DNA from: Limnohabitans sp.
Lineage (GTDB): Bacteria; Pseudomonadota; Gammaproteobacteria; Burkholderiales; Burkholderiaceae_C
NCBI RefSeq assembly: GCF_034680285.1
Contig: NZ_JAXITC010000002.1
Coordinates: 139,633 to 203,632, forward strand
Direction of reading: 5' to 3'
Length of the DNA stretch: 64,000 nt
Shown here: one piece after another, positions 1 to 64,000 of the stretch
Numbering within the stretch: the first letter of the stretch is position 1
Layout of the letters: each line of letters starts with the position of its first letter
Translations under genes and position numbers: made by a program
Notes under the pieces: model-generated
What the model was told of the DNA's origin: nothing
What the model saw: the letters and a program-made list of their open reading frames with translations, nothing else
The model's database searches: none

Positions 1-904
1 CCCAGGTGCGCAGGAGGCCGATGCAGTCGATCACCTTGAGCCACAGCGGAAACGACAACGCCCCCGCCGCGAAATACAAACCCAAGAACAGTGGCTCCAT
101 GGCCTTGGGCGCTTGCAAAAGGTCTTGCACAAAAAACAGCACCAGCGTGGCAGGCACGGCGCTGGCCAGACCGTTGAGCATGAACACCATCAAAAGGCGG
201 CGAAAACCCGCGTGCTGCCAAGGCTGCCATAGACTGCCAACTGCATGGGCATGGGCATCGCCATGCGGCACCGTCACAGCAGATGGGAAGGCGCGGCGTG
301 CAACGCGCTGCCAAGTGAACAAGCCCAGCGCCAGCATGGCGACCAACAAAACCGTGGTCAATGGCCAACCCCACAGCGCGGGCAAAGCCGATGCCAACAA
401 CACACCCACCAGCGCAAAGCCTTCACGCCAAGCAACCCAGCGACTTTGCACCATGGCGCCACCGCCCTGACGCGCAGCCCAAGCCTGGTGCAAGATACCC
501 AAACCGCTGTAGGCCAAATGGCTGAGTGTGAGCGCGGCGCCCACCCACACCAATAAGCCCGAAGGCGACAAGGATGCAGCAGGCGGGAAAAACAAGGCCG
601 CAAAACCCAACGCCACGGCCAACGCCAAGAACACCGCCGTCAGCCACACGGCCCGCCACGAGTGACGGTAAAGGCTGTCGCCCCAACGCCCAAGCCACGG
701 ATCCACCACCGCGTCCACGGTCCGGCCGATCAGCAACACCCCCCCCAGAGCGGCTAACGGCACGCCGTACTGGTGGGCGTACAAATTGGGCAAATGCACA
801 TACACAGGCAGCGCCACAAAGGCCAGCGGTAAGCCCAGCAAGCCATATGAAGCGAAGGCTTGGCTTGGTGCTGTAGTGCTAATGACTTGGGTCACAGCAC
901 TCAT
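1..904 (-). CDS. MFS transporter (GPH/MFS_2-like), 3' end truncated by window start
   Basis: Not in the ORF track. Manual translation from ATG 904 gives MSAVTQVISTTAPSQAFASYGLLGLPLAFVALPVYVHLPNLYAHQYGVPLAALGGVLLIGRTVDAVVDPWLG, a typical MFS N-terminus. The ATG overlaps the upstream TGA (ATGA, 901-904). Confidence 0.85.
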   Translation of the reverse strand, partial: MSAVTQVISTTAPSQAFASYGLLGLPLAFVALPVYVHLPNLYAHQYGVPLAALGGVLLIGRTVDAVVDPWLGRWGDSLYRHSWRAVWLTAVFLALAVALGFAALFFPPAASLSPSGLLVWVGAALTLSHLAYSGLGILHQAWAARQGGGAMVQSRWVAWREGFALVGVLLASALPALWGWPLTTVLLVAMLALGLFTWQRVARRAFPSAVTVPHGDAHAHAVGSLWQPWQHAGFRRLLMVFMLNGLASAVPATLVLFFVQDLLQAPKAMEPLFLGLYFAAGALSFPLWLKVIDCIGLLRTW

Positions 905-1533
905 GGCTGCAAGCCTTGCAAGAGCTGGGCGCGCATTTTGGGCTCAGAGGTGCGTTCGTCGAGCCAGATGCCAAAAAACAAGCGCGCAAAGGCCACGTCC
1001 TTGACCGTCCCCACGCGCTGGCCGTTGACCCAAAACTCGGCACCAACACCTGGCAGGTTCACGCCCGTGATGCGCTCGCCCGCTGACACATTGGGGAATA
1101 TTTCTCGCATGGCTGTTTGCCAGTTTTGCACTTGCGCCTCGCTGAGGCTGGCCACACGCCGCATTTCTTCGATCGAGCGGCTGGCAATCGCGGCCCCTTC
1201 GATCCTGCGAAGGTACTGCAACTCCAGTGCGAATGGGAACTGAACAGCTTGCCCGTACCGAAAGCCAACCGGCGTCCAAAGGCGGGCGTCGTACACCTCA
1301 AAACCCCAGACCCGCAAGCGCACGGGTGGGGTGGGCACGACCCCCTTCAGAGCGGCCACTTCGGGTCGACTGAACTCAGCGTTGAGCGCGTGATCCTTGG
1401 CTTGCGTCTGTGCCTGTGCATGGCTGAAAAGAGCGAGAAACATCCAACCACTGACGATGAGCGCCACGCAATTTGCTGGAGACACAAACTGCCTGCAGCG
1501 CTTGGCTTGCATCGTTTTCAGAGGTTTTTGCAT
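901..1533 (-). CDS. Chalcone isomerase-like (CHI-fold) exported protein
   Basis: ORF 901..1650; likely start 1533 (1512 possible). Signal-like segment, then RVWGFEVYDARLW, FALELQY-R, IFPNVSAGERITG and FARLFFGIWLDERTSEPKMR, as in bacterial CHI-like proteins. Confidence 0.8.
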   Translation of the reverse strand: MQKPLKTMQAKRCRQFVSPANCVALIVSGWMFLALFSHAQAQTQAKDHALNAEFSRPEVAALKGVVPTPPVRLRVWGFEVYDARLWTPVGFRYGQAVQFPFALELQYLRRIEGAAIASRSIEEMRRVASLSEAQVQNWQTAMREIFPNVSAGERITGVNLPGVGAEFWVNGQRVGTVKDVAFARLFFGIWLDERTSEPKMRAQLLQGLQP

Positions 1534-1540
1534 GTTCTGG

Positions 1541-2815
1541 TCAGCCGGGTTTGGCCAAAGTGAACTGCACCACGTCGATGTTGGCCTCATCGAACGCGGC
1601 TTCGCAATACGCCAAATAAAAGGACCACAAACGGATGAAGCGGTCGTCAAATTTCAGCATGCGCACGGTATCGAGTTGGGACATGAAGCTTTCGCGCCAG
1701 CGGCGCAGGGTTTCGGCGTAGTCGGGGCCGAAGTTCAATTCATCAACCACCTGCAAGCCTGCCGCCTGAGCCTGCTTGCGAAACTCACTGGGGCTTGGCA
1801 AACAGCCACCCGGAAAAATGTACTGCTGAATGAAATCGGTCGATTGCAAGTAACGCTCAAAAAAGCGGTCGTCAATCGTGATGCTCTGCACGCACGCGCG
1901 GCCACCGGGCTTGAGCATGCGGCTGATGGTTTGAAAATAAGTCGGCCAATATTCCTGGCCCACCGCCTCGATCATCTCGATGGAGCAGACCGCGTCGTAG
2001 GGCCCATCGTCGATGTCGCGGTAGTCTTGCAAGCGCAAATCCGCGCGTTGTTGCACGCCGTGCGATTGCATGCGGGCGTTGGCAAACGCCAGCTGCTCGG
2101 TGGACAAGGTCACGCCCGTGATGTGCGCCCCAAACTCGGTGGTGGCCGCTTCGGCCAAAGCGCCCCAGCCGCAGCCAATCTCCAGCACGCGGTCACCTGG
2201 CTTGGCGTTGACCATACGCAGGGCGCGGCGCACCTTGGCTTTTTGGGCCTCCGCCATGTCTTTCGTGTGGTCGCCTTCAAACCAGGCCGACGAATAGTTC
2301 ATCGTACCGTCCAGCCACAGCTCGTAAAAGGCGTTACCCAAGTCGTAATGGGCGTGGATGTTTTTGCGGCTGTTGCTGCGGTTGTTGCGGTTGAGCAGAT
2401 GCTTGATGCGGTAAAACAATCGCCCCAACCAGTGGCCATAAATGGCGCTCTCGATGTGGTCGCGGTTGGCAATCGTCAAGCGCAGCAAGGCTGCCAAATC
2501 CGGCGTGGTCCAGTCGCCAGCCATATAGCCCTCGGCAAAACCAATGTCGCCCGATTTGAGGACCTCGGCACACATGTCCCAGCGGTGGATGTGCAGGGCC
2601 GCAAACGGAGCCTCGTGCGTGCCAAAGACTTGGAGGTTGCCGTCGGGCGCATGCACCGTGAGCTTGCCGATTTTCAGACGGGTCAAGAGGCTGAGCAAAC
2701 GCACGGCGGCTTTGGGAAGGCTGGCATGCGAAATGGTGGTGGCGCGTGGGCCCAAGGTTTGGGCAGAGTCGGCTGTCTTCATGGTGGGTGGCATCCGGTG
2801 GGGTCCAGTGTTCAT
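1541..2815 (-). CDS. cfa: Cyclopropane-fatty-acyl-phospholipid synthase family SAM methyltransferase (UfaM-like)
   Basis: Motifs NIHAHYDLGN, SAM-binding VLEIGCGWG, SIEMIEAVG, FIQQYIFPGG. ATG 2815 overlaps the DUF1365 stop. Confidence 0.92.
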   Translation of the reverse strand: MNTGPHRMPPTMKTADSAQTLGPRATTISHASLPKAAVRLLSLLTRLKIGKLTVHAPDGNLQVFGTHEAPFAALHIHRWDMCAEVLKSGDIGFAEGYMAGDWTTPDLAALLRLTIANRDHIESAIYGHWLGRLFYRIKHLLNRNNRSNSRKNIHAHYDLGNAFYELWLDGTMNYSSAWFEGDHTKDMAEAQKAKVRRALRMVNAKPGDRVLEIGCGWGALAEAATTEFGAHITGVTLSTEQLAFANARMQSHGVQQRADLRLQDYRDIDDGPYDAVCSIEMIEAVGQEYWPTYFQTISRMLKPGGRACVQSITIDDRFFERYLQSTDFIQQYIFPGGCLPSPSEFRKQAQAAGLQVVDELNFGPDYAETLRRWRESFMSQLDTVRMLKFDDRFIRLWSFYLAYCEAAFDEANIDVVQFTLAKPG

Positions 2816-3588
2816 CGGGTCACAAAATCGCGGGGCGGTTCGGGCTTGTGCCAAAACGGTACTTTTTTCAGCCACAGCAGCAAGGCGTGCCAATGGATGC
2901 GGGCCACCACCCCCAAGGTCAGCAGCGGAAATCGCCACACCACGCGGCGCAAGGCCGTTGAGGTGGCGGGTTCGAGCACACCGCTCCAACTGGTGTCAAT
3001 CAAGGGGCCATCGGCATCGCCATGGTCCACACGCGCCACGATGCGGTCTTGCCCGCCGTGCGTCACGCGCATGAAGCGAAAGCGGTACTCGCCTTGCACA
3101 TCACAAAAAGGTGAAACGTGGAAAACCTTGTGCGCCAGCATGGTTTGACCATATTGAGGCTCGGGCAAGAGGTAGCAATGGCGCTCGCCAAAGGTGTTGT
3201 TCACCTCCGCCACGATGGCGGCCAGCCGACCATCGGCGCGGTGCACATACCAAAAACTCACAGGTTTAAAGGCGTGGCCCAGCACACGGGGGAAAGCCTG
3301 CAGCCAAACTTCGCCCGTGGCGTCTTCAATCCCTTCACGCTGTAGCAACTCATCGAGCCAGGCCAGTGCGCCGCCAGTCTCGACGGGCCGACCATCGCCG
3401 TGATCGGCGTCATGAAAGGCAAACCAAGCGCGGCGGTTGATGGCCAATGCCGTGGTGCAGTTACCCGCTTGCATGCTGCGCATGGGCAACATCAAAAACG
3501 CTGTCGGGTACGCAAAGGCATGGTGCGCAGGGCGGTGGCGTGTGTGCCGCACCTGGCCCCAACCGATGAGCGCAGTGGCAGGCTTCAT
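2812..3588 (-). CDS. DUF1365 family protein (UfaO-like)
   Basis: Motifs GQVRHTR-RP, FKPVSFWY, EVNNTFGERHCY, KVFHVSPF, IHWHAL-LWLK. Start 3588 overlaps the upstream stop. Confidence 0.9.
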   Translation of the reverse strand: MKPATALIGWGQVRHTRHRPAHHAFAYPTAFLMLPMRSMQAGNCTTALAINRRAWFAFHDADHGDGRPVETGGALAWLDELLQREGIEDATGEVWLQAFPRVLGHAFKPVSFWYVHRADGRLAAIVAEVNNTFGERHCYLLPEPQYGQTMLAHKVFHVSPFCDVQGEYRFRFMRVTHGGQDRIVARVDHGDADGPLIDTSWSGVLEPATSTALRRVVWRFPLLTLGVVARIHWHALLLWLKKVPFWHKPEPPRDFVTR

Positions 3589-4928
3589 GCAACCCACTTG
3601 TCGTGCGACGATTTGCTCTGATCACCGATCAGCTGAAGCAAAGACCGGCCCACTTGCAGGCCAGACTTCAGGCCGTCTTCGTGGAAGCCATAACCTGTCC
3701 AAGCCCCTGCGTACCAAGTGTGCTGCTGGCCTTGCAACAGAGGCAAGCGCTTTTGCGCTTCGATGGCGGCCAAGTCAAACACCGGGTGGGCGTAGTCGTA
3801 TTCACCCACGATGGTGGCCGGATCGATGTCTTGCAGCGGGTTGAGCGAAACCACCACGGGCTGTGCAAATGGGATGCGTTGCAAACGGTTGAGCAAGTAA
3901 TGCAGGCACACCCGCGAGGACTCGCGCTCGCTGCTGGCCGCACGCTCATAGTTCCAAGCAGCCCAAGTCTTGGGCTGGGCAGGCAACACGCTGGCATCGG
4001 TGTGCAGCACGGCGCGGTTTTCTTGGTAGCGGATGGCACCCAGCAAACTGCGCTCATAAGTGCTGGCCTCACGGAGCATGCCGAGTGCCTGGTCGGTGTG
4101 GGTGGCAATGACCACTTGGTCAAAGCGCTCTGCATGCCCATCGGTGACGATGCGCACGCCTTGTGCGTCGCGCTCAATCAAGCGCACAGGCGTGTTCAGG
4201 CGTTTGTCGTGCACGCCTGCCAAAATTTTCTCGACGTAGTTTCGAGCACCGCCCACCACGCTGAACCACTGGGGGCGGTTCGTCACCTGAATGAGGCCGT
4301 GGTTGTGACAGAACCGGATCATGGTCGCGACCGGGAACTGCAGCATCTGATCGGTTGGGCAACTCCAGATGCAGCCGAGCATGGGCAAAAAATACCAATC
4401 GCGAAACGGCTCGCTGAACTTGTGCGTGCGCAAAAAGTCTGCGAGTGGCTGCTGCAGCTCTGTTTCTCGCTGCTCTTTGGCAATGCGGGTGCACAGTGCA
4501 TTGAAACGCATCACATCAGCCAACATGCGCCAAAACCGTGGGTTGACCAAGTTGCTGCGTTGCGCGAACACGCTGTTCAGGTCGGTGCCGCTCCACTCCA
4601 AAGTGCGGCCGTTCAGAGCGCCCGGCACCTTGACCGAAAACGACATGTCAGACGGCGCAGTCTCGACATTTAGGTCGGCGAACAGGTTGATGAGGTTGGG
4701 GTAGGTGCGTTCATTGAAAACCAAAAAGCCGGTGTCCACACCGTGCGTGACCATGCCTTGCGGCGTGGGCAGGGTGATGTCCACCGTGTGGGTGTGGCCG
4801 CCAAAGTAGTCTCCAGCCTCAAACACGGTGATGTCGGCATGGTATTTCAAGGTATGGGCCACGGCCAAGCCGGAAATACCCGAACCCACAATCGCCAGTT
4901 TCATGCGCGGCTTGCTTGTCGCGCTCAT
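3585..4928 (-). CDS. FAD-dependent oxidoreductase, amine-oxidase family (UfaD-like desaturase)
   Basis: Rossmann motif IVGSGISG, plus GGHTHTV, VDTGFLVFNERTYPNL and GYGFHEDG, typical of cfa-cluster oxidoreductases. Confidence 0.9.
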   Translation of the reverse strand: MSATSKPRMKLAIVGSGISGLAVAHTLKYHADITVFEAGDYFGGHTHTVDITLPTPQGMVTHGVDTGFLVFNERTYPNLINLFADLNVETAPSDMSFSVKVPGALNGRTLEWSGTDLNSVFAQRSNLVNPRFWRMLADVMRFNALCTRIAKEQRETELQQPLADFLRTHKFSEPFRDWYFLPMLGCIWSCPTDQMLQFPVATMIRFCHNHGLIQVTNRPQWFSVVGGARNYVEKILAGVHDKRLNTPVRLIERDAQGVRIVTDGHAERFDQVVIATHTDQALGMLREASTYERSLLGAIRYQENRAVLHTDASVLPAQPKTWAAWNYERAASSERESSRVCLHYLLNRLQRIPFAQPVVVSLNPLQDIDPATIVGEYDYAHPVFDLAAIEAQKRLPLLQGQQHTWYAGAWTGYGFHEDGLKSGLQVGRSLLQLIGDQSKSSHDKWVA

Positions 4929-5524
4929 GGCTGGGCTTTCAAGGCTTTGTCGATGGCCGACAACAGCGTTTTGCTTTCCGGCCCAGTCATGCTGCTGTAC
5001 TGGTCAATGACCTTGCCGTCACGGCCAATCAGGTATTTGTGAAAGTTCCAGCGCGGCTTTTGCCCTGTTTGTGCGGTCAACTGTTTGAACAGAGGCGCAG
5101 CGCCATCGCCTGTGACCTGTGTTTTGGTGAACATGGGGAATTTCACGCCAAAGGTACTCTCGCAAAAGTCAGCGATCTCTTTGTTGCTGCCTTTCTCCTG
5201 TGCAAAGTCATTCGAGGGAAAGCCCAAAACAACCAAGCCCTTGTCTTTGTATTGGCCACTCAGCGTCTCCAAGCCCTTGTATTGCGAGGTGAAGCCACAA
5301 AAGCTGGCGGTGTTGACCACCAAAACCACTTTGCCCGCGTATTGGCACAAAGACTGCGGCTTTTCGTCCTGCAGACGGTCAAACGTGTGGTTCAAGAGCG
5401 CGGGGCACGTGGCTGTCGGGCTGGCGGCTTGAGCCATCTGCACAAGCAAACCGAGCACTGCTGCCAAGATGACCCAAGCCAAGCGGCTGACCCAAGGATT
5501 GACTCGTAAGTTATTCATTTGCAC
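4925..5524 (-). CDS. Glutathione peroxidase (Cys type) with N-terminal signal peptide
   Basis: Motifs VLVVNTASFCGFT, VLGFPSNDF, PRWNFHKYLIGRDG; hydrophobic leader ending AQA. Confidence 0.9.
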   Translation of the reverse strand: MQMNNLRVNPWVSRLAWVILAAVLGLLVQMAQAASPTATCPALLNHTFDRLQDEKPQSLCQYAGKVVLVVNTASFCGFTSQYKGLETLSGQYKDKGLVVLGFPSNDFAQEKGSNKEIADFCESTFGVKFPMFTKTQVTGDGAAPLFKQLTAQTGQKPRWNFHKYLIGRDGKVIDQYSSMTGPESKTLLSAIDKALKAQP

Positions 5525-5548
5525 TTAAAAACCTATTTTGTGACTGAT

Positions 5549-5560
5549 GAGTTTAAACTC
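5549..5560. promoter_or_regulatory. Perfect palindrome GAGTTTAAACTC in divergent promoter (candidate operator)
   Basis: 12-bp perfect inverted repeat in the 82-bp gap between the peroxidase and DUF2256 starts. Flanked by GTGAC (5540-5544) and GTCAC (5574-5578). Confidence 0.4.
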
Positions 5561-5606
5561 GATTCTTCAGATTGTCACTTTTGCCCTTGCGCTCAAGGAA
5601 AGCACC

Positions 5607-5789
5607 ATGACCAAACCCTCAGGTTTCAAAGGGAACAAACAGGATTTGCCCCAAAAACCCTGTCTGGTTTGCGGCCGTCCCATGAGTTGGCGAAAAAGCT
5701 GGGCCAAGAACTGGGACCAGGTTTTGTACTGCAGCGACCGCTGCCGAGCCGCCAAAAACAAAGCACCCGTGACGAAAGTGCCCGCATGA
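5607..5789 (+). CDS. DUF2256 family small Cys protein
   Basis: MTKPSGFKGNKQDLPQKPCLVCGRPMSWRKSWAKNWDQVLYCSDRCR; AAGGAAAG RBS upstream. Confidence 0.88.
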   Translation: MTKPSGFKGNKQDLPQKPCLVCGRPMSWRKSWAKNWDQVLYCSDRCRAAKNKAPVTKVPA

Positions 5790-7324
5790 CCCGCCACCTG
5801 ATATTGGTCCTGGGTGACCAGCTGGGCTGGGACAACCCCGCACTGGACGACTTTGACCCAAGCCAAGACCGTTTGTTGCTGATCGAAGCCGACAGTGAAG
5901 CGCAGGAGGTCTGGAACCACAAAACCCGCATTGCCTTGTTTTTGTCAGGCATGCGCCACTTTGCCAACGAAGCACACCGCCGCTGCAGGCCCTGCACCTA
6001 CTTGAAGCTGGACGACAGCGAGCTGCCCATCGACTTTGCAGGACGCTTGGCCCATGCGCTGCACACGCACGCCCCCCAAGCCTTGGTGGTCATGGAGGTC
6101 GGGGCCTGGCGCATGGAGCGGCTGATTGAAGACGCCGCCGAACAGGCGCAGACACTGCTGCGCTGGGTGGCTGACACCCACTTTTTGTGCAGCCGAGCCG
6201 CGTTTGCCAAATGGGCGGGCGACAAAAAAGAGCTGCGCATGGAGTTCTTTTACCGCGAGATGCGCAAGCGCCACGGGATCCTGATGGAGGGCAAAGAGCC
6301 GATTGGCGGCCAATGGAACTACGACGCCGAAAACCGCAAAGGCTTTGGTGCCAAAGGCCCCGGCACCGTGCCGCCGCCCGCCCGCTTTGCGCCAGACCGC
6401 GTGACGCAAGACGTGATCGACATGGTCAACACACGTTTTGCAGAGCACCCCGGCACGCTGGACCACTTTGCCTGGCCCGTGACGCGCGAAGACGCGTTGG
6501 TGGCGCTGCAACACTTCATTGACCAGCGATTAGAGAACTTTGGCGCCTGGCAAGACGCGATGTGGACCACGCTGCCCTTTGGCTGGCACGCCCTGGTGGG
6601 CAGCAGCCTGAACCTGCACTTGCTCAACCCACGCGAAGTGGTAGCGGCGGCCGAGCAGGCTTATCACGCACGCGGCCTGCCGCTGGCCAGCGTGGAAGGC
6701 TTCATCCGCCAAGTGCTGGGCTGGCGCGAGTTCATCCGCGGTGTTTATTGGCTAGACATGCCCCACCTGGCCGAGGCCAACCACTATGGCCACACCCGCG
6801 ACCTGCCCAAGTGGTACTGGACAGGCAACACCCACATGACCTGCATGCAAGCGACCATCGGCCAGACCCTGCAACACGGTTACGCGCACCACATCCAGCG
6901 GCTCATGGTCACGGGACAATTTGCGGTGTTGGCAGGGCTATCACCGCAGCAAGTCAGCGCCTGGTACCGCGCCATGTACGTGGACGCGGTGGAGTGGGTG
7001 GAAACGCCGAACACGCTTGGCATGGCCCTGCACGCCAACGGCGGGCGCTTCACCAGCAAGCCTTATGTGGCCAGCGGCCAATATGTGAGCCGCATGAGCA
7101 ACTACTGCAAAGGCTGCCGCTACCAACCCGAGGTGCGCACAGGCCCCAGCGCCTGCCCCATGACCACGCTGTATTGGGACTTTTTGATCCTCCACGAAAA
7201 AGACTTTGCCGGCAACCCGCGCACCGCGCTCATGGTGAAGCATGTGGGCCGCATGAGCGAGGAAGACAAAGCCCAGATACGGACCCAGGCCGATGCCACT
7301 CGGGCAGGGCTGGACAGCGTCTGA
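5786..7324 (+). CDS. Cryptochrome/photolyase, FeS-BCP (PhrB/CryB-like (6-4) photolyase) class
   Basis: Starts MTRHLILVLGDQL. Contains LRMEFFYREMRK, GGQWNYDAENRK, YAHHIQRLM and C-terminal Cys ligands (MTCM, NYCKGCRY, ACP). ATGA overlap with DUF2256. Confidence 0.9.
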   Translation: MTRHLILVLGDQLGWDNPALDDFDPSQDRLLLIEADSEAQEVWNHKTRIALFLSGMRHFANEAHRRCRPCTYLKLDDSELPIDFAGRLAHALHTHAPQALVVMEVGAWRMERLIEDAAEQAQTLLRWVADTHFLCSRAAFAKWAGDKKELRMEFFYREMRKRHGILMEGKEPIGGQWNYDAENRKGFGAKGPGTVPPPARFAPDRVTQDVIDMVNTRFAEHPGTLDHFAWPVTREDALVALQHFIDQRLENFGAWQDAMWTTLPFGWHALVGSSLNLHLLNPREVVAAAEQAYHARGLPLASVEGFIRQVLGWREFIRGVYWLDMPHLAEANHYGHTRDLPKWYWTGNTHMTCMQATIGQTLQHGYAHHIQRLMVTGQFAVLAGLSPQQVSAWYRAMYVDAVEWVETPNTLGMALHANGGRFTSKPYVASGQYVSRMSNYCKGCRYQPEVRTGPSACPMTTLYWDFLILHEKDFAGNPRTALMVKHVGRMSEEDKAQIRTQADATRAGLDSV

Positions 7325-7334
7325 GACGCCACGG

Positions 7335-8231
7335 TCATTTGCGCCGACTGATTTGTTGGAGCACATGCTGCTTGAAGGCCAGCGCCAGCGGTGAGAGTTT
7401 TTTGCCCGCTGGGTAGACGATGTGCCAGGCTGAGGGCAGGGGAAAGCCCTGCACATCGATCACGCTGACGCCGTTTTCTTTTTGGTGGCCATGCAGAGCG
7501 TGGCGTGACACCACGCCGACGCCCAATCCACCCGCCACCGATTCCTTGATGGCCTCGTTGCTGCCCAGCTCCAGCCGCACATCGGGGCGGAACTTCATCT
7601 GGCGGAAAAACTGGTCGCCTGCCATGCGTGTGCCCGAGCCTTTTTCGCGAAAGATGAAGCGACGCTGCACCAACTCATTCAAAGGCACGGCGCTACGTTT
7701 GGCCAAAGGGTCGGACGTAGAGGCGATGACCACAATCGGGTTGGGCATGAAGGCCTCGTCGCCCAAGTCCATGTCTTTGGGTGGCATGGACATGATGTAG
7801 AGGTCATCGCGGTTGTCACGCAGACGCTGCACCACCCCGTCGCGGTTCAGGATTTCGAGCGACACATCAATCGCCGGATGCCGCTTGCAAAAGCTGCCGA
7901 TCAGGTGCGGCATGAAGTACTTGGCCGTACTCACCACGGCCACCCGCAGCTTGCCACGCGACAAGCCCTTCGCTGCATCCACGTTTTGCTCAAAAGCATC
8001 CCAGGTCTGTGCCACCGCTCGGGCTGTTTGCGCCAACTCCTGTCCCACCTGGGTCAGGTAAAGCTTTTTGCCCACCAGTTCGTACAAAGGCAAGCCCACG
8101 GCCCCAGCCATGTCCTTGAGTTGCATCGAGGCCGTGGGCTGAGTCACATGCATCACTTTGGCCGCTGCACTCACACTGCCAGTTTCAGCCAGTGCCAAGA
8201 ACAAGCGCAGTTGTCGAAAGGTGATGTTCAT
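7335..8231 (-). CDS. LysR family regulator, CbbR/CmpR-like
   Basis: HTH MNITFRQLRLFLALAETGSVSAAAKVMHVTQPTASMQLK; VSTAKYFMP, REKGSGTR and SNEAIKESV are CbbR-like motifs. Confidence 0.85.
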   Translation of the reverse strand: MNITFRQLRLFLALAETGSVSAAAKVMHVTQPTASMQLKDMAGAVGLPLYELVGKKLYLTQVGQELAQTARAVAQTWDAFEQNVDAAKGLSRGKLRVAVVSTAKYFMPHLIGSFCKRHPAIDVSLEILNRDGVVQRLRDNRDDLYIMSMPPKDMDLGDEAFMPNPIVVIASTSDPLAKRSAVPLNELVQRRFIFREKGSGTRMAGDQFFRQMKFRPDVRLELGSNEAIKESVAGGLGVGVVSRHALHGHQKENGVSVIDVQGFPLPSAWHIVYPAGKKLSPLALAFKQHVLQQISRRK

Positions 8232-8250
8232 AGATTTTTATCTATAGTCA
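8230..8250. promoter_or_regulatory. LysR (CbbR-type) binding site
   Basis: Inverted repeat ATAGA-N6-TCTAT (8230-8245) and TTA-N7-TCA (8238-8250, matching TNA-N7-TNA) abut the LysR start codon. Confidence 0.5.
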
Positions 8251-8315
8251 AACGCATAAGAATCGATTTTACAAGCAGCACGGCAATTTTTATGATCAAA
8301 GCAAGGAACCACACC

Positions 8316-9323
8316 ATGCAAAATCTGATCGACCCCGCCATCCTCTTTTTCATTTTTGGCGTGCTGGCGGGCACCGTCAAATCGAACCTCGAAATTCCGC
8401 CCGCCATCTCTCGCTTCCTTTCTCTCTACCTGCTAATGGCCCTGGGTCTCAAGGGTGGTTTTGCGTTGTCGCAATCAGGCCTGACTGCGACCGTGGGCAT
8501 CAGTCTGGCCGCCGCCGTGACGCTGGCCATCGTCATTCCTCTCATTGGCTACACCGTGTTGCGTCGGTTTGTATCGGGCTTTGACGCAGCGGCTGTCGCG
8601 GCCACTTATGGTTCGGTCAGCGCCGTGAACTTTGTCACAGCGGTGCAAACGCTAGAGAACCAAGGCGTGCCTTATGGCGGCCACATGGCCGCGGCCATGG
8701 CCCTGATGGAATCACCCGCCATCATCCTGGCTGTGGTGTTGGCCAATTCGCTGCGGCAAAAAACGGCCTCGCAGGTCGTGGTGCAAGCGGGTGGAGCGGC
8801 CGTTCTGGGTGGGCCCATATCGCCTGCTGGCAGCTCTGTCGGCAAAATTCTTCACGAGTCTTTCACCGATGGTGCGCAGTTGCTGCTGCTGGGCGCGATG
8901 GTCATCGGTCTGATCACGGGCGAGGCTGGCAAAGAAGCGATGGCGCCCTTCTCAGTGGACCTGTTCAAAGGCATGCTGGCCTTCTTTTTGCTCGACATGG
9001 GCTTGATGGCGGCACGCAACCTGCCGCAAGTCAAGGGCCAGTCGCCCGTGTTGATCGCCTATGCGGTGATCGGCCCCCTGGTGCACGCAGGCCTAGCCCT
9101 GGGTCTGGCCATGCTCTTGAAACTGAGTCCGGGTGACGGGGCCTTGCTGATGGTGCTGGCGGCCAGCGCGTCTTACATCGCCGTGCCCGCCGTGCTGCGC
9201 ACCGCCTTGCCTGAAGCCAAACCTGCGCTCTATTTTGGGCTGAGCCTGGGGCTGACCTTTCCCTTTAACATTGTGCTGGGGATCCCGGTTTATTTGGCTG
9301 TGGCGCAGTCCGTTCTGACCTGA
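8316..9323 (+). CDS. Sodium-dependent bicarbonate transport family permease (SbtA-like, DUF897)
   Basis: MQNLIDPAILFF, LSLYLLMALGLKGG, ATYGSVSAVNF, LMESPAI, ASASYIAVPA, TFPFNIVLGIP; RBS AAGGAA before ATG 8316. Confidence 0.88.
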   Translation: MQNLIDPAILFFIFGVLAGTVKSNLEIPPAISRFLSLYLLMALGLKGGFALSQSGLTATVGISLAAAVTLAIVIPLIGYTVLRRFVSGFDAAAVAATYGSVSAVNFVTAVQTLENQGVPYGGHMAAAMALMESPAIILAVVLANSLRQKTASQVVVQAGGAAVLGGPISPAGSSVGKILHESFTDGAQLLLLGAMVIGLITGEAGKEAMAPFSVDLFKGMLAFFLLDMGLMAARNLPQVKGQSPVLIAYAVIGPLVHAGLALGLAMLLKLSPGDGALLMVLAASASYIAVPAVLRTALPEAKPALYFGLSLGLTFPFNIVLGIPVYLAVAQSVLT

Positions 9324-9347
9324 CGTTGACGGGTTTTCAGTGTGCCC

Positions 9348-10049
9348 CTAAACCGAGCGCATCAAGCCACCATCAACCCGAATGTTCTGGCCCGTGATGT
9401 AGGCCGCGCCTTCGGAGGCCAAAAAGGCGATGGTCGCGGCCACTTCCTCACTGCTACCGTAACGTTGCATGGGCACACTTTGGCGGCGCTGTTCCTGGGC
9501 GGGCAGGCTGTCGATCCAACCGGGCAGCACGTTGTTCATGCGCACGTTGTGCACGGCATGCTCGTCGGCAAACAGTTTGGTGAATGCGGCCAAGCCTGCG
9601 CGCGCCACGGCTGAGGTCGGGAACATCGAACTGGGCTCGACCACCCAGGCGGTGGAGATGTTGACGATGGACCCCGCCTTTTGCTGAACCATGATGGGCG
9701 CCACCAGCCGCACGGCGCGCACCACGTTCATGAAATACATGTCCATGCCCAAATGCCACTGCGCATCGGTCAATTCCAGCAAAGGGCCCTTGGGGCCGTG
9801 GCCTGCGCTGTTGACCAGCACGTCGATGCGGCCCCAACGCGCCATGGTTTGATCGACCAGTTTTTGCAGGTCTTCACTCGATTGGTTAGAGCCCGTCAGG
9901 CCGATGCCCCCCAACTCACGGCCCAGCGCCTCGCCCTTGCCGGACGAAGACAACACCGCCACCTGAAAACCATCTTGCGCCAGCTTGCGGGCCGCCGCTG
10001 CGCCCATGCCACTGCCGCCACCCACCACCATCGCTACCTTGTTGCTCAT
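9348..10049 (-). CDS. SDR family oxidoreductase
   Basis: GGGSGMG Rossmann motif, DVLVNSAG, NNVLPG, ITGQNIRVDGG. Confidence 0.9.
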   Translation of the reverse strand: MSNKVAMVVGGGSGMGAAAARKLAQDGFQVAVLSSSGKGEALGRELGGIGLTGSNQSSEDLQKLVDQTMARWGRIDVLVNSAGHGPKGPLLELTDAQWHLGMDMYFMNVVRAVRLVAPIMVQQKAGSIVNISTAWVVEPSSMFPTSAVARAGLAAFTKLFADEHAVHNVRMNNVLPGWIDSLPAQEQRRQSVPMQRYGSSEEVAATIAFLASEGAAYITGQNIRVDGGLMRSV

Positions 10050-13000
10050 GTCTTGCTCCTTGTTTGTGTGAGTTTTCTAAACATGCGGCCAGACCACTGC
10101 CCCAAATCATCCAGGTAAGTGAACACCACCGGCACCACCAGCAAGCTGAGCACCGTGCTGGTGAGCAAGCCGCCGATCACGGCAATGGCCATGGGCGAGC
10201 GGAAGCTCGCGTCGGCTGCGCCCCAGCCCACAGCAATGGGCAACATGCCCGCACCCATGGCAATGGTGGTCATGACGATCGGGCGTGCGCGTTTGTGGCA
10301 AGCGTCCAAAATCGCGTCCCAGCGGCTCATGGGGGCCACAGCAGGGTGGTCGCCCTCAGCCGGTTTGCCGCGCCGCGCTTCGATGGCGTATTCCACCAGC
10401 AAAATCGAGTTTTTGGTGGCGATGCCCATGAGCATGATCAGGCCAATGAGCGAGGGCATGGAGAAGCTCTTTTGCGCGATGAGCAAACCCACAAACGCAC
10501 CGCCCAATGACAGCGGCAGCGCCGCCAAGATGGTGATGGGGTGCAAGAAGCCTTTGAACAGCAGCACCAACACGATGTAGATGCACAGCACACCGATCAT
10601 CATGGCCAGACCAAAGCTGGCAAAGAGCTCGCCCATGACTTCGGCGTCGCCCACTTCCACCACCTTCACGCCCGGTGGCAAGCTTTGCAGGGCAGGCAGC
10701 TTTTGCACTGCCGCCGTCACATCACCCAGCGGCATGCCCGACAGCTCGATCTCGAAGTTGATGTTGCGCTGGCGGTCGTAGCGATCAATGACCGCCGGGC
10801 CGCCCGCCACCTCGATGCTGGCCACCTGGCCCAGCATGACGGGGCCACGGCTGCCGGGCACCATCAGGCGCTCGAGTGTGCTCAGATCATGCCTCGACTC
10901 GTCACCCAACTTCACGACGATGGGCACCTGCCGCTCCGACAAATTGAGCTTGGGCAATGCCTGGTCGTAGTCGCCCAGCGTGGCCACACGCAAGGTGTCG
11001 CTGATGGCCGCGCTGGTCACGCCCAAGTCAGCCGCCTTGGCAAAATCGGGACGCACCGCGATCTCGGGGCGCACCAAGCTGGCGGTGGACGCAATCGACC
11101 CCAAGCCCTGGATGGTGCGCAGGTCACGCTCCACCGCCATGGCGGCGGTTTGCAGGGCTTGCGGGTCTTCGCCCGTGAGCACCAACACGTACTTCTCGCC
11201 TGAGCCGCCCAAGCCCACCTTGCTGCGCACGCCGGGCAGCTGTTGCAAAGCGGTGCGGATGTCGTTTTCAATCGCTTGCTTGCGCGGGCGTGTGCCGCGC
11301 TCGCTCAGCTGAATGGTGAGCGTGGCCTTGCGCACTTCGGCCGCGCCGCCACCCGCAAACGGGTCACTGCCTGCGCTGCCGCCGCCAATGGTGGTGTAGA
11401 CGCTCTTCACGTTGTTCACCGTCATGAGCAGTGTGCGGGCGTGTTCGGCACTGGCCTGGGTTTGCGCCAAAGTCGAACCCGGTGGCAGCTCCACATAAAC
11501 CTGGGTTTGCGAGTTGTCGTCTGGCGGGATGAAGCCCTTGGGCAACAAAGGCACCAGCATGATGGAGCCGATGAAAAACAGCGTGGCCAGCACCATGGTG
11601 ACCAAGCGGTGCTTCATGCACCAAGTGGCCCAGACCATGTAGCGCTTAAGCCAGCCGGGTTCGTGCGCGGCCGTGACGATGGGCTTCAAGATGTAAGCCG
11701 CCATCATGGGCGTGAGCACCCGCGCCACCACCAGCGAGGCAAACACCGCGAGCGACGCCGTCCATCCAAACTGCTTGAAAAACTTGCCCGGAATGCCACT
11801 CATGAAAGCCGTGGGCAAAAACACCGCAATCAAGGTGAAGGTGGTGGCAATCACCGCCAAACCGATCTCGTCGGCCGCTTCCATGGCCGCCTGATACGGC
11901 GACTTGCCCATGCGCAAATGGCGCACGATGTTTTCCACCTCGACAATCGCGTCGTCCACCAGCACGCCAATCACCAAAGACAGCGCCAGCAAGGTCACCA
12001 CGTTGATGGAAAAACCCAAGTAAGCCATGCCAATGAAGGCAGGGATGACCGACAGCGGCAGCGCCACCGCCGACACAAAGGTGGCCCGCCAGTCGCGCAA
12101 GAACAGCCACACCACCACCACCGCCAAAATCGCGCCTTCGTAAAGCAAGACGAGTGAGCCGTCGTATTCCTCTTCCACCGGGGTCACGAAGTCGAAGGAT
12201 TCGGTGATCTCGATGTCCGGGTTTTGCAAGCGGTATTCGGACAGCGCCTGGCGCACCAGGCGGCCCACGGCCACTTCGCTCTCGCCCTTGCTGCGCACCA
12301 CCTCAAAGCCGACCACGGGCACACCGTCCAAAGTCGCTGCCGAGCGGGCATCCGCCAGCGTGTCGCTCACCGTGGCCACTTGGTCCAGGCGAACGCTGCC
12401 GCCTCGGGATGTGGCCAGCTCGATCTGACCCACCTCTTGCGCCGTTTTGACGGTGGCCAGCGTGCGCACAGGCTGCTCGCCCGCACCCAAATCCATGCGA
12501 CCACCCGAGCCTTCTTGTTGCACCTGCTTGAGTTGGCGCGAGACTTCGGCTGCCGTAATGCCCAGCGATTGCAGGCGGTTCACATCGAGCGCCACACGCA
12601 CCTCACGCGTGACTCCGCCCACGCGGTTGACGGCACCCACACCACGCAGCGACAAGAGCTTGCGGGTGATGTCTTTGTCCACCAACCACGACAAGGCCTC
12701 GTCGTCCATGCGCGACGAGCGCACCGTATAGGCCAGCACGGGCGAGCCGGCCAGGTTGAGCTTTTGCACCACCGGGTCACGCAGGTCACCGGGCAAATCG
12801 GCCCGCACACCCTGGATGGCCGAGCGCACATCGTCCACCGCTTCTTGGGTGGGCTTTTCCATGCGGAATTCGGCGGTGATGGACACCACGCCGTCTTGCA
12901 CCTTGGTGGTGATGTGTTTGAGGCCTTGCAGCGGCGCCAGCGCGTTTTCAAGCTTGCGGGCCACATCGGTTTCGAGCTGCGAGGGCGCGACACCGGGCAA

Positions 13001-13153
13001 GCTGGCAGTCACCGAGATGGTGGGCACGTCCAAGTCCGGAAAGTTTTGCACCTTCATCGAACCAAAAGCGATGAAGCCTGCCACCGTCAGCAGCACAAAC
13101 AGCATGACGGCCGGGATCGGGTTGCGGATGGACCAAGAGGAGACGTTGAGCAT
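10046..13153 (-). CDS. RND efflux transporter permease (AcrB/AcrD/AcrF family)
   Basis: 1035 aa; motifs GVLVDDAIVEVEN, GIATKNSILLVE, RARPIVMTT. Confidence 0.93.
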   Translation of the reverse strand: MLNVSSWSIRNPIPAVMLFVLLTVAGFIAFGSMKVQNFPDLDVPTISVTASLPGVAPSQLETDVARKLENALAPLQGLKHITTKVQDGVVSITAEFRMEKPTQEAVDDVRSAIQGVRADLPGDLRDPVVQKLNLAGSPVLAYTVRSSRMDDEALSWLVDKDITRKLLSLRGVGAVNRVGGVTREVRVALDVNRLQSLGITAAEVSRQLKQVQQEGSGGRMDLGAGEQPVRTLATVKTAQEVGQIELATSRGGSVRLDQVATVSDTLADARSAATLDGVPVVGFEVVRSKGESEVAVGRLVRQALSEYRLQNPDIEITESFDFVTPVEEEYDGSLVLLYEGAILAVVVVWLFLRDWRATFVSAVALPLSVIPAFIGMAYLGFSINVVTLLALSLVIGVLVDDAIVEVENIVRHLRMGKSPYQAAMEAADEIGLAVIATTFTLIAVFLPTAFMSGIPGKFFKQFGWTASLAVFASLVVARVLTPMMAAYILKPIVTAAHEPGWLKRYMVWATWCMKHRLVTMVLATLFFIGSIMLVPLLPKGFIPPDDNSQTQVYVELPPGSTLAQTQASAEHARTLLMTVNNVKSVYTTIGGGSAGSDPFAGGGAAEVRKATLTIQLSERGTRPRKQAIENDIRTALQQLPGVRSKVGLGGSGEKYVLVLTGEDPQALQTAAMAVERDLRTIQGLGSIASTASLVRPEIAVRPDFAKAADLGVTSAAISDTLRVATLGDYDQALPKLNLSERQVPIVVKLGDESRHDLSTLERLMVPGSRGPVMLGQVASIEVAGGPAVIDRYDRQRNINFEIELSGMPLGDVTAAVQKLPALQSLPPGVKVVEVGDAEVMGELFASFGLAMMIGVLCIYIVLVLLFKGFLHPITILAALPLSLGGAFVGLLIAQKSFSMPSLIGLIMLMGIATKNSILLVEYAIEARRGKPAEGDHPAVAPMSRWDAILDACHKRARPIVMTTIAMGAGMLPIAVGWGAADASFRSPMAIAVIGGLLTSTVLSLLVVPVVFTYLDDLGQWSGRMFRKLTQTRSKT

Positions 13154-13162
13154 GACGTCCCT

Positions 13163-14290
13163 TTATTTGGCGGCTGGGGCTGCTGGAGGCGCCGGGGCGT
13201 CCACCACACGCACCGTGTCGCCGTGGTTGAGGAATGCACCGCCACTGGCCACCACGCGGGCATCGGCTTTCAAGCCGCTCACCACCTCCACGCGGTCACC
13301 GCTTTGGCGGCCGGTTTGCACTTTGAGCTGGTTGACTTTTTGGTCGACTCCGACGGTGTAGACATAACTGAAGCCATCGCGCACCACCACCGCCGCTTGC
13401 GGCACGGTGAGCGCCTGGCTTTGGCCTAGGGCGATCTCGCCTTGGGCGTACATGCCTGCCCGGGCGCTGCCGGTGGCTGTTGGCAAGTCGACGTAGACCA
13501 AGGCATTGCGGGTTTGTGCATCGACCGAAGGCGCCACCATGCGCACTTTGCCTTGCAGCAACTGACCGCTGGCGGCTTTGATCTGCACAGGCGCACCCAC
13601 CTGGATGCGGCCAATTTCGGTGGCCGTCACTTCAGCCCGCCACTCGATGCGACCTTGGCGAATGAGGCGGAACAACTCGGTGCCCGCACCCACCACGCTG
13701 CCCACGGTGGCCTGCCGGGCTGAGATGACGCCGGCATCGGACGCACGCACCTGGGTTTGCGACAGGCGCACGTTTTGCAGCTGCACCATGGCGCGGGCCG
13801 ACTGCACGCGGGCCACAGAAGAGGCCTCAGCGGCCAGCGCTTGGCTCAATTGCGCATTGCTAAAAAAGCCTTGCTGCTGCAGGCTGCGGGCGCGATCTGC
13901 TTGGGATTTGGCCTCTTGGGCGCTGGCCGTGGCTTCGGCCAAAGCGCCTTCGGCCTGTGCCAACTCGGCCTGCAAGCTGTCGGCTTGCAAAACAGCGAGC
14001 ACATCGCCGCGCTGCACCCGGTCGCCCACATTCACGCGCACCTCGGTGATCTTCAGGCCATTGGCCTCGGCACCCACGATGGCTTCTTGCCAAGCGACCA
14101 GGTTGCCGTTGGCGCTGATTTTTTGCGCCAAACTGCTGGCTTGCGGGGTGGTGACCGTGACCGTCAAGCTGGGCTTGCTGACTGCGCTGGCTGACCGCTC
14201 ATCTGCAGCCCATGCCATGCTGGCGTTCCCCAGCGAAACGCACACCCAAACCGCCAAACAACCACCCACTTTTTTCATGACGCTTCTCAT
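13163..14290 (-). CDS. RND efflux membrane-fusion (periplasmic adaptor) subunit
   Basis: Signal anchor, lipoyl half-motifs (VNVGDRVQRGDVLA, GVISARQATVG), coiled coil. Start may be 14278. Confidence 0.9.
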   Translation of the reverse strand: MRSVMKKVGGCLAVWVCVSLGNASMAWAADERSASAVSKPSLTVTVTTPQASSLAQKISANGNLVAWQEAIVGAEANGLKITEVRVNVGDRVQRGDVLAVLQADSLQAELAQAEGALAEATASAQEAKSQADRARSLQQQGFFSNAQLSQALAAEASSVARVQSARAMVQLQNVRLSQTQVRASDAGVISARQATVGSVVGAGTELFRLIRQGRIEWRAEVTATEIGRIQVGAPVQIKAASGQLLQGKVRMVAPSVDAQTRNALVYVDLPTATGSARAGMYAQGEIALGQSQALTVPQAAVVVRDGFSYVYTVGVDQKVNQLKVQTGRQSGDRVEVVSGLKADARVVASGGAFLNHGDTVRVVDAPAPPAAPAAK

Positions 14291-14381
14291 TGTTGAACGC
14301 CTCGTTGGCGCCTCAAGAGTTTAGCGGTTGAACATGACCGTATGGGGTCTATACCTTTCGATCAAGGGGTGTATGCAAGGC

Positions 14382-17126
14382 TCATTGCATGACGGATTGC
14401 CAAACTTTCAAGACCGCATCACGCTCAAGGGCCAATTGAGCCACGGGAACATCGGTGGGCTCTTCGTTCAGGCGAGCGTGGTGTTGAACCCGGCGCATTT
14501 CTCGGTACGCATTGGCCGCAGCATGGCCCATACCTTCGGGCAACAAGCCCACCGTTTCCGCACGTTGCAGCAGCGCGATGTTGCCCACGTTGGCGGCCAA
14601 CTCGGGGTGGGCTGCGGTGTGCAGCAGCACCAAAAACTGAACGGCGAACTCGGCATCCACCATGGCACCCGGGCTGTGCTTCACATCAAAACGATCGGCC
14701 TTAACCGGGTGACCTTGGCGTACCCGCTCACGCATGGCCACGATTTCGGCTTTCAAACTGGCGGCGTCACGGTTAGCACCGATGACCGCGCAGCGCACAG
14801 CGTCAAACTGAACCGCCAAGCTCGGCAAACCCATGACAAACCGGGCCCGGGTCATGGCTTGGTGCTCCCATGTCCAAGCGGTGTTGCTGCCGCGCTGCTG
14901 CTGGTAGTCGGCGTAGGCTTCAAAACGTGTCACCAGCAAACCCGAGTTGCCATTGGGGCGCAGTGCGGTATCGATTTCGTACAAATCACCTTCAGCTGTT
15001 TTGACCGTCATCCAGTTGATCAACTTGCGCACATAGTTGGCATAGATTTCCTGGGCGCGTTCGTCTTCGTCTTCATAAACAAACACAATGTCCAGGTCAC
15101 TGCCATAACCCAGCTCCTTGCCGCCCAACTTGCCGTACGCAATGATGGCAATCGCAGGCTCTTCGCGGTGACGGTTTTTCAGCCGACTCCAACACCAGCG
15201 GGCCGTCACACGCAGCACCGCATCGGCCAAGGCACTCAAATCGTCAGCCACTTGCTCCACCGTGAGCACACCTTCCACATCACGCGCCAGCGTGCGGAAC
15301 TGCTCAGCATGGTGGGCGCGGCGCAGCAAATTGAGCAAGCTTTCCTCGTCATCTTCGCCCGTGCGTTGCAGGGCCAACAAACGGGCCTGCAACTCCCCTT
15401 CAAATTCGGCGGCATCAAAGCGGCTGTCAAACAGATTGCCGCCAGCCAGCTCATCGATCACCCCCGGGTGCTGCAGCAGGTATCGGGCAGGCCACTTGGC
15501 CGCCCCCAAAAGGCGCAACAAGCGCTCGTGAACCGAAGGCCGCTCGAGCATGAGGGCCAAGTAACTCTCACGGCGCAGCAGGGGCTCGATCCAGTCGACC
15601 ATCCGCAGAACGGCTTCCTCACTCACGCGGCCCACGTCCAGCCACTGGGCTGTGCGTTGCAACAAACGCATCAAGCGGCCCCGCGCATCCTCGCGCAATG
15701 CTTGTACACGAGGGTTATCCGCCCACTGCGTCAAACGTTCACGCAGCGCGCCATTGAACTCGGTCAGTACCGCATCCAACTCGGCGGGTTCACGGGTGTT
15801 TTTTCCGCTCTTGCTGTTGCAGGTTTTGCAATCGCGGTCTCCACCCAACAAGGTGTCGAACTCTTGCGCCACCACTTCACGGTGCGCATCCAGGTCGACG
15901 AGAAATGCCCCGGTATCGGCGTAGGCCATCGTCTGCGCAATCCAGGCCAAATCGTCGTCGCGGGTAGGCAAGACATGGGTTTGCTGGTCGTCCAGGTACT
16001 GGATTCGGTGCTCCACCTTGCGTAAAAACACATAGGCAGCACCCAAGGCGGCGGCGGTGGTCTGCGGCATGAGCCCGGCTTTGGCCACGCGTTGCAAAGC
16101 GTCCAGGGTGGGGCGGGTGCGCAACTCCGGAAACTGACCGCCTCGCACCACCTGCAAAAGCTGAACGGTGAATTCGATCTCGCGGATGCCACCGCGCGAC
16201 AGTTTCACGTCGTTAGCGCGTTCGGGATGGCCCGCGCTGCGTTTGGACGCGTGGTCACGGATTTGTTGGTGCAGCGTGCGCAGCGACTCAAAGACGTTGT
16301 AGTCAAGGTAACGCCGAAACACAAAGGGCAGGACCACCCCCCGCAGTGCCTGGGCTGAACCATTGAGCACCGCACTGCGTGGGGCCACCACGCGGCTTTT
16401 CATCCAGGCAAAGCGCTCCCATTCGCGGCCTTGCACGAGCAAATACTCTTCCAAAGCATCCAGCGACACCACGCTGGGGCCGGAGTTGCCGTTGGGGCGC
16501 AGCGCCAAGTCCACCCGGAACACAAAGCCGTGCTCGGTGGTCTCGCCAATGAGCGCGTACATGCGCTTGACGGCGCGGGTGAAATACTCCTGACACGAGA
16601 CCTTGTTTCGCCCTTCGCTGTTGCCCAAGCTCTGTCCGTCTTGGTCGTAGACATAAATCAGGTCAATGTCACTCGACACATTCAACTCGCGGGCACCCAA
16701 CTTGCCCATACCCATGATCCACATTTCGGCACGTTGACCATCGGCTTTGGTTGGTGCGCCGTGCAATGCGTCCAAATCTGCCGACACCTGTTGCCAAGCC
16801 ATGTCGAGCGTGACCTCGGCCAGCCACGTCATGCCGTAAGTGACTGTTTGCAAGTCCGCTCTGCCCGAACAGTCCAGCCAAGCCAAGCGCTCCAGCGTGA
16901 GCTGACGCAAGACGCGCAAGGCGGCGCTGGTGTCCAGCCCCCGAGACACCAAGGCGTCGTAGGCAGCACTCAAGCTGTCGCGGGTGGGCGGGCCAGGGGG
17001 CAAAAGAGGCAGCTCTGCGCCATAACGGCGGTGCAAACGCTGCAGAAAGCGAGAATACAGCGGCAAATCGTCCAGGCCGACATCATTTGTGGCGGCGATC
17101 TCGTCCATCGGCTGGCTGCGGGTCAT
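14382..17126 (-). CDS. glnE: Bifunctional glutamine synthetase adenylyltransferase/adenylyl-removing enzyme
   Basis: Two nucleotidyltransferase motifs (GKLGARELNVSSDIDL; GKLGGKELGYGSDLDI) and two DxxLRPNG motifs. Start may be 17108. Confidence 0.95.
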   Translation of the reverse strand: MTRSQPMDEIAATNDVGLDDLPLYSRFLQRLHRRYGAELPLLPPGPPTRDSLSAAYDALVSRGLDTSAALRVLRQLTLERLAWLDCSGRADLQTVTYGMTWLAEVTLDMAWQQVSADLDALHGAPTKADGQRAEMWIMGMGKLGARELNVSSDIDLIYVYDQDGQSLGNSEGRNKVSCQEYFTRAVKRMYALIGETTEHGFVFRVDLALRPNGNSGPSVVSLDALEEYLLVQGREWERFAWMKSRVVAPRSAVLNGSAQALRGVVLPFVFRRYLDYNVFESLRTLHQQIRDHASKRSAGHPERANDVKLSRGGIREIEFTVQLLQVVRGGQFPELRTRPTLDALQRVAKAGLMPQTTAAALGAAYVFLRKVEHRIQYLDDQQTHVLPTRDDDLAWIAQTMAYADTGAFLVDLDAHREVVAQEFDTLLGGDRDCKTCNSKSGKNTREPAELDAVLTEFNGALRERLTQWADNPRVQALREDARGRLMRLLQRTAQWLDVGRVSEEAVLRMVDWIEPLLRRESYLALMLERPSVHERLLRLLGAAKWPARYLLQHPGVIDELAGGNLFDSRFDAAEFEGELQARLLALQRTGEDDEESLLNLLRRAHHAEQFRTLARDVEGVLTVEQVADDLSALADAVLRVTARWCWSRLKNRHREEPAIAIIAYGKLGGKELGYGSDLDIVFVYEDEDERAQEIYANYVRKLINWMTVKTAEGDLYEIDTALRPNGNSGLLVTRFEAYADYQQQRGSNTAWTWEHQAMTRARFVMGLPSLAVQFDAVRCAVIGANRDAASLKAEIVAMRERVRQGHPVKADRFDVKHSPGAMVDAEFAVQFLVLLHTAAHPELAANVGNIALLQRAETVGLLPEGMGHAAANAYREMRRVQHHARLNEEPTDVPVAQLALERDAVLKVWQSVMQ

Positions 17127-17151
17127 AATTCCTGCTGACTTTCTAATTCAA

Positions 17152-20100
17152 ATGGTTGCGCCGTCTTTGCCACTTTTCCCCCGTCTGATCCATGTGCTGT
17201 CGCGCCTTGTGCGGCTGATCGCGTGGATCTTGTTGTGCGTGGGTCTTGTGCTGGGCATGGGCTGGGCAACCCTGCATTTTTGGATTGTGCCGCGAATCGG
17301 CGAGCATCGCCCGGCCTTGGAGCGCTTAGCCCAGCAAACCCTCGGGGTTCCGGTTCGCATCGGCCAAATCTCGGCCGAATCGACCGGCTGGGCCCCCTCG
17401 TTTGAATTGCGCGACATCGCTTTGCTTGACCCCGAAGGTCGCACCGCTTTAAGCCTGCCCAAGGTGTGGATCGCCATCAGCGTGCGCTCGGTGATGGGCC
17501 TGAAGCTGGAGCAACTGGTCTTGGATGCGCCTGAGCTGGACATTCGGCTCTTGGCCAATGGCCAATGGCGCATCGCCGGGCTCGAGATGAAACAAAGCTC
17601 AAGCGGCGACAACGCGGTCACCGATTGGTTGTTCGCTCAACGCGAAGTGGTTGTGCGCGGCGGCACGGTCCACTGGACGCGAGAAAAACCGACAGCGTCT
17701 GCAGCCCTAGAGGTGCCCAAGACCTTGTCCCTGCGGGATGTGGACGTCTTGTTGCGCAACTCGGCCAGACACCACGATGTGCGGGTGGACGCCACCCCCC
17801 CAGAAGAGGGTGGTCAGCGCTTCGTCACCATGGGGCGCTTTAAGCGCAATCTGTTGTCTCTGCATCCGGGTCGATGGGCCGACTGGACTGGACAGGTTTA
17901 TGCCTATTTTCCGCACATCGATGTGGCGCAATTGGGCACGCACTTGCCACTCAATAATCCACTAGCCGCTGGCCAAGGCAGCCTGCGCGTGTGGAACGAT
18001 GTGACCCAAGGGCAATGGGCTGGCGGGCTGGCCGATGTCAACCTCACCGGACTTCAAGCGGCATGGGCACCCGACAAGGCTCCGCTCGGATTTGAACGCT
18101 TGTCTGGACGTTTGGCGGCCAAGGTCAACCCACTGGGTTTTGCGGTCTCGACCCAGCAACTGGCTTTTGTGAGCGATCAAGGCTTGGTTTGGCCCGGCGG
18201 CAACGTGGCCCTGAGCTTCAACCACCCTCAAGGCAAATCCCCTGCGCGAGGTGAACTGCAAGCCGATCAACTTGACCTTGTAGCCCTGCGCGACATTGCT
18301 TTGCGCATGCCTTTGCCCGAGACTTGGCGGCAGAACTTGCAACTGCAAACCGTCCGCGGTCAGGTGGATGCGCTCCAATGGCGCTGGCAAGGTGACTGGG
18401 AAAAGCCCCTCACTTACGACGCACAAATTTCGGTGCAAAACCTGTCGCTCCCCACGCCTGAAGCCCCCCCCGCCCATTCGGCCATCCGCTGGCCTGGCGT
18501 TCAGGGCGCACAAGTCAAACTCAAGCTGAACCAAGACAGTGGCCGCATCGATGTGAGCATGGGTGCAGATGGGGCCATCTTTTTGCCGGGCATTCTGGAT
18601 GAACCAGAGGTGCCTGTGCAGAGCTTGCAAGCTCATGCATTGCTCAAACACGAGTCCGAAAAGTGGCATGTGCCCGAATGGAAACTGCAGGTCAGCAACT
18701 CAGACCTGCAAGGCGAATGGCAAGGTCAATGGCATCCGAGCGCTCAAGGAGAGGGACCCGGGAAACTGGACTTGCAAGGCAAGATCAAGCAAGTCAACGC
18801 CTTTCGTGCTTACCGCTACCTGCCCCTGACGCTGCCCAAAGACGTGCGCCAATACGTGCGCGATGCGGTGCGCAAAGGGGTGTATTCAGATGTTCAGATG
18901 AAGATCAAAGGGGACTTGGCCAAACTGCCCTTCACCAACCCCAAAGACGGCGAATTCCGCTTCGCTGGTCGCATTCAAGACGTCGAGCTGGACTTCTGGC
19001 CAGCGGCCTTGCAGCCACGCCAAAGCTTGCCTTGGCCTCGCCTGCACCAACTGACGGGCCAGCTGGTATTTGACCGCTTGAGCATGAAGCTGAGCAAGGC
19101 TTCCGCAAGGGTAGACGACGCACGATCAGGCCTGACTTTGAACGACGGCGATGTCGAAATCGCCAACATGGCCAACTCGGCGGTGCTGAACGTTTCGGCA
19201 GAAAACAAAGGCCCAGCCGGTCAAGTGCTGGGCTTGGTGCAAAAGTCACCCTTGGATGCCCTGTTGTCAGGCGCATTGCGCCAAACACAGGCAACAGGCA
19301 ACGTGCAAACCCGCTTCAAATTGACAGTGCCCTTGCTCAACCCGATCAACACCAAGGTTCAAGGCACCGTGGTGCTGGCCGGAAACGATGTGCGCATGAC
19401 GCCTGAGACGCCCTTGCTGGAGAAGCTCCAAGGCAACGTGCAATTCACCGAGTCGGGCTTCAGCTTGAATGGTGCACAAGCGCGGATGATGGGTGGCGCA
19501 GTCCGCATCGAGGGGGGCATGCGGCCCATGCCCATCGGCTCTGGCGCACCGAGCAACGAAGTCAGCTTGCAGTTGCGTGCACAAGGCCAGGTGACCGCCG
19601 AAGGACTGCGCCAAGCCAAAGAACTTGCACCACTGAACGAGTGGGCCAAACAAGCCACTGGTGCCACCAACTACAGCGCACAACTGGGCTGGCGGCAAGG
19701 ACAACCAGAATTCACGCTGCAAAGCCAGCTGGACGGTCTGGCGCTGAATTTACCTGCGCCCTTGGGCAAATCTGTGGCGTCCATTGCACCCATCTCCTTG
19801 CGCACACGGGTGAGCGGCTCGGGCACCAGTCTGCGGGAACAACTGCAACTGGAATGGGGCAACATCGCTTCTGCCCACTATGTGCGGGACTTGTCGGGCA
19901 AAGCGCCCGTGGTGCTGCGCGGCAGCTTGACCTTGGGTTTGCCCGCCTCTCAAGCCCCGGCCATGCCAGCCTCTGGCGTGAGCGCCACGGTGGCACTCGA
20001 TAACCTGATGCTGGACGATTGGCAAAATCTGCTGCCCAATGACCCAAGCCCCGCAACACGGCCGGGCGGCGCAGCCTTCGGCAGTTGGGATGCCTATGCG

Positions 20101-21231
20101 CCGAATCGCATTGGCCTGCAAGCCAACACCATCCAAGCCGACGGCCGCACTTTGCACCAAGTGGTCGCCGGGGGCCTGCGTGAAGGCAACACCTGGCGAG
20201 TGAACGTCGATGCACGCGAACTCAATGGCCATGTGGTCTACCGCCAGCCCTCGGGAGATCAATTGGGTCACCTCTTTGCCCGCTTGTCGCGCCTGAACTT
20301 GCCGCCCTCCAGCGTGTCCGACGTCGAAGGCCTTTTGGAGACCCCACCCGTCAATTTGCCAGCACTGGACATCGTGGTGGACCAACTCGAATTGCGTGGC
20401 AAAAAACTCGGCCGGGTCGAGATTGAGGCCCTCAACCCAGAGCAACCCAAATCACGCGCCAGGGTGGCCGCCGAATGGCAGTTGAGCAAACTCAACGTCA
20501 CCTTGCCCGAAGCCACTTTGCGCAGCACCGGGCGATGGCTCAAAACCTCCGAAGGCAGCTCACAACGCAAAACGGAGATGAACTTCAAACTGGACGTGTC
20601 CGATGCGGGCGCCTTGTTGACCCGGCTGGGCACGCCCAATGCTTTGCGTGGGGGTTCGGGCCAACTGGAGGGCGTGGTGTCCTGGCAAGGCTCGCCCTTG
20701 GCTCTGCATTACCCCAGCATGTCTGGACAATTTGGCGTCACCATGGGTCGGGGGCAATTCCTCAAAGCCGATGCCGGGGCCGCCAAATTGCTGGGCGTCT
20801 TGAGCCTGCAAGCCTTGCCGCGTCGTTTGCTGCTGGATTTTCGCGACGTGTTCTACGAAGGTTTTGCCTTTGATTCGGTGCGAGGAGATGTCACTATTGC
20901 ACAGGGAATCGCCCAAACCCGGAACATGCAAATCAAAGGGGTCAATGCGCTGGTGCAACTCGACGGCTCGGCCGATATTGCCCAGGAAACCCAAAAATTG
21001 AGGGTGGTGATTTTGCCATCCCTCGATGCTGGCACGGCCTCGTTGGTCGCAGGCATTGCGGTCAACCCTGTGGTGGGTCTCACGGCATTTTTGGCCCAAT
21101 TGTTTTTGCAAAAGCCCTTGATCAAAGTGAACACGCAAGAGTTTCTGATCGATGGCAGCTGGACGGACCCCCGAGTGACCAAAGTCAACAGTGATGCCAA
21201 AGCATCGCCAGCCGTCACCACCTCTCCTTGA
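17152..21231 (+). CDS. yhdP: YhdP family AsmA-like phospholipid transport protein (TIGR02099-like)
   Basis: About 1360 aa, N-terminal TM segment, beta-rich body, C-terminal LLGVLSLQALPRRL-LDFRDVF and GSWTDPRV; divergent from glnE as is usual. Confidence 0.88.
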   Translation: MVAPSLPLFPRLIHVLSRLVRLIAWILLCVGLVLGMGWATLHFWIVPRIGEHRPALERLAQQTLGVPVRIGQISAESTGWAPSFELRDIALLDPEGRTALSLPKVWIAISVRSVMGLKLEQLVLDAPELDIRLLANGQWRIAGLEMKQSSSGDNAVTDWLFAQREVVVRGGTVHWTREKPTASAALEVPKTLSLRDVDVLLRNSARHHDVRVDATPPEEGGQRFVTMGRFKRNLLSLHPGRWADWTGQVYAYFPHIDVAQLGTHLPLNNPLAAGQGSLRVWNDVTQGQWAGGLADVNLTGLQAAWAPDKAPLGFERLSGRLAAKVNPLGFAVSTQQLAFVSDQGLVWPGGNVALSFNHPQGKSPARGELQADQLDLVALRDIALRMPLPETWRQNLQLQTVRGQVDALQWRWQGDWEKPLTYDAQISVQNLSLPTPEAPPAHSAIRWPGVQGAQVKLKLNQDSGRIDVSMGADGAIFLPGILDEPEVPVQSLQAHALLKHESEKWHVPEWKLQVSNSDLQGEWQGQWHPSAQGEGPGKLDLQGKIKQVNAFRAYRYLPLTLPKDVRQYVRDAVRKGVYSDVQMKIKGDLAKLPFTNPKDGEFRFAGRIQDVELDFWPAALQPRQSLPWPRLHQLTGQLVFDRLSMKLSKASARVDDARSGLTLNDGDVEIANMANSAVLNVSAENKGPAGQVLGLVQKSPLDALLSGALRQTQATGNVQTRFKLTVPLLNPINTKVQGTVVLAGNDVRMTPETPLLEKLQGNVQFTESGFSLNGAQARMMGGAVRIEGGMRPMPIGSGAPSNEVSLQLRAQGQVTAEGLRQAKELAPLNEWAKQATGATNYSAQLGWRQGQPEFTLQSQLDGLALNLPAPLGKSVASIAPISLRTRVSGSGTSLREQLQLEWGNIASAHYVRDLSGKAPVVLRGSLTLGLPASQAPAMPASGVSATVALDNLMLDDWQNLLPNDPSPATRPGGAAFGSWDAYAPNRIGLQANTIQADGRTLHQVVAGGLREGNTWRVNVDARELNGHVVYRQPSGDQLGHLFARLSRLNLPPSSVSDVEGLLETPPVNLPALDIVVDQLELRGKKLGRVEIEALNPEQPKSRARVAAEWQLSKLNVTLPEATLRSTGRWLKTSEGSSQRKTEMNFKLDVSDAGALLTRLGTPNALRGGSGQLEGVVSWQGSPLALHYPSMSGQFGVTMGRGQFLKADAGAAKLLGVLSLQALPRRLLLDFRDVFYEGFAFDSVRGDVTIAQGIAQTRNMQIKGVNALVQLDGSADIAQETQKLRVVILPSLDAGTASLVAGIAVNPVVGLTAFLAQLFLQKPLIKVNTQEFLIDGSWTDPRVTKVNSDAKASPAVTTSP

Positions 21232-23324
21232 AACCCATGAACCCGCTTGGCGCCACCCGCCCAATGACCACTCAGCGGCAGTTTCTGAACCAGGCCCGAG
21301 CCAAGCTCGACGAATCTCTGCCATGGGATTCGGGTCGTCGTTCCTTGTGGGCAGCACTCATTGCATTGGTCTTGGCGGTCTTGGTCACGCTGGTCTGGCT
21401 GGCTGGACGTTATGAAGCGAGTCAAGTACAAGCCGAGCTGGAACAAGACACCGCCAACGCTGTGGGTGACTTGCGTGGCGGCCTGAGGCGCCAAGTTCAG
21501 GCCTTGCAGGCATTGCAATCAAGTCATTTTTCACCGTCCGACTGGCAAACCAGAGCACTGGAATTGCTGCGTGATAACCGGGACTGGCTGCGCGTGGAGT
21601 GGCGTGACAAATCATGGCAACTCCAAGCTTTTGCGGACTCGCCTCTGCGCGCCTCTGCATTTGAACGCATTGCCCGCACCGACGTGCTGAACGATGCCAA
21701 CCAAGCCTGCCAGCGAACCAAGCGACTCAATGGCCCCGCCTACTCCAGCACGTATTTTCTCCCTCAAAGCGATGGCCTGGGCATGGAGGTGATGGAGCTG
21801 TGTTTGCCGGTGACGCAATCGGGTGATCTCCTGGGCTACATGGTGGTGACCTACAGTTTGCAGGAGCTGCTGACCGAGCGTCTGGGCGCCACTTTTGGGC
21901 GCAAAAACGAGTTGTCCTTCATCGAGCCAGATGGCACAAGGCTGGCGATTGCTGGCACACAAAGACGCGAACAACGCGTCTTCACCAGTCAACAGCTGGT
22001 GGACTTGCCAGGCAACACTTTGTTGCTGCGCATGGACGGCCGCCGCGGAGCCCCGGACTTGTTTCCGAACGTATTGACGGCCTTGGTCACGGGCATGTCC
22101 ATGGCGCTGATCACGGTGATGGTGCTGCTCACCAAAGACGCCCGGAGACGCCAAAAAGCCGAACGGGATCTGGCTGAAGCATTGGCTTTTCGCAAAGCCA
22201 TGGAGGACTCACTGGTCACCGGGCTTCGGGCTCGGGATCTGAAAGGCTGCATCACCTATGTGAATCCTGCGTTTTGCCAAATGGTCGGATGGGAAGCCGA
22301 AGCGCTCATTGGGAAAAATGCGCCCATGCCCTACTGGCCGCCCGAAATGGTTGACGAATACCAGCAGCGTCAGGCGATTCGTATGGCGGGCAATGTGCCA
22401 CCACGAGAAGGCTTTGAGTCGGTGTTCATGCGGCAAGACGGTGAACGCTTTCCGGTGCTCATCATCGAAGCCCCGCTGATCAGTGTGCGGGGCGAGCAAA
22501 CAGGATGGATGGGTGCCGTGATCGACATCAGCGAGCAGCGCCGCATTGAGGAAGTGTCTCGCGCCAGTCAAGAACGGCTGCAAGCCACCGCCCGTTTGGC
22601 CACCGTGGGTGAAATGGCGTCCTTGCTCAGCCATGAGCTGAACCAGCCCCTGGCAGCCATTGCCAGTTACGCCAACGGCTCGCTCAATCTACTCCAAGAC
22701 CCCCAAGCCGTGCCGCAAACCCTGGACGATGTGCACATGGCCTTGCGGCGCATCGCCGAACAAGCCGAACGGGCTGGTCGCGTCATCAACAGCGTGCACG
22801 ACTTTGTGCGCAGACGCGACCAAAGCCGAGAGCCGGTGCCCCCCCAAGCCCTGCTGGATGCCATTGCACCCCTGATGAACCTGCAAGCTCGCAAACTGCA
22901 AGTTCGTGTAGTCATGCGGGTTGAGCCCCACCTGCCTTCTGTCTGGTGCGACCGCACCATGGTTGAGCAGGTTTTGCTCAACTTGGCGCGCAATGGCATG
23001 CAAGCCATGGATACACCGCAATGCCTTGACCGGGTCTTGGCGTTGCAAGTCCAGCGAACCATGACACACGCTGAAGAAGCTGGCGTTGAATTCAGTGTGA
23101 CCGATCTGGGCGCTGGCATTGGACCCGATGTGGCAGCGCAATTGTTCAACCCCTTTTTCACCACCAAAGTCGAAGGCATGGGCTTGGGTCTGAGCCTGTG
23201 CCGTACCGTGGTCGAACAACATGGGGGGCAATTGGAGTTTGAAGAACTGCAACCCCAAGGCACGGTATTTCGCTTCACCTTGCCTGTGGCCAACAGCAGC
23301 AAGCCAAACCTGTCCAACGCCTAA
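21228..23324 (+). CDS. Membrane-bound PAS sensor histidine kinase (DctS/FixL-like)
   Basis: Two TM segments, PAS (YVNPAFCQMVGW), H-box SHELNQPL, N-box NLARNG, G-boxes DLGAGI and GMGLGLS. Confidence 0.9.
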   Translation: MKPMNPLGATRPMTTQRQFLNQARAKLDESLPWDSGRRSLWAALIALVLAVLVTLVWLAGRYEASQVQAELEQDTANAVGDLRGGLRRQVQALQALQSSHFSPSDWQTRALELLRDNRDWLRVEWRDKSWQLQAFADSPLRASAFERIARTDVLNDANQACQRTKRLNGPAYSSTYFLPQSDGLGMEVMELCLPVTQSGDLLGYMVVTYSLQELLTERLGATFGRKNELSFIEPDGTRLAIAGTQRREQRVFTSQQLVDLPGNTLLLRMDGRRGAPDLFPNVLTALVTGMSMALITVMVLLTKDARRRQKAERDLAEALAFRKAMEDSLVTGLRARDLKGCITYVNPAFCQMVGWEAEALIGKNAPMPYWPPEMVDEYQQRQAIRMAGNVPPREGFESVFMRQDGERFPVLIIEAPLISVRGEQTGWMGAVIDISEQRRIEEVSRASQERLQATARLATVGEMASLLSHELNQPLAAIASYANGSLNLLQDPQAVPQTLDDVHMALRRIAEQAERAGRVINSVHDFVRRRDQSREPVPPQALLDAIAPLMNLQARKLQVRVVMRVEPHLPSVWCDRTMVEQVLLNLARNGMQAMDTPQCLDRVLALQVQRTMTHAEEAGVEFSVTDLGAGIGPDVAAQLFNPFFTTKVEGMGLGLSLCRTVVEQHGGQLEFEELQPQGTVFRFTLPVANSSKPNLSNA

Positions 23325-23333
23325 AATCGCCCC

Positions 23334-24014
23334 ATGCAACTTCCTTTTGACAGCATGGTCTACATCGTGGACGACGACATCGGCGTGCGTGAAGGCATGG
23401 CCTGGCTGTTGCGCACGCGGCGCTTGTTGAGTGAGTCTTACGACAGCGCCGAAACCTTTTGGGAAATGCTGCAAACCAACCCGCCAAGTGAATGGCCTGC
23501 CGCTACACCATCACCCAGCCATTTGCCCTTGGCATTGCCCCGGCAAGCGGGTTGCATTTTGCTCGATGTGCGCATGCCCGGCATGAGTGGTCTGGCTCTG
23601 TTTGAACAGCTTCAAGCCTGCGGCATCGCGCAAGCTTGGCCCGTGATTTTTTTGACCGGACATGCTGACGTTCCGACCGCGGTGGACAGCGTCAAACGTG
23701 GCGCCTTTGACTTTTGCGAAAAACCCTTTTCGGACAACGCTTTGGTCGACCGGGTTGAACAAGCGCTGCTGCTGTCCGAAGAGCGCCTGAAAGCCCGCAC
23801 GCAACAAGCATTTTTGCAATCGCGTCTGGGTGAATTGACCGAGCGCGAACGCGATGTGATGCGCTTGGTGGTTGAAGGTTTGCCCAACAAACTGATCGCC
23901 GACCAACTGGACATCAGCGTGCGCACTGTCGAGGTGCACCGCTCGCGCGTGTTTGACAAAATGGAAGTGAAGTCGGCTGTCGAATTGGCCAATTTGTTGC
24001 GGGCGCTGACATGA
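23334..24014 (+). CDS. FixJ/DctR-like response regulator (REC + LuxR HTH)
   Basis: YIVDDD, LLDVRMPG, FLTGH, FCEKPF, LTERERDV, NKLIADQLDISVRTVEVHR. Confidence 0.92.
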   Translation: MQLPFDSMVYIVDDDIGVREGMAWLLRTRRLLSESYDSAETFWEMLQTNPPSEWPAATPSPSHLPLALPRQAGCILLDVRMPGMSGLALFEQLQACGIAQAWPVIFLTGHADVPTAVDSVKRGAFDFCEKPFSDNALVDRVEQALLLSEERLKARTQQAFLQSRLGELTERERDVMRLVVEGLPNKLIADQLDISVRTVEVHRSRVFDKMEVKSAVELANLLRALT

Positions 24015-24556
24015 GACGGACTTGGGTGCCGCCCTTGACGAACGGGTTCAGCCGCTCCCCTCATTGCGCAGGCCTGCTCATGGTTTTGGCTTTGTTGTTG
24101 TCTGGCTGCTCAGCCCCCCCAAAGCCGAGCGACAGCCCGCACGCGCCAACGCCAACGGAGAACCGCAGCGCTTACCACCCCAAACGCAACGACTTGGCCT
24201 TGTTTGCTCTTTCTTTGCTCGACACGCCTTACAGCTGGGGCGGTCGTGGGCCGGCCACAGGATTTGACTGCTCAGGTTTGGTGTCGCATGTGTACCGCGA
24301 AGCCGCGGGTTTACCTGTGCGCGGCAGCTCGGCCGATCTGGGCAAAAAAACCCGCCCGGTCGATCCCTCGCGCATCCAACCCGGTGATTTGTTGTTCTTC
24401 AACACCTTGGGCGCTCGCCATTCGCATGTGGGCATCTATGTGGGAGACGGCCGTTTTGTGCATGCCAGCAACCCGCGAACAGGCGTTCGGGTCGACCAAC
24501 TGAGCAACCGCTATTACGCGCAGCGCTTCGAAGGGGCGGGCACGCTACTGGACTGA
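24011..24556 (+). CDS. NlpC/P60 (C40) lipoprotein peptidase
   Basis: Lipobox LLSGC; PYSWGG, GFDCSG and HVGIYVGDGRFVHA catalytic motifs. Confidence 0.92.
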   Translation: MRRTWVPPLTNGFSRSPHCAGLLMVLALLLSGCSAPPKPSDSPHAPTPTENRSAYHPKRNDLALFALSLLDTPYSWGGRGPATGFDCSGLVSHVYREAAGLPVRGSSADLGKKTRPVDPSRIQPGDLLFFNTLGARHSHVGIYVGDGRFVHASNPRTGVRVDQLSNRYYAQRFEGAGTLLD

Positions 24557-24577
24557 TGCAGCCCGAGCGTGAAAAGG

Positions 24578-24715
24578 TCAGGGCGCTTTGTCGTCAGGGT
24601 CTTTTTGTTCAGCTGGCGGCAGCTCGCCATTTTTTCGCCCAGAAAACATGGTCCACCAAACGATCACGACGAACACCAGCAAGGCCAACAAGGCTTCCAG
24701 CAAAATAAGCGCCAT
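24578..24715 (-). CDS. Small single-pass membrane protein (45 aa)
   Basis: [45 protein letters not shown]: one TM helix and a charged tail, filling the gap between NlpC and mltA. Confidence 0.6.
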   Translation of the reverse strand: MALILLEALLALLVFVVIVWWTMFSGRKNGELPPAEQKDPDDKAP

Positions 24716-25907
24716 GAACACGTTCCCATTTCTTGGTTTGCGCCGGACGGCCTCCAGCGGTTTGATCGCAGCGATTGTAGGCAGCCTCGTGGCCTGCTCG
24801 GTCACGCCCGTGTTGGATGAGCCCGAACCAACACGGTCATCCACCACCAGCCCTGCCGCCAAGGCACCCAACGCACAAAACGCACCAATGCTGGAGCCCG
24901 GCCCTTTGCCACCGGTCATCACACAAGCCAAAAGCCGCTGGGTTCCCGTGCCTTGGTCGGACTTGCCGGGCCTGGAGACCGATGACCTCAAAGAAGCCTG
25001 GCCAGCTTGGTTGCAAAGCTGCACGCGACCAGCGGCAGGCTGGGCAGCCCTGTGCCCCGAAATCCGGCAATTGGCCAGTGCCACGGCGTCTGTGCAGCGG
25101 CAATGGATGCGGCAAAAGTTGCAAGCCTATCGGGTGGAGTCGCCCACACCCGCGGGCAACGGTTTGTTGACCGCTTATTACGAACCCGTTTTGAACGCCC
25201 AACGGCAAGCGCGGCAGGGGTTCAATGTGCCGCTGTATGCCCCCCCCGCTCAGCTGCAAACACGCAAACCCTGGTACACCCGCCAAGAAATGGAGACCTT
25301 ACCCGCTGCCCGGGCTGCATTGCGGGGGAAAGAACTGGTTTATCTGGCCGACCCGGTGGATGCCATGGTGCTGCACATCCAAGGCTCGGGCCTGATCAAT
25401 GTGACCGAACGCGATGGCAGTCAACGCATGGTGCGCTTGGCCTTTGCCGGCACCAACGATCAACCCTACAAAAGCATCGGCCGCTGGCTGCTGGACCAAA
25501 ACCTGATCCGCGACGCCTCTTGGCCGGGCATCAAGGCCTGGATCGACCGCAACCCCTCGCGGGTGAATGAGTTGCTGTGGCAAAACCCGCGCGTGGTGTT
25601 CTTCAAGGAAGAGGCACTGCCCGCAGGCGTCGTGCCGCCGGGCCCCAAAGGTGCGCAAGGTGTGCCCCTCACCGCAGGTCGCTCTATCGCGGTGGACCGG
25701 GGCAGCATTCCTTATGGCACCCCCGTTTGGTTGAAGTCCAACGGTCCCCAAACCAACTTAGACCGTTTGGTCTTGGCCCAAGACACAGGCACCGCGATCG
25801 TGGGTGCAGTCAGGGCCGACTATTACGCAGGCTCTGGACCCGAAGCGGGCGAATTGGCCGGGCGGGTGAAACAGCCCTTGCAACTGTGGGCTTTGTGGCC
25901 ACGATAA
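24714..25907 (+). CDS. mltA: Membrane-bound lytic murein transglycosylase A
   Basis: Lipobox LVAC; [45 protein letters not shown] (3D domain). Confidence 0.93.
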
Positions 25908-25926
25908 GCAGGATGCCTTTGATCGG

Positions 25927-26208
25927 ATGACTTTAACCTGCCGCCCTGGCTGCGCCGCTTGCTGCACCGCCCCATCCATCTCCTCACCCATCCCCGGCAT
26001 GCCTCAAGGGAAACCAGCGGGCGTGCCTTGCTTGCAACTTGACGAACAACTGCGCTGCAAAATTTTTGGGCAACCCGAACGGCCTGCGGTGTGCGGTCAG
26101 CTGCAAGCGTCGGTGGAGATGTGTGGGGCTGTGGAGGATGGCGGTGTGCACGCCCGGGCTTGGTTGATGCGGCTGGAGGAGATGACACGGCCGGGAAGCC
26201 CGAACTGA
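25927..26208 (+). CDS. YkgJ family cysteine-cluster protein
   Basis: [32 protein letters not shown]. Confidence 0.85.
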
Positions 26209-26280
26209 GCCAGTCACCTAAACGTCATGGCACTCGGCGGTTCATGGGTAAGCTGGGTTTTTTGACATCGGAGTACAGCG

Positions 26281-27066
26281 ATGGCGTTTGAAATTCCTTC
26301 TTTAAAAGACAGCGTTCACCCCGATGAATGGCAGCTGCGGCTGGACTTGGCCGCGTGTTACCGGCTGGTGGCGCTTTACGGCTGGAGCGATCTGGTGTTC
26401 ACCCACATCAGCGCTAAGCTGCCCGAGTCGGTGGCGGGCAAAGACCATCAGTTTTTGATCAACCCCTACGGCCTGATGTTTGACGAGATCACCGCGTCCA
26501 GCCTGGTGAAGGTGGACATGCAGTGCAACAAGCTGCACGACAGCCCCTTTCCGGTCAACCCGGCGGGCTTTGTGATCCACAGCGCGGTACATGAGGCGCG
26601 GCCAGATGCCGGTTGTGTTTTGCACACCCACACCCGGGCTGGCGTAGCCGTGAGCGCACAGGCGCACGGCGTGCTGCCCATCAGCCAGCAAAGCACTTTT
26701 GTGCTGGCCTCGCTGGCCTACCATGGCTACGAGGGCGTGGCCATTCGCGACGAAGAAAAGCTGCGTCTGCAGGCCGATTTGGGCGAAGCCAATTACCTGA
26801 TGCTGCGCAACCACGGCTTGCTCACCGTGGGCAAAACCATTGCCGATGCGTTTTTGTCGATGTACACCTTCGAGAACACCTGCCGCATCCAAGTCGATGC
26901 ACTGGCCGGGCAGTCAGGCCCGAAAGACCTGACCGCGGTAGACCCGCAAATTTTGAACGGCGTGGCCAACGCCATGCGCGTGCAAACCGGTGGTTTGGGC
27001 GGCGCTTTTGTTTGGCCTTCGCTGCTTCGCAAGCTGCAACGCGAGAGCCCGGGCTACGAAGTTTGA
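26281..27066 (+). CDS. Class II aldolase/adducin family protein
   Basis: THISA, FLINPYG, GFVIHSAVH, LHTH, LRNHGLL metal-binding His motifs. Confidence 0.92.
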   Translation: MAFEIPSLKDSVHPDEWQLRLDLAACYRLVALYGWSDLVFTHISAKLPESVAGKDHQFLINPYGLMFDEITASSLVKVDMQCNKLHDSPFPVNPAGFVIHSAVHEARPDAGCVLHTHTRAGVAVSAQAHGVLPISQQSTFVLASLAYHGYEGVAIRDEEKLRLQADLGEANYLMLRNHGLLTVGKTIADAFLSMYTFENTCRIQVDALAGQSGPKDLTAVDPQILNGVANAMRVQTGGLGGAFVWPSLLRKLQRESPGYEV

Positions 27067-27074
27067 ATACGGCC

Positions 27075-28031
27075 CTACTTGGACGTGGTGAGGGGGCAAT
27101 CCAATTGTCCATTTCGCGCCCAACGGTCCAGTAGGGGCCATAGCTTCTGCTGTACCTGGACGCCCTTGTTCGTTCGCAAGGCATGGTTGGCGCTCGGCCA
27201 ACGCCACGAGCACAGAACCATAGCTCGATCTTGGCTAGGCTGAGAGAAGGCAAGATACGCTGAGAGAGGCACGTACTCATCGGCATCTCCCCAAACCAGC
27301 AATACAGTCGCTCGACTGGCCCCAAGAGGTTCTGCCAAAGACCAGCTCCACAGGTCACGCCAATACCGCAGACTGCGGCCATGAACAACATGGTCGTCGG
27401 GCCAGGTCGATCGCACCATTGCCTGCAACTCTGTCCACACCTCTTCGCGTCCCATCTTTTGGAGCTGCAGCTGAAAGGTTTGCGCAGGATCCAGTCCGGC
27501 CGCAGACAACAGAACCAGGCCCATTAGCGCGCTCCCACTTTTGGCGGCTAAGGCGGGCAAGATTTCCGCCCCCTCTGAAATTCCCAGCAACAACACGGGC
27601 AATGGCGATGGCTGCTGCAATAAGGACTCCAATGCAACCAAAGCGTCAGCTTGCCAACGGGCCAAACTGTCGTATTGAACGAAGTCGCTTTCACACTGGT
27701 CCGGTGGTGTCGAGACCCAGGGCCGGCTAAAGGGCTTGTGAAAGATCCAAATTTCTGCAGTTTGTAGGCCTTCGAAATACCGCTGGGCCACAGGGCCCAT
27801 ACCTGCGCAACCAGAGCCAGGAATCACGACCAACCGATAAAGCGCTGAACCATGGCTGGCAGCTCGCCACAAAACCTGTACGTACCGATCAGCATGGACC
27901 GTCGGAACTCGATAAATTTTCCAAGCAGCAGGACTATCAGCGGGTTGTGCGACCAGCGGCATTAACAGCGCCATGACCACTGAACACCAACCCAACAAAG
28001 AGCGGCTCGGCTGCATGCCCAACCAATGCAT
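27075..28031 (-). CDS. Exported alpha/beta hydrolase
   Basis: Signal-like N-terminus, IPGSGC, nucleophile GISEG, candidate Asp (GDADE) and His (ANHAL). Confidence 0.7.
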   Translation of the reverse strand: MHWLGMQPSRSLLGWCSVVMALLMPLVAQPADSPAAWKIYRVPTVHADRYVQVLWRAASHGSALYRLVVIPGSGCAGMGPVAQRYFEGLQTAEIWIFHKPFSRPWVSTPPDQCESDFVQYDSLARWQADALVALESLLQQPSPLPVLLLGISEGAEILPALAAKSGSALMGLVLLSAAGLDPAQTFQLQLQKMGREEVWTELQAMVRSTWPDDHVVHGRSLRYWRDLWSWSLAEPLGASRATVLLVWGDADEYVPLSAYLAFSQPSQDRAMVLCSWRWPSANHALRTNKGVQVQQKLWPLLDRWARNGQLDCPLTTSK

Positions 28032-28052
28032 GTTCAACTAGACCTGTAACAA

Positions 28053-28937
28053 TCAACGGAGTATTAACACTTGCTCGGCAGCCGCTGGTTGAGCCTGGCC
28101 TGCAGGAACGGTAACACCTGATTGTGCTGGCCGAAGGCGTTGGGACATGGGGGCGTCCATACCCATCTGAGCAGCCAATTGTTCGTACACGCTTCGCGAG
28201 AGGCTTTGTGATGTTTCTCGCATCACCTTGGCGCGGTTGGGTGGAACAAGGTCGCCACGGGCAGACAACAACTTGGTGTCGTTGCCATTGCCTTGTGCAG
28301 AAAACGCAGCCTTAATTTCCAATGTTTTTGTATTGATCAAAGAGAAATCTGCCAACAGATCCAGTAAGAACTGGTGACTGGAACTACTGGTGCCTTGAAT
28401 CGGCGTCAATTGGTCACGAAATTCAATACTAGAAAGCTGCCCAAACAGAACGTAGTCAGCGCCCGAAAATTCGCCCTTCTTGATGCGAGCAATGATGTCA
28501 TTCACCTCAGGTTGACGCACGGGCTGGGCCATTTTGCCTGTTTGTAATTGTTGCAAGGCCTGCTCGGCTTTGGTGGGTTGGGGGTCTCCCGCGTCAAAGC
28601 CTTTCCCCTGAACCAAACGGAAAGTTGTTCCTTGGATCAATTGACCCTTAATGTCATTGGTGAACGAGCGCAGTTCTCGTTGCTCCAAATAGCTGTATTT
28701 ACCCGCCACATACGTGCCACTGCCACTGTAACTGGCCGTGACGGAATTTCGGTTGGCATTGAGTGAAGCTTTCTCACTGTAGGTGCCTGCTTCAAAATAT
28801 TGAGAAACTGCACGGGTATAAGCCAAGTCTGTCACCGCCACTTTAGGCGGATTTTGCGCCCAAACATAAGGCGTTAAGCAGGCACTGGACAGAGCAAGGA
28901 ACGCCAAAAGAAATTCGCGTTTCATGGTTTGTTTCAT
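28053..28937 (-). CDS. Exported protein of probable CsgG/HfaB/TolB_N-like fold
   Basis: Signal peptide ending VWAQ, then KVAVTDL, GADYVLFGQLSS and DFSLINTKTLEIKAA, an alpha/beta pattern like CsgG-family proteins. Fold assignment is inference. Confidence 0.55.
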   Translation of the reverse strand: MKQTMKREFLLAFLALSSACLTPYVWAQNPPKVAVTDLAYTRAVSQYFEAGTYSEKASLNANRNSVTASYSGSGTYVAGKYSYLEQRELRSFTNDIKGQLIQGTTFRLVQGKGFDAGDPQPTKAEQALQQLQTGKMAQPVRQPEVNDIIARIKKGEFSGADYVLFGQLSSIEFRDQLTPIQGTSSSSHQFLLDLLADFSLINTKTLEIKAAFSAQGNGNDTKLLSARGDLVPPNRAKVMRETSQSLSRSVYEQLAAQMGMDAPMSQRLRPAQSGVTVPAGQAQPAAAEQVLILR

Positions 28938-28950
28938 GTTTACTTCCTTT

Positions 28951-29550
28951 TCAGCGCTTGCTGGTCTTGCGAATTTCTTTTTCTTCTTGCCACTCGATCG
29001 TTCCCTCTTCAACGTCGAACATCTTCAACGTAAATTTATAGAAAACATCCTTGGTGGTGTTGTTTTGCTTGACGATGCTGGTCAGCTCACCTTCAAGGCT
29101 GTACTTGGCTGCGGTCATCTTGCCCACCTTGGCTGTTGTGTTGGACTTATACAGACCGCTTTGATTCTGGCGATTTAACTCGTCAACGCCCGATTGCATC
29201 TCGTTAATAGACCGCGTGAAACGCACCTTGCCCGATTTGACCAATGAAGTCTGTATCGAGTTCATGACGTTGGTGGTATCGATGTATTCGCTGGTTTTGT
29301 TGCGCACGGTGGAAATGGTGACCGTTGGGCGACCTTGGAAAATGCCCGTTTCCAGCAAGCTACCCACCATTTTTTCGGCCATCATTTGCAAATCTGTGGA
29401 GCCAAACTCATTGGTTACCAATTCGACGGCCTTGGCATCACCATAATTGACCTGCCGGTCAAAACGCACCACAGGTGACGTGACTGCTGTGGTGCATGCA
29501 CTGAGCGTGCAAGTCACCAACAGGGCCAAAAAGAGTTGGGAGATTTTCAT
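28951..29550 (-). CDS. lpoB: LpoB-like lipoprotein (TIGR02722/YcfM-like)
   Basis: Lipobox LSAC; FGSTDLQ, VRNKTSEYIDT, ELNRQNQSGLY, GTIEWQEEKEIRK. Confidence 0.8.
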   Translation of the reverse strand: MKISQLFLALLVTCTLSACTTAVTSPVVRFDRQVNYGDAKAVELVTNEFGSTDLQMMAEKMVGSLLETGIFQGRPTVTISTVRNKTSEYIDTTNVMNSIQTSLVKSGKVRFTRSINEMQSGVDELNRQNQSGLYKSNTTAKVGKMTAAKYSLEGELTSIVKQNNTTKDVFYKFTLKMFDVEEGTIEWQEEKEIRKTSKR

Positions 29551-29576
29551 GTCGTTTACTTTCGTCTGTTCCTGAT

Positions 29577-29978
29577 TTATTTCTTTTCGAAGCTCAACTC
29601 CAGACGGAAGTCTGTGGCGTTCGAATGGTGAGCAACGCCTTTGATCGTTTGCTGACCTTGGCCCATGAGCATGATCTGCTTCCAGGATTCGCCATCACCT
29701 ATCTGGTTTCCCACCCCGTCTAACCAGCGATAACGGTAAAACACCATTCGATCGGCAGTCGCCTTGTTGTGCAATTCAGACTGTACGGTCAGGATGTCGT
29801 TGCGGCGTACAACACGCATCTCTGGGATCACCACTTCGGGCGCATCGCCACGAGAAATCAACTTGGCGGACACTGCCGCAGGCGTTACTACTCCGGGATT
29901 TTGAGCCCATACGGGGTAGGAACTGATCGATCCAGCCACGAAGAAAGCAATTAAATTTAATGTTAGATATCGTGTCAT
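29577..29978 (-). CDS. YcfL/DUF1425 family protein
   Basis: SKL-like start of mature region, YRYRWLD-G, WKQIML, IKGVA--SNATDFRLEL; located between COG3014 and lpoB. Confidence 0.75.
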   Translation of the reverse strand: MTRYLTLNLIAFFVAGSISSYPVWAQNPGVVTPAAVSAKLISRGDAPEVVIPEMRVVRRNDILTVQSELHNKATADRMVFYRYRWLDGVGNQIGDGESWKQIMLMGQGQQTIKGVAHHSNATDFRLELSFEKK

Positions 29979-30094
29979 TTGTTATCTTTCGCTAAGCTGA
30001 CCACCATTTGATGGCCATCAGCACTGTATTTTTTATTCCTTGTTCTTGACGATGGATTACCGAAGCAGTGAGGGATGGCCTCGGTTGTTCCTTA

Positions 30095-31465
30095 TCATGG
30101 CAACTGGCCCATAAAAGCCACCGAACTGGTCAAGTTCAGGTTTTCATACAAGCGCAAAGGTACAAGCGCATATTGACCATCGATTTTGATAGGACCAAAA
30201 CTTCGACCTGCAACTGTGATCGTATGCTCTCCTGGCGGCAGGTGAGCACGCGCAAGATAGACTCGGCCAGGTAGCATCCTCCAAATGCGGTCATCGGCTT
30301 GCTCAGTAACCGCGGAGGCAACGGCTCCGATCAAGCCCCCCCATGGTCCTGCATTTTTTTCAAGCTGTTCTTGCATTAGCCCCTTCGCAACAGCACGCGT
30401 GAAACCACGCAAAACCATTCCAGGCATTTCATCTTTGAGGGCGCGACGGGCCATGACGTTCAAGTCCACTACCTTACTCAAAGGCAAGCTGTTATTACCC
30501 CACTGCAAACTATCCAAAATGGGGTCTTTAGAGGGTTGAATCGTAGGGTATGAAATGCTCACTGTCCTTACGCGGCGCCCAGTTGGTACAGGTAAGGTGA
30601 AAGCGCGAGGGATTCGGGCGGGAGCAGTACCCGCTTCCACCACAAACAAAACATCGGTCATGCGCTGTTTACGTTTCCACGTGAAACTGGTGCGATCGTC
30701 GAGGCCACGCAATCCTTCCTCAAGTGCAGGCGCATTTGGGGTCAACTCAATTGCCTTACGGTAGCCCGGCGCAGCCAAACCCGGCTCATTGAGCGCTTCG
30801 TACAAAAACCCGGCCAGATAATGGCTCAATGCGTTTTGATAGCCGTTCTTCAGTGCCAAAACCTCCGGATCATTCAGCGACTCAACGGGGTAACCGTTGA
30901 TTTCCTTACCCTGAACCTGTGCTCCCTTAGCTTTGGCTTCCTCTTCGGCCTTGCCTGTCTCCTTGCTGCGGAATTCGGCAATCACCGCTTCCCGTTCATG
31001 CGTTCGTTTGACATCAACCCGGGCTTTGTCGAGGTCCATCTGCCCAATCCGATTGAGTGCGATACGTGTGGTCAACCACACTTTTTCGTAATCCTGCCCC
31101 TCATAGACTTTCAGCCGCTCACTCACTACGGCAGCTCCCAAAGTACCCAACAGTTTTTGTGGGTTTGTCTTGGCTGCCTCTTCCCACTCGATCACTTTGG
31201 CGTCAGCGGCAAGGTATGCTTGTGTGCTTTGATCAAATTGCTTGTTCAAACGGAGCAACTCGCCTTTCTCCATGTTGTACAGGAGTTCTTTTTTGGCCTC
31301 TTCCGACTTGTTGCGCTCGTCTAGCTGACGCAGGGCCGACTGAAAATCGCCTTGTTGACTTACACCCTGAATTTTTTGAGCCGTCTCATTGTGGCTTTGC
31401 ATGCTCGCACAGCCGGTGAGCAAAACCAATATGGTTATTGCAACAAAGTAGCGTGATTTATTCAT
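30095..31465 (-). CDS. COG3014 family TPR lipoprotein
   Basis: Lipobox LLTGC; helical repeats; YEGQDYEK, YQNALSHYLAGFLYE, ADDRIWRMLP. Confidence 0.8.
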   Translation of the reverse strand: MNKSRYFVAITILVLLTGCASMQSHNETAQKIQGVSQQGDFQSALRQLDERNKSEEAKKELLYNMEKGELLRLNKQFDQSTQAYLAADAKVIEWEEAAKTNPQKLLGTLGAAVVSERLKVYEGQDYEKVWLTTRIALNRIGQMDLDKARVDVKRTHEREAVIAEFRSKETGKAEEEAKAKGAQVQGKEINGYPVESLNDPEVLALKNGYQNALSHYLAGFLYEALNEPGLAAPGYRKAIELTPNAPALEEGLRGLDDRTSFTWKRKQRMTDVLFVVEAGTAPARIPRAFTLPVPTGRRVRTVSISYPTIQPSKDPILDSLQWGNNSLPLSKVVDLNVMARRALKDEMPGMVLRGFTRAVAKGLMQEQLEKNAGPWGGLIGAVASAVTEQADDRIWRMLPGRVYLARAHLPPGEHTITVAGRSFGPIKIDGQYALVPLRLYENLNLTSSVAFMGQLP

Positions 31466-31518
31466 TCTTGACCGTTCAAATTTAAATAATTTATTTTAAT
31501 ACTTGAAAGCACCTGAAC

Positions 31519-32640
31519 ATGTCTCTTTTTGAAAAATACACAGCGGGATCTTTGATGTTGGCCTCACGCATCGTGATGGCTCCACTCACACGCAACCGCG
31601 CACCCGGCTCGCTGGCCAACGCCCGCATGGCCACCTATTACCGCCAACGCGCCAACCCGGTCACGGGGGCGGGCCTGATCGTCACCGAGGCCACGGCCAT
31701 CAGCCACCAAGGCCAGGGCTACGCCGATGTGCCCGGCATCTGGAGCGCGGAGCAAGTCGCCTCGTGGAAACAGGTCACCGATGCCGTGCACGCCGAAGGC
31801 GGCAAGATCGTGATGCAGCTGTGGCATGTGGGCCGCGTGTCGCACACAAGCTTGCAGCCCGGTGGCGCAGCGCCTGTAGCGCCATCGGCCCTGACAGCTC
31901 AAACCAAAACCGTGCTGCTGGTCGACGGCCAGCCCAAGTTTGAGCCCGTGTCCGCGCCGCGTGCGCTCGACGCGTCCGAGCTGCCGGGCATCGTGCAAGA
32001 CTACTGCCGCGCTGCGGCCAACGCGATTGCCGCTGGGTTTGACGGCGTGGAGGTGCACGCGGCCAATGGCTATTTGATCGACCAGTTTTTGCGCAGCAGC
32101 AGCAACCACCGCACTGATGCGTATGGCGGCTCCATCGAGAACCGTACCCGCTTTTTGCAAGAAGTGATGCAAGCCATCGTGGCCGAAATTGGTGGTGCAC
32201 GCACGGGCATCCGCATCTCGCCCGTCACACCCGCCAACGGGGTGAGCGACGAACAGCCTCAGCCTTTGTTTGAGCATGTGGCGCGTTTGTTGGCACCGAT
32301 GGATTTGGCTTTTGTGCATGTGATCGAAGGCTCGACGGGCGCTGCGCGTGACCACCAGCAAGGCGACACGCCGTTTGACTACGCCGCTTTGCGCCAGGCC
32401 TACACCCAAGCGGGTGGCCGCGCCGCATGGATGCTGAACAACGGCTACGACCTGAGCTTGGCCGATCAGTCTCTGGCCAGCGGTGCAGACCTGATCGCCT
32501 TCGGTCGCCCCTTCATTGCCAACCCCGATTTGGGTGCACGCCTGCGCCAAGGCGGCCCCTTCAACACACCCGACCGCGCCACTTTTTATGGTGGTGGGGA
32601 TGCGGGGTACATCGACTATCCCTTCTTGCCGCAGGCTTAA
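31519..32640 (+). CDS. Alkene reductase, Old Yellow Enzyme family (NemA-like)
   Basis: RIVMAPLTRNRA, QLWHVGR, GFDGVEVHAANGYLIDQF, FGRPFIANPDL, GYIDYP. Confidence 0.93.
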   Translation: MSLFEKYTAGSLMLASRIVMAPLTRNRAPGSLANARMATYYRQRANPVTGAGLIVTEATAISHQGQGYADVPGIWSAEQVASWKQVTDAVHAEGGKIVMQLWHVGRVSHTSLQPGGAAPVAPSALTAQTKTVLLVDGQPKFEPVSAPRALDASELPGIVQDYCRAAANAIAAGFDGVEVHAANGYLIDQFLRSSSNHRTDAYGGSIENRTRFLQEVMQAIVAEIGGARTGIRISPVTPANGVSDEQPQPLFEHVARLLAPMDLAFVHVIEGSTGAARDHQQGDTPFDYAALRQAYTQAGGRAAWMLNNGYDLSLADQSLASGADLIAFGRPFIANPDLGARLRQGGPFNTPDRATFYGGGDAGYIDYPFLPQA

Positions 32641-32656
32641 GGATGCGGCACAGTCC

Positions 32657-33238
32657 TCAGCCCAAACCAATGGGCGCGGGGGCGCGTGTGACGATCAGGC
32701 TGAAGAGCCTTTCATAGGCCTCAGCGGGCCGGTAATGGCCTGTGAGAGGGTCAGCGTTTTCGGCAAACGCCTCGTTCAGCAGCCGCCAGTCTTCGTCCGA
32801 AAAGCAGCGCTCGGCCTCGGGCAGGATGACGTTTTCTTCCAAGTTCATGTGCTCCAAATAAGCATCGATGTACTGGCCAATGGCTTCTTCAAATTCCGTG
32901 CGCCTGCTCGGGCCCAACAAATCCCAAGCCAACAGCAGGTGCTGTAAATCGCGGGCGGCTTTTTCGCTGCGCATGTGGTCACGTTCGAGCTTGTCCACCG
33001 CGCCCATGACTTTGGGGGCGAGCTTGACCACTTTAGGAAAGAGCAGGTTTGACTCTTTGGGGTGGTGCAGGCGCTCCGGGAATTCGTCGATGTAAAACAG
33101 CATGCCGCGCAGCACATCAAAAAACTGGCGTCGGTTGTCGCCCGGCCCTTTTTGCACCATGAGCCGCATGGATTGCAGCATGGCGGCCAAACTCGCGTGT
33201 TCGTCGCGGATGGTCTGAAGGGCGCTGTGGCGGGTCAT
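32657..33238 (-). CDS. Hemerythrin (HHE) domain protein
   Basis: IRDEH, LHHPKE--LLFP, LERDH, YLEHMNLEE. Confidence 0.88.
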   Translation of the reverse strand: MTRHSALQTIRDEHASLAAMLQSMRLMVQKGPGDNRRQFFDVLRGMLFYIDEFPERLHHPKESNLLFPKVVKLAPKVMGAVDKLERDHMRSEKAARDLQHLLLAWDLLGPSRRTEFEEAIGQYIDAYLEHMNLEENVILPEAERCFSDEDWRLLNEAFAENADPLTGHYRPAEAYERLFSLIVTRAPAPIGLG

Positions 33239-33294
33239 GAAATTTCTCCGTGAAGTGAATGCCTTCACTCTGCGCTTTTGTCCCACTCCTCGCC

Positions 33295-33308
33295 ATGATG
33301 CACGTCAA
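33295..33308 (-). promoter_or_regulatory. FNR-like box upstream of hemerythrin gene
   Basis: Minus strand reads TTGAC-GTGC-ATCAT (consensus TTGAT-N4-ATCAA, 2 mismatches), about 57 nt upstream of ATG 33238. Confidence 0.5.
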
Positions 33309-33319
33309 GAAAATGTGCT

Positions 33320-35527
33320 TCAGGGCTTCCAACGCTTCAGCAGCAATGCGTTGGCCATGACACACACCGAGCTGAGCGCCATGGCTGCGCCCGCCATCAT
33401 GGGGTTGAGGTAACCCAAGGCAGCCATAGGGATGCCCGCCACGTTGTAGGCAAAGGCCCAGAACAGGTTCTGCCGAATCTTGGCCACAGTGCGGGCCGAG
33501 ATATCGAGCGCCGCGCCCACCAAAGCTACATCGCCGCGCATGAGGGTGATGCCCGCCGCGTGCATGGCCACATCGGTGCCATTGCCCATGGCCATGCCCA
33601 CATCGGCGGCGGCCAAGGCGGGCGCGTCGTTCACCCCGTCGCCCACCATGGCGACCACCTTGCCACCCGCACGCAGTTTTTGCACCTGCGCCGACTTGTC
33701 ACCGGGCAGCACATTGGCCAGCACTTCTTCCGCTTCGGGGCGCAAGCCCAAGCGGCGGGCCATGGCTTCGGCAGCGGCTTGGTTGTCGCCCGAAATCATC
33801 ACCAGCTTCAAGCCGCGATCGCGCAACACCGTTAATGCTTGCGCTGCGCCCACTTTGGGTTCATCCCCAAAACCCATGAGCAGCAGGGCATGCAACCCCG
33901 CATCGGTGCGCTCTGCCAAAGCCGACAGGCTTGCGCCTTGCGCCTGCAAAGCGTTGATGTCTGGCTGCCACATGCCGATGTTCAGACCTTCTTCTTGCAG
34001 CCAGCGCAAACTGCCCAGCAACAGCTGTCTACCGTCCACCTTGGCCAACACGCCCTTGCCGGGCACGGCTTGCAGCTCTTGCGCGGTGGGGCCTGACAGG
34101 CCCAGCTTTTCTGCGGCACTCACCACCGCACGCGCCAAGGGGTGTTCGCTGCCACTTTGCACCCGTGCGGCCAAGGCCAACGCCGTTGTTGCATCGTTGC
34201 CGGGCGCAGGCACATGGGCCAGCAAGCGTGGTTGGCCCACGGTGAGCGTGCCGGTTTTGTCAAAGGCCACGGTTTGCACGCGGTGCGCCAACTCCAGCGC
34301 CTGCACGTCTTTGATCAAGATGCCGTGTTTGGCCGCCACACCCGTGCCCGCCATGATGGCCACGGGCGTGGCCAGGCCCAGGGCGCAAGGGCAGGCAATG
34401 ACCAGCACGGCCACCGCGTGGATGAGTGCTGTTTCAAAATCTGAGCCCACGGCCATCCACGCACCCAAAGTGATCAGGGCGATCACCAGCACCAAGGGCA
34501 CAAACACTTCGGCCACTTTGTCCACCAGCCGCTGAATGGGCGCCTTGGCCGCTTGCGCGTCTTCCACCAGGCGGATGATGTGCGAGAGCACGGTTTCGTG
34601 GCCCACGGCTGTCACGCGCATGAGCACGCGCCCTTCGCCATTGATGGAGCCGCCCGTCAAGGCCGCACCCGCAGCCTTGGCCACGGGCAAGGGCTCGCCG
34701 GTCAGCATGGATTCGTCCACCTGGGTTTGGCCTTCGACCAGTTCACCGTCCAGCGGAAAACGCTCCCCAGGCCGCACCACGATAAGGTCGCCCACCAAGA
34801 TTTCGTCCACAGGCACATCGACCTCGCCGTCTTCGCCCAACCAATGGGCTTTGTCCGGGCGCAAGGCGTGCAAGGCACGGATTGCCTCGGTGGTCTGGCG
34901 TTTGGCACGCGCCTCCAGCCATTTGCCCAGCATCACCAAAGTGATCACCACGGCCGAGCCTTCAAAGTACAGATGCGGCGCGTACCCCTCATGCGCGTTA
35001 AGCCACAACCACACCGACAAGGCCCAACCTGCGGTGGTGCCCAAGGACACCAGCAAATCCATGTTGCCCGTGAGCGCGTTCAGCGCATGCCAACCGGCTT
35101 TGTAAAAACGTGCGCCCAACACAAACTGCACAGGCGTGGCCAGTGCAAATTGAACCCAAGCGGGCAGCATCCAATGCTGGCCCCACAGCTCGGCCAACAT
35201 GGGCAAGACCAAGGGCGTGGTCAGAAGCAGACCTACACCCACCGGCATGAAGCCTGCCCAGGGTGATTCGCGGCCTGCATCAGCCTGTGCTTCGGGTGTG
35301 CGAGGCTCGTACCCGGCGTCGCGCACCGCGCGGCGCAGCCGTGCGTCGGTCACGTCAGTGGACGCCACTTCGATGCGGGCCGATTCTGTTGCCAGGTTGA
35401 CCGTGGCGCTGAGCACACCGGGCATTTTTTTCAGGGCTTTTTCGACCCGCGCCACACACGAGGCGCAGGTCATGCCGCCGATGCCGATATCGTAGGTGAG
35501 TGGAGGTTCGTTCTTGATCTGTGTCAT
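33320..35527 (-). CDS. copA: Cu(I)-type P1B heavy-metal ATPase
   Basis: GMTCASC HMA domain, [21 protein letters not shown] and MALSS metal ligands. Confidence 0.93.
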
Positions 35528-35603
35528 GGCATGAAGTCCTGGATGGTCTATGCTCAGACCAGACCCCAACGGGTCGTGTTCAGTTCATTAAAGAGGATGC
35601 ATC

Positions 35604-35801
35604 ATGAACCAAATTTTCACCGTTGAAGGCATGACGTGTGGCCACTGCGAAAAAGCAGTCACCAAAGCTTTATTGTCTTTGGACGCACAAGCCAAGGTTG
35701 TGATCGACCGCACACACAACACCGTGCAAGTGGATTCAGAAAAAAGCCGCGACGTTTTGGCCCAAGCCATTGCCGATGAAGGTTACCGCGTCACCGTTTG
35801 A
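35604..35801 (+). CDS. copZ: Copper chaperone (HMA domain)
   Basis: VEGMTCGHC; divergent from copA. Confidence 0.9.
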   Translation: MNQIFTVEGMTCGHCEKAVTKALLSLDAQAKVVIDRTHNTVQVDSEKSRDVLAQAIADEGYRVTV

Positions 35802-35827
35802 ATTTTTTACCCCCTTAGGAGTTTCAT

Positions 35828-36022
35828 ATGACTAAAAACATTGGCAACATCGAACGCATCATCCGCATTGTGGGTGGTCTTGTATTGATCGCTCTGGCCG
35901 CGACAAGCACTGTGGGCGTTTGGGGCTGGGTGGGCCTGGTGCCATTGGCCACGGGCTTGACGGGTTGGTGCCCGCCTTACAGCTTGCTGGGCATCAACAC
36001 TTGCAAGAATAAAAACATTTGA
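35828..36022 (+). CDS. DUF2892 family membrane protein
   Basis: NIGNIERIIR, GWCPPYSLLGINTC. Confidence 0.88.
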   Translation: MTKNIGNIERIIRIVGGLVLIALAATSTVGVWGWVGLVPLATGLTGWCPPYSLLGINTCKNKNI

Positions 36023-36060
36023 TTTTTAGATCCGGTGTGCTGCTCTGTGATTTTTGAGTT

Positions 36061-36074
36061 TTGACACATGTCAA
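36061..36074 (+). promoter_or_regulatory. FNR-family palindrome TTGAC-ACAT-GTCAA
   Basis: Symmetric arms, about 35 nt upstream of the DUF2189 start. Confidence 0.6.
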
Positions 36075-36108
36075 TCTTTTGCAAGATCACCTTGGGTAAG
36101 CTGTGGTC

Positions 36109-36963
36109 ATGCAAGATCCATCACCCACACCTCCAGTTCACCCACGTCTTGAGCTCTTTTTACCGCCCATATTGCCCCTGCTGAAAGACCAGCCCATGCA
36201 ATGGCTGGCTTTGGGTTTCAAGGATCTGGCACGGTCTCCCCTGCTGAGCATGATGCATGGCTTGGTTTTGGCTTTGCTGGGGGGGCTCATCACTTGGGTG
36301 GCACACGACCGCTTCTGGTTATTGGCAGGCTCCATGTCTGGCTTCATGGTGGTTGCTCCAGTTTTAGCCACCAGTTTGTATGCGATGAGCCGAGCCATGG
36401 AACGGGGTGAAAAAGTTGATTTTCGGCTCTTGATCAACACTTGGACCCAGTGGCAAATGCGCTTGCGGCATGAACCCGACAGTTACTGGAGTCTGATCCG
36501 GTTTGGTTTGTTGTTGGGTCTTGCTGCCACAGGCTGGGTCATCACCTCGGCTGCATTGATCACTTTATTGGCACCTGTACCGATCCACACACCGATCGAT
36601 TTCATCCGCCATGTGGTGTTGGCTAAACAAGGGTATTTGTTTGAAATATGGGTGGGTCTAGGCGCCATGATGGCCTTGCCCATGTTCGCTTCGAGTGTCA
36701 TTTCGATGCCCTTGTTGCTGGACCGCCAAGTCACTGTCATGCAAGCGGTACTGACCAGTTGGAAAGCCGTGCTGACCCATCCTTTTCAGATGACTTTTTG
36801 GGCTTTCCTCATCGTGGGCTTCAGCTTGCTGGGCATTTGTTCATTGTTCTTGGGTTTGATTTTGGTGGTCCCTATGCTTGGCCATGGCAGTTGGCATGCC
36901 TACCGCCACATGGTGGATGTGTCCGATTTGAGTGAACGCCTCACCGAGCAAGGTGAGCGCTGA
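36109..36963 (+). CDS. DUF2189 family integral membrane protein
   Basis: WLALGFKDL, VAPVLATSLYAMSR, ISMPLLLDR, PMLGHGSWHAYR. Confidence 0.85.
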   Translation: MQDPSPTPPVHPRLELFLPPILPLLKDQPMQWLALGFKDLARSPLLSMMHGLVLALLGGLITWVAHDRFWLLAGSMSGFMVVAPVLATSLYAMSRAMERGEKVDFRLLINTWTQWQMRLRHEPDSYWSLIRFGLLLGLAATGWVITSAALITLLAPVPIHTPIDFIRHVVLAKQGYLFEIWVGLGAMMALPMFASSVISMPLLLDRQVTVMQAVLTSWKAVLTHPFQMTFWAFLIVGFSLLGICSLFLGLILVVPMLGHGSWHAYRHMVDVSDLSERLTEQGER

Positions 36964-37172
36964 TGTTCGGATTCAGTGAAGAACAATTTGCTTGGTTTGG
37001 CCTGACCATTGGTGTTGGGGCCTTCATGCTGTACATGCTTTTCATCATTGGTCAGCTGGCCTGGGAATCCAAAGCTGGCAAATTTGGAACTTTTGTGATT
37101 TTTTTAGGCTTGGCTTTTGGCATGCTGGGTTTTGTGGCCAAAGGGGTCATCCAATGGCTGATCGGTGGCTGA
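36963..37172 (+). CDS. DUF2788 family membrane protein
   Basis: YMLFIIGQLAWESKAGKFGTFVIF-GL. Confidence 0.85.
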   Translation: MFGFSEEQFAWFGLTIGVGAFMLYMLFIIGQLAWESKAGKFGTFVIFLGLAFGMLGFVAKGVIQWLIGG

Positions 37173-37457
37173 AAACCGACCGGGATAAACCTGTGGATAA
37201 AAACCATGGAATCTTATGGTTATCCACAGCTTGGTCTGCCATGGCCAAGTTGTTCATTTTGACGTGACACCAAAAAATCAGACTCACACACACCCTTGAA
37301 AGCAAGATAAGTCTATGTCACTGCTCAATAAACATGACTTGTGCACAGATCTGGCCTTTGCTTACTACTACGACTATTTAAAGATATAAAACTAAAGAGA
37401 GATAGCAAAGAAGAAGTGCGCTGTTAAGATTTGCATCTTTCCATCCCAGTCTGCACC
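37173..37457. other. Putative chromosomal replication origin (oriC)
   Basis: Perfect DnaA boxes TGTGGATAA (37192-37200) and TTATCCACA (37220-37228); degenerate TTGTGCACA (37339-37347); GATC, GGCC; DnaA-trio run TTA-CTA-CTA-CGA-CTA (37362-37376); then an AT-rich tract. parS/parAB lie 8-13 kb to the right. Confidence 0.75.
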
Positions 37458-38228
37458 ATGGCGATCGTTTCAGAAGACCCTTCTCAACCCTGTTACGACA
37501 TCAAAAGCGCTGATTTGTCTTTGTTGGCTTTGTTACTCAAGACCACTGACATCACTGCTGTTTCATTGGCATTGAAGCAACAATTGTCTGAGACACCTGG
37601 TTTTTTTGACCAAGATCCTGTGGTGGTGGATGTGAGTGCTTTGGGTCTAGACGCCGATCAAACACTGGACTTGCCATCATTGATGGCTGTTTTGCGAGAG
37701 CATCAATTGGTTCCCTTGGCCATCAAAGGTGCCCACGAGGCACTTTTATTGCAAGCCAAGGGGCTGGGCTTGGTAGATGCTTCAGATGCCCGAATTCGGC
37801 GTTCTGTGGCTGTTGAACAGCCATCGATGCCGGAGACTGCACCTGCCCCCATCGTTTCACAGCCTGCCACGGTAGCCCCATTGGGCGCGATGGTCATTGA
37901 TAAACCTTTGCGATCAGGTCAGCAGGTGTATGCCAAAGGGCGAGACCTGATTGTTTTGGCCATGGTCAACGCAGGTGCTGAAGTGATTGCCGACGGGCAT
38001 ATCCATGTTTATGGTGCATTGCGTGGCAAAGCCATTGCAGGTGCGCGGGGCAACACACAAGCGCAAATCTTTGCCCAAGTGATGGAGCCTGAGTTGATTT
38101 CCATCGCGGGTGTTTACCGCACCAGCGAAAATGCTTTACCCAAGGATGTTCTGGGCCAAGTGGCCCAGGTGTGTTTGCAATCTGGCCCTGATGGGGACAA
38201 ATTGCTGATCACAGCCCTCAAGTCCTAA
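37458..38228 (+). CDS. minC: Septum site-determining protein MinC
   Basis: PLRSGQQVYA, VNAGAEVIADGHIHVYGALRGKAIAGA. The ORF track starts at TTG 37431. Confidence 0.95.
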   Translation: MAIVSEDPSQPCYDIKSADLSLLALLLKTTDITAVSLALKQQLSETPGFFDQDPVVVDVSALGLDADQTLDLPSLMAVLREHQLVPLAIKGAHEALLLQAKGLGLVDASDARIRRSVAVEQPSMPETAPAPIVSQPATVAPLGAMVIDKPLRSGQQVYAKGRDLIVLAMVNAGAEVIADGHIHVYGALRGKAIAGARGNTQAQIFAQVMEPELISIAGVYRTSENALPKDVLGQVAQVCLQSGPDGDKLLITALKS

Positions 38229-38258
38229 TTTTTCAATCGAGTCCAAGAAAGTTTTTCC

Positions 38259-39074
38259 ATGGCAAAAATCGTTGTTGTGACCTCTGGCAAAGGCGGCGTG
38301 GGTAAAACCACGACCAGTGCCAGTTTCGCTACCGGCCTGGCCCTCAGGGGCTTCAAAACCGCTGTCATTGACTTTGATGTGGGTCTGCGCAATCTGGACT
38401 TGATCATGGGCTGTGAACGCCGCGTGGTGTATGACCTGATCAATGTCATCCAGGGCGAAGCCAACCTGAACCAAGCCCTCATCAAAGACAAGCAGTGCGA
38501 GAACTTGTATGTGTTGGCAGCTTCGCAAACCCGTGACAAAGACGCTTTGTCGCAAGAAGGTGTTGAAAAGGTATTGAACGACTTGAGCGGCATGGGCTTC
38601 GAGTACATCGTGTGCGATTCGCCTGCAGGTATCGAGACGGGTGCCTTGATGGCCATGCACTTTGCCGATGAGGCTTTGGTGGTGACCAACCCCGAAGTGT
38701 CTTCGGTGCGCGATTCCGACCGCATTTTGGGCATGTTGGGCAGCAAGACCAAACGCGCCATTGAGGGATCTGAACCCATCAAAGAGCACTTGCTCATCAC
38801 CCGTTACAACCCCAACCGGGTGGAAGAAGGACAGATGTTGTCCTTGCAAGACATTCAAGACATTCTGCGCATCAAGTTGTTGGGCGTGATTCCTGAAAGC
38901 GAAAACGTGTTGCAGGCTTCTAACCAGGGCACACCCGCGATTCACATGGCCAACAGCGATGTGTCGGAAGCCTACAAAGATGTGATCGATCGCTTCTTGG
39001 GTGAAGACAAGCCGATGCGCTTCATCGAAGCAGAAAAGCCTGGTTTCTTCAAACGTTTGTTTGGAGGCAAGTGA
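38259..39074 (+). CDS. minD: Septum site-determining ATPase MinD
   Basis: TSGKGGVGKTT, DFDVGLRNLD, DSPAGIE, C-terminal amphipathic helix GFFKRLFG. Confidence 0.98.
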   Translation: MAKIVVVTSGKGGVGKTTTSASFATGLALRGFKTAVIDFDVGLRNLDLIMGCERRVVYDLINVIQGEANLNQALIKDKQCENLYVLAASQTRDKDALSQEGVEKVLNDLSGMGFEYIVCDSPAGIETGALMAMHFADEALVVTNPEVSSVRDSDRILGMLGSKTKRAIEGSEPIKEHLLITRYNPNRVEEGQMLSLQDIQDILRIKLLGVIPESENVLQASNQGTPAIHMANSDVSEAYKDVIDRFLGEDKPMRFIEAEKPGFFKRLFGGK

Positions 39075-39077
39075 GCC

Positions 39078-39338
39078 ATGTCCTTTCTTTCCTTCCTGCT
39101 GGGTGAAAAGAAGAAAACCGCCAGCGTTGCCAAAGAGCGCTTGCAGATCATCTTGGCCCATGAGCGCAGTGGTCGTAACGTTGCCGAGCCCGATTACTTG
39201 CCTGATTTGCAGCGTGAGTTGGTGGCGGTGATCAGCAAGTACATCAAGATCAATCCCAACGACATCAAAGTCAATTTGGAACGTCAGGACAATCTGGAAG
39301 TGCTCGAAGTCAAAATCGAACTGCCTGACGCACGCTGA
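39078..39338 (+). CDS. minE: Cell division topological specificity factor MinE
   Basis: [35 protein letters not shown]. Confidence 0.97.
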
Positions 39339-39365
39339 TTTTTTTCGGTCCAACCGCACATGAAC

Positions 39366-39394
39366 CATCGCCTTGAAAAAGGCGATGTTTTTTT
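39366..39394 (+). terminator. Rho-independent terminator of minCDE
   Basis: Stem CATCGCCTT / loop GAAA / AAGGCGATG, followed by T7. Confidence 0.85.
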
Positions 39395-39409
39395 ATGGGT
39401 GTCCTTGTT

Positions 39410-42400
39410 TTACTGAGCGCTCAGTGAAGCCCACAGAGTCCGTGCTGCACGGATGTTGCGTTCTTTGACGTGACCAAAACCTTTGATGTTCTCAGGCACG
39501 CGTGCCACATTGACCGCATGGGTGTGTGAATCGGCTGTCAAGTTCTCCAGCACGTCATCGATGTGTTGCACATATTCGCGTATCAAAGCACGCTCGGTTT
39601 GGCGCTCTTCGGTTTTGCCAAAGTAGTCCAGCTTCGTGCCGCGTAGTCCTTTGAATTTGGCCAAAATTTTGAACCCTGTCAGCATGATCGGTCCAAACTT
39701 GCGCTTGACCAATTCGCCTTGGCTGTTGTGTTTGGCCCAAAGTGGCGGGGCAAGGTGGAAGTGCACTTTGAAGTCGCCTTCAAAGCTATTTTGAATGCGC
39801 TCCATGAAGCCTGTTTGGGTGTGTAGACGGGCGACTTCGTATTCATCCTTGTAGGCCATCAAGCGGTACAGCTGACGAGCCACGGTGTCGCTGAGCAGGG
39901 TCTTGCCCAAAGGTGCTTCGGTGGCCTGAACGCGTGCCACGATGCTTTGGTAAAGCTGTGCGTAAGTGCTGTCTTGGTAGTCGGTCAAACGTGCCATACG
40001 GTCGGCTATCAGGTCTTCTAAAGAATCGCGTTTTTTGAACTGGATCACCTGTTTGGGGTGCATTTGTGCCATCAGCGCATCCAACTGGTGCGCGGCGTGG
40101 CGTCCCCATTCAAAAGCGGCCAGGTTGTTTTTGACTTGCACATCGTTGAGCTCGATGGCCCGCACCAAAGACTCGCGGTGCAAAGGCACCCAACCCTTTT
40201 GCCAGGCGTAACCCAGGATCATGGGGTTGACGTAAATTGTGTCGCCCATCAGTTTTTTGGCCAAAGCATCCGCATCAAAAGCACCGACGCCTTCCACGCC
40301 GACTTGCGCTGTGATTTCGGCCACGCATTGCTCGGCCGGGTTTTGCCAGTTGCCGTTTTTCACAAAAGCGGCAGTGGGTGTGCTGTTGCTGTTCAGGGCT
40401 ACATGGGTGCGGCCCGCGCGCATGCGCAAAGTGGTTTCTTTGGATGCGCTGACGATCGGGTCACAACCGATGATCAAGTCGGCTGCGGCCATGCTCACAC
40501 GCGTGGTGCGGATCTCGTCTTGGTGGTTGGCCAACAAGATGTGGCTCCAGGTGGCGCCGCCTTTTTGGGCCAAGCCTGCAGAGTCTTGTGTGACGATGCC
40601 TTTGCCTTCCATGTGCGCAGCCATGCCCAGCAGCTGGCCGATGGTGATGACGCCAGTGCCGCCCACACCGGCCACCACCATGCCCCAGGGTTCGTGGATG
40701 GTGGGCAGAGTAGGTTCTGGCAATGCGCCCAGGCTGGCTGGGTTGATGCTGGTGGTGGTCGAAGTGGCTTTCTTTTTGAAAGTGCCGCCTTCCACCGTGA
40801 CAAAGCTGGGGCAAAAGCCTTTGAGGCAGCTGGTGTCTTTGTTGCAGGTGCTTTGGTTGATGGTGCGCTTGCGGCCCAAAGGGGTTTCAAGAGGTTCGAC
40901 CGACAAGCAGTTGGACTGCACACCGCAGTCGCCACAGCCTTCGCACACTTCTTCGTTGATCATCACGCGCACGGCGGGGTCGACCATGGTGCCGCGTTTG
41001 CGGCGGCGGCGTTTTTCGGTGGCGCAGGTCTGGTCGTAAATGATGACGGTGGTGCCTTTGATTTCGCGCATTTCGCGTTGGATGCGGTCAAGTTCGTCGC
41101 GGTGGAACACACGCACGCCATCCACTAAAGCCACGCCGTCGTACTTCTCTGGCTCGTCGGTCACCACCACAATTCGCCCTGCACCTTCCGCCTTCATGCT
41201 CATGGCGATTTGCACCACACTGTGGCCTTCGGCACGCTCACCCACAGGCTGGCCACCGGTCATGGCCACCGCGTCGTTGTACAAAATCTTGTAGGTGATG
41301 TTCACACCCGAAGCCACGCTTTGGCGCACGGCCAAGATGCCGCTGTGGAAATAGGTGCCGTCGCCGATGTTGGCAAAAATGTGCTGGTCGGTGCAGAAGG
41401 GTTGCTGGCCCGTCCATGGCACGCCTTCGCCGCCCATTTGGGTGAAGCCCGTGGTGCTGCGGTCCATCCAGAGGCTCATGAAGTGGCAGCCAATGCCCGC
41501 CATGGCGCGTGAACCTTCGGGCACCTTGGTGGAGGTGTTGTGGGGGCAGCCTGAACAGAACCAGGGAGTGCGGTCGGCGGCCGCGCCCAAGGTCAATGTT
41601 TGCAAGGACTTTTCTTTGGCGTCCAGCACAGCCAGGTGCGCGTCGATGCTGGCCGTCGTGTCGGCATCCACGCCCAGTTTTTTCAGGCGTTTGGCAATGG
41701 CCCTTGCAATCAAGGCTGGGGTCAGGTCGGCGTTGGCCCGCAGCAATGTGCGTTGGGTAGGATTGGGCGTCGACCATTCGCCGCCTGAGGTGTCGCCATC
41801 GGCTTCGTCGAATTTGCCCACGATGGCGGGGCGTACATCGTCGCGCCAGTTGTACAGCTCTTCCTTGAGTTGGTACTCGATGACTTGGCGCTTTTCTTCG
41901 ACCACCAAAATCTCGCGCAATCCGGTGGCGAATTCGCGGGTGGTGTGCGATTCAAGTGGCCAGACCACGCCCACCTTGTGCACCCGGATGCCTAGGCGCT
42001 GGCAGGTGGCGTCGTCCAGACCCAGATCGAGCAAGGCTTGTCGCGTGTCGTTGTAGGCCTTGCCGCTGGCGATCAGGCCAAACCGATCGTTGGGCCCCTG
42101 GATGACGTTGTGGTTGAGCTTGTTGGCGCGGATGTAGGCGAGAGCCGCATACCACTTGTAGTCGAACAAACGCGCTTCTTGTTCCAGCGCAGTGTCTGGC
42201 CAGCGGATGTGCACGCCACCGGGCGGCATCACAAATTCGGGCAGCACGATTTGCACGCGCTCGGGGTCGATGTACGCGGTGGCGCTCGACTCGACAATTT
42301 CCTGGATGGTCTTCATGCCCGACCAGATGCCCGCAAAACGGCTGAGCGCGAGGGCGTGCAAGCCTTGGTCCAGGATGTCTTGCACGCTGGCCGGGAAAAA

Positions 42401-42946
42401 CACGGGCAGGCCGCAGGCCTTGAAGATGTGGTCGCTCTGGTGCGCGGCGGTGGAGCTTTTGGCCACATGGTCGTCGCCCGCCACGGCCAGCACGCCGCCC
42501 CAAGGCGTGGTGCCCGCCATGTTGGCGTGCTTGAACACGTCCGAGCAGCGGTCCACGCCTGGGCCTTTGCCGTACCAGATGCCGAAGACACCGTCAAACT
42601 TGTTGGTGCCTGGGGGTGCAAAGCCCAGTTGTTGCGTGCCCCACAAAGCGGTGGCGGCCAGCTCTTCGTTGACGCCGGGCTGGAACACGATGTGCTGGGC
42701 TTTGAGGTGGTCCTTGGCCTTCCACAATGACTGGTCGTAGCTGCCCAAGGGCGAACCACGGTAACCGCTGATGAAGCCCGCCGTGTTTTTGCCTTGCAAG
42801 GCGTCGCGCTGGCGTTGCAGCATGGGCAGTTTGACCAGGGCCTGCACGCCACTCATGAAAGCGCGGCCCACATCGAGGCTGTACTTGTCGTCCAGCGTTA
42901 CCGTCTCTAAAGCCTGGCGGATCGATTCGGGCAAGGGAGCGTTCAT
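39410..42946 (-). CDS. Indolepyruvate ferredoxin oxidoreductase family protein (fused alpha/beta)
   Basis: FISGYRGSPLG, WYGKGPGVDR, FCSGCPHN, ILYNDAVAMTGGQ, CEGCGDC, GVGGTGV, GLAQKGG, YKDEYEVARL. Confidence 0.95.
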   Translation of the reverse strand: MNAPLPESIRQALETVTLDDKYSLDVGRAFMSGVQALVKLPMLQRQRDALQGKNTAGFISGYRGSPLGSYDQSLWKAKDHLKAQHIVFQPGVNEELAATALWGTQQLGFAPPGTNKFDGVFGIWYGKGPGVDRCSDVFKHANMAGTTPWGGVLAVAGDDHVAKSSTAAHQSDHIFKACGLPVFFPASVQDILDQGLHALALSRFAGIWSGMKTIQEIVESSATAYIDPERVQIVLPEFVMPPGGVHIRWPDTALEQEARLFDYKWYAALAYIRANKLNHNVIQGPNDRFGLIASGKAYNDTRQALLDLGLDDATCQRLGIRVHKVGVVWPLESHTTREFATGLREILVVEEKRQVIEYQLKEELYNWRDDVRPAIVGKFDEADGDTSGGEWSTPNPTQRTLLRANADLTPALIARAIAKRLKKLGVDADTTASIDAHLAVLDAKEKSLQTLTLGAAADRTPWFCSGCPHNTSTKVPEGSRAMAGIGCHFMSLWMDRSTTGFTQMGGEGVPWTGQQPFCTDQHIFANIGDGTYFHSGILAVRQSVASGVNITYKILYNDAVAMTGGQPVGERAEGHSVVQIAMSMKAEGAGRIVVVTDEPEKYDGVALVDGVRVFHRDELDRIQREMREIKGTTVIIYDQTCATEKRRRRKRGTMVDPAVRVMINEEVCEGCGDCGVQSNCLSVEPLETPLGRKRTINQSTCNKDTSCLKGFCPSFVTVEGGTFKKKATSTTTSINPASLGALPEPTLPTIHEPWGMVVAGVGGTGVITIGQLLGMAAHMEGKGIVTQDSAGLAQKGGATWSHILLANHQDEIRTTRVSMAAADLIIGCDPIVSASKETTLRMRAGRTHVALNSNSTPTAAFVKNGNWQNPAEQCVAEITAQVGVEGVGAFDADALAKKLMGDTIYVNPMILGYAWQKGWVPLHRESLVRAIELNDVQVKNNLAAFEWGRHAAHQLDALMAQMHPKQVIQFKKRDSLEDLIADRMARLTDYQDSTYAQLYQSIVARVQATEAPLGKTLLSDTVARQLYRLMAYKDEYEVARLHTQTGFMERIQNSFEGDFKVHFHLAPPLWAKHNSQGELVKRKFGPIMLTGFKILAKFKGLRGTKLDYFGKTEERQTERALIREYVQHIDDVLENLTADSHTHAVNVARVPENIKGFGHVKERNIRAARTLWASLSAQ

Positions 42947-43065
42947 GGTCTGTCCTGCGACTGAAATAGAAATCACAGTGTAGAGCGTGCCTGTCGACAA
43001 GTGCTTGCTTTCGGAGACAGGATTTGCCCTATGATTTGAAAGAATCTTGCTCAAAGAGGCCTATT

Positions 43066-43533
43066 TTGGAAACATTGGATAAATTTGACTGGGCGATCCT
43101 GAACGAATTGCAAAAGGACGGACGGCTGACCAATGCCGAACTGGCGCAGCGTGTGGGTTTGTCTGCAGCGCCATGTTGGCGTCGCGTGCGGGCGCTGGAG
43201 GAGTCGGGCGTCATCAAAGGCTACCGCGCGGAGATCGATCGACAAAAGGTGGGGCTGGATGTGCTGGCCTTTGTGCGCTTGGATGCTGAACGCAATCGGG
43301 GCGACATCACGCGCCAACTGGAAGAGGCGATTCGCATGATTCCCGAGGTCGTTTCATGCCATTACATCAGCGGCACCGGCACCTTTGAGCTGCAGGTGGT
43401 CAGCAAAGACCTGAACACCTTCAGCCAGTTTGCCCGTGATGTGTTGATCAACCTGCCCAATGTGAAAGACCTGCACACCAGCTTTTCACTGGGCGAGGTC
43501 AAGGCGGCAGGGGCCTTGCCATTGCGTTTTTGA
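43066..43533 (+). CDS. Lrp/AsnC family regulator
   Basis: LDKFDWAILNELQKDGR, GLSAAPCWRRV; TTG start after GAGG; divergent from the oxidoreductase. Confidence 0.9.
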   Translation: METLDKFDWAILNELQKDGRLTNAELAQRVGLSAAPCWRRVRALEESGVIKGYRAEIDRQKVGLDVLAFVRLDAERNRGDITRQLEEAIRMIPEVVSCHYISGTGTFELQVVSKDLNTFSQFARDVLINLPNVKDLHTSFSLGEVKAAGALPLRF

Positions 43534-43650
43534 GTCTGTGTGGAATCTGGCACCTGCCTGTAAAATAAGCAGCTTCAACCGACCCCGTGGCAGGGCGGTC
43601 TCCGGCGCAGGCGGTGCCTATTTTTGGCCTTTATTCAAGGCGGACTTCTC

Positions 43651-45633
43651 ATGCTTTACCCTCAAGAATTCGATGTGATCGTGGTTGGTGGCGGCCATGC
43701 CGGAACCGAAGCCGCGCTCGCGTCCGCCCGCATGGGCTGCAAAACGCTCTTGCTCAGCCACAACATCGAGACGCTGGGGCAGATGAGCTGCAACCCCAGC
43801 ATTGGCGGCATTGGCAAGGGGCACTTGGTCAAAGAGGTCGATGCTTTGGGCGGTGCCATGGCCTTGGCGACCGATGAGGGCGGCATCCAGTTCCGCATTC
43901 TCAACAGCTCCAAAGGTCCAGCCGTGCGCGCCACCCGCGCCCAGGCCGACCGCATTTTGTACAAGGCCGCCATCCGCCGCATGTTGGAAAACCAGCCCAA
44001 CCTGTGGCTGTTCCAGCAGGCCGTGGACGACCTGATGGTTGAAGGTGACCGCGTGGTCGGCGCTGTGACGCAAGTCGGCATCCGTTTCCGTTCGCGCACC
44101 GTGGTGCTGACGGCGGGCACTTTCCTGGATGGCAAGATCCATGTGGGTTTGCAGAATTACGCGGCGGGCAGGGCAGGCGATCCGCCGGCGGTCAGTCTGT
44201 CGGCGCGGCTCAAGGAACTGAAGCTGCCGCAAGGCCGCTTGAAGACCGGCACACCACCGCGTCTGGATGGCCGGACTATTGACTTTTCCAAATGCTTGGA
44301 ACAACCCGGCGACGGTGTGCCCGGCGGCATGAACCCCGAGGGCGGGGTGCCGGTGTTCAGCTTCATGGGCAACGCAGGCATGCACCCGCAGCAAGTGCCG
44401 TGCTGGATCACCCACACCAACGAGCGCACACATGACATCATCCGCTCCGGTTTTGACCGCAGCCCCATGTTCACCGGCAAGATCGAGGGCGTGGGCCCGC
44501 GCTATTGCCCGAGTGTGGAGGACAAGATCAACCGCTTTGCCGACAAGGACAGCCACCAGATTTTTCTGGAGCCCGAAGGTCTGACGACGCACGAGTACTA
44601 CCCCAACGGCATCTCGACCAGCTTGCCGTTTGACATCCAGTACGACCTGGTGCGCTCGATGAAGGGCCTGGAAAACTGCCACATCCTGCGCCCCGGCTAT
44701 GCGATCGAATATGACTACTTTGACCCGCGGGCTTTGAAGAACAGTTTTGAGACGCGCCAGATCAATGGCCTCTTCTTTGCTGGGCAGATCAATGGCACCA
44801 CCGGTTACGAAGAAGCTGCTGCACAGGGATTGTTTGCGGGCATCAATGCCGCGCTGCAATGCCGGGGCGAAGCAGCTTGGACGCCAGCGCGCGACCAAGC
44901 TTATTTAGGCGTATTGGTGGACGACTTGGTGACCCAGGGTGTGACCGAGCCCTACCGCATGTTCACCAGCCGCGCCGAGTTCCGTCTGCAGCTGCGCGAA
45001 GACAACGCCGATGCGCGCCTGACCGAAGTGGGCCGGCAAATGGGCTTGGTGGACGACGCCCGCTGGGATGCCTTCAGCCGCAAACGCGATGCTGTTTCAC
45101 GTGAAACAGAGCGTCTCAAATCGGTTTGGGTGAACCCACGGAACTTGCCTGCCGAAGAATCGGTTCGTGTCTTGGGCAAAGCCATTGAGCACGAACACAA
45201 CCTGTTTGATTTGCTGCGAAGACCGAATGTGAGTTATCCGGCCCTGATGACGCTCGACGGCGGTCGCATGGCCAGCGCAGATGTTTCACGTGAAACATTG
45301 GGCGACCTGAGCCCCTCGGTGATTGAGCAGGTGGAAATTGCCGCCAAGTATTCCGGCTATATCGACCGTCAAAAAGGGGAGGTGGAGCGGGCTGCGTTTT
45401 ACGAGCACCTGCGCTTGCCCGAGAGTCTGGACTACATGCAGGTGTCGGCCTTGTCGATCGAGGCGCGCCAAAAGCTGGCCAAACACCGCCCCGAAACCCT
45501 GGGCCAGGCCTCTCGCATTTCGGGCATCACGCCTGCCAGCGTGTCCCTGCTCTTGATCCACCTGAAAAAGGGTGGCTTCAAAGGCTTCATGCAAGCCACA
45601 GAAGATCGTGTTGAGATGGGCGTGCAGGCATGA
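43651..45633 (+). CDS. mnmG: tRNA uridine 5-carboxymethylaminomethyl modification enzyme
   Basis: [48 protein letters not shown]. Confidence 0.98.
45093..45108. promoter_or_regulatory. parS site 1 (within mnmG)
   Basis: Perfect TGTTTCACGTGAAACA. Confidence 0.9.
45282..45297. promoter_or_regulatory. parS site 2 (within mnmG)
   Basis: Perfect TGTTTCACGTGAAACA (extends to an 18-bp palindrome). Confidence 0.9.
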
Positions 45634-46277
45634 GCGTGAATTTGGAGGCGGGCCTGCGCTCGGGTGCGCAAGCCTTGGGCTTGAGTCTGCCGGAGGGGCA
45701 AATCCAGCATTTGCTGGGCTACGTGGCACTCATCCAAAAATGGAACAAGGTCTATAACCTCACGGCGCTGCGCGACCCGGCGGACATGCTCACGCACCAC
45801 CTGTTGGACAGTTTGACCGCCATCGCCCCCTTGCGCCGGCACACTCAAGGCCAATCCGTCCGGGTGCTGGATGTCGGTTCGGGTGGTGGTTTGCCCGGGG
45901 TGGTGTTGGCCATTTGCATGCCCGAGCTGAATGTGAGCTGTGTGGACACCGTGGCCAAAAAAGCCGCGTTTGTGCAGCAGGTGGCCGTGAGCCTGAAGCT
46001 GCCCAACTTGCGTGGCCTGCATGCGCGGGTCGAATCCCTGACCGATCCGTACCAGGTCATTTGCTCCCGGGCCTTTGCCTCCTTGCCAGACTTTGTGACC
46101 TGGTCGCGTTCGGCTTTGGCCGTGGGCGGTGTCTGGATGGCCATGAAAGGCAAGCACCCGCAAGACGAAATCGATGCTTTGCCAGCGGACGTCAAAGTGT
46201 TTCACGTGGAACCATTGACGGTGCCAGACTTGGACGTCGAGCGTTGCATGGTCTGGTTGCGACCCCAAAACGACTGA
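45630..46277 (+). CDS. rsmG: 16S rRNA m7G527 methyltransferase
   Basis: [37 protein letters not shown]. Confidence 0.97.
46198..46213. promoter_or_regulatory. parS site 3 (within rsmG)
   Basis: TGTTTCACGTGGAACC, one deviation from consensus. Confidence 0.8.
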
Positions 46278-46285
46278 ATCGCTGT

Positions 46286-46301
46286 TGTTTCACGTGAAAC
46301 A
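46286..46301. promoter_or_regulatory. parS site 4 (intergenic, after rsmG)
   Basis: Perfect TGTTTCACGTGAAACA. Confidence 0.9.
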
Positions 46302-46378
46302 CGCGCCATGCGTGGTTTGAAAAAGAGCGGGCCGGGGCGCATCACTTACACTCGCCCCATCCCCTTGAAAGTACATGC

Positions 46379-46993
46379 ATGTTTGGTATTTCGGATTACG
46401 GCGCGTTTTCTGCGGCCTTTGTCCTGTTGTTGTTTTTACCCGGCCCAGGCAATTTGGCCTTGATCAGCTCGGCCAGCAAGGGTGGTTTGTCGGGTGGTCT
46501 GGCCTCGGTGCTCGGCCTGTTGGTGGGTGATCAGGTCTTGTTGTGGCTGACAGTGGCAGGTTTGGCGGCTGTGCTCACAGCTTTGCCACCCGTGTTTTTG
46601 GCATTGCAGTGGGCGGGAGCGGCCTATTTGACGTGGTTGGGTTTCAAAATGTTTACCGCTCAACCCGGAGAAGGCCCCAGCATCCAAATCACGCCCGGGC
46701 ATTACTTTCGCGAAACCTTGTTCATCACCTTGCTCAACCCCAAGGCGATCATGTTTTACTTGGCTTTTTTTCCTCAGTTCATTGACCCGGTCAACCATCA
46801 AGGCTGGATCACCTTTGCAGCGATGGCGCTGACCATTGTTGTTTTGGGCTTTATCTATTGTTTTGGGGTGGTGCTGGTGACGCATTTCATGGCCGAGCGG
46901 ATTCGTGCCCACCCCAAGCTTTCGAGTTTTTTGCAAAAAATGGCAGGGGTGTGTTTGATTGGCTTTGGTTTGAAGATGGTTTTCACCAAATAA
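46379..46993 (+). CDS. LysE/RhtB family exporter (LeuE-like), copy 1
   Basis: PGPGNLAL, GAAYL-WLG, TLLNPKAIMFYLAFFPQF. Confidence 0.9.
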   Translation: MFGISDYGAFSAAFVLLLFLPGPGNLALISSASKGGLSGGLASVLGLLVGDQVLLWLTVAGLAAVLTALPPVFLALQWAGAAYLTWLGFKMFTAQPGEGPSIQITPGHYFRETLFITLLNPKAIMFYLAFFPQFIDPVNHQGWITFAAMALTIVVLGFIYCFGVVLVTHFMAERIRAHPKLSSFLQKMAGVCLIGFGLKMVFTK

Positions 46994-47029
46994 TGGCCAA
47001 CGTGCCCGTGTGCTTTTTGAAAGTCTCTC

Positions 47030-47647
47030 ATGTTCTTTGGCATCTCTGACTACAGTGCTTTTGTCGCCGCCATCGTCTTGTTTTTGGCCATTCCTGGGCC
47101 GGGTAATTTGGCGCTTATCACCTCCACCAGCAAAGGGGGTGTGTCCGGCGGTTTGATGGCCACCTTGGGGGTGATCGCAGGCGATCAGGTCTTGATGTGG
47201 TTGGCGGTGGCTGGGGTGGCGACGGTACTGGCCACTTACCCTGCTGCGTTTGCTGCCATTCAGTGGCTGGGCGCCGCTTACTTGGCTTGGCTGGGCTTCA
47301 AAATGCTGTCGGCCAAGCCCGGCGATGCCCCTGTGTTGAACATCCGGCCTCGGCAGTATTTTCAGCAGGCGCTGGCCATCACCTTGCTCAACCCCAAAGC
47401 GATTGTTTTTTACATGGCGTTCTTCCCTTTGTTTGTGGACCCACAAACTCATTTGGGAATGATCAGCTTTGGCGTGATGGCCGCCACCATTGCGGCACTG
47501 ACCTTTTTGTACGGGCTGGGCATGACACTGCTGACGCACCACTTGGCCGAGCGCATGCGTGCAAACCCCGTGGTGGGCCGCGTGCTGGAAAAAGTGGCGG
47601 GCCTTTTCTTGGTGGGTTTTGGCCTCAAACTGGCCTTGTCCAAATAG
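47030..47647 (+). CDS. LysE/RhtB family exporter (LeuE-like), copy 2
   Basis: PGPGNLAL, TLLNPKAIVFYMAFFPLF. Confidence 0.9.
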   Translation: MFFGISDYSAFVAAIVLFLAIPGPGNLALITSTSKGGVSGGLMATLGVIAGDQVLMWLAVAGVATVLATYPAAFAAIQWLGAAYLAWLGFKMLSAKPGDAPVLNIRPRQYFQQALAITLLNPKAIVFYMAFFPLFVDPQTHLGMISFGVMAATIAALTFLYGLGMTLLTHHLAERMRANPVVGRVLEKVAGLFLVGFGLKLALSK

Positions 47648-47702
47648 AGCGCACGCTGCCACCGCTGACTGTTGTACGAATTGATTAACCTGAGCGCAAT
47701 TT

Positions 47703-48473
47703 ATGGCCACCATTTTCTGCATTGCCAACCAAAAAGGGGGGGTGGGTAAAACCACCACCACCGTCAATCTGGCCGCTGGCTTGGCCAAAGTCGGGCAGCG
47801 CGTGCTGTTGGTCGACTTGGACCCTCAGGGCAACGCCACCATGGGGTCGGGCATCGACAAACGCACCGTCGAGTTGAACGTGTACGACGTGTTGTTGGAG
47901 TCCGCCACGATTGCGGAAGCCGTGGTCAAAGCCGACAAGTGTGGTTACGACGTGATCAGCGCCAACCGCGAATTGGCCGGAGCCGAGGTGGAGTTGGTGC
48001 AACTGGAGCACCGCGATCAGCGCCTGAAAAATGCCTTGAAGGAGGTCGATGCCGATTACGACTTTGTGCTGATCGACTGTCCACCCTCGCTGTCCATGCT
48101 CACGCTCAATGGCCTGTGTTCAGCCCACGGCGTGATCGTGCCCATGCAGTGCGAGTACTTTGCGCTCGAAGGCCTCACGGACTTGGTCAACACCATCAAA
48201 CAGGTGCATGCCAACCTGAACAAGGACCTCAAAATCATTGGTTTGTTGCGCGTCATGTTCGACCCGCGCATCACCTTGCAAATGCAAGTGAGCGACCAGC
48301 TCAAGGCCCACTTTGGCGACAAGGTGTTCGACACCGTGATCCCGCGCAATGTCCGCCTGGCCGAAGCGCCCAGTTACGGTTTGCCGGGCGTGGTGTTTGA
48401 CGCCTCCGCCAAGGGCAGCCAAGCCTATGTTGAGTTCGCCCGTGAGCTGGTGCAACGTGCACCTACGCTCTGA
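47703..48473 (+). CDS. parA: Chromosome partitioning ATPase ParA/Soj
   Basis: NQKGGVGKTTT, DLDPQGNAT, DCPPSL, IPRNVRLAEAPSYG. Confidence 0.97.
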   Translation: MATIFCIANQKGGVGKTTTTVNLAAGLAKVGQRVLLVDLDPQGNATMGSGIDKRTVELNVYDVLLESATIAEAVVKADKCGYDVISANRELAGAEVELVQLEHRDQRLKNALKEVDADYDFVLIDCPPSLSMLTLNGLCSAHGVIVPMQCEYFALEGLTDLVNTIKQVHANLNKDLKIIGLLRVMFDPRITLQMQVSDQLKAHFGDKVFDTVIPRNVRLAEAPSYGLPGVVFDASAKGSQAYVEFARELVQRAPTL

Positions 48474-48493
48474 GCTTTGGCACTTTTCGAACC

Positions 48494-49084
48494 ATGACGG
48501 CTGCAACCTACGCCACCACTGCCAAGCCAGGTGCAGGCTTGGTTGAGCCGGCGGCCACGGTCTTGATCTTGCCCGGGTGGCAGGGCAGTGGCCCCGGCCA
48601 TTGGCAAATGCACTGGGCCCGCATGCCGGGCTGCAGCGTTGTGGAGCAAAACGACTGGCAGCACCCGTTGCGCGGCGACTGGCTGGCTCGCTTGGACGAA
48701 ACGGTGATCGACGCCCCGGGCCCGGTGGTGTTGGCGGCGCACAGTTTGGGCTGCATTTTGGTGGCGGCGTGGGCGGGCGTTTCTCGGCACACGGCCCGCG
48801 TGCGTGGCGCATTGTTGGTGGCGCCCGGTGACACCGAAGCCCCCGGTTTGAAAGACCGGCTGCCCGGCTGGTCACCGATTGCCCGGCAAGCACTCCCGTT
48901 TCCAAGCATTTTGGTCGGCAGCCAAAACGACCCGTATTGCACGTCAGCCCGGGCCCAAACTTTCGCCCGTGACTGGGGCGCCCGATGGGTGGACCTGGGC
49001 GCTGCTGGGCACATCAACGCCGACTCTTCTTTGGGCGAATGGTCAGAAGGCCAGGCGCTTTTGCAAACACTTTTGAAGGATTGA
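48494..49084 (+). CDS. RBBP9/YdeN family alpha/beta hydrolase
   Basis: PGWQGSGPGHWQ, AHSLGC, SQNDPY, GHINADS. Confidence 0.9.
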   Translation: MTAATYATTAKPGAGLVEPAATVLILPGWQGSGPGHWQMHWARMPGCSVVEQNDWQHPLRGDWLARLDETVIDAPGPVVLAAHSLGCILVAAWAGVSRHTARVRGALLVAPGDTEAPGLKDRLPGWSPIARQALPFPSILVGSQNDPYCTSARAQTFARDWGARWVDLGAAGHINADSSLGEWSEGQALLQTLLKD

Positions 49085-49086
49085 CC

Positions 49087-50004
49087 ATGGTCACTAAAAA
49101 ACCCAAAGGCCTTGGCCGTGGACTGGAAGCTCTGCTGGGGCCCAAAGTGCAAGATGCGCCGGCTGCCGACATGACGGCCGAAACCGGTGTGTCCACCCAG
49201 CTCAAACTCGACCAGATGGTGCCTGGCATGTACCAGCCGCGCACTCGCATGGACGAGGGCGCTTTGTATGAGTTGGCCGAGTCCATCAAAGCCCAGGGCA
49301 TCATGCAGCCGATTCTTGTGCGCCAATTGACCGAAGGCGAGAACGCGGGCAAGTACGAGATCATCGCGGGCGAGCGGCGTTTCAGGGCCAGCAAGTTGGC
49401 CGGCCTGGATGCTGTTCCGGTCTTGGTGCGCGACGTGCCCAACGAGGCCGCTGCGGCCATGGCCCTTATCGAGAACATCCAGCGCGAAGACCTCAACCCA
49501 CTCGAAGAAGCCCAAGGCCTGCAACGCCTCATCAAAGAGTTTGGGCTCACGCACGAAACGGCAGCCCAAGCGGTGGGTCGCTCGCGCAGCGCAGCCAGCA
49601 ACTTGCTGCGCTTGCTCAATCTGGCCGATCCGGTTCAAAGCATGCTCATGGCGGGGGACCTGGACATGGGCCATGCCCGCGCTTTGCTGTCGCTCGACAA
49701 AGCGGCGCAAATCACGGCCGCTAACCAGATTGCCGCCAAAAAACTGTCGGTGCGCGAGGCGGAAAGCCTGGCCAAAAAGCTGGGTGCCGAGTTCAATCTG
49801 GTCACCCAAAAACCCAAGAAAGAAAAGTCACGCGACGTGCGCCGCGTGGAAGAAGAGCTGTCAGACCTGCTGATGGCGCAGGTCGAGGTGCGCGTCAAAA
49901 AACGCGTCAAGCGCTTGGGCAAGCTCGAAGAGATGGGCGAGCTGAGCATCCAGTTTGGCTCACTCGACGAGCTCAATGGCTTGATCGAAAAACTGCGCGG
50001 CTAA
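49087..50004 (+). CDS. parB: Chromosome partitioning protein ParB
   Basis: KGLGRGLEALL, YQPR, IAGERRFRA, ENIQREDLNPLEEA, GHARALL. Confidence 0.97.
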   Translation: MVTKKPKGLGRGLEALLGPKVQDAPAADMTAETGVSTQLKLDQMVPGMYQPRTRMDEGALYELAESIKAQGIMQPILVRQLTEGENAGKYEIIAGERRFRASKLAGLDAVPVLVRDVPNEAAAAMALIENIQREDLNPLEEAQGLQRLIKEFGLTHETAAQAVGRSRSAASNLLRLLNLADPVQSMLMAGDLDMGHARALLSLDKAAQITAANQIAAKKLSVREAESLAKKLGAEFNLVTQKPKKEKSRDVRRVEEELSDLLMAQVEVRVKKRVKRLGKLEEMGELSIQFGSLDELNGLIEKLRG

Positions 50005-50016
50005 GGTAACAGGGCG

Positions 50017-51750
50017 ATGGCTGGTTTCAGCAAGCTCGAGATGCTGCGCAAGCAGCTGAGCAGCTCGCTTTATTTTCGGCAAAGTTTGTTGGCGACCTAT
50101 CTGCTGGCCGTCAGTCTGAGCTCGTTCATTTTTTACCTGTTCCCGCCCGGCAATTACGCACGCCATGTCAATCTGATTTTTTCAGCATTGACCATCGGCA
50201 TGTTGCCTCTGGTTCGGGTCCGTGCGCTGTTCACCCCCCTGATTCATCTGGTCACCTTTCTGAGTCTGGTGCTGGTCACTTACATCGCGTCCCAGACGGG
50301 GGCCATCAACTCTTCGGCTCTGGTTTGGCTCAATGTCCTGGCGGTTCCCGTGCTCTTGTTGCAAGGGCCGCGTGCCGCTGTGGCATGGATCGTGATTGTG
50401 CTGGTGACCCTTTTGATGCTCCTCGTGGGCTCTTTCACGGGCCACTTGGACAGCCACATTCGCCTGACACAGCAAGCGGTGCCTTGGGCGTTCATGAACC
50501 AAGCACTGGCCATGGGCAATCTGATGCTGGCGGTGCGGCTTTATGAGTACCTGCATGAGCAGCAAATGCAACAACTGCATGCGCGCAACGCCGAAATTCA
50601 GCGCACCCACGAAGCCTTGCTGTTGGCCCAGGCCCACAAGGATGAGTTTGTGGCGGCGGTGGGGCACGAGTTGCGCACCCCCATGAACGCAATTTTGGGC
50701 TTCAATGGCGTGCTGCGCCAGGAGCTCGCAGACCGTCCTGAACAGGTGGAGGTGGTGGACCACATACGCCGCTCTACGGGCCATTTGCTGCAGGTGGTCA
50801 ACGATATTTTGGATTTTTCGCAGCTGCAAGCGGGCAAGCTGATGCTGCACTTCGAAGACTTCGATCTGCAAGCGTTGATGGACGAGGCCCTACAGGCTGA
50901 CCGCGCCAAGGCGCTCGAAAAAGGCATTGGATGGCGCGGCACAATCGACCCAGCGTTGCCTGCGCGCGTGCGCGCCGACCGACAGCGCCTGCTGCAGATC
51001 TTGCGCAACCTGTTGGGTAACGCACTCAAGTTCACGCCGAGAGGCGAGGTACTGCTGCACATCCATGCCGGCCATGACCGCCTGAACTTTGAGGTGCGTG
51101 ACACCGGGCGCGGCATTGCGCTGGACCAGCAGGCCCACATTTTCCGGCGATTTGAACATGCCGATGTGCAGACCACCCGCGCTTACGGGGGGACCGGCCT
51201 GGGCTTGTCCATTTGCGAAAAACTGGTGCAACTGCATGGCGGCCAGATCGGTGTGCGCAGCCTCGACGGCCAGGGCGCCACGTTCTGGTTCCATGTGCCT
51301 CTGTTGCAAGCCCCAACAGGACCCACCACGCTGCAGCTGGACGAGGCCTTGCCCGAGAACGAAGCCCTGCGCATTTTGGTGGTGGACGACAACGCCATGA
51401 ACCTGATGGTGGCCCGGCTCCAAATTCAAAAATGCTGGCCCCGCGCGGACATTGTCACGATCGACAGCGCGGCCAAAGCTTTGGCCCTGCTGGACGAGCA
51501 GACGTTTGATGTGGCCCTGGTCGACATGATCATGCCCGACATGGACGGCATGGCGTTGACCCGCCAAATCCGCCAGCAGTTCCCTGCCATTACTGCCCGC
51601 ATGCCCATCATTGCACTCACCGCCAACACCAACCCGGTGGAGCGCCAGCGTTGCATGGACGCGGGCATGGACGATGTGCTCGACAAACCGATGGATCTGC
51701 AGACCTTGGTGCGCAGTGTGAGCCGCCATGTGTTGAAGGCGAGGGTTTGA
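50017..51750 (+). CDS. Hybrid sensor histidine kinase (TM sensor, HisKA, HATPase, REC), copy 1
   Basis: Multi-TM N-terminus, [42 protein letters not shown]. Confidence 0.92.
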   Translation: MAGFSKLEMLRKQLSSSLYFRQSLLATYLLAVSLSSFIFYLFPPGNYARHVNLIFSALTIGMLPLVRVRALFTPLIHLVTFLSLVLVTYIASQTGAINSSALVWLNVLAVPVLLLQGPRAAVAWIVIVLVTLLMLLVGSFTGHLDSHIRLTQQAVPWAFMNQALAMGNLMLAVRLYEYLHEQQMQQLHARNAEIQRTHEALLLAQAHKDEFVAAVGHELRTPMNAILGFNGVLRQELADRPEQVEVVDHIRRSTGHLLQVVNDILDFSQLQAGKLMLHFEDFDLQALMDEALQADRAKALEKGIGWRGTIDPALPARVRADRQRLLQILRNLLGNALKFTPRGEVLLHIHAGHDRLNFEVRDTGRGIALDQQAHIFRRFEHADVQTTRAYGGTGLGLSICEKLVQLHGGQIGVRSLDGQGATFWFHVPLLQAPTGPTTLQLDEALPENEALRILVVDDNAMNLMVARLQIQKCWPRADIVTIDSAAKALALLDEQTFDVALVDMIMPDMDGMALTRQIRQQFPAITARMPIIALTANTNPVERQRCMDAGMDDVLDKPMDLQTLVRSVSRHVLKARV

Positions 51751-51752
51751 AC

Positions 51753-53510
51753 ATGCAGATCAAAGGCGTTTTACAGCGCGGTTTTGAGCGACAGGTTGCC
51801 CGCTTGCCCAGGGCATACCGTGAAGGCAAGATGCCCTACATCGTGTTTTTCGTGACGGTGGTCATCGCCATCTTGCTGGTGTACTCGGCCATCAGCCCGT
51901 ACCACAATGCGACGCCTTTGTTCTTGTCGATGGCTGCTTGGCTTACGCTGCTGTTGGTGTTGGTCAACTACGGCATGCCCTTGTCTTGGGGTGTGCATTT
52001 GGGAACAGCGGCGGGTGCCTGTGTGCTGACCTATGCGGTTTGGAACGCTGGGGGCGTATTTTCTCCGCGGCTGACGTGGCTATTGATCCTGCCACTGACT
52101 CCTTTTTACGTCATCAGTCGCCGTGCTGGCTTGGCCTGGATGCTGCTGGTATGGGTGGGGCAGGCGGCCTTCGCATTGGCCAATCATTTTGGTCTGCTTC
52201 CTCCGTTTGAGCCGGGGCCCGAGCACGCCTTGTCCTCTTGGGTCACCTTCAGTCTGGTGACCGGCATGCTCATCATCGTGCCCCTGATCTACGACCGTTT
52301 ACAGACCATGGCGTTGAAGAAAAGCCTGCGCTACCAGCAGGAGCTCGAGACCAAACGCCACGAGTTGGAGTTGGCGCTGCATATGCGCGAGCACTTCATC
52401 GCCACAGTGAGCCACGAGCTGCGCACGCCGATGAACGCGATTCTGGGCTTCAACGCTTTGTTGCTGTCCAATGTCGAGGGCAAGCCCGAAGCGCTCAAGG
52501 TGCTCAACCACACCCGCCAGTCGGCCGACCACCTGATGACGGTGATCAACGACATCCTCGACTATTCGCAGCTGCAGGCGGGCAATCTGGTGGTGCAGCC
52601 CGAAACTTTTGAATTGCGCCGTGTGGCCGAGCACGCTTTTGAGCTTTTCAAACCACGCGTCAACAGCATGGAGCTGAACTACCGCATCGAGTTGGACCAA
52701 CAACTGCCTGCTTGGGTCCACACCGACCGCCACCGCCTGATGCAGGTGCTGGTTAACCTGCTGGGCAACGCACTCAAGTTCACCCACCAAGGCTCAGTGG
52801 TGCTGCGTGTGCAGTGGCAAAACCCGGGCGTACTCTTCTCGGTGCAGGACACGGGCATTGGCATTCCCACGGAACGTCAGCTCAACATTTTTAAGCGATT
52901 TAGCCAAGCCGAAGACGACACGCAGGCCCGCTACGGTGGCAACGGCTTGGGCCTGGCCATTTCGCAAAAACTGGCCCATCTGCTCGGTGGTGAGATTGGC
53001 TTTGAAAGCGAGCAGGGGCATGGCTCGCGGTTCTGGCTGCATTTGCCATTGACAGCTGCCGCTGCGCCGACCAAGTCATTCGAAAAACACCAACAGTTGC
53101 TGCAAAGCGCCGATCGGCCCTGGACTTTTTTGGTAGCCGATGACCATCCGGTCAATCGCTTGCTGCTCAAGCAAGTCTTGAAAAACGCATGGCCGAACAG
53201 CGTGGTGCTGGAGGCGGTGGACGGGCAAAAGACCTTGGACGTTTTGCACGCGCAAACGGTGGACATGGTCTTCATGGACATGGTCATGCCTGTCATGGAC
53301 GGCATCGATGCAACCCGGCTCATCCGCCAAGACGCCATCGACCGCATCCGTCGGGTTCCCGTGCTGGGTTTGACGGCCAATGTGAACCCTTTGGAGTTGG
53401 ATCGCTTCAAGGCCGCAGGACTCAGTGACGTGATGCTCAAACCTTTTGAGCCTGCTGAGTTGTGTCACCGGGTCGAGTCCTTGCTCTTGAACATGGGCAA
53501 CCCCACATGA
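51753..53510 (+). CDS. Hybrid sensor histidine kinase (TM sensor, HisKA, HATPase, REC), copy 2
   Basis: Multi-TM N-terminus, [45 protein letters not shown]. Confidence 0.92.
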
Positions 53511-54682
53511 GGCGCATTTGGCGTGACTTTTCGGTTTCCACTTGGATGGCCGGCTTTGTGGCGGTGCTGGTGGGCTTCACCAGTTCTGCTGCGATTGTGT
53601 TTTCTGCCGCGCAAGCTTTGGGCGCTACGCCTGAACAAACGGTGTCCTGGATGTGGGCACTGGGCATCGGCATGGGCGTGACCAGTTTGGGTTTGAGCCT
53701 GTGGTACCGGCAGCCTGTTTTGACGGCATGGTCCACGCCCGGTGCAGCGGTTTTGGCCGTGAGCCAAGGCGTGACCTTGCCGGAGGCCACAGGTGCTTTC
53801 ATGGTGTGCGCCTTGTCGACCATGGCCGTGGGTTACAGCGGCTGGTTTGAGCGCTTGATGAACAAAATCCCTTTGGCCTTGGCCAGTGCCTTGCTGGCTG
53901 GGGTGTTGGCGCGCTTTGCGCTGGACGCTGTCGGTGCGGTTGCGCATGCGCCCGCGCTGGTGATGGCCATGACCGTGGCTTATGTGTTGGGCCGACGCTG
54001 GTGGCCGCGCTGGTCGGTGCCTGTGGTGTTGCTGGTGGGGATGGGTGTGGCGGCCTTGCAAGGCCAGCTGCGCATGTCCAGCATCGACTGGTCTTGGGGC
54101 TTGCCCGTATGGGTCAGTCCAACTTGGAGTTGGGCGGCCATGGTCGGCGTGGCGTTGCCGCTTTTTGTGGTGACCATGGCCTCACAAAACTTGCCTGGCG
54201 TGGCTGCGCAACGTGCTTCGGGTTTTGATATTCCGGTGTCCCCTGTGGTCGGGGCGACCGGTTTGGCCAGCTTGGTCTTGGCCCCATTTGGGGGTTACGC
54301 GCTCAATTTGGCAGCGATCACAGCGGCGATCTGCATGGGCAAAGAAGCCCACACCGACCCAACACGCCGCTATACCGCTTCTGTCTCTGCCGGGGTTTTG
54401 TACATCGCTTTGGGCTTGGCCGGCGGCACGATCGTCAGCCTGATGGCCGCCTTTCCGCAAGCGCTGGTGTTGGCGGTGGCAGGCCTGGCATTGCTCGGCA
54501 CCATCGCCTCGGGTTTGTCGGTGGCGTTCAAAGACGAGCAGCAACGCGATGCGGCCCTGCTGACATTCTTGGTGACGCTGTCGGGTCTGACCCTGGCCGG
54601 CGTGGGCTCAGCCTTTTGGGGCGTGGTGGTGGGTGGTTTTGCGCAGTGGTTTTGGACGCGGCGCCAAACGGCCTCACATTGA
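53507..54682 (+). CDS. Benzoate/H+ symporter BenE family
   Basis: AGFVAVLVGFTSS, PVLTAWSTPGAA, VTMASQNLPG, LNLAAITAAIC. Confidence 0.9.
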   Translation: MRRIWRDFSVSTWMAGFVAVLVGFTSSAAIVFSAAQALGATPEQTVSWMWALGIGMGVTSLGLSLWYRQPVLTAWSTPGAAVLAVSQGVTLPEATGAFMVCALSTMAVGYSGWFERLMNKIPLALASALLAGVLARFALDAVGAVAHAPALVMAMTVAYVLGRRWWPRWSVPVVLLVGMGVAALQGQLRMSSIDWSWGLPVWVSPTWSWAAMVGVALPLFVVTMASQNLPGVAAQRASGFDIPVSPVVGATGLASLVLAPFGGYALNLAAITAAICMGKEAHTDPTRRYTASVSAGVLYIALGLAGGTIVSLMAAFPQALVLAVAGLALLGTIASGLSVAFKDEQQRDAALLTFLVTLSGLTLAGVGSAFWGVVVGGFAQWFWTRRQTASH

Positions 54683-56101
54683 AAAAATCTTCCCCGGGTT
54701 CATGATGTTGTGCGGGTCCAGCGCCCGTTTGATGGTGCGCATCATGTCCACTGCGCCTTCGCCGGTTTCGGTGCGCAAGAAGTCCATCTTGTGCAGGCCA
54801 ATGCCGTGCTCGCCGGTACAGGTGCCGCCCAAGCGCAGCGCCCGGCTGACCAATTGTTGGTTTAGTGCTTCGGCGGTTTCGCATTCCTGTGGGTTGTTCG
54901 GGTCGATCAAATAGCCGAAGTGGAAGTTGCCGTCACCCACGTGGCCGACCAAAAAGTAGGGCAGGCCGCTGGCATCGGTTTCGGTGATGGAGTCCAGCAG
55001 GCAATCGGCCAGGCGGCTGATGGGCACGCAGGTGTCGGTGCTGATGGCACGGCAGCCCGGTTTGCTCTGGATGGCCGCAAAGTAGGCGTTGTGCCGTGCG
55101 GTCCACAGGCGGGTGCGCTCTTCAGGTGTGGTGGCCCATTCAAACGCATTGCCGCCAAATTCGCTGGCGATTTCTTGCACCGTTTCGGCTTGTTCTTTCA
55201 CGCCTGCAGGCGAGCCGTGGAATTCCATCAGCAGCATGGGCTCTTCGCGCAGGCCCAGCTTGGCGTACTGGTTGACCATGCGCACGGTGTTGTGGTCGAT
55301 CAGTTCCACGCGGGCGATCGGCACGCCCAGCTGAATGGTCTGGATGACCGCCCGAACCGCCGCTTCGATGCTGGGGAAGGAGCAAATGGCCGCCGAGATG
55401 GCTTCGGGCAAGGGGTAAATGCGCACGGTGACTTCGGTGATCACGCCCAAAGTGCCTTCGCTGCCCACCATCAGGCGCGTCAGGTCGTAACCCGCGCTCG
55501 ACTTTTTGGCGCGGGTGCCGGTGCGAATCACCTCGCCCGCTGCGGTGACCACTTCCATTGCCAACACGTTCTCGCGCATGGTGCCGTAACGCACCGCGTT
55601 GGTGCCGCTGGCGCGTGTCGCGCTCATGCCGCCAAGGGTGGCGTCTGCGCCGGGGTCGATCGGGAAGAACAAGCCGGTGGACTTGATCTCTTCGTTGAGT
55701 TGCTTGCGCGTCACGCCCGGTTGCACCGTGACCGTCAGGTCTTCTGCGTTGATGGTCAGCACCTTGTTCATGCGTGTCAGGTCAATGCTGATACCGCCTT
55801 GCACCGCCAGCAAATGGCCTTCGAGCGAGGAACCCACACCAAACGGGATCACCGGCACTTTGTGCTCGGCGCACAGCTTCACCGCATCGGCCACATCCTT
55901 GGTGTTTTCGGCAAACACCACCGCAGCCGGTGGCGGCACATGCGTGAAGGCCGACTCGTCACGGCCATGCTGCTCACGGATCACCAAGGCGGTGGAGCAG
56001 TTGTTGCCAAATCGGGCTTTCAGCGCCGTCAAAAAAGCTTCGGGCACAGCGCGTTGAGCGATTTCGGGGGCCAGGTGGGCGGCGGGTGTGGGGGCGTTCA
56101 T
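54674..56101 (-). CDS. FAD-linked oxidase (D-lactate dehydrogenase/GlcD-like)
   Basis: PFGVGSSLEG, DPGADATLGG, GSEGTLG, GHVGDGNFH, GEHGIG, NPGK. Confidence 0.92.
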   Translation of the reverse strand: MNAPTPAAHLAPEIAQRAVPEAFLTALKARFGNNCSTALVIREQHGRDESAFTHVPPPAAVVFAENTKDVADAVKLCAEHKVPVIPFGVGSSLEGHLLAVQGGISIDLTRMNKVLTINAEDLTVTVQPGVTRKQLNEEIKSTGLFFPIDPGADATLGGMSATRASGTNAVRYGTMRENVLAMEVVTAAGEVIRTGTRAKKSSAGYDLTRLMVGSEGTLGVITEVTVRIYPLPEAISAAICSFPSIEAAVRAVIQTIQLGVPIARVELIDHNTVRMVNQYAKLGLREEPMLLMEFHGSPAGVKEQAETVQEIASEFGGNAFEWATTPEERTRLWTARHNAYFAAIQSKPGCRAISTDTCVPISRLADCLLDSITETDASGLPYFLVGHVGDGNFHFGYLIDPNNPQECETAEALNQQLVSRALRLGGTCTGEHGIGLHKMDFLRTETGEGAVDMMRTIKRALDPHNIMNPGKIFSM

Positions 56102-56298
56102 GGTGTCTCCTGAAGCGGCGGTTAGAACCCGCCATGCATGCTAAACGGCAGTTTACGCCGCAAACAGTGTCTTTGCTGTCCTTTGTCAGACAAGCCAAGG
56201 GGACTTGGTCGACAATAAAGCCTTGTTGCAGGAGCCCATGTCTGTGGGCATTTCATTCATTCCCTGCACGCTTGAGCGAATAAAAAGAAAGCAACACC

Positions 56299-56877
56299 AT
56301 GGGCAACCGACTTACACAAATCGCCACCCGCACCGGCGACAACGGCACCACCGGCTTGGGTAACAACCAGCGCGTGTCGAAAAACAGCCTGCGCGTGCAC
56401 GCCATGGGCGAGGTGGACGAGCTCAACTCCCACATCGGCTTGCTGCTTTGCGAGGACATGCCCGCTGATGTGCGCGACTTGCTGGTGGAAGTGCAGCACC
56501 AGCTTTTCAATTTGGGTGGCGAGTTGTCGATTCCCGGGTTTGAGTTGCTCAAAGAAGAGGCTGTAGCGGCATTGGACGAGGCCCTCGAAAAATACAACGC
56601 ACAGCTGCCCAAGCTCGAAGAGTTCATCTTGCCTGCAGGCACACGCGGCGCGTCGCAGGCCCATGTGTGTCGCACCGTGGCCCGCCGTGCAGAGCGCGCT
56701 TGTGTCGCCTTGGGCAACGAAGAAGCGCTCAACGACACCCCGCGCCAGTACCTGAACCGCTTGTCAGACCTGATGTTTGTCCTGGCCCGCGTGCTCAACC
56801 GCTTGAATGGCGGTGACGATGTGTACTGGAAAAGCCAGCGCATGAGTCAAGACGACAAGTCCAAGCCTTCGGCTTGA
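56299..56877 (+). CDS. PduO-type cob(I)alamin adenosyltransferase
   Basis: IATRTGDNGTTGL, GEVDELNS, FILPAG, RTVARRAER, YLNRLSD-MF. Confidence 0.93.
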   Translation: MGNRLTQIATRTGDNGTTGLGNNQRVSKNSLRVHAMGEVDELNSHIGLLLCEDMPADVRDLLVEVQHQLFNLGGELSIPGFELLKEEAVAALDEALEKYNAQLPKLEEFILPAGTRGASQAHVCRTVARRAERACVALGNEEALNDTPRQYLNRLSDLMFVLARVLNRLNGGDDVYWKSQRMSQDDKSKPSA

Positions 56878-56878
56878 G

Positions 56879-57214
56879 ATGTTCATGCGTTTCGCAAGTC
56901 TCGGGCTCTTGTTGTGGGCGATGCTCAGCCCAGCATGGGCAGCACCGTCTGCGGTGGTCTTGAGTTGCGCCGTGGCTTACATGCCCCAGCGCAGCACTTG
57001 GGTGCGGGAGGTGCGCATCGATTGGGATAAAAAAGCCATTCGCCGCTTGCGCATCGACGGCTTGGAGCCTTATGGTTTTTCTCTGGTGCCGAATGGCGTG
57101 ATGACTGCGGTAGACAACGAGCGCATCCAAATCGACCTGAGTACACGGCAATGGCAAAGTGATTTTCGGGGCCATGCCACAGGCCAAGGCCGCTGCGAAA
57201 CGGTGCCGGGCTGA
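56879..57214 (+). CDS. Hypothetical exported protein
   Basis: Signal peptide ending AWA; two Cys near the termini; fills the intergenic gap in operon orientation. Confidence 0.65.
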   Translation: MFMRFASLGLLLWAMLSPAWAAPSAVVLSCAVAYMPQRSTWVREVRIDWDKKAIRRLRIDGLEPYGFSLVPNGVMTAVDNERIQIDLSTRQWQSDFRGHATGQGRCETVPG

Positions 57215-57298
57215 CGCGCCAATGCACTGTCACCTAGGTGCATGTTTCAGGGTTCTTGCGCGTGACAGCGGTGCACGGGCGCTGATACCCTGCAGCCC

Positions 57299-59407
57299 AT
57301 GAACACCGCGACAACACCTCCTGTTTCTGTCACTGACGCCCCTCCTTATTTGCCGCAAATCCGGGTGTACCAAAACTGGCTGCGCGACAAGCGTGGCCTG
57401 AGTTTTGCCACCTACAACGACCTCTGGCGTTGGTCGGTGACCGAGCTGGACGCGTTTTGGCAAAGCATTTGGGATTACTTCGACTTCCAGTCGCCCACGC
57501 CTCACACCGCGGTGCTCGCCAACAACGTGATGCCCGGTGCCAAGTGGTTTCCGGGTGCCCAAACCAACTACGCTCACCAAGTCCTGCGCCATGTGCAGCC
57601 CGCGCATGACGCAGGGTTTTTGGCCGTCATCAGCCACAACGAAAAAGGCCTGCGCCGTGAGATGACTTGGCCCGAGCTGCGCCGCCAGGTCGCCGCCATG
57701 GCGCTGCACCTGCAGGCCCAAGGTGTGCAGCCAGGTGACCGCGTGGCGGCGTATCTGCCCAATATCCCCGAGGCCATGGTGGCGTTTTTGGCCACCGCCA
57801 GTGTGGGCGGCGTGTGGAGCATTTGCGCCCCCGACATGGGCACCAACGCGGTGCTCGACCGGTTCAAACAGATCGAGCCCAAAGTATTGATTGCGGTCGA
57901 CGGCGTGAGCTACGGTGGGCGCGACTTTGACCGCATGGGCGTGGTGCAGGAGTTGCGTGATGCTTTGCCCAGCGTGCAACACGTCATCATTCACGACAAC
58001 CTGGGCACCTTGGATCTGACCAACTGCGATGTGGGCAGCAGCGTGCAGATGTCGGCGATCATCGCGCGGGATGACGCCGAAGTGCAGGTCTTTGAGCCGA
58101 TGTGGCTGCCCTTTGACCACCCGCTGTGGATTGTGTATTCGAGCGGCACCACTGGCTTGCCCAAGCCCATCGTCCACGGCCATGGCGGCACGGTGATCGT
58201 GGCGCTGGCCAACAAAATTTTGCACAACGATATCGGTTGCAGCTACCACCCCAACAGCTGGGGCGAGCGCTTTCACTGGTACAGCTCGACCGGCTGGGTG
58301 ATGTGGAACGCACAAGTCGCGGGCCTGCTCAACGGCGTGACCTGCGTGATCTACGACGGCAACCCCGGCGGCAGCAAAGACAACCCGGACTGGGGCATTT
58401 TGTGGCGCATGGCGGCGCAGGAAAAAGTCACGTTTTTTGGCGCAGGCGCAGCCTACTTTGCCAATTGCCACAAAGCCGGTTTGGACATTTCCCGCAGCGG
58501 CGACCTGTCCCTGATCCGCGCCTTGGGCACCACCGGATCGCCCTTGTCGGCCGACACACAAACTTGGGGCGTGGAGCAATTCAAGGCCATTGGCACCGAC
58601 ATCTGGTGGTGCAACATTTCGGGCGGCACTGACTTTGCAGGCGCCTTTGTGGGTGGCCACCGCGAACTGCCGCAGGAGCCTGGCGTCATGCAATGCCGCG
58701 AACTCGGCTGCGCGGTCGAGGCCTGGAACGAAGCCGGTGAGCCGGTGATCGGCGAAGTGGGCGAGTTGGTCTGCACCCAGCCCATCCCGTCCATGCCGCT
58801 GTACTTTTGGAACGACAAAGACAACGCCCGCTATCTGGCCAGCTACTTTGAGATGTATCCCGCAGGCCATGGACGCCAACCTGGCGGCGGCGACGGCCCG
58901 GCCAGCATGGGCGGGGTGTGGCGACACGGCGACTGGCTGCGCATTGGCGACGCCAGTGGTCAGGGCGAAGGCTGTGTGATTTTTGGCCGCAGCGACGCCA
59001 CCATCAACCGCTATGGCCTGCGCATGGGCACCAGCGAGCTTTACAGCGCCGTCGAAGCCTTGCCTGAAGTCATGGACTCGATGGTCGTCGACCTGGAGTA
59101 CTTGGGCAAAGAAAGCTACATGCCGCTGTTTGTGGTGCTGCGCCCGGGCACGGCGTTTGACGAGACGATCAAAGCCAAGCTCAACAACGCCATCAAGGTG
59201 GCGCTCAGCCCGCGCTTCATACCCAACGAGATCTTTCAGGTGGCCGAGATTCCTCGCACCCTGTCCGGCAAGAAGCAGGAACTGCCGATTAAAAAACTCA
59301 TGCTCGGCCAGCCCCTCGAAAAAGTGGTTAACCGAGACGCCATGGCCAACCCAGGGTGTCTGGACTGGTATGTGGAATTGGCCAAGCAGCATTTGGCCAA
59401 GGTGTAA
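57299..59407 (+). CDS. Acetoacetate--CoA ligase
   Basis: YSSGTTGLPKPIVHGHGG, NISGGTD, WRHGDW, GRSDAT, RTLSGKKQE. Confidence 0.93.
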   Translation: MNTATTPPVSVTDAPPYLPQIRVYQNWLRDKRGLSFATYNDLWRWSVTELDAFWQSIWDYFDFQSPTPHTAVLANNVMPGAKWFPGAQTNYAHQVLRHVQPAHDAGFLAVISHNEKGLRREMTWPELRRQVAAMALHLQAQGVQPGDRVAAYLPNIPEAMVAFLATASVGGVWSICAPDMGTNAVLDRFKQIEPKVLIAVDGVSYGGRDFDRMGVVQELRDALPSVQHVIIHDNLGTLDLTNCDVGSSVQMSAIIARDDAEVQVFEPMWLPFDHPLWIVYSSGTTGLPKPIVHGHGGTVIVALANKILHNDIGCSYHPNSWGERFHWYSSTGWVMWNAQVAGLLNGVTCVIYDGNPGGSKDNPDWGILWRMAAQEKVTFFGAGAAYFANCHKAGLDISRSGDLSLIRALGTTGSPLSADTQTWGVEQFKAIGTDIWWCNISGGTDFAGAFVGGHRELPQEPGVMQCRELGCAVEAWNEAGEPVIGEVGELVCTQPIPSMPLYFWNDKDNARYLASYFEMYPAGHGRQPGGGDGPASMGGVWRHGDWLRIGDASGQGEGCVIFGRSDATINRYGLRMGTSELYSAVEALPEVMDSMVVDLEYLGKESYMPLFVVLRPGTAFDETIKAKLNNAIKVALSPRFIPNEIFQVAEIPRTLSGKKQELPIKKLMLGQPLEKVVNRDAMANPGCLDWYVELAKQHLAKV

Positions 59408-59451
59408 ACCGTTTCACTCGTCTTGCGCTCACAAGGCCTGAGCGCAGGACA

Positions 59452-59796
59452 TCAAGGCGTTTGGCGTCTGAACAAACGCAAAAACGGTGCCAGTGCAACG
59501 CTTTTGATACGGCCAAACAAGGCAAGCAAACGGGTGACCAAAGCCCCTCTTTGGCCAAAAATGCGGCGCTGCGGATCGGCCTGTGGTTTGGGCAAATTCC
59601 AGCGGCTTCCTGGGCCCCAGATGCTGGTCACCACCAAATGAAGTGCTGCCAACAACAGCAGCACTTGCAAGCCAAACAGGAAGACAAAGCCCCATGCAAG
59701 ATCTGGCCACAGCTTTCGCATCAGCCACATGACCAAGGGCAGCAACAAACTGGCCGATGCGGCCAGCTTGACGCTCGAGGAAAGCCGTTCCAGCAT
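59452..59796 (-). CDS. Hypothetical membrane protein
   Basis: 114 aa with two hydrophobic segments; fills the gap downstream of dapD. Confidence 0.55.
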   Translation of the reverse strand: MLERLSSSVKLAASASLLLPLVMWLMRKLWPDLAWGFVFLFGLQVLLLLAALHLVVTSIWGPGSRWNLPKPQADPQRRIFGQRGALVTRLLALFGRIKSVALAPFLRLFRRQTP

Positions 59797-59809
59797 GGCT
59801 TATACGGAT

Positions 59810-60787
59810 TCAGTTCTTGTGCAACTCGGCGTTCAACTCGCCCCAGCTCTTGTTGCGCGGAATGGCGTGCAAGGCGCCCGACTGTGAATCGCGGCGGAAC
59901 AGGATGCCGTTTTTGCCGGACAGCTCTTTGGCTTTCATGACCGAGCCATCGGGCATCTGAACGCGGCTGCCGCCAGTGATGTAGCAACCCGCTTCCACAA
60001 TGCAGTCGTCGCCCAGCGAAATGCCGATGCCCGCGTTGGCGCCCAGCAAGCAGCGCTTGCCGACCTTGATGACTTCTTTGCCGCCACCCGACAGCGTGCC
60101 CATGATGGACGCGCCGCCGCCGATGTCGCTGGCGTCATCGACCACCACGCCCGCGCTGATGCGGCCTTCGACCATGCTGGCGCCCAGCGTGCCCGCATTG
60201 AAGTTGCAAAAGCCTTCGTGCATGACCGTGGTGCCGCTGGCCAGGTGTGCGCCCAGGCGCACGCGGTCGGCGTTGGCTATGCGCACGCCGGACGGGATCA
60301 CGTAGTCGGTCATCTGTGGGAACTTGTCCACGCCTTTGATTTCCAAAATTTGGCCAATGGCGCGGGCCTTCATGCGGGCGGCAGGCACTTCGCTCACGGC
60401 GCAAGGGCCAAAGTTGGTCCAGGCCACGTTGGCCAGCAGGCCAAAAATGCCGGTCACGTTGGCGCCGTGCGGCAACACCAGGCGGTGGCTCAGCAAGTGC
60501 AGTCGCAGGTAAGCGTCGTGGGTGTCGGCAGGCGCGTCGGCCAGCGACTTGATCTCGGTTCGCACAGCCACCACGGTGGTGCTGCGCACAGCGCAGGCAC
60601 TCAGCGCCTTGGCCACGTCAGCGCCCAGGGCCGCCACAGCTTCGGCTTCGGTCAGTCGGGTGCTGCCGCTGGCGGCCACATCGCCAGCCAATTCGGGGGC
60701 AGGGAACCAGGTGTCCAGCACGGTGCCGTCAGCGGCGAGGGTGGCCAGGCCCGTGGCGCGTGCGCCGGTGGTTTGGAAAGTGCTCAT
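59810..60787 (-). CDS. dapD: Tetrahydrodipicolinate N-succinyltransferase, type 2 (actinobacterial-like)
   Basis: GLATLAADGTVLDTWFPAPEL, DAYLRLHLLSHRL, VDKFPQMTDY, RVRLGAHL, MVEGRISAG, hexapeptide repeats. Confidence 0.92.
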   Translation of the reverse strand: MSTFQTTGARATGLATLAADGTVLDTWFPAPELAGDVAASGSTRLTEAEAVAALGADVAKALSACAVRSTTVVAVRTEIKSLADAPADTHDAYLRLHLLSHRLVLPHGANVTGIFGLLANVAWTNFGPCAVSEVPAARMKARAIGQILEIKGVDKFPQMTDYVIPSGVRIANADRVRLGAHLASGTTVMHEGFCNFNAGTLGASMVEGRISAGVVVDDASDIGGGASIMGTLSGGGKEVIKVGKRCLLGANAGIGISLGDDCIVEAGCYITGGSRVQMPDGSVMKAKELSGKNGILFRRDSQSGALHAIPRNKSWGELNAELHKN

Positions 60788-60799
60788 GGGGTGCTCCGC

Positions 60800-60835
60800 A
60801 AAAGAAGGCCCGCCAGGATCTGAACAGGGCGGGCC
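60800..60835 (-). terminator. Rho-independent terminator after acuI/yhdH
   Basis: Minus strand GGCCCGCC-N13-GGCGGGCC followed by TTCTTTT. Confidence 0.7.
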
Positions 60836-60868
60836 GTTGAAAATCAGAAGGCGTGATTATCGGGGACT

Positions 60869-61855
60869 TCAGCGGTTGACGTTCACCACCACCCGCCCAC
60901 GCACCTGCCCGGCCAGAATTTCCGCCCCCAAGCCGATCGCGTCGGCCAGGCCCACTTCGCGGGTCATGCGCTCCAGCTGCGCGGTGTCCAGGTCTTGGGC
61001 CAAACGTGCCCAGGCTGCTTCGCGCAAAGCCCGAGGGGCCATCACGCTGTCGATACCCGCCAGAGTTACGCCGCGCAAGATGAAGGGCGCCACGCTCGAC
61101 GGAAAGTCCATGCCTTGGGCCAGGCCGCAGGCCGTGACCACGCCGCCGTATTTCATGCTGGCGCAGGCATTGGCCAGCGTGTGGCTGCCCACGGTGTCAA
61201 CCACGCCCGCCCAGCGCTCTTTGGCCAGGGGTTTGCCGGGGGCAGACAACTCTGCCCGGTCCATCACGTCGGATGCGCCCAGCTGGCGCAGGTAGTCGGC
61301 TTCTTGCATGCGGCCTGTGCTGGCCACCACGCGATAACCCAGCTTAGCCAACAGCGCGATCGCCACGCTGCCCACGCCGCCGCCCGCACCGGTGACCAAA
61401 ATGTCGCCACTGCCGGGTGTGACGCCGTGCTTCTTAAGCGCCATCACACACAGCATGGCGGTGTAACCGGCGGTGCCAATGGCCATAGCCTGGCGCGGGG
61501 TGAAGGCATTGGGCAACTTGACCAGCCAGTCCCCTTTCAGGCGCGCTTTTTGCGCCAAGCCGCCACTGTGGCTCTCGCCCACGCCCCAGCCGTTGAGCAC
61601 GACTTTTTCGCCCACATTGAACAGTGGGTGCTGGCTCTCGGTCACGGTACCCGACAGGTCAATGCCTGGTGTGAGCGGGAACTTGCGTACGACGGGCGAT
61701 TTGCCGGTGATGGCCAGGCCGTCTTTGTAGTTGAGGGTGGAGTAGTCCACCTGGACCGTCACGTCGCCTTCGGGCAAGGCGCTGTCATCGAGCGTTTGCA
61801 GCGTGCAGCGGTAACCGGCGTCGTCTTTGTGGATTTGCAGGGCTTGGTAGGTCAT
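60869..61855 (-). CDS. acuI: Acrylyl-CoA reductase AcuI/YhdH family (MDR oxidoreductase)
   Basis: [51 protein letters not shown]. Confidence 0.88.
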
Positions 61856-61959
61856 GGGCGGCGTTCCTGAAAGATGCGTAACTGTGCACCAAAACAGGTC
61901 CACGGGGTAGCGATGGTCGTCACCTGTGCGCTAGCATGTCATGGACTGAAAGGATGGCC

Positions 61960-63219
61960 ATGCGCATGAACCGATTTTTCATTGGGGTGTGTTTCTTCTG
62001 GAGTATTGGGCTGACATCGGTAGTTGCCGCGCCCGACGAAGCCGCGCTGTGCAAAGACCAGGGTTACCCCGTGGGCAATCCACGCAACTGGTTTTTTGAC
62101 GAATGTGTGCGGGTGGGCTCATTCACGCACTATGCCGAAATTCCCGGACTGATGGGTGGGCGCGCAAATGTCATGGCACCCGCCGAGCAGCCTTTGGCCT
62201 TGCCCAAAGCCGCACAAGAGCCCGCTTACCGTTGGAGTGTCGATGCGCTCAAAGGGCTGACCGTCGACGACTACATGAACCGCCAGCGGGTCATGGCTTT
62301 GTTGGTGATCAAAGATGGCGTCATCCAGGTCGAGCGCTACCAATATGAGCGCAACGCCCAGCAGCGTTTTTTGTCCAATTCGATGGCCAAGACCATTGCG
62401 GCCATGGCGGTGGGTTTGGCGCTGCGCGAGGGGCGCATCCAGTCACTCGATGACCGCGCCGACCGCTATGCCCCGTCGCTTGCAGGCACGCTGTACGGCG
62501 AGACCACGGTGCGCAATCTGTTGCGCATGGCCTCGGGCGCGAAATTCGAAGAACGCTACGACGGCAAGGACGATTTGGCCCGCTACGGCATGGCCGCATT
62601 CCGAGGTGGGGCGGCAGAAGGGGCCCGCGTGATCACTGAAAGATTGCACCCGCAGGGGCAGTTTTTCAATTACGCCAGTGCCGAGACCGACATGCTGGCC
62701 TTGGTCATGCAAGGCGCCACAGGCCAAACGCTGAGCAGCTATTTGCAAAGCCGCTTGTGGCAGCCCATGGGCGCAGAGACCTCCGGACTGTGGCGTGCCG
62801 GGGCCAACGGGCTCGAACGTGCCGGCGGCAACTTCAACGCCACCGCGCGTGACTACGCCCGGCTGGGGGTGTTGTTGGCCAACGATGGCCAGCGCCCTGA
62901 CCGTCCCGACTTGGGCGATATATTGCCCCGCGACTTTCTATTGGAGGCCACAGACTGGAAGCAGCACCCGCAGGCCTTTGCGCCGCGCAAGGCCACGCCT
63001 TATTACGGCTATGGCTATCAGGTGTGGACTTTCCCTGGCCAGCAGCGCCGCTTTGCCTTGTTGGGCGTTTACGGGCAAGCCATTTATGTGGACCCGGCTC
63101 AAAAGTTGGTGATGGTGCACTTGGCGGCCAATGCCACGGCCAAGGCAGGGCAAACCAGCATGGGTCGCGAGATGGGCTCGCTTTGGTACGGCCTGGTGAC
63201 CCACTACGGAAAGTGGTGA
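61960..63219 (+). CDS. Serine hydrolase, beta-lactamase class C-like family
   Basis: SxxK (SMAK), FNYAS-ET, YGYQVW, GVYGQ; signal peptide. Start uncertain (61936-61966). Confidence 0.88.
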   Translation: MRMNRFFIGVCFFWSIGLTSVVAAPDEAALCKDQGYPVGNPRNWFFDECVRVGSFTHYAEIPGLMGGRANVMAPAEQPLALPKAAQEPAYRWSVDALKGLTVDDYMNRQRVMALLVIKDGVIQVERYQYERNAQQRFLSNSMAKTIAAMAVGLALREGRIQSLDDRADRYAPSLAGTLYGETTVRNLLRMASGAKFEERYDGKDDLARYGMAAFRGGAAEGARVITERLHPQGQFFNYASAETDMLALVMQGATGQTLSSYLQSRLWQPMGAETSGLWRAGANGLERAGGNFNATARDYARLGVLLANDGQRPDRPDLGDILPRDFLLEATDWKQHPQAFAPRKATPYYGYGYQVWTFPGQQRRFALLGVYGQAIYVDPAQKLVMVHLAANATAKAGQTSMGREMGSLWYGLVTHYGKW

Positions 63220-63232
63220 GGGCTGAACGCCT

Positions 63233-64000
63233 TCAGCGTTTGTTGACCAACACGATGCCCACGGCCACCAGCGCCAGAGACAGCGCCAACGTCAGGGTCA
63301 CGGCCTCGCCCAGCCAGAGCATGCCAAACAGCAAGGCGAACAGCGGCGTCAGAAAGACAAAGGCCGAGATCTTGGTGGCGGGGTAGTGGCCCAGCATCCA
63401 CATCCAGGCCAAGTAGCTGGCGAATGCCCCGCCCACGGTTTGCAGCGCCACCGAGCCCATGGCAAAGCGGCTCCAAGTGCCACTCCAGGGTTCGCCCAGC
63501 AGATGCGACAGCAGGAGCAGGACCACGGTGCTCACGGCCAACTGGTAAAACAGCAGTTTTTCTGCGGCCAGTCGCGTGAGGTTGGCCGCCCGAATGGCCA
63601 CCGTGGTCAGGCCCCACAAGGCCCCGGCGGCCAGGCCCATCAGGTCGCCCGTGGCCCCGCCGCCGCCAAAACCTTCGCGCAGGGCAAAGACCACGGCGGC
63701 AAACGCGCAAGCCATGCCCAGCCACTGCACGGGCCGCAGCCGCTCTGTGCGGATGAAGAATGGCAGCAAGGCTGCCACCCAAAAAGGTGAGGTGTACAAA
63801 AACACCGTCAGCCGCGAGGCCGCCGTCTGCTGCAGCCCAATGTAAATGAAGGCAAACTCTGCCGCAAACAAGCAGCCCACCAGCAAACCCGCCCACAAGC
63901 TGCCATCGCGCTCAAACAGGCGCACCCCGCGCCACTGGCACCACAGCCACAGCAGCAAAGTGGCCCCCACGCCGCGCACGGCCGACTGGAACACGGGGGG
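63233..64000 (-). CDS. DMT/EamA family transporter, 5' end beyond the window
   Basis: Hydrophobic repeats, LYTSPFWV, SYLAWMWML, FLTPLFALLFG--WLGE. Confidence 0.88.
   Translation of the reverse strand, partial: PPVFQSAVRGVGATLLLWLWCQWRGVRLFERDGSLWAGLLVGCLFAAEFAFIYIGLQQTAASRLTVFLYTSPFWVAALLPFFIRTERLRPVQWLGMACAFAAVVFALREGFGGGGATGDLMGLAAGALWGLTTVAIRAANLTRLAAEKLLFYQLAVSTVVLLLLSHLLGEPWSGTWSRFAMGSVALQTVGGAFASYLAWMWMLGHYPATKISAFVFLTPLFALLFGMLWLGEAVTLTLALSLALVAVGIVLVNKR

Follow-up and report, generated by a model that had tools for sequence, protein, structure and literature searches.

A probable Burkholderiales form of the bacterial furan-fatty-acid operon in a Limnohabitans genome

A nine-gene, translationally coupled operon that enters the 64,000-nucleotide stretch of Limnohabitans sp. 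DNA analysed here (the window, G000:C2:139633-203632, where G000 is this genome) is very probably the form that the known furan-fatty-acid (Ufa) operon of bacteria takes in Burkholderiales, comprising the core pathway together with an accessory set. As membrane antioxidants, furan fatty acids attract both industrial and physiological interest; a job is known for only three genes of the conserved furan-fatty-acid operons. The operon has already been described, and its transporter is part of the classic set rather than an addition to it. All nine genes lie on the minus strand in the order gpx, ufaD, ufaO (DUF1365), ufaM (CMAS), CHI-like, MFS, DUF3833, SDR, SnoaL-like, and the first six occupy positions 1-5518 of the window:

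4925..5518, minus strand: gpx, first gene of the operon, Cys-type glutathione peroxidase, predicted to be exported, 197 aa (PF00255 GSHPx, 107 bits)
3585..4928, minus strand: ufaD orthologue, FAD-dependent amine-oxidase-like fatty acyl desaturase, 447 aa (PF01593 and PF13450; Amino_oxidase, 58 bits)
2812..3588, minus strand: ufaO orthologue, DUF1365 protein, 258 aa (PF07103 DUF1365, 256 bits)
1541..2815, minus strand: ufaM orthologue, CMAS-family SAM-dependent fatty acyl methylase, 424 aa (PF02353 CMAS, 294 bits)
901..1533, minus strand: CHI-fold protein, predicted to be exported, 210 aa, divergent subfamily of PF16036 (Chalcone_3, 46 bits)
1..904, minus strand: MFS_2 transporter, RSP1089 orthologue, first 301 of 446 codons (PF13347 MFS_2, 126 bits on the full protein)

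The first-pass annotation, made from the window alone, had assigned these six families, each of which Pfam confirms, and had described four ATGA start/stop overlaps and one 7-nt gap, all of which lie where it placed them when read on the minus strand. An ATGA at 4928-4925 holds both the gpx stop and the FAD-oxidase start; others join the FAD-oxidase gene to the DUF1365 gene (3588-3585), the DUF1365 gene to the CMAS gene (2815-2812) and the CHI-like stop to the MFS start (904-901). The CMAS stop at 1543-1541 is followed by the 7-nt gap and the CHI-like ATG at 1533. We place the gpx start at the ATG at 5518, where the earlier choice was a GTG at 5524. The operon had been taken to consist of six genes. 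The MFS gene is cut by the window start, so the full extent could not be seen from the window; it runs 436 nt further, to G000:C2:139196, and encodes 446 aa in full. Beyond it, a gap of about 34 nt (measured to an ATG with a ribosome-binding site) leads to the DUF3833 gene, the SDR start overlaps the DUF3833 stop as TGATG, and a SnoaL_2 gene follows 20 nt past the SDR gene on the same strand, after which a convergent GST gene closes the unit. Three same-strand genes past the MFS gene, followed by the convergent gene, bring the operon from six genes to nine. Each of the six window genes is represented in freshwater metatranscriptome contigs, some of which span the gpx/ufaD, ufaM/CHI and CHI/MFS junctions; these are assembled sequences from related strains (90-99% identity) in which DNA carry-over is possible.

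The chemistry of the core pathway has been worked out: methylation of phospholipid cis-vaccenoyl chains by UfaM gives 11Me-12t-18:1, from which UfaD makes 11Me-10t,12t-18:2 by desaturation, and UfaO (DUF1365) with O2 then closes the furan ring to give 9M5-FuFA, which is consumed in scavenging singlet oxygen and radicals (PMC7380195). In R. (Cereibacter) sphaeroides the sigmaE-ChrR regulon consists of the operon RSP1091-1087 (ufaD, ufaO, RSP1089, RSP1088, RSP1087) together with RSP2143-2144 (phrB, ufaM) (PMC7380195, PMC3546557). We used its close relative Cereibacter johrii as a stand-in and orthology reference, its gene lengths of 1206, 561 and 738 bp being those published for the RSP1091-1087 operon (PMC7380195). 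When the six C. johrii equivalents of RSP1091, 1090, 1089, 1088, 1087 and 2144 were compared with the whole Limnohabitans genome, every best match lay in the operon, and the six pairs, all mutual or unique best matches, are 35-45% identical. The single-copy UfaD is the reciprocal best hit of the RSP1091-type protein (38-42% identity over the full length). The DUF1365 protein is the sole member of its family in both genomes, the pair being 37% identical, and the CMAS gene is likewise the only true CMAS gene here and single-copy in C. johrii. The first-pass identification of these three genes with the Ufa enzymes therefore holds by best hits, copy number and the CMAS tree; UfaD and the MFS protein are reciprocal best hits, and the DUF1365 and CMAS proteins are unique on both sides. 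The core genes are the Ufa set, and from orthologues at this level of identity we infer that UfaM, UfaD and UfaO, acting in that sequence, would make a furan fatty acid here as well.

It is highly improbable that the CMAS gene encodes an ordinary cyclopropane fatty acid synthase and that the cluster modifies lipids without a furan-ring end product. As the sole CMAS gene in the genome it would have to account for any cyclopropanation, and the best solved relatives of the protein by sequence are indeed cyclopropane synthases. However, it is 45% identical (358 bits) to the C. johrii UfaM orthologue and 33% identical (173 bits) to E. coli Cfa, and it stays below the NCBIfam equivalog cut-offs for both the E. 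coli-type Cfa (NF008686; 259.7 bits against 400) and the Brucella-type Cfa (288 against 600). A tree puts the UfaM orthologue within the in-cluster CMAS clade (support 98) and E. coli Cfa apart from it; the protein thus groups with UfaM. The gene also adjoins ufaD and ufaO in all 45 Burkholderiales clusters, as does the proven ufaM of R. palustris (PMC7380195), where the three core genes are contiguous in the order found here; the present operon has six more.

The likeness to the R. sphaeroides-type operon extends beyond the core, as both share the order UfaD, UfaO, MFS_2, DUF3833, SDR. The orthologues of RSP1089, RSP1088 and RSP1087 (MFS, DUF3833 and SDR) are co-oriented downstream of ufaO, with Pfam families and order identical to those in C. 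johrii, and the MFS protein is the reciprocal best hit of the 401-aa C. johrii MFS_2 protein encoded third in the RSP1091-1087-type operon, between ufaO and the DUF3833 gene. Unlike in R. sphaeroides, ufaM lies within the operon, a CHI-fold gene stands between ufaM and the MFS gene, gpx comes first and a SnoaL-like gene last. The "extra" transporter is thus RSP1089, long known yet unexplained. Each of RSP1089, RSP1088 and RSP1087 has been deleted in R. sphaeroides with furan and methylated fatty acids unchanged (PMC7380195), and roles for the accessory proteins are therefore guesses. The MFS protein, the DUF3833 lipoprotein and the SDR are old members of the operon, and synthesis can do without them.

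These results bear on the transport step proposed in the first-pass annotation, in which the CHI-fold protein and the MFS transporter extend a six-gene unit as lineage-specific additions whose task is to export or otherwise move either the furan fatty acid or one of its precursors. The CHI-like protein is predicted to be exported and has the fold of plant fatty-acid-binding proteins, its gene is coupled to the MFS gene by an ATGA overlap, the nearest solved relatives of the MFS family are lysolipid symporters, and a literature search returned no paper tying a chalcone-isomerase protein to bacterial furan fatty acids. We nevertheless consider this explanation unlikely, since the unit has nine genes and since the alphaproteobacterial RSP1091-1087-type operon has the MFS gene without a CHI gene, which makes the transporter ancestral and CHI-independent; as the RSP1089-type gene, it is a long-standing member and not an extension. 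Among Burkholderiales, too, CHI occurs without MFS in some clusters and MFS without CHI in others (e.g. L120, L118, L137). Moreover, as deletion of RSP1089 leaves 9M5-FuFA and its precursors unaltered (PMC7380195), a role in moving a product or precursor needed for synthesis is not supported.

As for the transporter itself, searches of solved structures with the family profile returned the MFSD2A lysophosphatidylcholine symporters as best matches (107 bits, E 7e-30), ahead of MelB (78 bits). Fifteen family members all have residues D64, D68 and K374, which correspond in the alignment to D93, D97 and K436 of MFSD2A, a sodium-dependent symporter (PDB 7OIX, 7MJS, 7N98) whose R-x-x-D-x-x-x-D-P motif is also conserved. 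The equivalents of these three residues are kept in the sugar symporter MelB as well, and so point to cation coupling rather than to lipid as the substrate. By sequence, the protein is assigned to the GPH / MFSD2A branch (Pfam MFS_2), with the TM2 D-x-x-x-D cation-site motif and the conserved Lys.

The CHI-like protein exceeds the PF16036 cut-off of 27 bits, and its AlphaFold2 model (pLDDT 86.6) bears out the chalcone-isomerase fold, an open-faced beta-sandwich; a predicted signal peptide agrees with the export claimed at first pass. Foldseek matches the model to CHIL, CHI and AtFAP1 at E 5e-8 to 1e-6, and the top 50 PDB matches are all CHI-fold proteins (CHI, CHIL, FAP, Aim18p). The model superposes on the fatty-acid-binding Arabidopsis proteins FAP1 and FAP3 (PDB 4DOO, 4DOL; E 1e-6 to 2e-5) at a sequence identity of only about 10-13%. 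The N-terminus is signal-like, with an RR motif in 22 of 41 homologues, and Y81, Y107, R109 and R201 are invariant or nearly so across the subfamily. The model of the DUF3833 protein is a calycin barrel (pLDDT 90.7), and all 27 relatives listed have a lipobox. In gpx, the N-terminal MNNLRVNPWVSRLAWVILAAVLGLLVQMAQA/ASPT is signal-peptide-like, and NTASFCGFT forms the active-site motif.

Both binding folds could instead hold tetrapyrroles, that is, haem or porphyrin photosensitisers, so that the accessory half of the operon would rid the envelope of what generates singlet oxygen. Among the Foldseek matches of the CHI-like model is Aim18p (8EW8), a CHI-domain protein of yeast that binds haem, and the DUF3833 model matches nitrobindin and nitrophorins, which are haem-binding calycins. 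Shewanella transcribes the gene of its RpoE2-dependent periplasmic peroxidase together with that of a ferrochelatase paralogue (PMC4336711). This explanation seems improbable, because the best fold matches are the non-haem CHIL, CHI and FAP, with lipocalins and FABP-like proteins also matched, because no haem-ligating residue was identified in the CHI-fold and calycin proteins, and because the MFS partner resembles lipid and sugar symporters but not porphyrin transporters.

The core ufaD-ufaO-ufaM (D-O-M) trio is present in all 45 Burkholderiales clusters, with same-strand SDR genes in 31, MFS in 28, DUF3833 in 27, SnoaL in 27, CHI in 26 and gpx in 10. The CHI-like gene lies directly 3' of ufaM in 26 clusters, gpx lies upstream of ufaD in 10, and a same-genus genome has the identical nine-gene order. 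In a sample of 401 Pseudomonadota genomes, the CHI subfamily and DUF1365 tend to be found together (odds ratio 29, p = 5e-24). D-O-M-CHI-MFS-DUF3833-SDR-SnoaL is the usual Burkholderiales arrangement and not peculiar to this genome; within this order, the CHI-fold protein and the glutathione peroxidase, both exported, have often been added, as has the SnoaL-like protein. The practical value of the finding is limited. The arrangement is common in Burkholderiales and holds nothing surprising for specialists in sigmaE / LitR photo-oxidative stress.

Two features upstream of gpx are relevant to regulation:

5543..5552, minus strand: near-palindrome ACTCATCAGT, promoter or operator candidate lying 25-34 nt 5' of the gpx ATG
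5786..7324, plus strand: FeS-BCP-type (6-4) photolyase / CryB-like gene, 512 aa, divergent from the operon (PF04244, 250 bits)

Unlike R. sphaeroides, this genome has no ChrR anti-sigma / ECF sigma (rpoE-chrR) pair, only stand-alone cupin_7 proteins without a neighbouring sigma gene, and the gpx upstream region contains no sigmaE-type promoter (TGATCC-N16-CGTA or TGATC-N16-18-CGTA). In Pseudomonas mendocina and P. putida, a light-inducible nine-gene operon, PME6650-PME6610 (phrB, SDR, FAD oxidoreductase, ufaM and hypothetical genes), is repressed by a class II LitR with a LOV photoreceptor (PMC9758184); unlike there, no LitR gene adjoins the present operon and no TGTACA-N12-TGTACA operator occurs in the window, whereas related Comamonadaceae carry a divergent LitR-like gene. 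By sequence, control here does not run through sigmaE-ChrR or an adjacent LitR. Exact ACTSATSAGT occurs four times in the genome, three of them upstream of peroxidase genes (gpx-ufa, ahpCF and bcp); the count is not above the base-composition expectation of about 6-7, and the placement alone is striking. The same palindrome precedes gpx in one same-genus genome and ufaD in two same-family genomes. The sharing of this element by the gpx-ufa, ahpCF and bcp upstream regions suggests a link between the operon and a peroxide-stress regulon.

Taken with the identity of the transporter, the two exported small-molecule-binding folds (CHI-like and calycin) that accompany it in many Proteobacteria lead to a concrete hypothesis for the dispensable half of the operon. 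We tentatively suggest, as one possibility, that the CHI-fold protein, the MFSD2A-like transporter and the calycin lipoprotein make up an envelope route dedicated to furan or oxidised phospholipids, with oxidised products detoxified by the periplasmic peroxidase, the SDR and the SnoaL-like protein, the whole being perhaps wired in this lineage to peroxide stress (ahpCF, bcp) through ACTSATSAGT rather than to sensors of light or singlet oxygen. More generally, the accessory set would work after synthesis, in the envelope: the glutathione peroxidase would reduce hydroperoxides, the CHI-fold and calycin-barrel proteins would bind hydrophobic ligands in the periplasm, the cation-coupled transporter would translocate a lyso- or an oxidised lipid through the inner membrane, and the SDR and SnoaL-like protein may process oxidised products. 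The dedicated route might salvage lysolipids left once oxidised furan chains have been removed, or it might deliver furan lipids to the outer membrane. A dedicated envelope route, if real, would explain why the accessory genes are conserved yet dispensable for synthesis.

An exported glutathione peroxidase also occurs in Shewanella oneidensis, where the RpoE2-ChrR regulon includes the periplasmic PgpD and the SO_3386-3374 operon (PMC4336711) and the peroxidase shares its regulation with cfa-like, photolyase and DPRP genes; unlike there, the present peroxidase gene is joined to the Ufa operon by an ATGA overlap and lacks an RpoE2-type promoter. The adjacency of photolyase gene and operon is found in 4 of 45 order-level clusters and is absent in the same-genus genome. 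The photolyase-like protein matches A. tumefaciens PhrB (4DJA, E 1e-144) and R. sphaeroides CryB (3ZXS, E 6e-141), and the R. sphaeroides operon, like this one, is linked to a photolyase-family gene. The Pseudomonas operon shares with the present one a polycistronic layout with start/stop overlaps, the Ufa genes, an SDR gene and a photolyase-family neighbour.

The ufa operon lies on the minus strand at the start of the window, and reading that strand bore out the six genes and the junctions described in the first-pass annotation. ATGA start/stop overlaps are located at 4928-4925, 3588-3585, 2815-2812 and 904-901, and at the remaining junction the CMAS stop codon (1543-1541) is followed by a 7-nt gap and the CHI-like ATG at 1533. 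The extent of the operon, which had been put at six genes, needs revision. The left edge of the window (G000:C2:139633-203632, G000 being the Limnohabitans genome) cuts the MFS gene, and the flank that we fetched (locus L002) contains three further co-oriented genes, so that the unit comprises nine genes. The last of these, the SnoaL-like gene, is followed by a GST gene in convergent orientation, with purB beyond it.

Genes of the ufa operon and its divergent neighbor, with their domain matches
minus strand, gpx, Pfam GSHPx (107 bits)
minus strand, FAD oxidase (ufaD), Pfam Amino_oxidase / NAD_binding_8
minus strand, DUF1365 gene (ufaO), Pfam DUF1365 (256 bits)
minus strand, CMAS gene (ufaM), Pfam CMAS (294 bits)
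minus strand, CHI-like gene (chalcone-isomerase fold), Pfam Chalcone_3 (46 bits, cut-off 27)
minus strand, MFS gene, Pfam MFS_2, 446 aa in full
downstream of MFS beyond the window, same orientation, DUF3833 gene (Pfam, 234 bits)
after DUF3833, same orientation, short-chain dehydrogenase (SDR) gene, its ATG overlapping the DUF3833 stop as TGATG
after SDR, same orientation, SnoaL_2 gene, gap of 20 nt
5786-7324, plus strand, FeS-BCP (6-4) photolyase / CryB homolog, divergent from the operon

Furan fatty acid synthesis has been described as the work of three core proteins, the CMAS-family methylase UfaM (RSP2144), the FAD enzyme UfaD (RSP1091) and the DUF1365 protein UfaO (RSP1090), whose genes are contiguous in R. 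palustris as RPA2571-2569 (PMC7380195). We reached a reference genome through the R. sphaeroides CryB sequence, as it appears in the PDB alignment of the photolyase-like gene divergent from the operon; the nearest genome by CryB in our collection was that of Cereibacter johrii JA192 (97% CryB identity), which serves here as a stand-in for R. sphaeroides. This genome encodes one DUF1365 gene, inside a five-gene operon whose last three genes (1206, 561 and 738 bp) are identical in length to RSP1089, RSP1088 and RSP1087 as published, and its single CMAS gene adjoins a CPD photolyase, as RSP2144 adjoins RSP2143.

Searched against the whole Limnohabitans genome, six C. johrii proteins each found their best match inside the window's operon (UfaD, 38-40% identity; UfaO, 37%; UfaM, 45%; MFS, 38%; DUF3833, 35%; SDR, 38%). 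The reverse search of UfaD and MFS returned the same C. johrii genes as sole matches, and each of the two genomes has one copy of DUF1365 and one of CMAS. The window CMAS is 45% identical (358 bits) to the UfaM orthologue versus 33% (173 bits) to E. coli Cfa, and it scores under the NCBIfam Cfa equivalog cut-offs. A tree built with 50 CMAS genes of Burkholderiales Ufa clusters puts the UfaM orthologue within the in-cluster clade (support 98); outside it are a second group of paralogues and E. coli Cfa. Because of the best matches in both directions, the single-copy state of DUF1365 and CMAS and this tree placement, the core genes pass the check proposed in the first-pass annotation, reciprocal best hits to UfaM, UfaD and UfaO, with the sister species C. 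johrii replacing R. sphaeroides. A single-sequence PDB search with the DUF1365 protein gave no significant match.

The first-pass annotation had also presented the MFS transporter as an extension of the Ufa set. The C. johrii operon, however, has an MFS_2 transporter (170 bits) as its third gene, the equivalent of RSP1089; this excludes the guess, made from the 402-codon length of RSP1089, that the latter is a second CFA-like gene. As the C. johrii transporter and the window MFS are reciprocal best hits, the window MFS is, by sequence comparison, old and conserved within the classic sigmaE-dependent operon, in which RSP1088 and RSP1087 match the DUF3833 and SDR genes found here. In-frame deletions of RSP1089, RSP1088 and RSP1087 left the fatty-acid profile unchanged, and 9M5-FuFA and its precursors were unaffected by deletion of RSP1089 (PMC7380195). 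Since the MFS is the orthologue of a gene whose deletion has already been tested, the main claim of novelty made for the operon falls.

In PDB searches the MFS protein gave no significant match as a single sequence and was informative only as a profile: a 15-member RSP1089-family profile found its best match in MFSD2A, a lysophosphatidylcholine symporter (E 7e-30, 107 bits), followed by MelB (78 bits). The invariant D64, D68 and K374 of the family align with MFSD2A D93, D97 and K436, which are cation-site, transport-critical residues. Because the equivalent residues are also present in MelB, they point to cation coupling and not to a lipid substrate.

DUF1365 was found in 46 genomes of an even sample of 121 Burkholderiales; 45 of these 46 loci were fetched, and the operon families were mapped on them by tblastn. 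The ufaD-ufaO-ufaM core is kept across the 45 loci, with ufaD present in 44/45 and the missing one explained by a contig end. Accessory genes on the same strand within 9.5 kb were SDR (at least 31 loci), MFS (at least 28), DUF3833 and SnoaL (at least 27 each), CHI (at least 26) and gpx (at least 10), all of them lower bounds since seven loci run into a contig edge. The commonest order is D-O-M-CHI-MFS-DUF3833-SDR-SnoaL (D, O and M being ufaD, ufaO and ufaM). All nine genes stand in the window's order in a genome of the same genus, at 53-87% protein identity, with CHI the least conserved. The operon is an ordinary Burkholderiales version of the described gene cluster, and the original observation of it is itself real. 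A different composition is seen in five other Burkholderiales loci (L097, L098, L099, L105 and L126), where a second, divergent CMAS paralogue forming its own clade lies 1-3.5 kb upstream of ufaD in clusters without CHI, MFS and DUF3833; this paralogue could be FufM-like or another lipid methylase.

PF16036 proteins of Burkholderiales fall into two groups by score: high-scoring members (110-195 bits) are not linked to DUF1365, whereas low-scoring members (25-70 bits), including the window's CHI-like protein, are nearly all encoded about 1.3 kb downstream of it. For the low-scoring subfamily we built a profile, A1, from a search that yielded about 1,200 clusters at E <= 1e-10; it has matches of at least 70 bits in 59/401 Pseudomonadota genomes. 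DUF1365 occurs in 52/59 of these versus 121/401 in the background (Fisher odds ratio 29, p = 5e-24). Of the A1 matches, 24 immediately follow DUF1365 in the same orientation and 11 more are within 12 kb, and the linked matches include genomes of other classes. This co-occurrence and linkage mean that the CHI-like protein is an accessory specific to Ufa clusters, widespread but facultative. In the library that was searched, no paper ties it to furan fatty acids.

In terms of structure, the N-terminus of the CHI-like protein is signal-like, with an AQA cleavage motif, and an RR motif in 22/41 homologues is suggestive of Tat export. PDB searches gave nothing significant by single sequence or by profile. 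The top Foldseek PDB matches of its AlphaFold2 model (pLDDT 86.6) are all CHI-fold proteins, including the fatty-acid-binding Arabidopsis FAP1 and FAP3 and yeast Aim18p. The DUF3833 protein carries an RR motif and a lipobox, LASC (lipobox in 27/27 of the relatives listed); its model (pLDDT 90.7) is a ten-stranded barrel matching the calycin superfamily, namely crustacyanin, nitrophorins, nitrobindin, FABP-like Ycf58 and ApoD. The gpx protein carries a signal peptide, is of the Cys type at its active site, and recalls the RpoE2-dependent periplasmic peroxidase PgpD of Shewanella (PMC4336711).

By orthology, UfaM, UfaD and UfaO would convert phospholipid acyl chains to their methylated, diene and furan forms. 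The remaining genes would act after synthesis, in the envelope, because the gpx, CHI-like and DUF3833 proteins are exported, two of them with hydrophobic-ligand folds, the MFS resembles lysolipid symporters, and the three deleted genes are dispensable for synthesis. As a working model, the accessory set might serve the salvage, trafficking or detoxification of oxidised or lyso-forms of furan lipids, a reading that we consider less likely than not. Alternatively, the two exported binders might hold tetrapyrrole photosensitisers; Aim18p, matched by the CHI-like model, is a CHI-domain protein that binds haem, and the nitrobindins and nitrophorins matched by the DUF3833 model are haem-binding too.

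Freshwater metatranscriptome contigs of 90-99% identity cover all six window genes, and some cross the gpx/ufaD, ufaM/CHI and CHI/MFS junctions. This is consistent with the operon being expressed and co-transcribed in nature, the contigs being strandless and open to DNA carry-over. One of them crosses the entire gpx-photolyase intergenic region. The photolyase starts at ATG 5786, a 601-aa ORF from TTG 5519 being an over-extension, and matches 4DJA (A. tumefaciens PhrB, E 1e-144) and 3ZXS (R. sphaeroides CryB), with E values of 1e-141 to 1e-145 overall. Its adjacency is not a conserved feature, as only 4/45 clusters show it and the same-genus genome does not.

Control by sigmaE / RpoE2 was rejected: a genome-wide search for TGATC-N16-18-CGTA promoters found none near the operon, and the genome has no ChrR-type anti-sigma factor, its PF12973 matches being stand-alone cupins without a sigma neighbor. 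A scan of L002 11900-20000, which covers gene bodies only and ends before the gpx upstream region, found no sigma70-like promoter and terminator-like matches at background level. A leader RNA before the operon was likewise rejected, as the region has no Rfam match and a fold z-score of -0.84.

A near-palindrome, ACTCATCAGT, occupies 5543-5552 in the intergenic region, 25-34 nt before the gpx ATG. The genome has only four exact copies of ACTSATSAGT, a count not above composition-based expectation, and 3/4 precede peroxidase genes (gpx-ufa, ahpC-ahpF and the gene for a Bcp-type peroxiredoxin). The sites outside the window include G000:C1:39822 (L166) and G000:C1:71925 (L167). A genome of the same genus keeps the motif at the same position before gpx, and two genomes of the same family have it before ufaD. 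The spacing of the motif fits neither the OxyR box, ATAG-N7-CTAT, nor the IscR box, and the true IscR box upstream of iscR differs in sequence. As a lead, this distribution suggests a candidate site for an oxidative-stress regulator common to gpx-ufa, ahpC-ahpF and bcp.

No LitR gene is adjacent to the ufa operon. Related Comamonadaceae have a divergent gene that is either of the TetR family or a LitR-like MerR gene, and in the latter case ufaD is preceded by a CU-rich leader. There the CU-rich stretch, CTCCTCCTCCCTCCCTCCCT, is part of an untranslated gap of 340-370 nt ahead of ufaD (L112, about 7700-8050; L146, about 6330-6670; L144, upstream of 6706), paired with a divergent LitR/CarH-like MerR gene (LRVWERRYGFP); the gap is absent in the window because gpx and ufaD overlap. 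A TetR-family gene at G000:C2:205597-206220, about 2 kb past the window's right end, is 56% identical to the TetR genes divergent from ufaD in two same-family genomes (L145, L147). It was rejected as regulator of the operon, being 60 kb away with no ACTSATSAGT beside it. Outside the window, G000:C4:80701-86000 (L169) encodes an Rrf2-family regulator, a divergent 333-aa MerR-family protein, a small ORF and photolyase-family genes; this second light-related cluster is possibly a LitR-like light regulon that might act on the ufa operon in trans as well. Within the window, a LysR-family regulator divergent from an SbtA-like (PF05982) transporter at 7335-9323 appears unrelated to the operon.

Follow-up and report, generated by a model that had tools for sequence, protein, structure and literature searches.

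The genes g1 to g5 of the freshwater bacterium Limnohabitans (Table 1) are predicted to form a single five-gene operon of which every product is exported, and one of these products is an LpoB-family lipoprotein in a genome without PBP1b. We propose, with confidence that stands about even, that the g1–g5 products form an outer-membrane-tethered periplasmic complex at the interface of peptidoglycan and outer membrane, and not a PBP1b activator; the complex, its peptidoglycan role and the role of g5 are all points that we infer. LpoB is the textbook case of outer-membrane control over cell-wall synthesis, and automatic naming of its relatives as "penicillin-binding protein activator LpoB" spreads a function that cannot apply here.

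Gene organization

The window is a stretch of 64,000 nucleotides from contig NZ_JAXITC010000002.1. The four same-strand open reading frames that the initial annotation had grouped together (g1–g4) were confirmed in the ORF list, as were the two lipoboxes it had read, LLTGC in g1 and LSAC in g3. Its four-gene unit was too small, however, as it overlooked g5, a predicted exported serine hydrolase that is conserved behind g4 in 60 of 66 related loci. All five genes are co-oriented, with gaps of 13–116 bp between neighbours and 15 bp between g4 and g5. The likely start of g4 is an ATG with an AAGGAAG Shine-Dalgarno sequence; an alternative TTG at 29012 (319 aa) overlaps g3. The start codon of g5 is ambiguous, with TTG 28037, ATG 28031 and ATG 28016 as candidates.

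Table 1. Position and predicted product of the five genes (window coordinates).
Gene	Predicted product	Coordinates	Strand	Type	Length
g1	TPR lipoprotein	31465..30095	minus	ORF	456 aa
g2	DUF1425/YcfL protein	29978..29577	minus	ORF	133 aa
g3	LpoB-family lipoprotein	29550..28951	minus	ORF	199 aa
g4	Non-lipidated exported protein, CsgG/FlgT/LpoB-type fold	28937..28053	minus	ORF	294 aa
g5	Exported alpha/beta hydrolase	28037..27075	minus	ORF	about 313-320 aa

The LpoB-family lipoprotein and the absence of PBP1b

The g3 product matches the LpoB family PF13036 at 1.5e-43 and scores 127.6 bits against TIGR02722, above the equivalog cut-off of 110.55. It is predicted to be a lipoprotein (LSA↓C19), with the lipobox kept in 63 of 65 homologues, and with 79–94% identity over 66 loci g3 is better conserved than any other gene of the module. 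With the globular domain of E. coli LpoB it shares 17–20% identity (hhalign probability 95%, E 3.7e-8), and judged by this alignment g3 is a true but distant homologue of that domain.

NCBI automatic annotation names members of this family "penicillin-binding protein activator LpoB". No TIGR02071 match above the cut-off was found anywhere in the Limnohabitans genome, so that the early observation of no PBP1b gene nearby holds across the whole genome. The UB2H docking domain was found genome-wide only in Mfd- and UvrB-sized ORFs, and the search for mrcB revealed neither PBP1b nor any UB2H-bearing PBP. The GT51 domain is limited to MtgA and one PBP1A-family protein, the single class A PBP of this genome. 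As there is no PBP1b to activate, g3 cannot do the textbook LpoB job. Among 201 sampled genomes of the host's order, 30 bear this LpoB-type gene, and PBP1b was likewise found in not one of them; it is also missing from 13 of the 36 genomes in the class sample that bear the trio g1-g2-g3. The trio and PBP1b are distributed almost independently of one another (p = 0.07, without phylogenetic correction).

The linker of E. coli LpoB is disordered, comprises about 58 residues and measures 145 Å (PMC6220978). Upon alignment of the two proteins, about 58 Pro-rich residues in E. coli LpoB stand where g3 has about 20 sequence-conserved residues, running from Cys19 to the YGDAKAVE segment. A short, conserved N-terminal segment (SPVVRFDRQVNYGDAKAVE) thus takes the position of the disordered linker, and a long disordered periplasm-spanning linker is absent from g3 in this alignment. 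With no PBP1b or UB2H in the genome, none in 30 genomes of the order and no long linker in g3, the label "penicillin-binding protein activator LpoB" is misleading here, as the initial annotation had suspected.

A role for g3 as a genuine Lpo-type activator, of the PBP1A-family enzyme or of another synthase and with the other genes accessory to that regulation, was also considered. The homology to the LpoB globular domain and the TIGR02722 score agree with such a role, and the PBP1A present may have no canonical activator, since the LpoA-like match in the genome is only sub-threshold (22.6 bits vs 28.8). The missing UB2H docking domain and the near independence of trio and PBP1b argue against it, and the short linker makes it less likely that g3 reaches an inner-membrane enzyme through the wall. 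An activator role is on balance unlikely.

A non-lipidated paralogue with a CsgG/FlgT-type fold

By hhalign, g4 is matched to the g3 family with a probability of 94.6% (E 6.6e-8), while PF13036 itself yields only a weak match (4.9e-4); g4 is by this profile comparison a distant paralogue of g3. Its signal is of the signal-peptidase-I type, the mature N-terminus starts with PK(I/V)AVTDL, and a lipobox was found in none of 67 homologues. The family is small, with 156 representatives among 1.8 billion proteins. One homologue, P0205, located at the same operon position after TPR, DUF1425 and LpoB genes, is fused to a PG_binding_1 domain (3e-12).

The AF2 model of g4, built with an alignment (pLDDT 83.5, pTM 0.72), has a long beta-hairpin at residues 48–79 and a low-confidence C-terminal tail. 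Its top Foldseek matches are the CsgG chains 6l7a, 4uv2 and 4uv3 (E about 1e-6, target-normalised TM-score 0.43–0.55), followed by FlgT (1.7e-6), HpaA, GNA1162, PelC, LptE and LpoB (1e-3). For CsgG, FlgT, PelC and LptE the Foldseek probability is 1.0 with E-values of 1e-6 to 7e-4. As modelled, g4 has a CsgG/FlgT/LpoB-type alpha/beta core fold, which bears out the CsgG-like label first given to it. Its fold relatives are all outer-membrane-proximal periplasmic proteins.

The same matches raise the option that g4 assembles, alone or with g3, into an oligomeric ring or channel like that of CsgG or PelC, lying in or under the outer membrane and exporting a polymer or protein, as CsgG, FlgT, PelC and LptE are ring, plug or ring-associated proteins, the hairpin of the model is long, and a TPR protein with a ring lipoprotein and a hydrolase resembles the set PelB, PelC and PelA. 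In a sequence-level test, however, the hairpin was polar on both faces and its tip carried variable Gly/Ser insertions, unlike lipid-facing strands, and no amphipathic transmembrane hairpins as in CsgG were detected in g4. The Pfam family of CsgG, PF03783, matched neither g4 nor, at E ≤ 0.01, anything else genome-wide, and of 76 g4-family members only one, weakly (E 0.0099). Moreover, the TM-scores are just 0.37–0.55, the lipid anchor is lacking in every homologue, and no substrate, synthase, porin or curli genes were found in or near the operon. The ring/pore-like reading of the initial annotation was therefore not retained, and an export ring is considered quite unlikely. As a CsgG-type pore in particular, g4 is unsupported, having neither the lipid anchor nor amphipathic membrane hairpins.

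The TPR lipoprotein and the DUF1425 protein

The g1 product is a predicted outer-membrane-type lipoprotein (LLTG↓C19; lipobox present in 60 of 62 homologues). Its N-terminal half is helical with one TPR motif at about residues 211–245, recognized by a weak Pfam match and by similarity to PDB entries of designed TPR proteins (7.5e-6). The C-terminal domain is conserved, with the motifs THEREAVIA, NGYPVE, TDVLFV.E.G.AP, MARR.L.DEMP and ADDR.WR.LP, and the alignment of 26 diverse homologues contains 32 invariant columns. In the loci examined, g1 genes always adjoin an LpoB-family gene. Based on size, lipobox, single TPR motif and operon position, g1 would correspond to the COG3014/Cj0089/HP0018 type.

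For g2, a match to PF07233 (DUF1425) was found at 1.7e-18, with 26% identity to E. coli YcfL (E 4e-6). The family profile matches two solved DUF1425 structures, PDB 3o0l (4.4e-14) and 4gio (2.5e-9), the latter of which we take to be that of Cj0090. On these matches g2 is predicted to be a periplasmic Ig-like beta-sandwich of the DUF1425/YcfL family. Its signal is of the signal-peptidase-I type (VWA↓QNP), with no lipidation signal in this lineage.

In Campylobacter, Cj0091 is outer-membrane associated (PMC3100323), in agreement with the complex proposed above, but Cj0089 fractionated with the inner membrane, which speaks against it; the phenotypes reported for the cj0089-cj0091 operon are envelope- and adherence-related (PMC3100323, PMC11394524). 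The lipoproteins could alternatively be adhesins, exposed or acting at the cell surface, which is the role suggested for Cj0091, and the operon would then serve attachment or biofilm formation and not envelope maintenance. The Cj0091 study (PMC3100323), however, did not show this protein to be exposed at the surface, and a defective envelope could by itself impair adherence. The periplasm-facing fold relatives of g4 and the conservation of the module in planktonic freshwater bacteria and many free-living lineages also speak against adhesins, to which we give as little credence as to the export ring.

The exported hydrolase and conservation of the module

The g5 product is predicted to be a carboxylesterase-like alpha/beta hydrolase of a divergent, unnamed subfamily. 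Ser154 (G-x-S-E-G motif, GISEG), Asp253 and His285 occur without exception in 30 homologues and line up with the triad of solved esterases; three cysteines are invariant as well. Scores are below the curated thresholds (Hydrolase_4 20.2 bits vs 27; EstD 37.6 vs 600), with further weak matches to Abhydrolase_1 and Peptidase_S9. The homologues bear a signal-peptidase-I signal or a lipobox.

Across 66 related betaproteobacterial loci from several genera, the order g1-g2-g3-g4-g5 holds without exception as far as each contig extends, and 60–66 of the 66 display it, while the flanking genes vary. Permuted arrangements that keep g4 or g5 with the trio are g4-g1-g2-g3, g3-g4-g1-g2 and g5-g1-g2-g3-g4, and in one distant genome it is g5 that precedes g1. 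Planktonic freshwater bacteria and many free-living lineages have retained the module.

Phylogenetic profiling, a check suggested with the initial annotation, revealed tight co-occurrence. All 36 g1-bearing genomes of the class sample are LpoB-family-positive, against 42 of 250 genomes overall, and so are all 11 g4-bearing genomes of the order sample, against 30 of 201. The triad of TPR lipoprotein, DUF1425 protein and LpoB adjoins 28 of 29 LpoB-family loci in the order sample, and 36 of the 42 LpoB-family members in the class sample lie beside a large TPR lipoprotein. Because the gene order is conserved in related loci and g1 and g4 are confined to LpoB-family-positive genomes, the clustering is beyond chance.

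With 33–66% identity over the 66 loci, g5 is the least conserved of the five genes, and it accompanies the trio in 2 of the 29 trio-bearing loci retrieved from the order sample. As most trio loci outside this lineage lack it, g5 may have joined the trio late and be coupled to it only loosely, a point against its place in the proposed complex. Although these two figures would suit mere neighbours of unrelated function, with g5 especially an unrelated esterase, this is very improbable given the five-gene order over several genera with differing flanks, the short g4-g5 gap, the persistence of g5 with the trio even when relocated and the restriction of g1 and g4, without exception, to LpoB-family-positive genomes.

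Proposed function

In the complex that we favour, the lipoproteins g1 (TPR scaffold) and g3 (LpoB fold) would provide the anchor beneath the outer membrane, to which the soluble proteins g2 (Ig-like) and g4 (the non-lipidated g3 paralogue) would be recruited. The exported serine esterase g5 would be the catalytic partner in this betaproteobacterial lineage. The complex may scaffold or regulate cell-wall remodelling enzymes, whether hydrolases or a synthase that is not PBP1b, and would thereby help to keep the outer membrane attached and the cell shape normal. E. coli LpoB would be one offshoot of the g3 family that became specialised by acquiring a long linker and a different target; the comparisons indicate that it is atypical within its family.

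Helicobacter pylori cells deleted for HP0018, which is reported as a Cj0089 homologue and is putatively related to g1, hypervesiculate and have an altered shape, and AmiA and MltD were recovered with the HP0018 protein in co-immunoprecipitation as unconfirmed partners (PMC11394524). The suggested link to peptidoglycan draws on this one H. pylori study, on one fusion protein (P0205) and on the distant homology to LpoB.

A more far-reaching version, which we hold to be doubtful, is that the trio and g4 build a non-flagellar ring or lattice of ancient origin, anchored by lipoproteins beneath the outer membrane, and that in many diderm lineages this structure couples the outer membrane to the remodelling of the cell wall. 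What is left of it in E. coli would then be the LpoB-PBP1b activator, stripped down and re-targeted, and Comamonadaceae-type betaproteobacteria would have recruited g5, a dedicated periplasmic serine esterase, to modify peptidoglycan or an envelope lipid or lipoprotein.

The module is widespread, compact and all-exported, and the mutant phenotype in Helicobacter concerns vesiculation and shape. The predicted enzyme g5, with its intact triad, and the peptidoglycan-binding relative of g4 offer experimental handles on an ancestral LpoB-type complex.

Comparison with known systems

Campylobacter jejuni cj0089-cj0090-cj0091 (Oakland et al. 2011, PMC3100323) has the same three-gene core in the same order as g1-g2-g3. 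The sizes in Campylobacter and Limnohabitans agree, with 453 vs 456 aa for the TPR lipoprotein, 122 vs 133 aa for the DUF1425 protein and 207 vs 199 aa for the LpoB-family protein. The H. pylori counterparts of this operon are HP0018, HP0444 and HP1457, with HP0018 measuring 469 aa vs 456 aa for g1 (PMC11394524). By analogy, g1-g2-g3 and cj0089-cj0091 are operons of one kind, g1 and g3 being likened by size, signals and position. The "undescribed protein system" of the initial annotation was thereby revised, its core trio being already described as an operon of the cj0089-cj0090-cj0091 / HP0018-HP1457 type. Unlike in cj0089-cj0091, g2 is non-lipidated in Limnohabitans and g4 and g5 follow the trio.

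CsgG, FlgT, PelC and LptE, all outer-membrane-proximal envelope proteins, share the alpha/beta core fold with the g4 model. Unlike CsgG, g4 is without a lipid anchor, amphipathic transmembrane hairpins or a Pfam CsgG match, and no curli, Pel, flagellar or Lpt partner genes are present in the g1-g5 operon.

E. coli LpoB has a long disordered linker and docks on the UB2H domain of PBP1b, whereas g3 has a short segment and a genome without PBP1b or UB2H. Both are lipoproteins, and ycfL and lpoB are adjacent in E. coli in the same order as g2 and g3. E. coli has no g1, g4 or g5, and the trio survives there reduced to ycfL-lpoB.

Gene organization

The initial annotation described an envelope module of four co-oriented genes with exported products, two of them with lipoboxes. 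These genes (g1 to g4) were confirmed by ORFs in the window and both lipoboxes were found to be real (LLTG/C in g1 and LSA/C in g3), but a fifth gene, g5, encoding an exported alpha/beta hydrolase, had been overlooked. The intergenic gaps from g1 to g5 are, in order, 116, 26, 13 and 15 bp. A divergent old-yellow-enzyme gene lies 53 bp upstream of the module and a convergent class II aldolase gene is its downstream neighbour. A scan for promoters and terminators gave no signal exceeding the shuffled background. The lipobox was present in 60 of 62 homologues of g1 and 63 of 65 of g3, and g2 and g4 carry signal-peptidase-I signals.

Coordinates of the module genes, of neighbouring cell-wall genes and of a fusion protein of the g4 family
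Feature	Position	Strand	Remarks
g1, TPR lipoprotein	31465..30095	-	ORF, 456 aa
g2, DUF1425/YcfL protein	29978..29577	-	ORF, 133 aa
g3, LpoB-family lipoprotein	29550..28951	-	ORF, 199 aa
g4, CsgG/FlgT/LpoB-fold protein	28937..28053	-	ORF, 294 aa
g5, alpha/beta hydrolase	28037..27075	-	ORF, ~320 aa; start codon uncertain
NlpC/P60 lipoprotein and MltA lytic transglycosylase genes	24011-25907	+	1-3 kb past the module 3' end
P0205, PG_binding_1 fusion	L109:3090-4415 (JGI metagenome contig)		followed by three unidentified ORFs of 447, 151 and 128 aa

Conservation and distribution

Scanning species-representative genomes with g4 yielded 66 betaproteobacterial loci, among others from Limnohabitans, Rhodoferax, Acidovorax, Simplicispira, Giesbergeria, Hydrogenophaga, Verminephrobacter, Sulfuritalea, Gallionella and Chitinimonas. 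The order g1-g2-g3-g4-g5 was kept wherever the contig was long enough, with g1 to g5 present in 61, 64, 64, 66 and 60 loci, respectively, and co-oriented throughout, while the flanks of the module varied. The five-gene unit is real. By far the most conserved gene is g3 (79-94% identity); the ranges for the others are 60-92% (g1), 44-76% (g2), 53-83% (g4) and 33-66% (g5). The best related locus, in an uncultured Limnohabitans MAG, shows 66-94% protein identity over the five genes.

The wider distribution was assessed in two samples, 201 evenly sampled genomes from the GTDB order to which Limnohabitans belongs and 250 genomes from the class. A strong LpoB-family gene was found in 30 of the 201 genomes, and in 28 of 29 fetched loci g3 was directly preceded by g1 and g2, arranged as in Limnohabitans. 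All 11 genomes with g4 were among these 30 carriers, and g4 was combined with the trio g1-g2-g3 in four arrangements: g1-g2-g3-g4, g4-g1-g2-g3, g3-g4-g1-g2 and g1-g2-g3-X-g4. The hydrolase gene g5 was present in two fetched loci of the order sample, following g4 in one and lying upstream of g1 in the other. Of the class sample, 42 genomes had an LpoB-family gene; 36 of these, and no others, had g1, adjacent to it. About 11 loci were arranged as g1-g2-g3, about 22 as g3-g1 without detectable g2, and in four g3 stood alone. The phylogenetic profiling proposed in the initial annotation thus places both g1 (36/36, class) and g4 (11/11, order) within LpoB-positive genomes, with Fisher p-values, uncorrected for phylogeny, of 1e-37 and 1e-10, respectively. 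One gammaproteobacterial locus (L115, G260:C3:148000-163214) showed g4-g1-g2 followed by two tandem LpoB-family genes, and a third, weaker LpoB-like match upstream, inside the ORF scored as g4.

The LpoB-family protein g3

The product of g3 belongs to the LpoB family (PF13036, 1.5e-43; TIGR02722, 127.6 bits against a cut-off of 110.55) and its homology to E. coli LpoB is clear at 17-20% identity. The initial annotation suspected that the LpoB label misleads and proposed a search for mrcB. In the Limnohabitans genome, which is 99.99% complete, the sole class A PBP is of the PBP1A family (TIGR02074, 618.6 bits against a cut-off of 508.75) and scores far under the PBP_1b cut-off (380 against 717.75), so that no PBP1b is encoded; a monofunctional MtgA is also present. 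Matches to the UB2H model were confined, genome-wide, to Mfd-sized and UvrB-sized ORFs. E. coli LpoB docks on the UB2H domain of PBP1b, which it reaches via a disordered linker of 145 A (PMC6220978). In the alignment, about 58 Pro-rich residues of E. coli LpoB stand against about 20 in g3 and its relatives, a segment ending in the conserved YGDAKAVE.VTNEFGSTD.

PBP1b was found in three of the 201 genomes of the order sample and in none of its 30 LpoB-type carriers. Among the trio-bearing genomes of the class sample it was present in 23 of 36 and absent from 13, against a background of 124 of 250, an association that is at most weak (p = 0.07, uncorrected for phylogeny); the LpoB-family genomes without g1 had PBP1b in six cases out of six. 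The suspicion about the label was therefore justified. Judged by gene content and linker length, g3 is an LpoB family member that cannot act here as a textbook activator of PBP1b, and the name 'penicillin-binding protein activator LpoB', which NCBI gives to g3 homologues of 86-87% identity, very probably misstates the function in this lineage. A rival reading keeps the Lpo-type activity and moves it to PBP1A, the class A enzyme that the genome does encode; it would have to operate with the short linker of g3 and on an enzyme outside the UB2H matches. The sole LpoA signal (PF04348) in the genome is sub-threshold (22.6 against 28.8 bits) and lies in a 404-aa ORF (G000:C6:133348-133851); the single PBP1A may thus have no canonical activator.

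The fourth protein, g4

No Pfam family exceeded its threshold in g4, and single-sequence and profile searches against PDB sequences returned nothing meaningful, so that only the comparison of folds was informative. AlphaFold2 gave a pLDDT of 35 from the single sequence; the model used was built from a 76-sequence alignment and is confident (pLDDT 83.5, pTM 0.72). Its top structural matches were CsgG (E ~1e-6) and FlgT, followed by HpaA, GNA1162, PelC, LptE and LpoB. Profile-profile comparison with g3 (probability 94.6%, E 6.6e-8) identifies the two as distant paralogues.

The ring- or pore-like subunit proposed in the initial annotation, a rival that would make g4 a CsgG/PelC-like ring or channel, was borne out as far as the fold is concerned. 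The pore was not supported: a lipobox was found in none of 67 homologues, PF03783 matched neither g4 nor anything else in the Limnohabitans genome, and no substrate or partner genes are present at the module. Both faces of the single long extra hairpin (residues 48-79) are polar, and variable Gly/Ser insertions occur at its tip. The modelled likeness to CsgG is real, and the features expected from sequence for making a channel are absent. The g4-family representative P0205 (441 aa) carries a fused PG_binding_1 domain (3e-12) and occupies the position of g4, preceded by genes for a TPR protein of 464 aa, a DUF1425 protein and a member of the LpoB family; this fusion would tie the fourth subunit to peptidoglycan.

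The proteins g1, g2 and g5

The lipoprotein g1 contains a single TPR motif (Pfam match), which was also the sole match in a profile search of the PDB. Its C-terminal half is strongly conserved and resembled nothing known in profile comparisons or in that search; membership of the LpoB/CsgG superfold found no support, the signal peptide being all that hhalign aligned with either the g3 or the g4 family. At about residues 373-390 (window 30270-30350) a conserved hydrophobic small-residue stretch, GGLIGAVASAV, directly precedes an invariant ADDR.WR.LP, and some homologues carry long Asn/Gln/Gly insertions associated with it. The stretch resembles a glycine-zipper-like or membrane-associating helix and might be linked to the reported inner-membrane fractionation of Cj0089.

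The second protein, g2, is a DUF1425/YcfL protein (PF07233, 1.7e-18) with 26% identity to E. coli YcfL. Its family profile retrieved both solved DUF1425 structures, 3o0l (4.4e-14) and 4gio (2.5e-9).

In g5, Ser154 (GISEG), Asp253 and His285 are invariant and align with the triad of solved esterases; three cysteines are also invariant. Against curated families g5 stayed under every threshold. Its homologues carry either type of export signal, about half being predicted lipoproteins (lipobox-like in 35/61). A relationship to the E. coli alpha/beta hydrolase YcfP was rejected, similarity being undetectable; ycfP forms the end of the ycfL-lpoB-thiK-nagZ cluster in E. coli K-12 (L077:7144-7686).

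Genomic setting

In about half of the related loci the module lies just 3' of rsmG-parA-parB. At L014:1080-5309 and some 30 other loci it is directly preceded by rsmG, a LysE-type exporter, parA, a serine hydrolase (PF06821) and parB, a neighbourhood that places it near the chromosome origin. In the window itself parAB and the proposed oriC are 6-20 kb distant. The GC content of the module (27075-31465) is 51.8% against 58.5% genome-wide; in g3 the dip stems from amino-acid composition (GC3 64%), not from codon usage. Recent horizontal acquisition was rejected, since the dip puts the module only among the lowest 3.4% of windows of its size, and its position after rsmG-parA-parB in so many relatives marks it as a stable core locus near the origin rather than an island.

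The NlpC/P60 and MltA genes were likewise dismissed as functional partners. In all 66 loci both are absent from the 8 kb on either side of the module, and their nearness here is probably a coincidence. Upstream, genes for a hemerythrin-domain protein, a CopA-type P-type ATPase and a small CopZ-like metal chaperone (window 32657-35801) are conserved solely in the closest Limnohabitans relative.

Proposed function and comparison with known operons

The trio shares architecture and sizes with cj0089-cj0090-cj0091 of Campylobacter jejuni (453, 122 and 207 aa). Cj0091 associates with the outer membrane, and strains without it show less adherence and early colonisation (PMC3100323), a phenotype that would suit the rival view of the module proteins as adhesins. 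In H. pylori, HP0018 has been reported as a Cj0089 homologue, its loss leads to hypervesiculation and a less helical shape, and AmiA and MltD, both peptidoglycan hydrolases, co-immunoprecipitate with it; HP1457, the Cj0091 orthologue, was noted as an LpoB homologue (PMC11394524). A full-text search on DUF1425, COG3014 and LpoB homologues outside enterobacteria returned almost nothing beyond these two papers.

That the genes are mere neighbours is made unlikely by their inheritance as a block, together through rearrangements. Since, in addition, all five products are predicted to be exported (two lipid-anchored, two small soluble domains and one enzyme), an outer-membrane-tethered periplasmic complex acting on or with the cell wall is the most economical reading. 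The folds of the two small soluble domains are typical of outer-membrane-proximal assemblies. Such a complex would scaffold or regulate remodelling enzymes, and this control would maintain outer-membrane attachment and cell shape, with g5 as a putative catalytic partner specific to the lineage. On this view E. coli LpoB would be an offshoot of the g3 family that acquired a new target.

A conserved five-gene envelope operon, other than a PBP1b activator, is well supported. Of this module E. coli has retained ycfL-lpoB alone. By architecture, by the match to 4gio, which we take to be Cj0090, and by the statements of the papers themselves, the module is well supported as a variant of the cj0089-91 type.

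Follow-up and report, generated by a model that had tools for sequence, protein, structure and literature searches.

The chromosomal origin of Escherichia coli is located in the gidA-mioC spacer, 42 kb from dnaA. It measures about 245 bp and displays its unwinding element beside the R1 box; boxes sharing one orientation form the left subcomplex, and an oppositely oriented high-affinity box occupies the far end. The basal unwinding system (BUS) of Bacillus subtilis is composed of DnaA boxes 6 and 7, DnaA-trios and an AT-rich region (Richardson et al. 2019, PMC6669920; Pelliciari et al. 2021, PMC8287927; Pelliciari et al. 2023, PMC10721633). Box 7 was termed R1-type; such a box stands directly before a G+C-rich spacer, and 5'-CTA-3' is the complement of the 3'-GAT-5' trio (PMC8235120). 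Searches for BUS have allowed the box up to two mismatches and the spacer 0-16 nt (mode 13), and have required three or more trios as well as an AT-rich region (PMC8287927). A tandem box pair is not obligatory, since it is present in just 57% of predicted BUS.

Within the order Burkholderiales, the skew transition of chromosome 1 of Cupriavidus metallidurans CH34 lies ~90 kb from dnaA-dnaN-gyrB and adjoins a 213-nt stretch with three perfect DnaA boxes, and the region upstream of dnaA displays one perfect box (Janssen et al. 2010, PMC2864759). This genome paper was the only close precedent found in the literature, where no described origin from the Comamonadaceae or linked to minCDE was encountered; a preprint on dual origins in Halomonadaceae does not mention the Comamonadaceae.

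The locus considered here belongs to a Limnohabitans of the LimC lineage (Comamonadaceae), whose MinC shares 94% identity with its counterpart in Limnohabitans sp. G3-2. The window, i.e. the whole stretch of 64 kb that was analysed, corresponds to C2:139633-203632 on a contig of 307 kb (C2), from an assembly of 26 contigs and 3.16 Mb (genome label G000). Positions without a contig name refer to the window. According to the comparisons presented below, the segment 37180-37420, upstream of minC, is very probably the functional chromosomal oriC of this Limnohabitans, of conventional DnaA type and with a basal-unwinding layout. The features of the locus and its neighbourhood are as follows.

36103-36963, plus strand: DUF2189 gene (membrane protein, Pfam), left neighbour.
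36963-37172, plus strand: DUF2788 gene (membrane protein, Pfam), left neighbour.
37173-37457: candidate oriC spacer, 285 bp, non-coding, between the DUF2788 gene and minC.
37180-37188, minus strand: weak DnaA-box-like 9-mer CCGGGATAA, oriented like box 1 and 3 nt upstream of it.
37192-37200, minus strand: DnaA box 1, perfect, reading TGTGGATAA on the plus strand.
37201-37219: spacer of 19 nt between the inverted boxes.
37220-37228, plus strand: DnaA box 2 TTATCCACA, perfect, oriented like box 3 toward the unwinding element.
37226-37253, plus strand: terminator-like hairpin with T-rich tail, overlapping the end of box 2.
37247-37320, plus strand: middle region with three conserved blocks, AAGTTGTTCAT (37247-37257), CACACA (37286-37292) and AAGTCTATGTCA (37309-37320).
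37339-37347, plus strand: DnaA box 3 TTGTGCACA, two mismatches, adjoining the unwinding element.
37348-37361: spacer GATCTGGCCTTTGC between box 3 and the trios, 14 nt, G+C-rich at its 3' end.
37362-37376, plus strand: DnaA-trio array TTA CTA CTA CGA CTA, i.e. 3'-AAT GAT GAT GCT GAT-5' on the minus strand.
37377-37395: AT tract TTTAAAGATATAAAACTAA, the presumed first strand-opening site.
37396-37419: purine-rich tract AGAGAGATAGCAAAGAAGAAGTGC, partly conserved across genera (alignment A2, columns 228-260).
37421-37429, plus strand: candidate minCDE promoter, extended -10 (TG-T-TAAGAT) TGTTAAGAT, 29 nt before the minC ATG.
37458-38228, plus strand: minC, ATG at 37458 (Pfam MinC_N, MinC_C), right neighbour.
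38259-39074, plus strand: minD (Pfam CbiA/ParA).
39078-39338, plus strand: minE (Pfam MinE).
45093, 45282, 46198 and 46286 (to 46301): four parS sites, inside and just after gidA/gidB.
47703-48473: parA (Pfam).
48985-50004: parB (Pfam).

Two perfect, oppositely oriented DnaA boxes had been reported in the first-pass annotation of this DNA and are indeed present at 37192-37200 and 37220-37228. The window displayed exactly two occurrences of TTATCCACA, namely boxes 1 and 2, against 0.16 expected from shuffles, and the spacer held its top-scoring DnaA-box cluster. Sixteen perfect boxes were counted in the 3.16-Mb genome, and two within 400 bp of one another were encountered only here. Together with box 3 and several degenerate sites, they make up a box cluster in non-coding DNA, as is looked for in an oriC. 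In 23 aligned sequences from 11 genera, boxes and trios displayed conservation values of 0.90-1.00, against 0.47-0.57 for the stretches between them. Box 2 was invariant (23/23) and box 1 had a mean majority fraction of 0.97. The 19 nt separating them were kept in length and free in sequence, except for an A-run after box 1 (column conservation 0.56). Box 3, which corresponds to R1 of E. coli and to box 7 of B. subtilis, was always found 118-119 nt after box 2 in relatives, where it mostly reads TTGTCCACA or TTATCCACA (zero or one mismatch; conservation 0.91).

Weaker sites were recognized on both sides of this framework. The 9-mer upstream of box 1 differs from TGTGGATAA by three mismatches here and by one in several Limnohabitans loci; the A..A(A) at its 3' end was invariant in alignment A2, and it may function as a DnaA site. 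The three blocks of the middle region were conserved at 0.77-0.85, well above the intervening stretches, and in some genera they are plus-orientation boxes with two to three mismatches (e.g. TTGTCCCCA in G159). This region is a candidate for low-affinity DnaA oligomerisation, to which DnaA would bind. The hairpin at the end of box 2 was not significant (one found against 0.7 expected in shuffles), and its pairing, followed by eye in alignment A2, was not conserved outside Limnohabitans; it may end the DUF2189-DUF2788 transcript inside the origin.

The succession of box, GC tract, 3'-GAT-5' repeats and AT-rich tract, previously interpreted as a BUS, agrees with the search rules in box 3 (two mismatches), in the 14-nt spacer and in three trios with conserved middle base (TTA CTA CTA). 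All elements of that description were found at the places given, with one qualification: the "GC tract" was only 57% G+C, and the fourth trio (CGA) is imperfect, being devoid of the conserved middle base. Among relatives this base is G, C or T, and several genera display four perfect CTA units. The orientation is also that of a BUS, 5'-TTNTNCACA-3' being located 5' of 5'-CTA-3' on the same strand with the box pointing at the trios. An R1-type box before CTA on one strand is likewise the order of R1 and the right 13-mer in E. coli. In this genome and in relatives alike, reading by eye revealed no second box-like 9-mer at 3 nt or less from box 3 that could form a tandem pair before the trios. 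Resemblance to the B. subtilis type thus concerns the order of box, short G+C-rich spacer, 3'-GAT-5' repeats and AT tract, whereas the element described here, known from its sequence, differs by a single trio-adjoining box, by the two mismatches of this box and by the non-consensus fourth trio.

Conservation of the trio array reached 0.90 over 11 genera, regardless of the downstream gene. The 14-nt spacer was nearly constant in length, with one to three extra bases before the first CTA in a few relatives, and its sequence conservation was 0.57. Counting both strands, the whole genome contained 17 runs of three consecutive [CT]TA units, and the one at this site alone had a suitably oriented box (two mismatches at the most) ahead of it by no more than 16 nt. 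The AT tract stood out as well: the 20-mer from 37375 was 90% A+T (top 0.04% of the window), and the 40-mer from 37365 was the second least stable duplex in the 64 kb, with a dG of -43.1 against a mean of -61.6 (sd 3.9), i.e. 4.7 sd below. An easily melted AT-rich element, as expected in an oriC, is therefore found directly after the boxes.

As stated in the first-pass annotation, dnaA, dnaN and rpmH were absent from the 64 kb. Their cluster (C2:26.6-29.7 kb) was located on the same contig, where the skew is still falling, 148 kb away from the element:

C2:26634-27761: dnaN.
C2:27893-29308, minus strand: dnaA.
C2:29531-29662: rpmH.

Cumulative GC skew and the flanks of dnaA had been proposed as checks, and both favoured the element. 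The skew of C2 reached its minimum at C2:174891 (window position 35259), a point that lies 146 kb away from dnaA and 1.9 kb to the left of the element. The skew of C2 was cleanly V-shaped, no other contig displayed a deep V minimum, and a terminus-like maximum was found in C1; the skew was read on 26 contigs, at some end of which a second switch may lie. The rpmH-dnaA spacer contained one perfect box, and the dnaA-dnaN spacer was limited to 131 bp and devoid of the origin module, so that the dnaA flanks were rejected as origin. Two further candidates were discarded: the spacer 35570-36102, at the exact switch of skew and gene orientation, harbored copZ-like and YgaP-like genes and no boxes, and the stretch preceding gidA (43054-43623), which corresponds to the origin location in E. 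coli, was without a box cluster. The copZ-like metallochaperone and YgaP-like membrane protein genes (35604-36022) occupy what had seemed an empty spacer.

The relation between module, skew and dnaA was also considered in four other genomes:

G122 (closed): module 1.1 kb from the local skew minimum, 139 kb from dnaA.
G294: module 3.3 kb from the local skew minimum, 592 kb from dnaA.
G129 (closed, weak skew): module 14 kb from the local skew minimum, 112 kb from dnaA.
G018 (same genus): module 49 kb from the skew minimum and inside a flat zone, 183 kb from dnaA, which lies on the rising arm.

In these four, dnaA was 98-592 kb away from the minimum or the module. With G000 included, the module rather than dnaA marked the skew switch in five genomes out of five. 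Assembler word depth was read in two metagenome runs, which accounted for 98% of sampled words. It amounted to ~350 at the origin, 345 at the terminus and 440 at C2:287-307 kb in run X1, and to ~360, 286 and 388, respectively, in run X2; variation between regions exceeded any origin-terminus trend and was attributed to co-existing strains.

The Limnohabitans spacer aligned at 70-89% identity throughout, and all loci of the LimC type displayed boxes at -266, -238 and -119 and trios at -96 from the minC start. No such element preceded minC in Hydrogenophaga, Polaromonas, Giesbergeria, Caenimonas, Comamonas and Limnohabitans of the LimA type. A pattern search uncovered the inverted pair of perfect boxes in ten other genera, nine of which showed the 19-nt spacing, and the same succession followed in register downstream: box 3 at 118-119 nt, ~14 nt, CTACTAC(N)ACTA and the AT tract. 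A sequence-only model of this ~240-bp module (R1, 245 positions), whose match extends to 37419 here, detected the module in 295 of the 301 family genomes and in all 150 genera. Matches were mostly single, sometimes two to four per genome, and one module was found in G000; conservation and an essentially single-copy state in relatives are what an oriC should display. Outside the family, about a third of the genomes from other families of Burkholderiales gave weaker, often full-length matches.

Genes flanking the module varied. It was found next to dnaA/dnaN in G159 and G056, between copZ and minC in G165, between copA and copZ in G067, beside copA in G167 and G076, and among unrelated genes in others. 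Distances to dnaA were determined in 38 genomes with both on one contig, a non-random set of high-scoring matches on long contigs. The module was located in the dnaA-dnaN spacer in nine of these and 14-592 kb away in 27, while two wrapped the sequence start; the three Limnohabitans among the 38 displayed distances of 148-183 kb. Detachment from dnaA is hence the majority state (about three quarters) in the measured family genomes. The earlier view of an origin detached from dnaA was correct as to the fact (148 kb). Such a distance is nothing unusual in the family, and within the order it had already been published for CH34 (PMC2864759). Likeness to that chromosome consists in a skew switch with a stretch of boxes away from dnaA and one box at dnaA, within the same order; CH34, compared here by its description, belongs to another family and differs in its flanking genes, and no trios or unwinding element were described for it.

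In the nine genomes with the module between dnaA and dnaN, the arrangement resembles the dnaA-oriC-dnaN (incC) type of B. subtilis. Here, in contrast, the 131-bp dnaA-dnaN spacer is empty, the module lies 148 kb off and no incA/B-like cluster stands upstream of dnaA. The AT tract adjoined dnaN in the three genomes of this kind with flanks read (G159, G056, G232), as it does in B. subtilis. Like E. coli oriC, the candidate origin is detached from dnaA, lies near gidA, has a comparable size and displays an R1-type box by the unwinding element, same-orientation boxes and an opposite high-affinity box at the far end. It differs in being 6 kb from gidA, with minCDE, the ferredoxin oxidoreductase gene and lrp in between. 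No 13-mer repeats of the E. coli type were seen in the alignment, and no match to the IHF consensus was noticed when the sequence was read by eye. A single, non-conserved GATC (37348-37351) indicates that there is no GATC cluster of the Dam/SeqA type here.

Some genomes of the family harbored two to four full-length modules (L205:1091-1820; L207:2016-2544; L206:1725-1953 and 11984-12209; L208:14537-14762). Tandem copies ~300-500 bp apart were found in G076, both copies of G232 were included in the dnaA-dnaN spacer, and the two copies of G214 faced outward, 10 kb apart. In G171, one module immediately preceded dnaA, and a second one, at a distance of 14 kb, immediately preceded minCDE. Such multi-copy modules may represent intermediate steps in the relocation of an origin, or else dual origins.

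Rightward of minCDE, the window contains a large ferredoxin oxidoreductase gene on the minus strand, lrp, gidA, gidB, two lysE genes, parA, a serine hydrolase gene and parB. gidA, gidB, the four parS sites, parA and parB were found 6-13 kb from the candidate origin. Proximity of parS, which had been invoked earlier, was borne out by these four sites (45093-46301), three of them perfect and one with one or two mismatches, against 0.17 expected. The gidA-gidB-parA-parB run was interrupted (46379-50004) by two LysE-type exporter genes between gidB and parA and a serine hydrolase gene between parA and parB, and parB was without an adjoining parS, all four being inside or just after gidA/gidB. Leftward, past the DUF2189 gene, follow the small copZ-like and YgaP-like genes and, on the other strand, a copA-type ATPase gene. 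In several other genera, copA/copZ likewise adjoin the module on its left. G+C content was low (0.49-0.54 against ~0.60) in two stretches: 35000-39500, which is the origin region itself, and 27000-31500, which carries LpoB-like and DUF1425 genes, includes, in a divergent spacer at 31464, the duplex with the lowest stability in the window and may be acquired DNA.

The extended -10 TGTTAAGAT at 37421-37429, ~25 nt right of the AT tract, is probably the minCDE promoter, judging from its recurrence: TGTTAAGAT or TGGTAAGAT was found in 36 of the 37 Limnohabitans loci, and it was also encountered upstream of minC in G165, G018 and G171. As its distance from the AT tract differs in the latter genomes, origin and minCDE promoter would share the spacer as separate elements. 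The first-pass annotation was right in placing both in one spacer, while the promoter is likely distinct from the origin and located to the right of the AT tract. A consensus promoter scan gave no sigma-70 match. The minC transcription start could not be read from the metatranscriptome contigs, which were short, of low depth and from related strains, and the RNA depth of minD and minE was probably inflated by other organisms. An apparent RNA "skip" from 37157 to 37361 in X25 was discarded, as it most likely reflects a divergent strain aligned only at its conserved ends.

Three other explanations of the locus were weighed. The position directly upstream of minC, the recurrence of minCDE adjacency in three genera (G000, G165, G171) and the possibility of reading TTACTA and TATAAA in the trio/AT tract as weak -35 and -10 sequences with a 17-nt spacing could suggest a DnaA-controlled operator or promoter of minCDE, coupling Min expression to the cell cycle, with the true origin elsewhere within a few kb of the skew switch. 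This is very unlikely. The trio/AT block is equally conserved before dnaN, copA, a response regulator and other genes, and such differing flanks indicate that it is not simply the minC promoter; it is missing before minC in the genera listed above and in LimA Limnohabitans, whereas the separate, conserved extended -10 travels with minC. The negative promoter scan, and the lack of any other box cluster within 33-40 kb of the window, point in the same direction. Hardly conceivable is a chance match in which the two boxes would be the inverted repeat of a transcription terminator beside an AT-rich promoter: although the hairpin overlaps box 2 and the box pair can form a stem in this strain, only 0.16 boxes were expected in shuffles, and conservation of the module extends over 150 genera. 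Between two invariant boxes, the 19-nt spacer is free to vary in sequence and so does not belong to a conserved stem, and the terminator reading of the inverted boxes was rejected for this lack of conserved pairing.

The densest near-consensus DnaA-box cluster of the genome was located elsewhere, between a DegP-type protease gene and lepA (C7:77154-77482, i.e. L150:10154-10482), with five boxes in 330 bp, of which one is perfect and the other four each carry a single mismatch. A datA/DARS-like role in titrating or reactivating DnaA is possible, as is that of a promoter under DnaA control. The existence of this cluster, the fragmentation of the assembly into 26 contigs and the occurrence of two to four modules in some family genomes, which implies that not every copy need be active, leave some room for the idea that the element upstream of minC is itself a DnaA-binding regulatory locus (datA/DARS-like) or a retired origin, with initiation at the C7 cluster or at a site hidden at a contig end. 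This is nevertheless unlikely: the skew of C7 was uniformly negative and displayed no switch at 77 kb, for which reason the cluster was rejected as an alternative origin, model R1 found a single module in G000, and the module coincided with skew minima in five genomes. No trio and AT unwinding part is known in datA or DARS, which also counts against a regulatory locus. The distance of 49 kb between module and skew minimum in G018, the two mismatches of box 3 and the imperfect fourth trio speak against an oriC. The skew minimum 1.9 kb away, the presence of the module in 295 of 301 family genomes and its fixed geometry support the chromosomal origin originally proposed for this spacer.

By analogy with E. 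coli and B. subtilis, initiation at this probable oriC would start with binding of DnaA, through domain IV, to the two perfect boxes and box 3. ATP-DnaA would then fill the weaker conserved sites between boxes 2 and 3, which share one orientation. An oligomer seeded at box 3 is expected to cross the 14-nt spacer onto the minus strand of the CTA repeats (the 3'-GAT-5' trios); by stretching this strand it would open the AT tract at 37377-37395, where the helicase would be loaded. The oppositely facing box 1 and its weak neighbour may accommodate a second DnaA subcomplex, in the manner of the right half of oriC in E. coli.

Comparison of flanking genes provided evidence that the module changed gene neighbourhood repeatedly while dnaA-dnaN stayed intact. 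A possible, still tentative reading is that the ~240-bp module is a relocatable cassette, which left the ancestral dnaA-dnaN spacer by duplication and loss, with dnaA-dnaN remaining intact and the multi-copy genomes representing intermediates. If so, its resting places would include the copA/copZ-minCDE junction, genomes with two to four intact copies may fire from more than one origin, and in Limnohabitans the closeness of the unwinding element to the minCDE promoter (~25 nt) could link Min expression with initiation.

Knowing where the origin lies sets the replichore map of a genus that is abundant among freshwater bacterioplankton. Natural growth rates of such bacteria are often estimated from origin-to-terminus coverage ratios, and with dnaA taken as the anchor the error in origin position would be ~150 kb here and could reach ~600 kb in relatives. 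Model R1 is a compact, family-wide origin consensus, which locates oriC in almost any genome or metagenome bin of the Comamonadaceae. The uncoupling of origin and dnaA in most members of the family, together with the multi-copy minority, forms a useful data set on origin movement.

Follow-up and report, generated by a model that had tools for sequence, protein, structure and literature searches.

An actinobacterial-type dapD as the sole DapD gene of Limnohabitans, and the loss of the native gene from the dap operon

The dapD locus and its product

The stretch of DNA analysed here, referred to as the window, comprises 64,000 nucleotides of a Limnohabitans sp. genome (3.16 Mb in 26 contigs, 99.99% complete) and corresponds to positions 139633-203632 of contig C2. 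On its reverse strand, at 59810..60787, lies a dapD gene that profile and structure matches assign to the actinobacterial type (TIGR03535). The open reading frame starts with ATG and encodes a protein of 325 aa containing GLATLAADGTVLDTWFPAPEL and DAYLRLHLLSHRL, and the initial annotation, which had reported an ORF of this position and length with these two peptides, was right throughout. On the contig the gene occupies positions 199442-200419, well away from either end. Pfam searches of the surrounding genes identify a BenE transporter, an FAD oxidase, a PduO-type adenosyltransferase, an acyl-CoA synthetase, a Zn-ADH oxidoreductase, a serine hydrolase and an EamA transporter; none of these is tied to diaminopimelate synthesis, and the earlier remark that the gene has no dap neighbours therefore holds.

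Downstream, dapD converges on a gene for an AMP-forming acyl-CoA synthetase resembling acetoacetyl-CoA synthetase (AACS; 57299..59407, forward strand, identified by Pfam), which forms a conserved border to the insertion in both subclades of Limnohabitans; the order dapD-AACS-PduO-FAD oxidase is common to seven of the loci compared (L016, L019-L023 and L025). Between the two genes, at 59452..59796 on the reverse strand, is an ORF of 114 aa without any family match, which may not be a real gene; it is confined to the window genome and its closest relative (L016), and so falls outside the transferred unit. The upstream side is variable. In the window, dapD is preceded by a gene of the Zn-dependent alcohol dehydrogenase/quinone-oxidoreductase family (60869..61903, reverse strand, by Pfam), but in other species its distance from dapD varies between 1 and over 7 kb, or the locus lacks it. 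The 81-nt spacer separating the two genes (60788..60868, reverse strand) contains a terminator-like GC hairpin (60828-60809) with a T-run, which probably terminates the upstream Zn-ADH gene, and then a GGAG motif about 8 nt before the dapD start codon. No consensus sigma-70 promoter was found upstream of dapD, and no riboswitch or other Rfam family around it. In base composition (GC 0.656, GC3 0.828) dapD stands at about the 98th percentile of the long ORFs of the genome, for which the means are 0.599 and 0.728, but this is a weak signal of foreign origin because the native-looking Zn-ADH and EamA neighbours are just as GC-rich.

In an NCBIfam profile search the protein scored 464.5 bits against TIGR03535 (DapD_actino), above the curated equivalog cut-off of 441.5 bits and over profile positions 2-320 of 320, while its score against TIGR03536 (DapD_gpp) was 364.9 bits, below the cut-off of 518.45, and covered profile positions 71-340 only. 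The match to the E. coli-type model NF008808 was marginal, at 24.6 bits against a cut-off of 204. Pfam places THDPS_M (PF14789) at residues 118-157 and Hexapep_2 (PF14602) at residues 240-271. Among solved structures the closest is DapD of Mycobacterium tuberculosis (3FSX, E 2.5e-124, residues 4-325 against 4-319), followed by the Corynebacterium enzyme (5E3P) and then that of Pseudomonas aeruginosa (3R5A). This colinear, full-length alignment to 3FSX, together with the Pfam matches, gives the protein the domain build of TIGR03535, and the Mycobacterium-type identity first proposed from its N-terminal segments has been confirmed by both profile and end-to-end structure match.

DapD carries out the first committed step of the succinylase branch, which leads to meso-diaminopimelate for peptidoglycan and lysine; it is essential to the synthesis of both, and has been proposed as an antibacterial target. 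Binding residues for succinate, 2-aminopimelate and CoA are known from the structure of the P. aeruginosa enzyme (PaDapD; PMC3281039), and we mapped these through an ungapped alignment to 3R5A, in which the chain index is the native number plus 3 and the query index the native number minus 14. All seven of Asp168, Asn209, Glu221, Arg223, Ala226, Gly238 and Ser241 are conserved, as D154, N195, E207, R209, A212, G224 and S227 of the window protein. The CoA contacts Glu279, Gly287, Lys304, Arg317, Arg318 and Ser320 are likewise conserved, as E265, G273, K285, R298, R299 and S301; Lys289 of PaDapD is replaced by R275, a position at which the M. tuberculosis protein also has Arg. Values of dN/dS for dapD range from 0.04 to 0.22 overall (0.10-0.22 in comparisons with the window gene, 0.04-0.06 inside subclade B), which indicates purifying selection on the gene in Limnohabitans. 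The gene is therefore predicted to encode a working, trimeric tetrahydrodipicolinate N-succinyltransferase that uses succinyl-CoA, since both its sequence and the survival of dapC and dapE elsewhere in the genome point to that activity, and it is presumably essential.

Distribution of DapD types and the deletion scar in the dap operon

The window dapD is the only DapD gene of its genome. TIGR03535 has exactly one match there, TIGR00965, the E. coli-type model, has none, and NF008808 returns weak hexapeptide noise only; a search for a native dapD, which the initial annotation had proposed as a check, was extended to remnants by tblastn with DapD proteins from five sister genera, and at E<=10 this too produced nothing but noise. 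The gene is characteristic of Limnohabitans rather than of this one strain. Copies that are 93-96% identical occur in strains G3-2, Rim47, Rim8 and Rim28, and both isolates and complete genomes within the genus carry the actinobacterial type. Of 37 Limnohabitans genomes, including the one under study, 31 have a TIGR03535 match above cut-off and three have fragments at contig ends, while TIGR00965 is matched in 0 of 37. The three genomes that remain are 73-84% complete, gaps that reflect incomplete metagenome-assembled genomes (MAGs), and every sampled Limnohabitans genome that is at least 90% complete passes the TIGR03535 cut-off.

Beyond the genus this distribution is reversed. None of the other 120 genera sampled from the family has a TIGR03535 match at E<=1e-30, so that the actinobacterial type occurs in 1 of 121 sampled family genera, and TIGR00965 is present in 17 of the 18 sister genera tested for it. 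Across the order (401 genomes in 167 genera) the search at E<=1e-30 picked out three genera, of which just two exceed the cut-off: Limnohabitans and g225, which belongs to another family. When 24 other families of the order were sampled by one genome each, TIGR03535 was found in none and TIGR00965 in 23, the single failure being a MAG of 68% completeness. At the level of the class (400 genomes), the window genome alone scores above the cut-off and 17 others have a long form of DapD below it, at 330-406 bits. The actinobacterial type is accompanied by the E. coli type in two g225 genomes and a Paraburkholderia-labelled MAG (G316, G513 and G956), and occurs alone in four small freshwater MAGs (L022-L025), three of which (L022, L024 and L025) fall inside the Limnohabitans clade of the tree described below. 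In Actinomycetota themselves the family was carried by 28 of 201 evenly drawn genomes, and so is not universal in that phylum.

What occupied the operon before is evident from the sister genera. In seven of the eight examined, the locus consists of an SMC gene on the opposite strand, dapC, a dapD of about 275 aa, a pilT-like ATPase gene (about 385 aa) and dapE, with another two conserved genes after it; G061, the one exception, matches the others as far as the pilT-like gene but lacks dapE at that position. Taken with the 23 of 24 families and 17 of 18 sister genera that carry TIGR00965, this agrees with the prior expectation that Burkholderiales encode an E. coli-type enzyme of about 275 aa within a dap cluster. 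Contig C1 of the window genome has these flanking genes in colinear order, and the dapC stop codon (TGA, 353884-353886) is followed by GCC and then by the ATG of dapE from 353890 (C1:353884-353892), leaving 3 nt between dapC and dapE where sister genera have about 2 kb. Four other genomes, two of subclade B (G001 and G003) and two of subclade A (G002 and G004), also have dapC directly before dapE, and the junction was present in all five of the Limnohabitans genomes inspected, which span both subclades. That of G002 is identical (TGAGCCATG), and that of G004 contains a palindromic insert of about 140 nt. As the adjacency of dapC and dapE is common to both subclades, loss of the native dapD predates the radiation of Limnohabitans; both flanking genes have been kept and conserved across the genus, and neither is of any use without DapD.

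The two types of DapD are therefore mutually exclusive in Limnohabitans, which indicates replacement, and coexist in a few other Burkholderiales, where the actinobacterial type is a second copy. The initial annotation had allowed for either in the window genome: the first alternative is upheld by the lack of TIGR00965 from all 37 genomes and by the excision of the native gene from between dapC and dapE, and the second can be discarded.

Phylogenetic position and alternative origins

Phylogenetic analysis was based on 90 sequences and 329 columns, using IQ-TREE under LG+C20+F+G4 PMSF, with support expressed as ultrafast bootstrap/SH-aLRT. The sequences were Limnohabitans and other betaproteobacterial copies, named Actinomycetota, 27 members of an even phylum sample, and gammaproteobacterial outgroups; a reduced tree of 71 rows, leaving out the very long outgroup branches, gave the same picture. 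All Limnohabitans DapD copies form one clade (100/100), which, with the downstream synteny common to both subclades, supports a single gain of the actinobacterial-type gene by the genus. DapD proteins of the two subclades are about 69-74% identical to each other, and comparison of the same genomes across subclades gave 73-74% identity for dapC, 75-77% for dapE and 76-78% for the synthetase; DapD has diverged to an extent in line with these three genes, as would be expected under vertical descent from one gain.

The sister to the Limnohabitans clade (88/86) comprises Xylophilus, Paraburkholderia-labelled MAGs and a Pseudomonadota MAG. Next outward (90/89) are Embleya, Yinghuangia, Streptodolium and a Streptomycetaceae strain, and then g225 (96/86); the support for Embleya and Yinghuangia as neighbours is moderate, falling from 90/89 to 63/75 in the reduced set. 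All of these lie within a clade (100/98; 98/99 reduced) that includes Streptomyces, Kitasatospora, Streptacidiphilus, Allostreptomyces and Actinocorallia as well as Embleya and Yinghuangia, and outside it are Mycobacteriales, Pseudonocardiales and Nonomuraea (100/97), together with deeper Actinomycetota. Maximum likelihood, another of the checks originally proposed, hence finds the Limnohabitans copies nested in a clade that is otherwise Streptomycetaceae-like. Trees in which Actinomycetota were forced to be monophyletic were worse by 34.6 lnL (p-AU 0.076) with the long-branch outgroups and by 28.9 lnL (p-AU 0.033) without them, and we accept nesting within Actinomycetota with moderate to good confidence, the branch supports being strong and the AU test marginal. 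The family is spread widely over actinobacterial orders and is rare in Burkholderiales, and this contrast gives the direction of movement, from the former into the latter. Transfer between phyla, which was the central suggestion of the initial annotation, is thus supported by the occurrence of the gene in 1 of 121 family genera and, above the cut-off, 2 of 167 order genera and by its position in the tree, the marginal AU result notwithstanding.

The immediate donor is ambiguous because the nearest relatives outside the genus are themselves Burkholderiales (Xylophilus and Paraburkholderia-labelled MAGs). It is quite conceivable, if tentative, that Burkholderiales obtained the gene from Streptomycetaceae-like donors in one or a few events, and that it then moved among Xylophilus, Paraburkholderia-like bacteria and g225, often as a second copy, and reached Limnohabitans from one of these. 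The sister group of the Limnohabitans clade points this way, and the genomes with both types (G316, G513 and G956) resemble the intermediate stage to be expected. Forcing all betaproteobacterial copies into one clade makes the tree just 0.77 lnL worse (p-AU 0.46), which means that a single entry into Burkholderiales followed by spread and several separate entries fit alike; however, betaproteobacterial monophyly has weak support (49/64 in the reduced set) and the g225 copies are placed outside the Embleya group in the free tree. The integration sites also speak against such a route: Limnohabitans, Xylophilus, G513 and the Paraburkholderia MAG each have a different one, and none of the flanking genes examined was recognisable as part of a mobile element. 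No flanking gene in common with the Limnohabitans site was found in Xylophilus rhododendri, the Paraburkholderia MAG, G513 or a Streptomycetaceae genome.

A passage through other Burkholderiales would alter the donor step alone of the history that we favour. Separately, a co-transferred dapE-dapD cassette was considered and rejected: the M20 peptidase encoded beside the second-copy dapD of G513 is not DapE, its best matches being to generic models for M20 hydrolases and glutamate carboxypeptidases, none of which reaches its cut-off, and no homologue of it was found beside dapD in actinobacterial loci or in Xylophilus (L016-L095 and L187).

Other readings fare much worse. The fact that no dap gene adjoins dapD might suggest that the window protein is some other acyltransferase, and that diaminopimelate is made by a route that dispenses with DapD, through Ddh or DapL; we think this very improbable, given the conservation of the mapped substrate- and CoA-binding residues, a score above the equivalog cut-off, strong purifying selection, and the maintenance of dapC-dapE as an intact, conserved pair across the genus. 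An old, vertically inherited proteobacterial 'type 2' clade, with its actinobacterial appearance due to sampling, is more improbable still. It could appeal to the related long form of DapD (TIGR03536) that is native to some Gammaproteobacteria (17 of the 400 class-level genomes), and to three gammaproteobacterial lineages (L099-L101) that score about 400 bits against the actinobacterial model, but these forms branch far from the window DapD, which itself scores above the TIGR03535 cut-off and below that of TIGR03536. Moreover, the actinobacterial type is missing from 120 of 121 family genera and nearly the whole order, and at the syntenic dap locus, where Limnohabitans has a deletion scar, it is the E. 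coli type that the sister genera carry; what the tree contains around the Limnohabitans copies is not the broad, vertically inherited proteobacterial clade envisaged as an alternative when the gene was first annotated. Contamination with actinobacterial DNA, or its inclusion through an error of binning or assembly, is scarcely credible despite the unusually high GC and GC3 of dapD, since the gene sits well inside its contig among flanking genes that share 76-98% identity with the corresponding genes of other Limnohabitans genomes, recurs in isolates and complete genomes, differs by about 27-37% from every actinobacterial sequence compared, and is the one DapD gene that the genome has.

A proposed history of displacement and its known parallels

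We propose that the ancestor of Limnohabitans gained an actinobacterial-type dapD away from the dap operon, passed through a stage with two copies and then lost the native gene, the foreign copy having been the sole DapD since; we put the probability of this account at roughly 0.85. The gene would have been acquired horizontally, with a Streptomycetaceae-like actinobacterial lineage as its ultimate source and possibly another Burkholderiales bacterium as carrier, and would have integrated beside the acyl-CoA synthetase gene, far from dapC and dapE. A period with two genes, like that still present in g225 and the Paraburkholderia MAG, would follow, and the native E. coli-type dapD would have become dispensable once two isofunctional enzymes coexisted. 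A single deletion would then have removed both the native dapD and the adjacent pilT-like ATPase gene, leaving dapC and dapE abutting, and the foreign gene would thereafter have been inherited vertically under purifying selection, its product presumably supplying N-succinyl-2-amino-6-ketopimelate to the native DapC and DapE. That gain preceded loss is suggested by the essentiality of the pathway, and this order is, like the donor, probable rather than observed.

A foreign gene has been kept under selection, the resident gene has been lost and the rest of the pathway has been retained, and this is xenologous gene displacement. A further proposal would see the actinobacterial-type dapD as a recurrently mobile 'spare part' in Burkholderiales, present as a second copy in g225 and the Paraburkholderia-labelled MAG but as the only one in Limnohabitans, with its fixation in this abundant genus of freshwater plankton driven by selection and not by neutral loss of a gene made redundant. 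We regard this as unlikely, although possible drivers of a selective fixation include insensitivity to an inhibitor of the E. coli-type enzyme, and a change in kinetics or regulation after release from the dapC-dapD-dapE operon.

The protein itself is an ordinary representative of an established family, xenologous displacement is a known kind of event, and dapD of Limnohabitans reveals no new enzyme, pathway or mechanism. We found no report of dapD displacement in Limnohabitans or Comamonadaceae in the open-access literature, and an earlier mention is possible. The case matters because a core gene for peptidoglycan and lysine has been replaced by a homologue from another phylum, and the replacement is fixed throughout an ecologically dominant freshwater genus. 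Three stages can be seen side by side, in relatives with the native gene only, relatives with both genes, and a lineage that has the foreign gene only and a scar in its operon; as an example of xenologous displacement the case would serve well for teaching or as a model. In practical terms, the actinobacterial-type dapD and the dapC-dapE junction together provide a simple genomic marker for Limnohabitans.

The closest characterised counterpart is DapD of M. tuberculosis (Rv1201c; 3FSX and 3FSY), to which the window protein is homologous along its full length, with near-identical active-site stretches and the same succession of an N-terminal globular domain, THDPS_M, a left-handed beta-helix of hexapeptide repeats and a C-terminal domain; it differs in its betaproteobacterial host, in a slightly longer linker at about residues 33-70, and in a genomic context unrelated to dap genes. 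The enzyme of Corynebacterium glutamicum (5E3P; E 8.2e-106, residues 8-325 aligned) is of the same class but has a shorter N-terminal linker (in a chain of 302 residues), and Corynebacterium has a Ddh route in addition, as one published account describes (PMC8396482). P. aeruginosa DapD (3R5A; TIGR03536) is homologous in its catalytic core, with E 6.9e-88 over residues 50-324 and identical active-site residues, but its N-terminal domain is different and its class stands far off in the tree. The E. coli-type enzyme (TIGR00965, about 275 aa), which is the type displaced here, is predicted to carry out the same reaction as the window protein and belongs to the same left-handed beta-helix fold family, but has a short N-terminal domain and is encoded between dapC and dapE in the sister genera. 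As in xenologous displacement generally, an acquired isofunctional homologue has ousted the resident gene of an essential pathway, the remainder of which is native; the Limnohabitans case is simply a well-documented one, distinguished by the preservation of the scar, the integration of the new gene at another locus, and the existence of two-copy relatives that resemble the intermediate.

Immediate surroundings of the window dapD

The actinobacterial-type dapD of the window (59810-60787, minus strand) is separated from the gene upstream by an 81-nt spacer in which no consensus sigma-70 promoter was found, and a terminator-like GC hairpin followed by a T-run (60809-60828, minus strand) lies directly before its ribosome-binding site. 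Transcripts of dapD may arise by read-through out of the upstream Zn-ADH gene, or may start at a promoter that departs from the consensus. On the other side, between dapD and the synthetase gene, there is a hydrophobic ORF of 114 aa (59452-59796, minus strand) that has no family match and occurs only in this genome and in its closest relative (locus L016, 82% identity); at another Limnohabitans dapD locus, L020, only about 120 nt separate dapD from the synthetase gene, which leaves no room for it.

DapD forms elsewhere in Burkholderiales and beyond

Among Burkholderiales of another family, genome G513 (genus g225) carries a second-copy dapD of the actinobacterial type at the end of a tight, co-directional run of genes (L188:4396-9565), in which two oligopeptide ABC-transporter ATPases, an alpha/beta hydrolase and an M20 metallohydrolase other than DapE precede dapD; this run could be a peptide-salvage operon. 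In a sister genus within the same family as Limnohabitans, genome G069 (genus g34, 2.6 Mb, 96% complete) has neither an E. coli-type (TIGR00965) nor an actinobacterial-type (TIGR03535) DapD, and may make DAP by a different route or rely on yet another class of DapD. Genome G551, of the same order but family f13, likewise has no TIGR00965 match, and encodes a very divergent DapD-like protein of 346 aa (locus L098, C5:464890-465615) that scores 224 bits against TIGR03535, with 42% identity across the C-terminal part, and sits on a very long branch; it may represent a third form of DapD in Burkholderiales.

Three gammaproteobacterial loci from families f140, f111 and f130 (L099, L100 and L101) encode DapD proteins about 300 aa long. 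Their scores against the actinobacterial model, 401-406 bits, fall under its cut-off, and the tree places them near or among deep Actinomycetota, apart from the Pseudomonas-type proteins, with weak support (ultrafast bootstrap/SH-aLRT 82/37 and 79/91). Within the actinobacterial part of the tree, P0073, from a MAG labelled Janibacter terrae, is nested among Streptomyces sequences (98/74), which suggests a binning error or within-phylum transfer.

The dap locus and the two Limnohabitans lineages

In the sister genera examined, dapD directly precedes a pilT-like ATPase gene (loci L147-L153, for example L148:8841-10088) whose product is about 385 aa long and begins MERILRLMAEKKASDVYLS, and the order dapD, pilT-like gene, dapE is found in seven of the eight. 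At the Limnohabitans dap locus (C1:353884-353892 in the genome of the window) the pilT-like gene is gone along with dapD, and the pilT-like relatives remaining in that genome, on contigs C8 and C21, are distant paralogues only (30-44% identity).

The GTDB genus Limnohabitans comprises two deeply split lineages, between which DapD, DapC and DapE share only about 69-77% identity. The second lineage, subclade B, includes genomes G001, G003 and G010 and, among the MAGs at L022-L025, several whose label goes no further than 'Comamonadaceae', 'Burkholderiales' or 'Betaproteobacteria'. In one Limnohabitans genome (L185, G004:C63) about 140 nt have been inserted at the dapC-dapE junction; the insert carries long inverted repeats (GACCCCGGGTCAAGCCCGGGG ... 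CCGGGCTTGACCCGGCATCC) and looks like a REP or MITE element.
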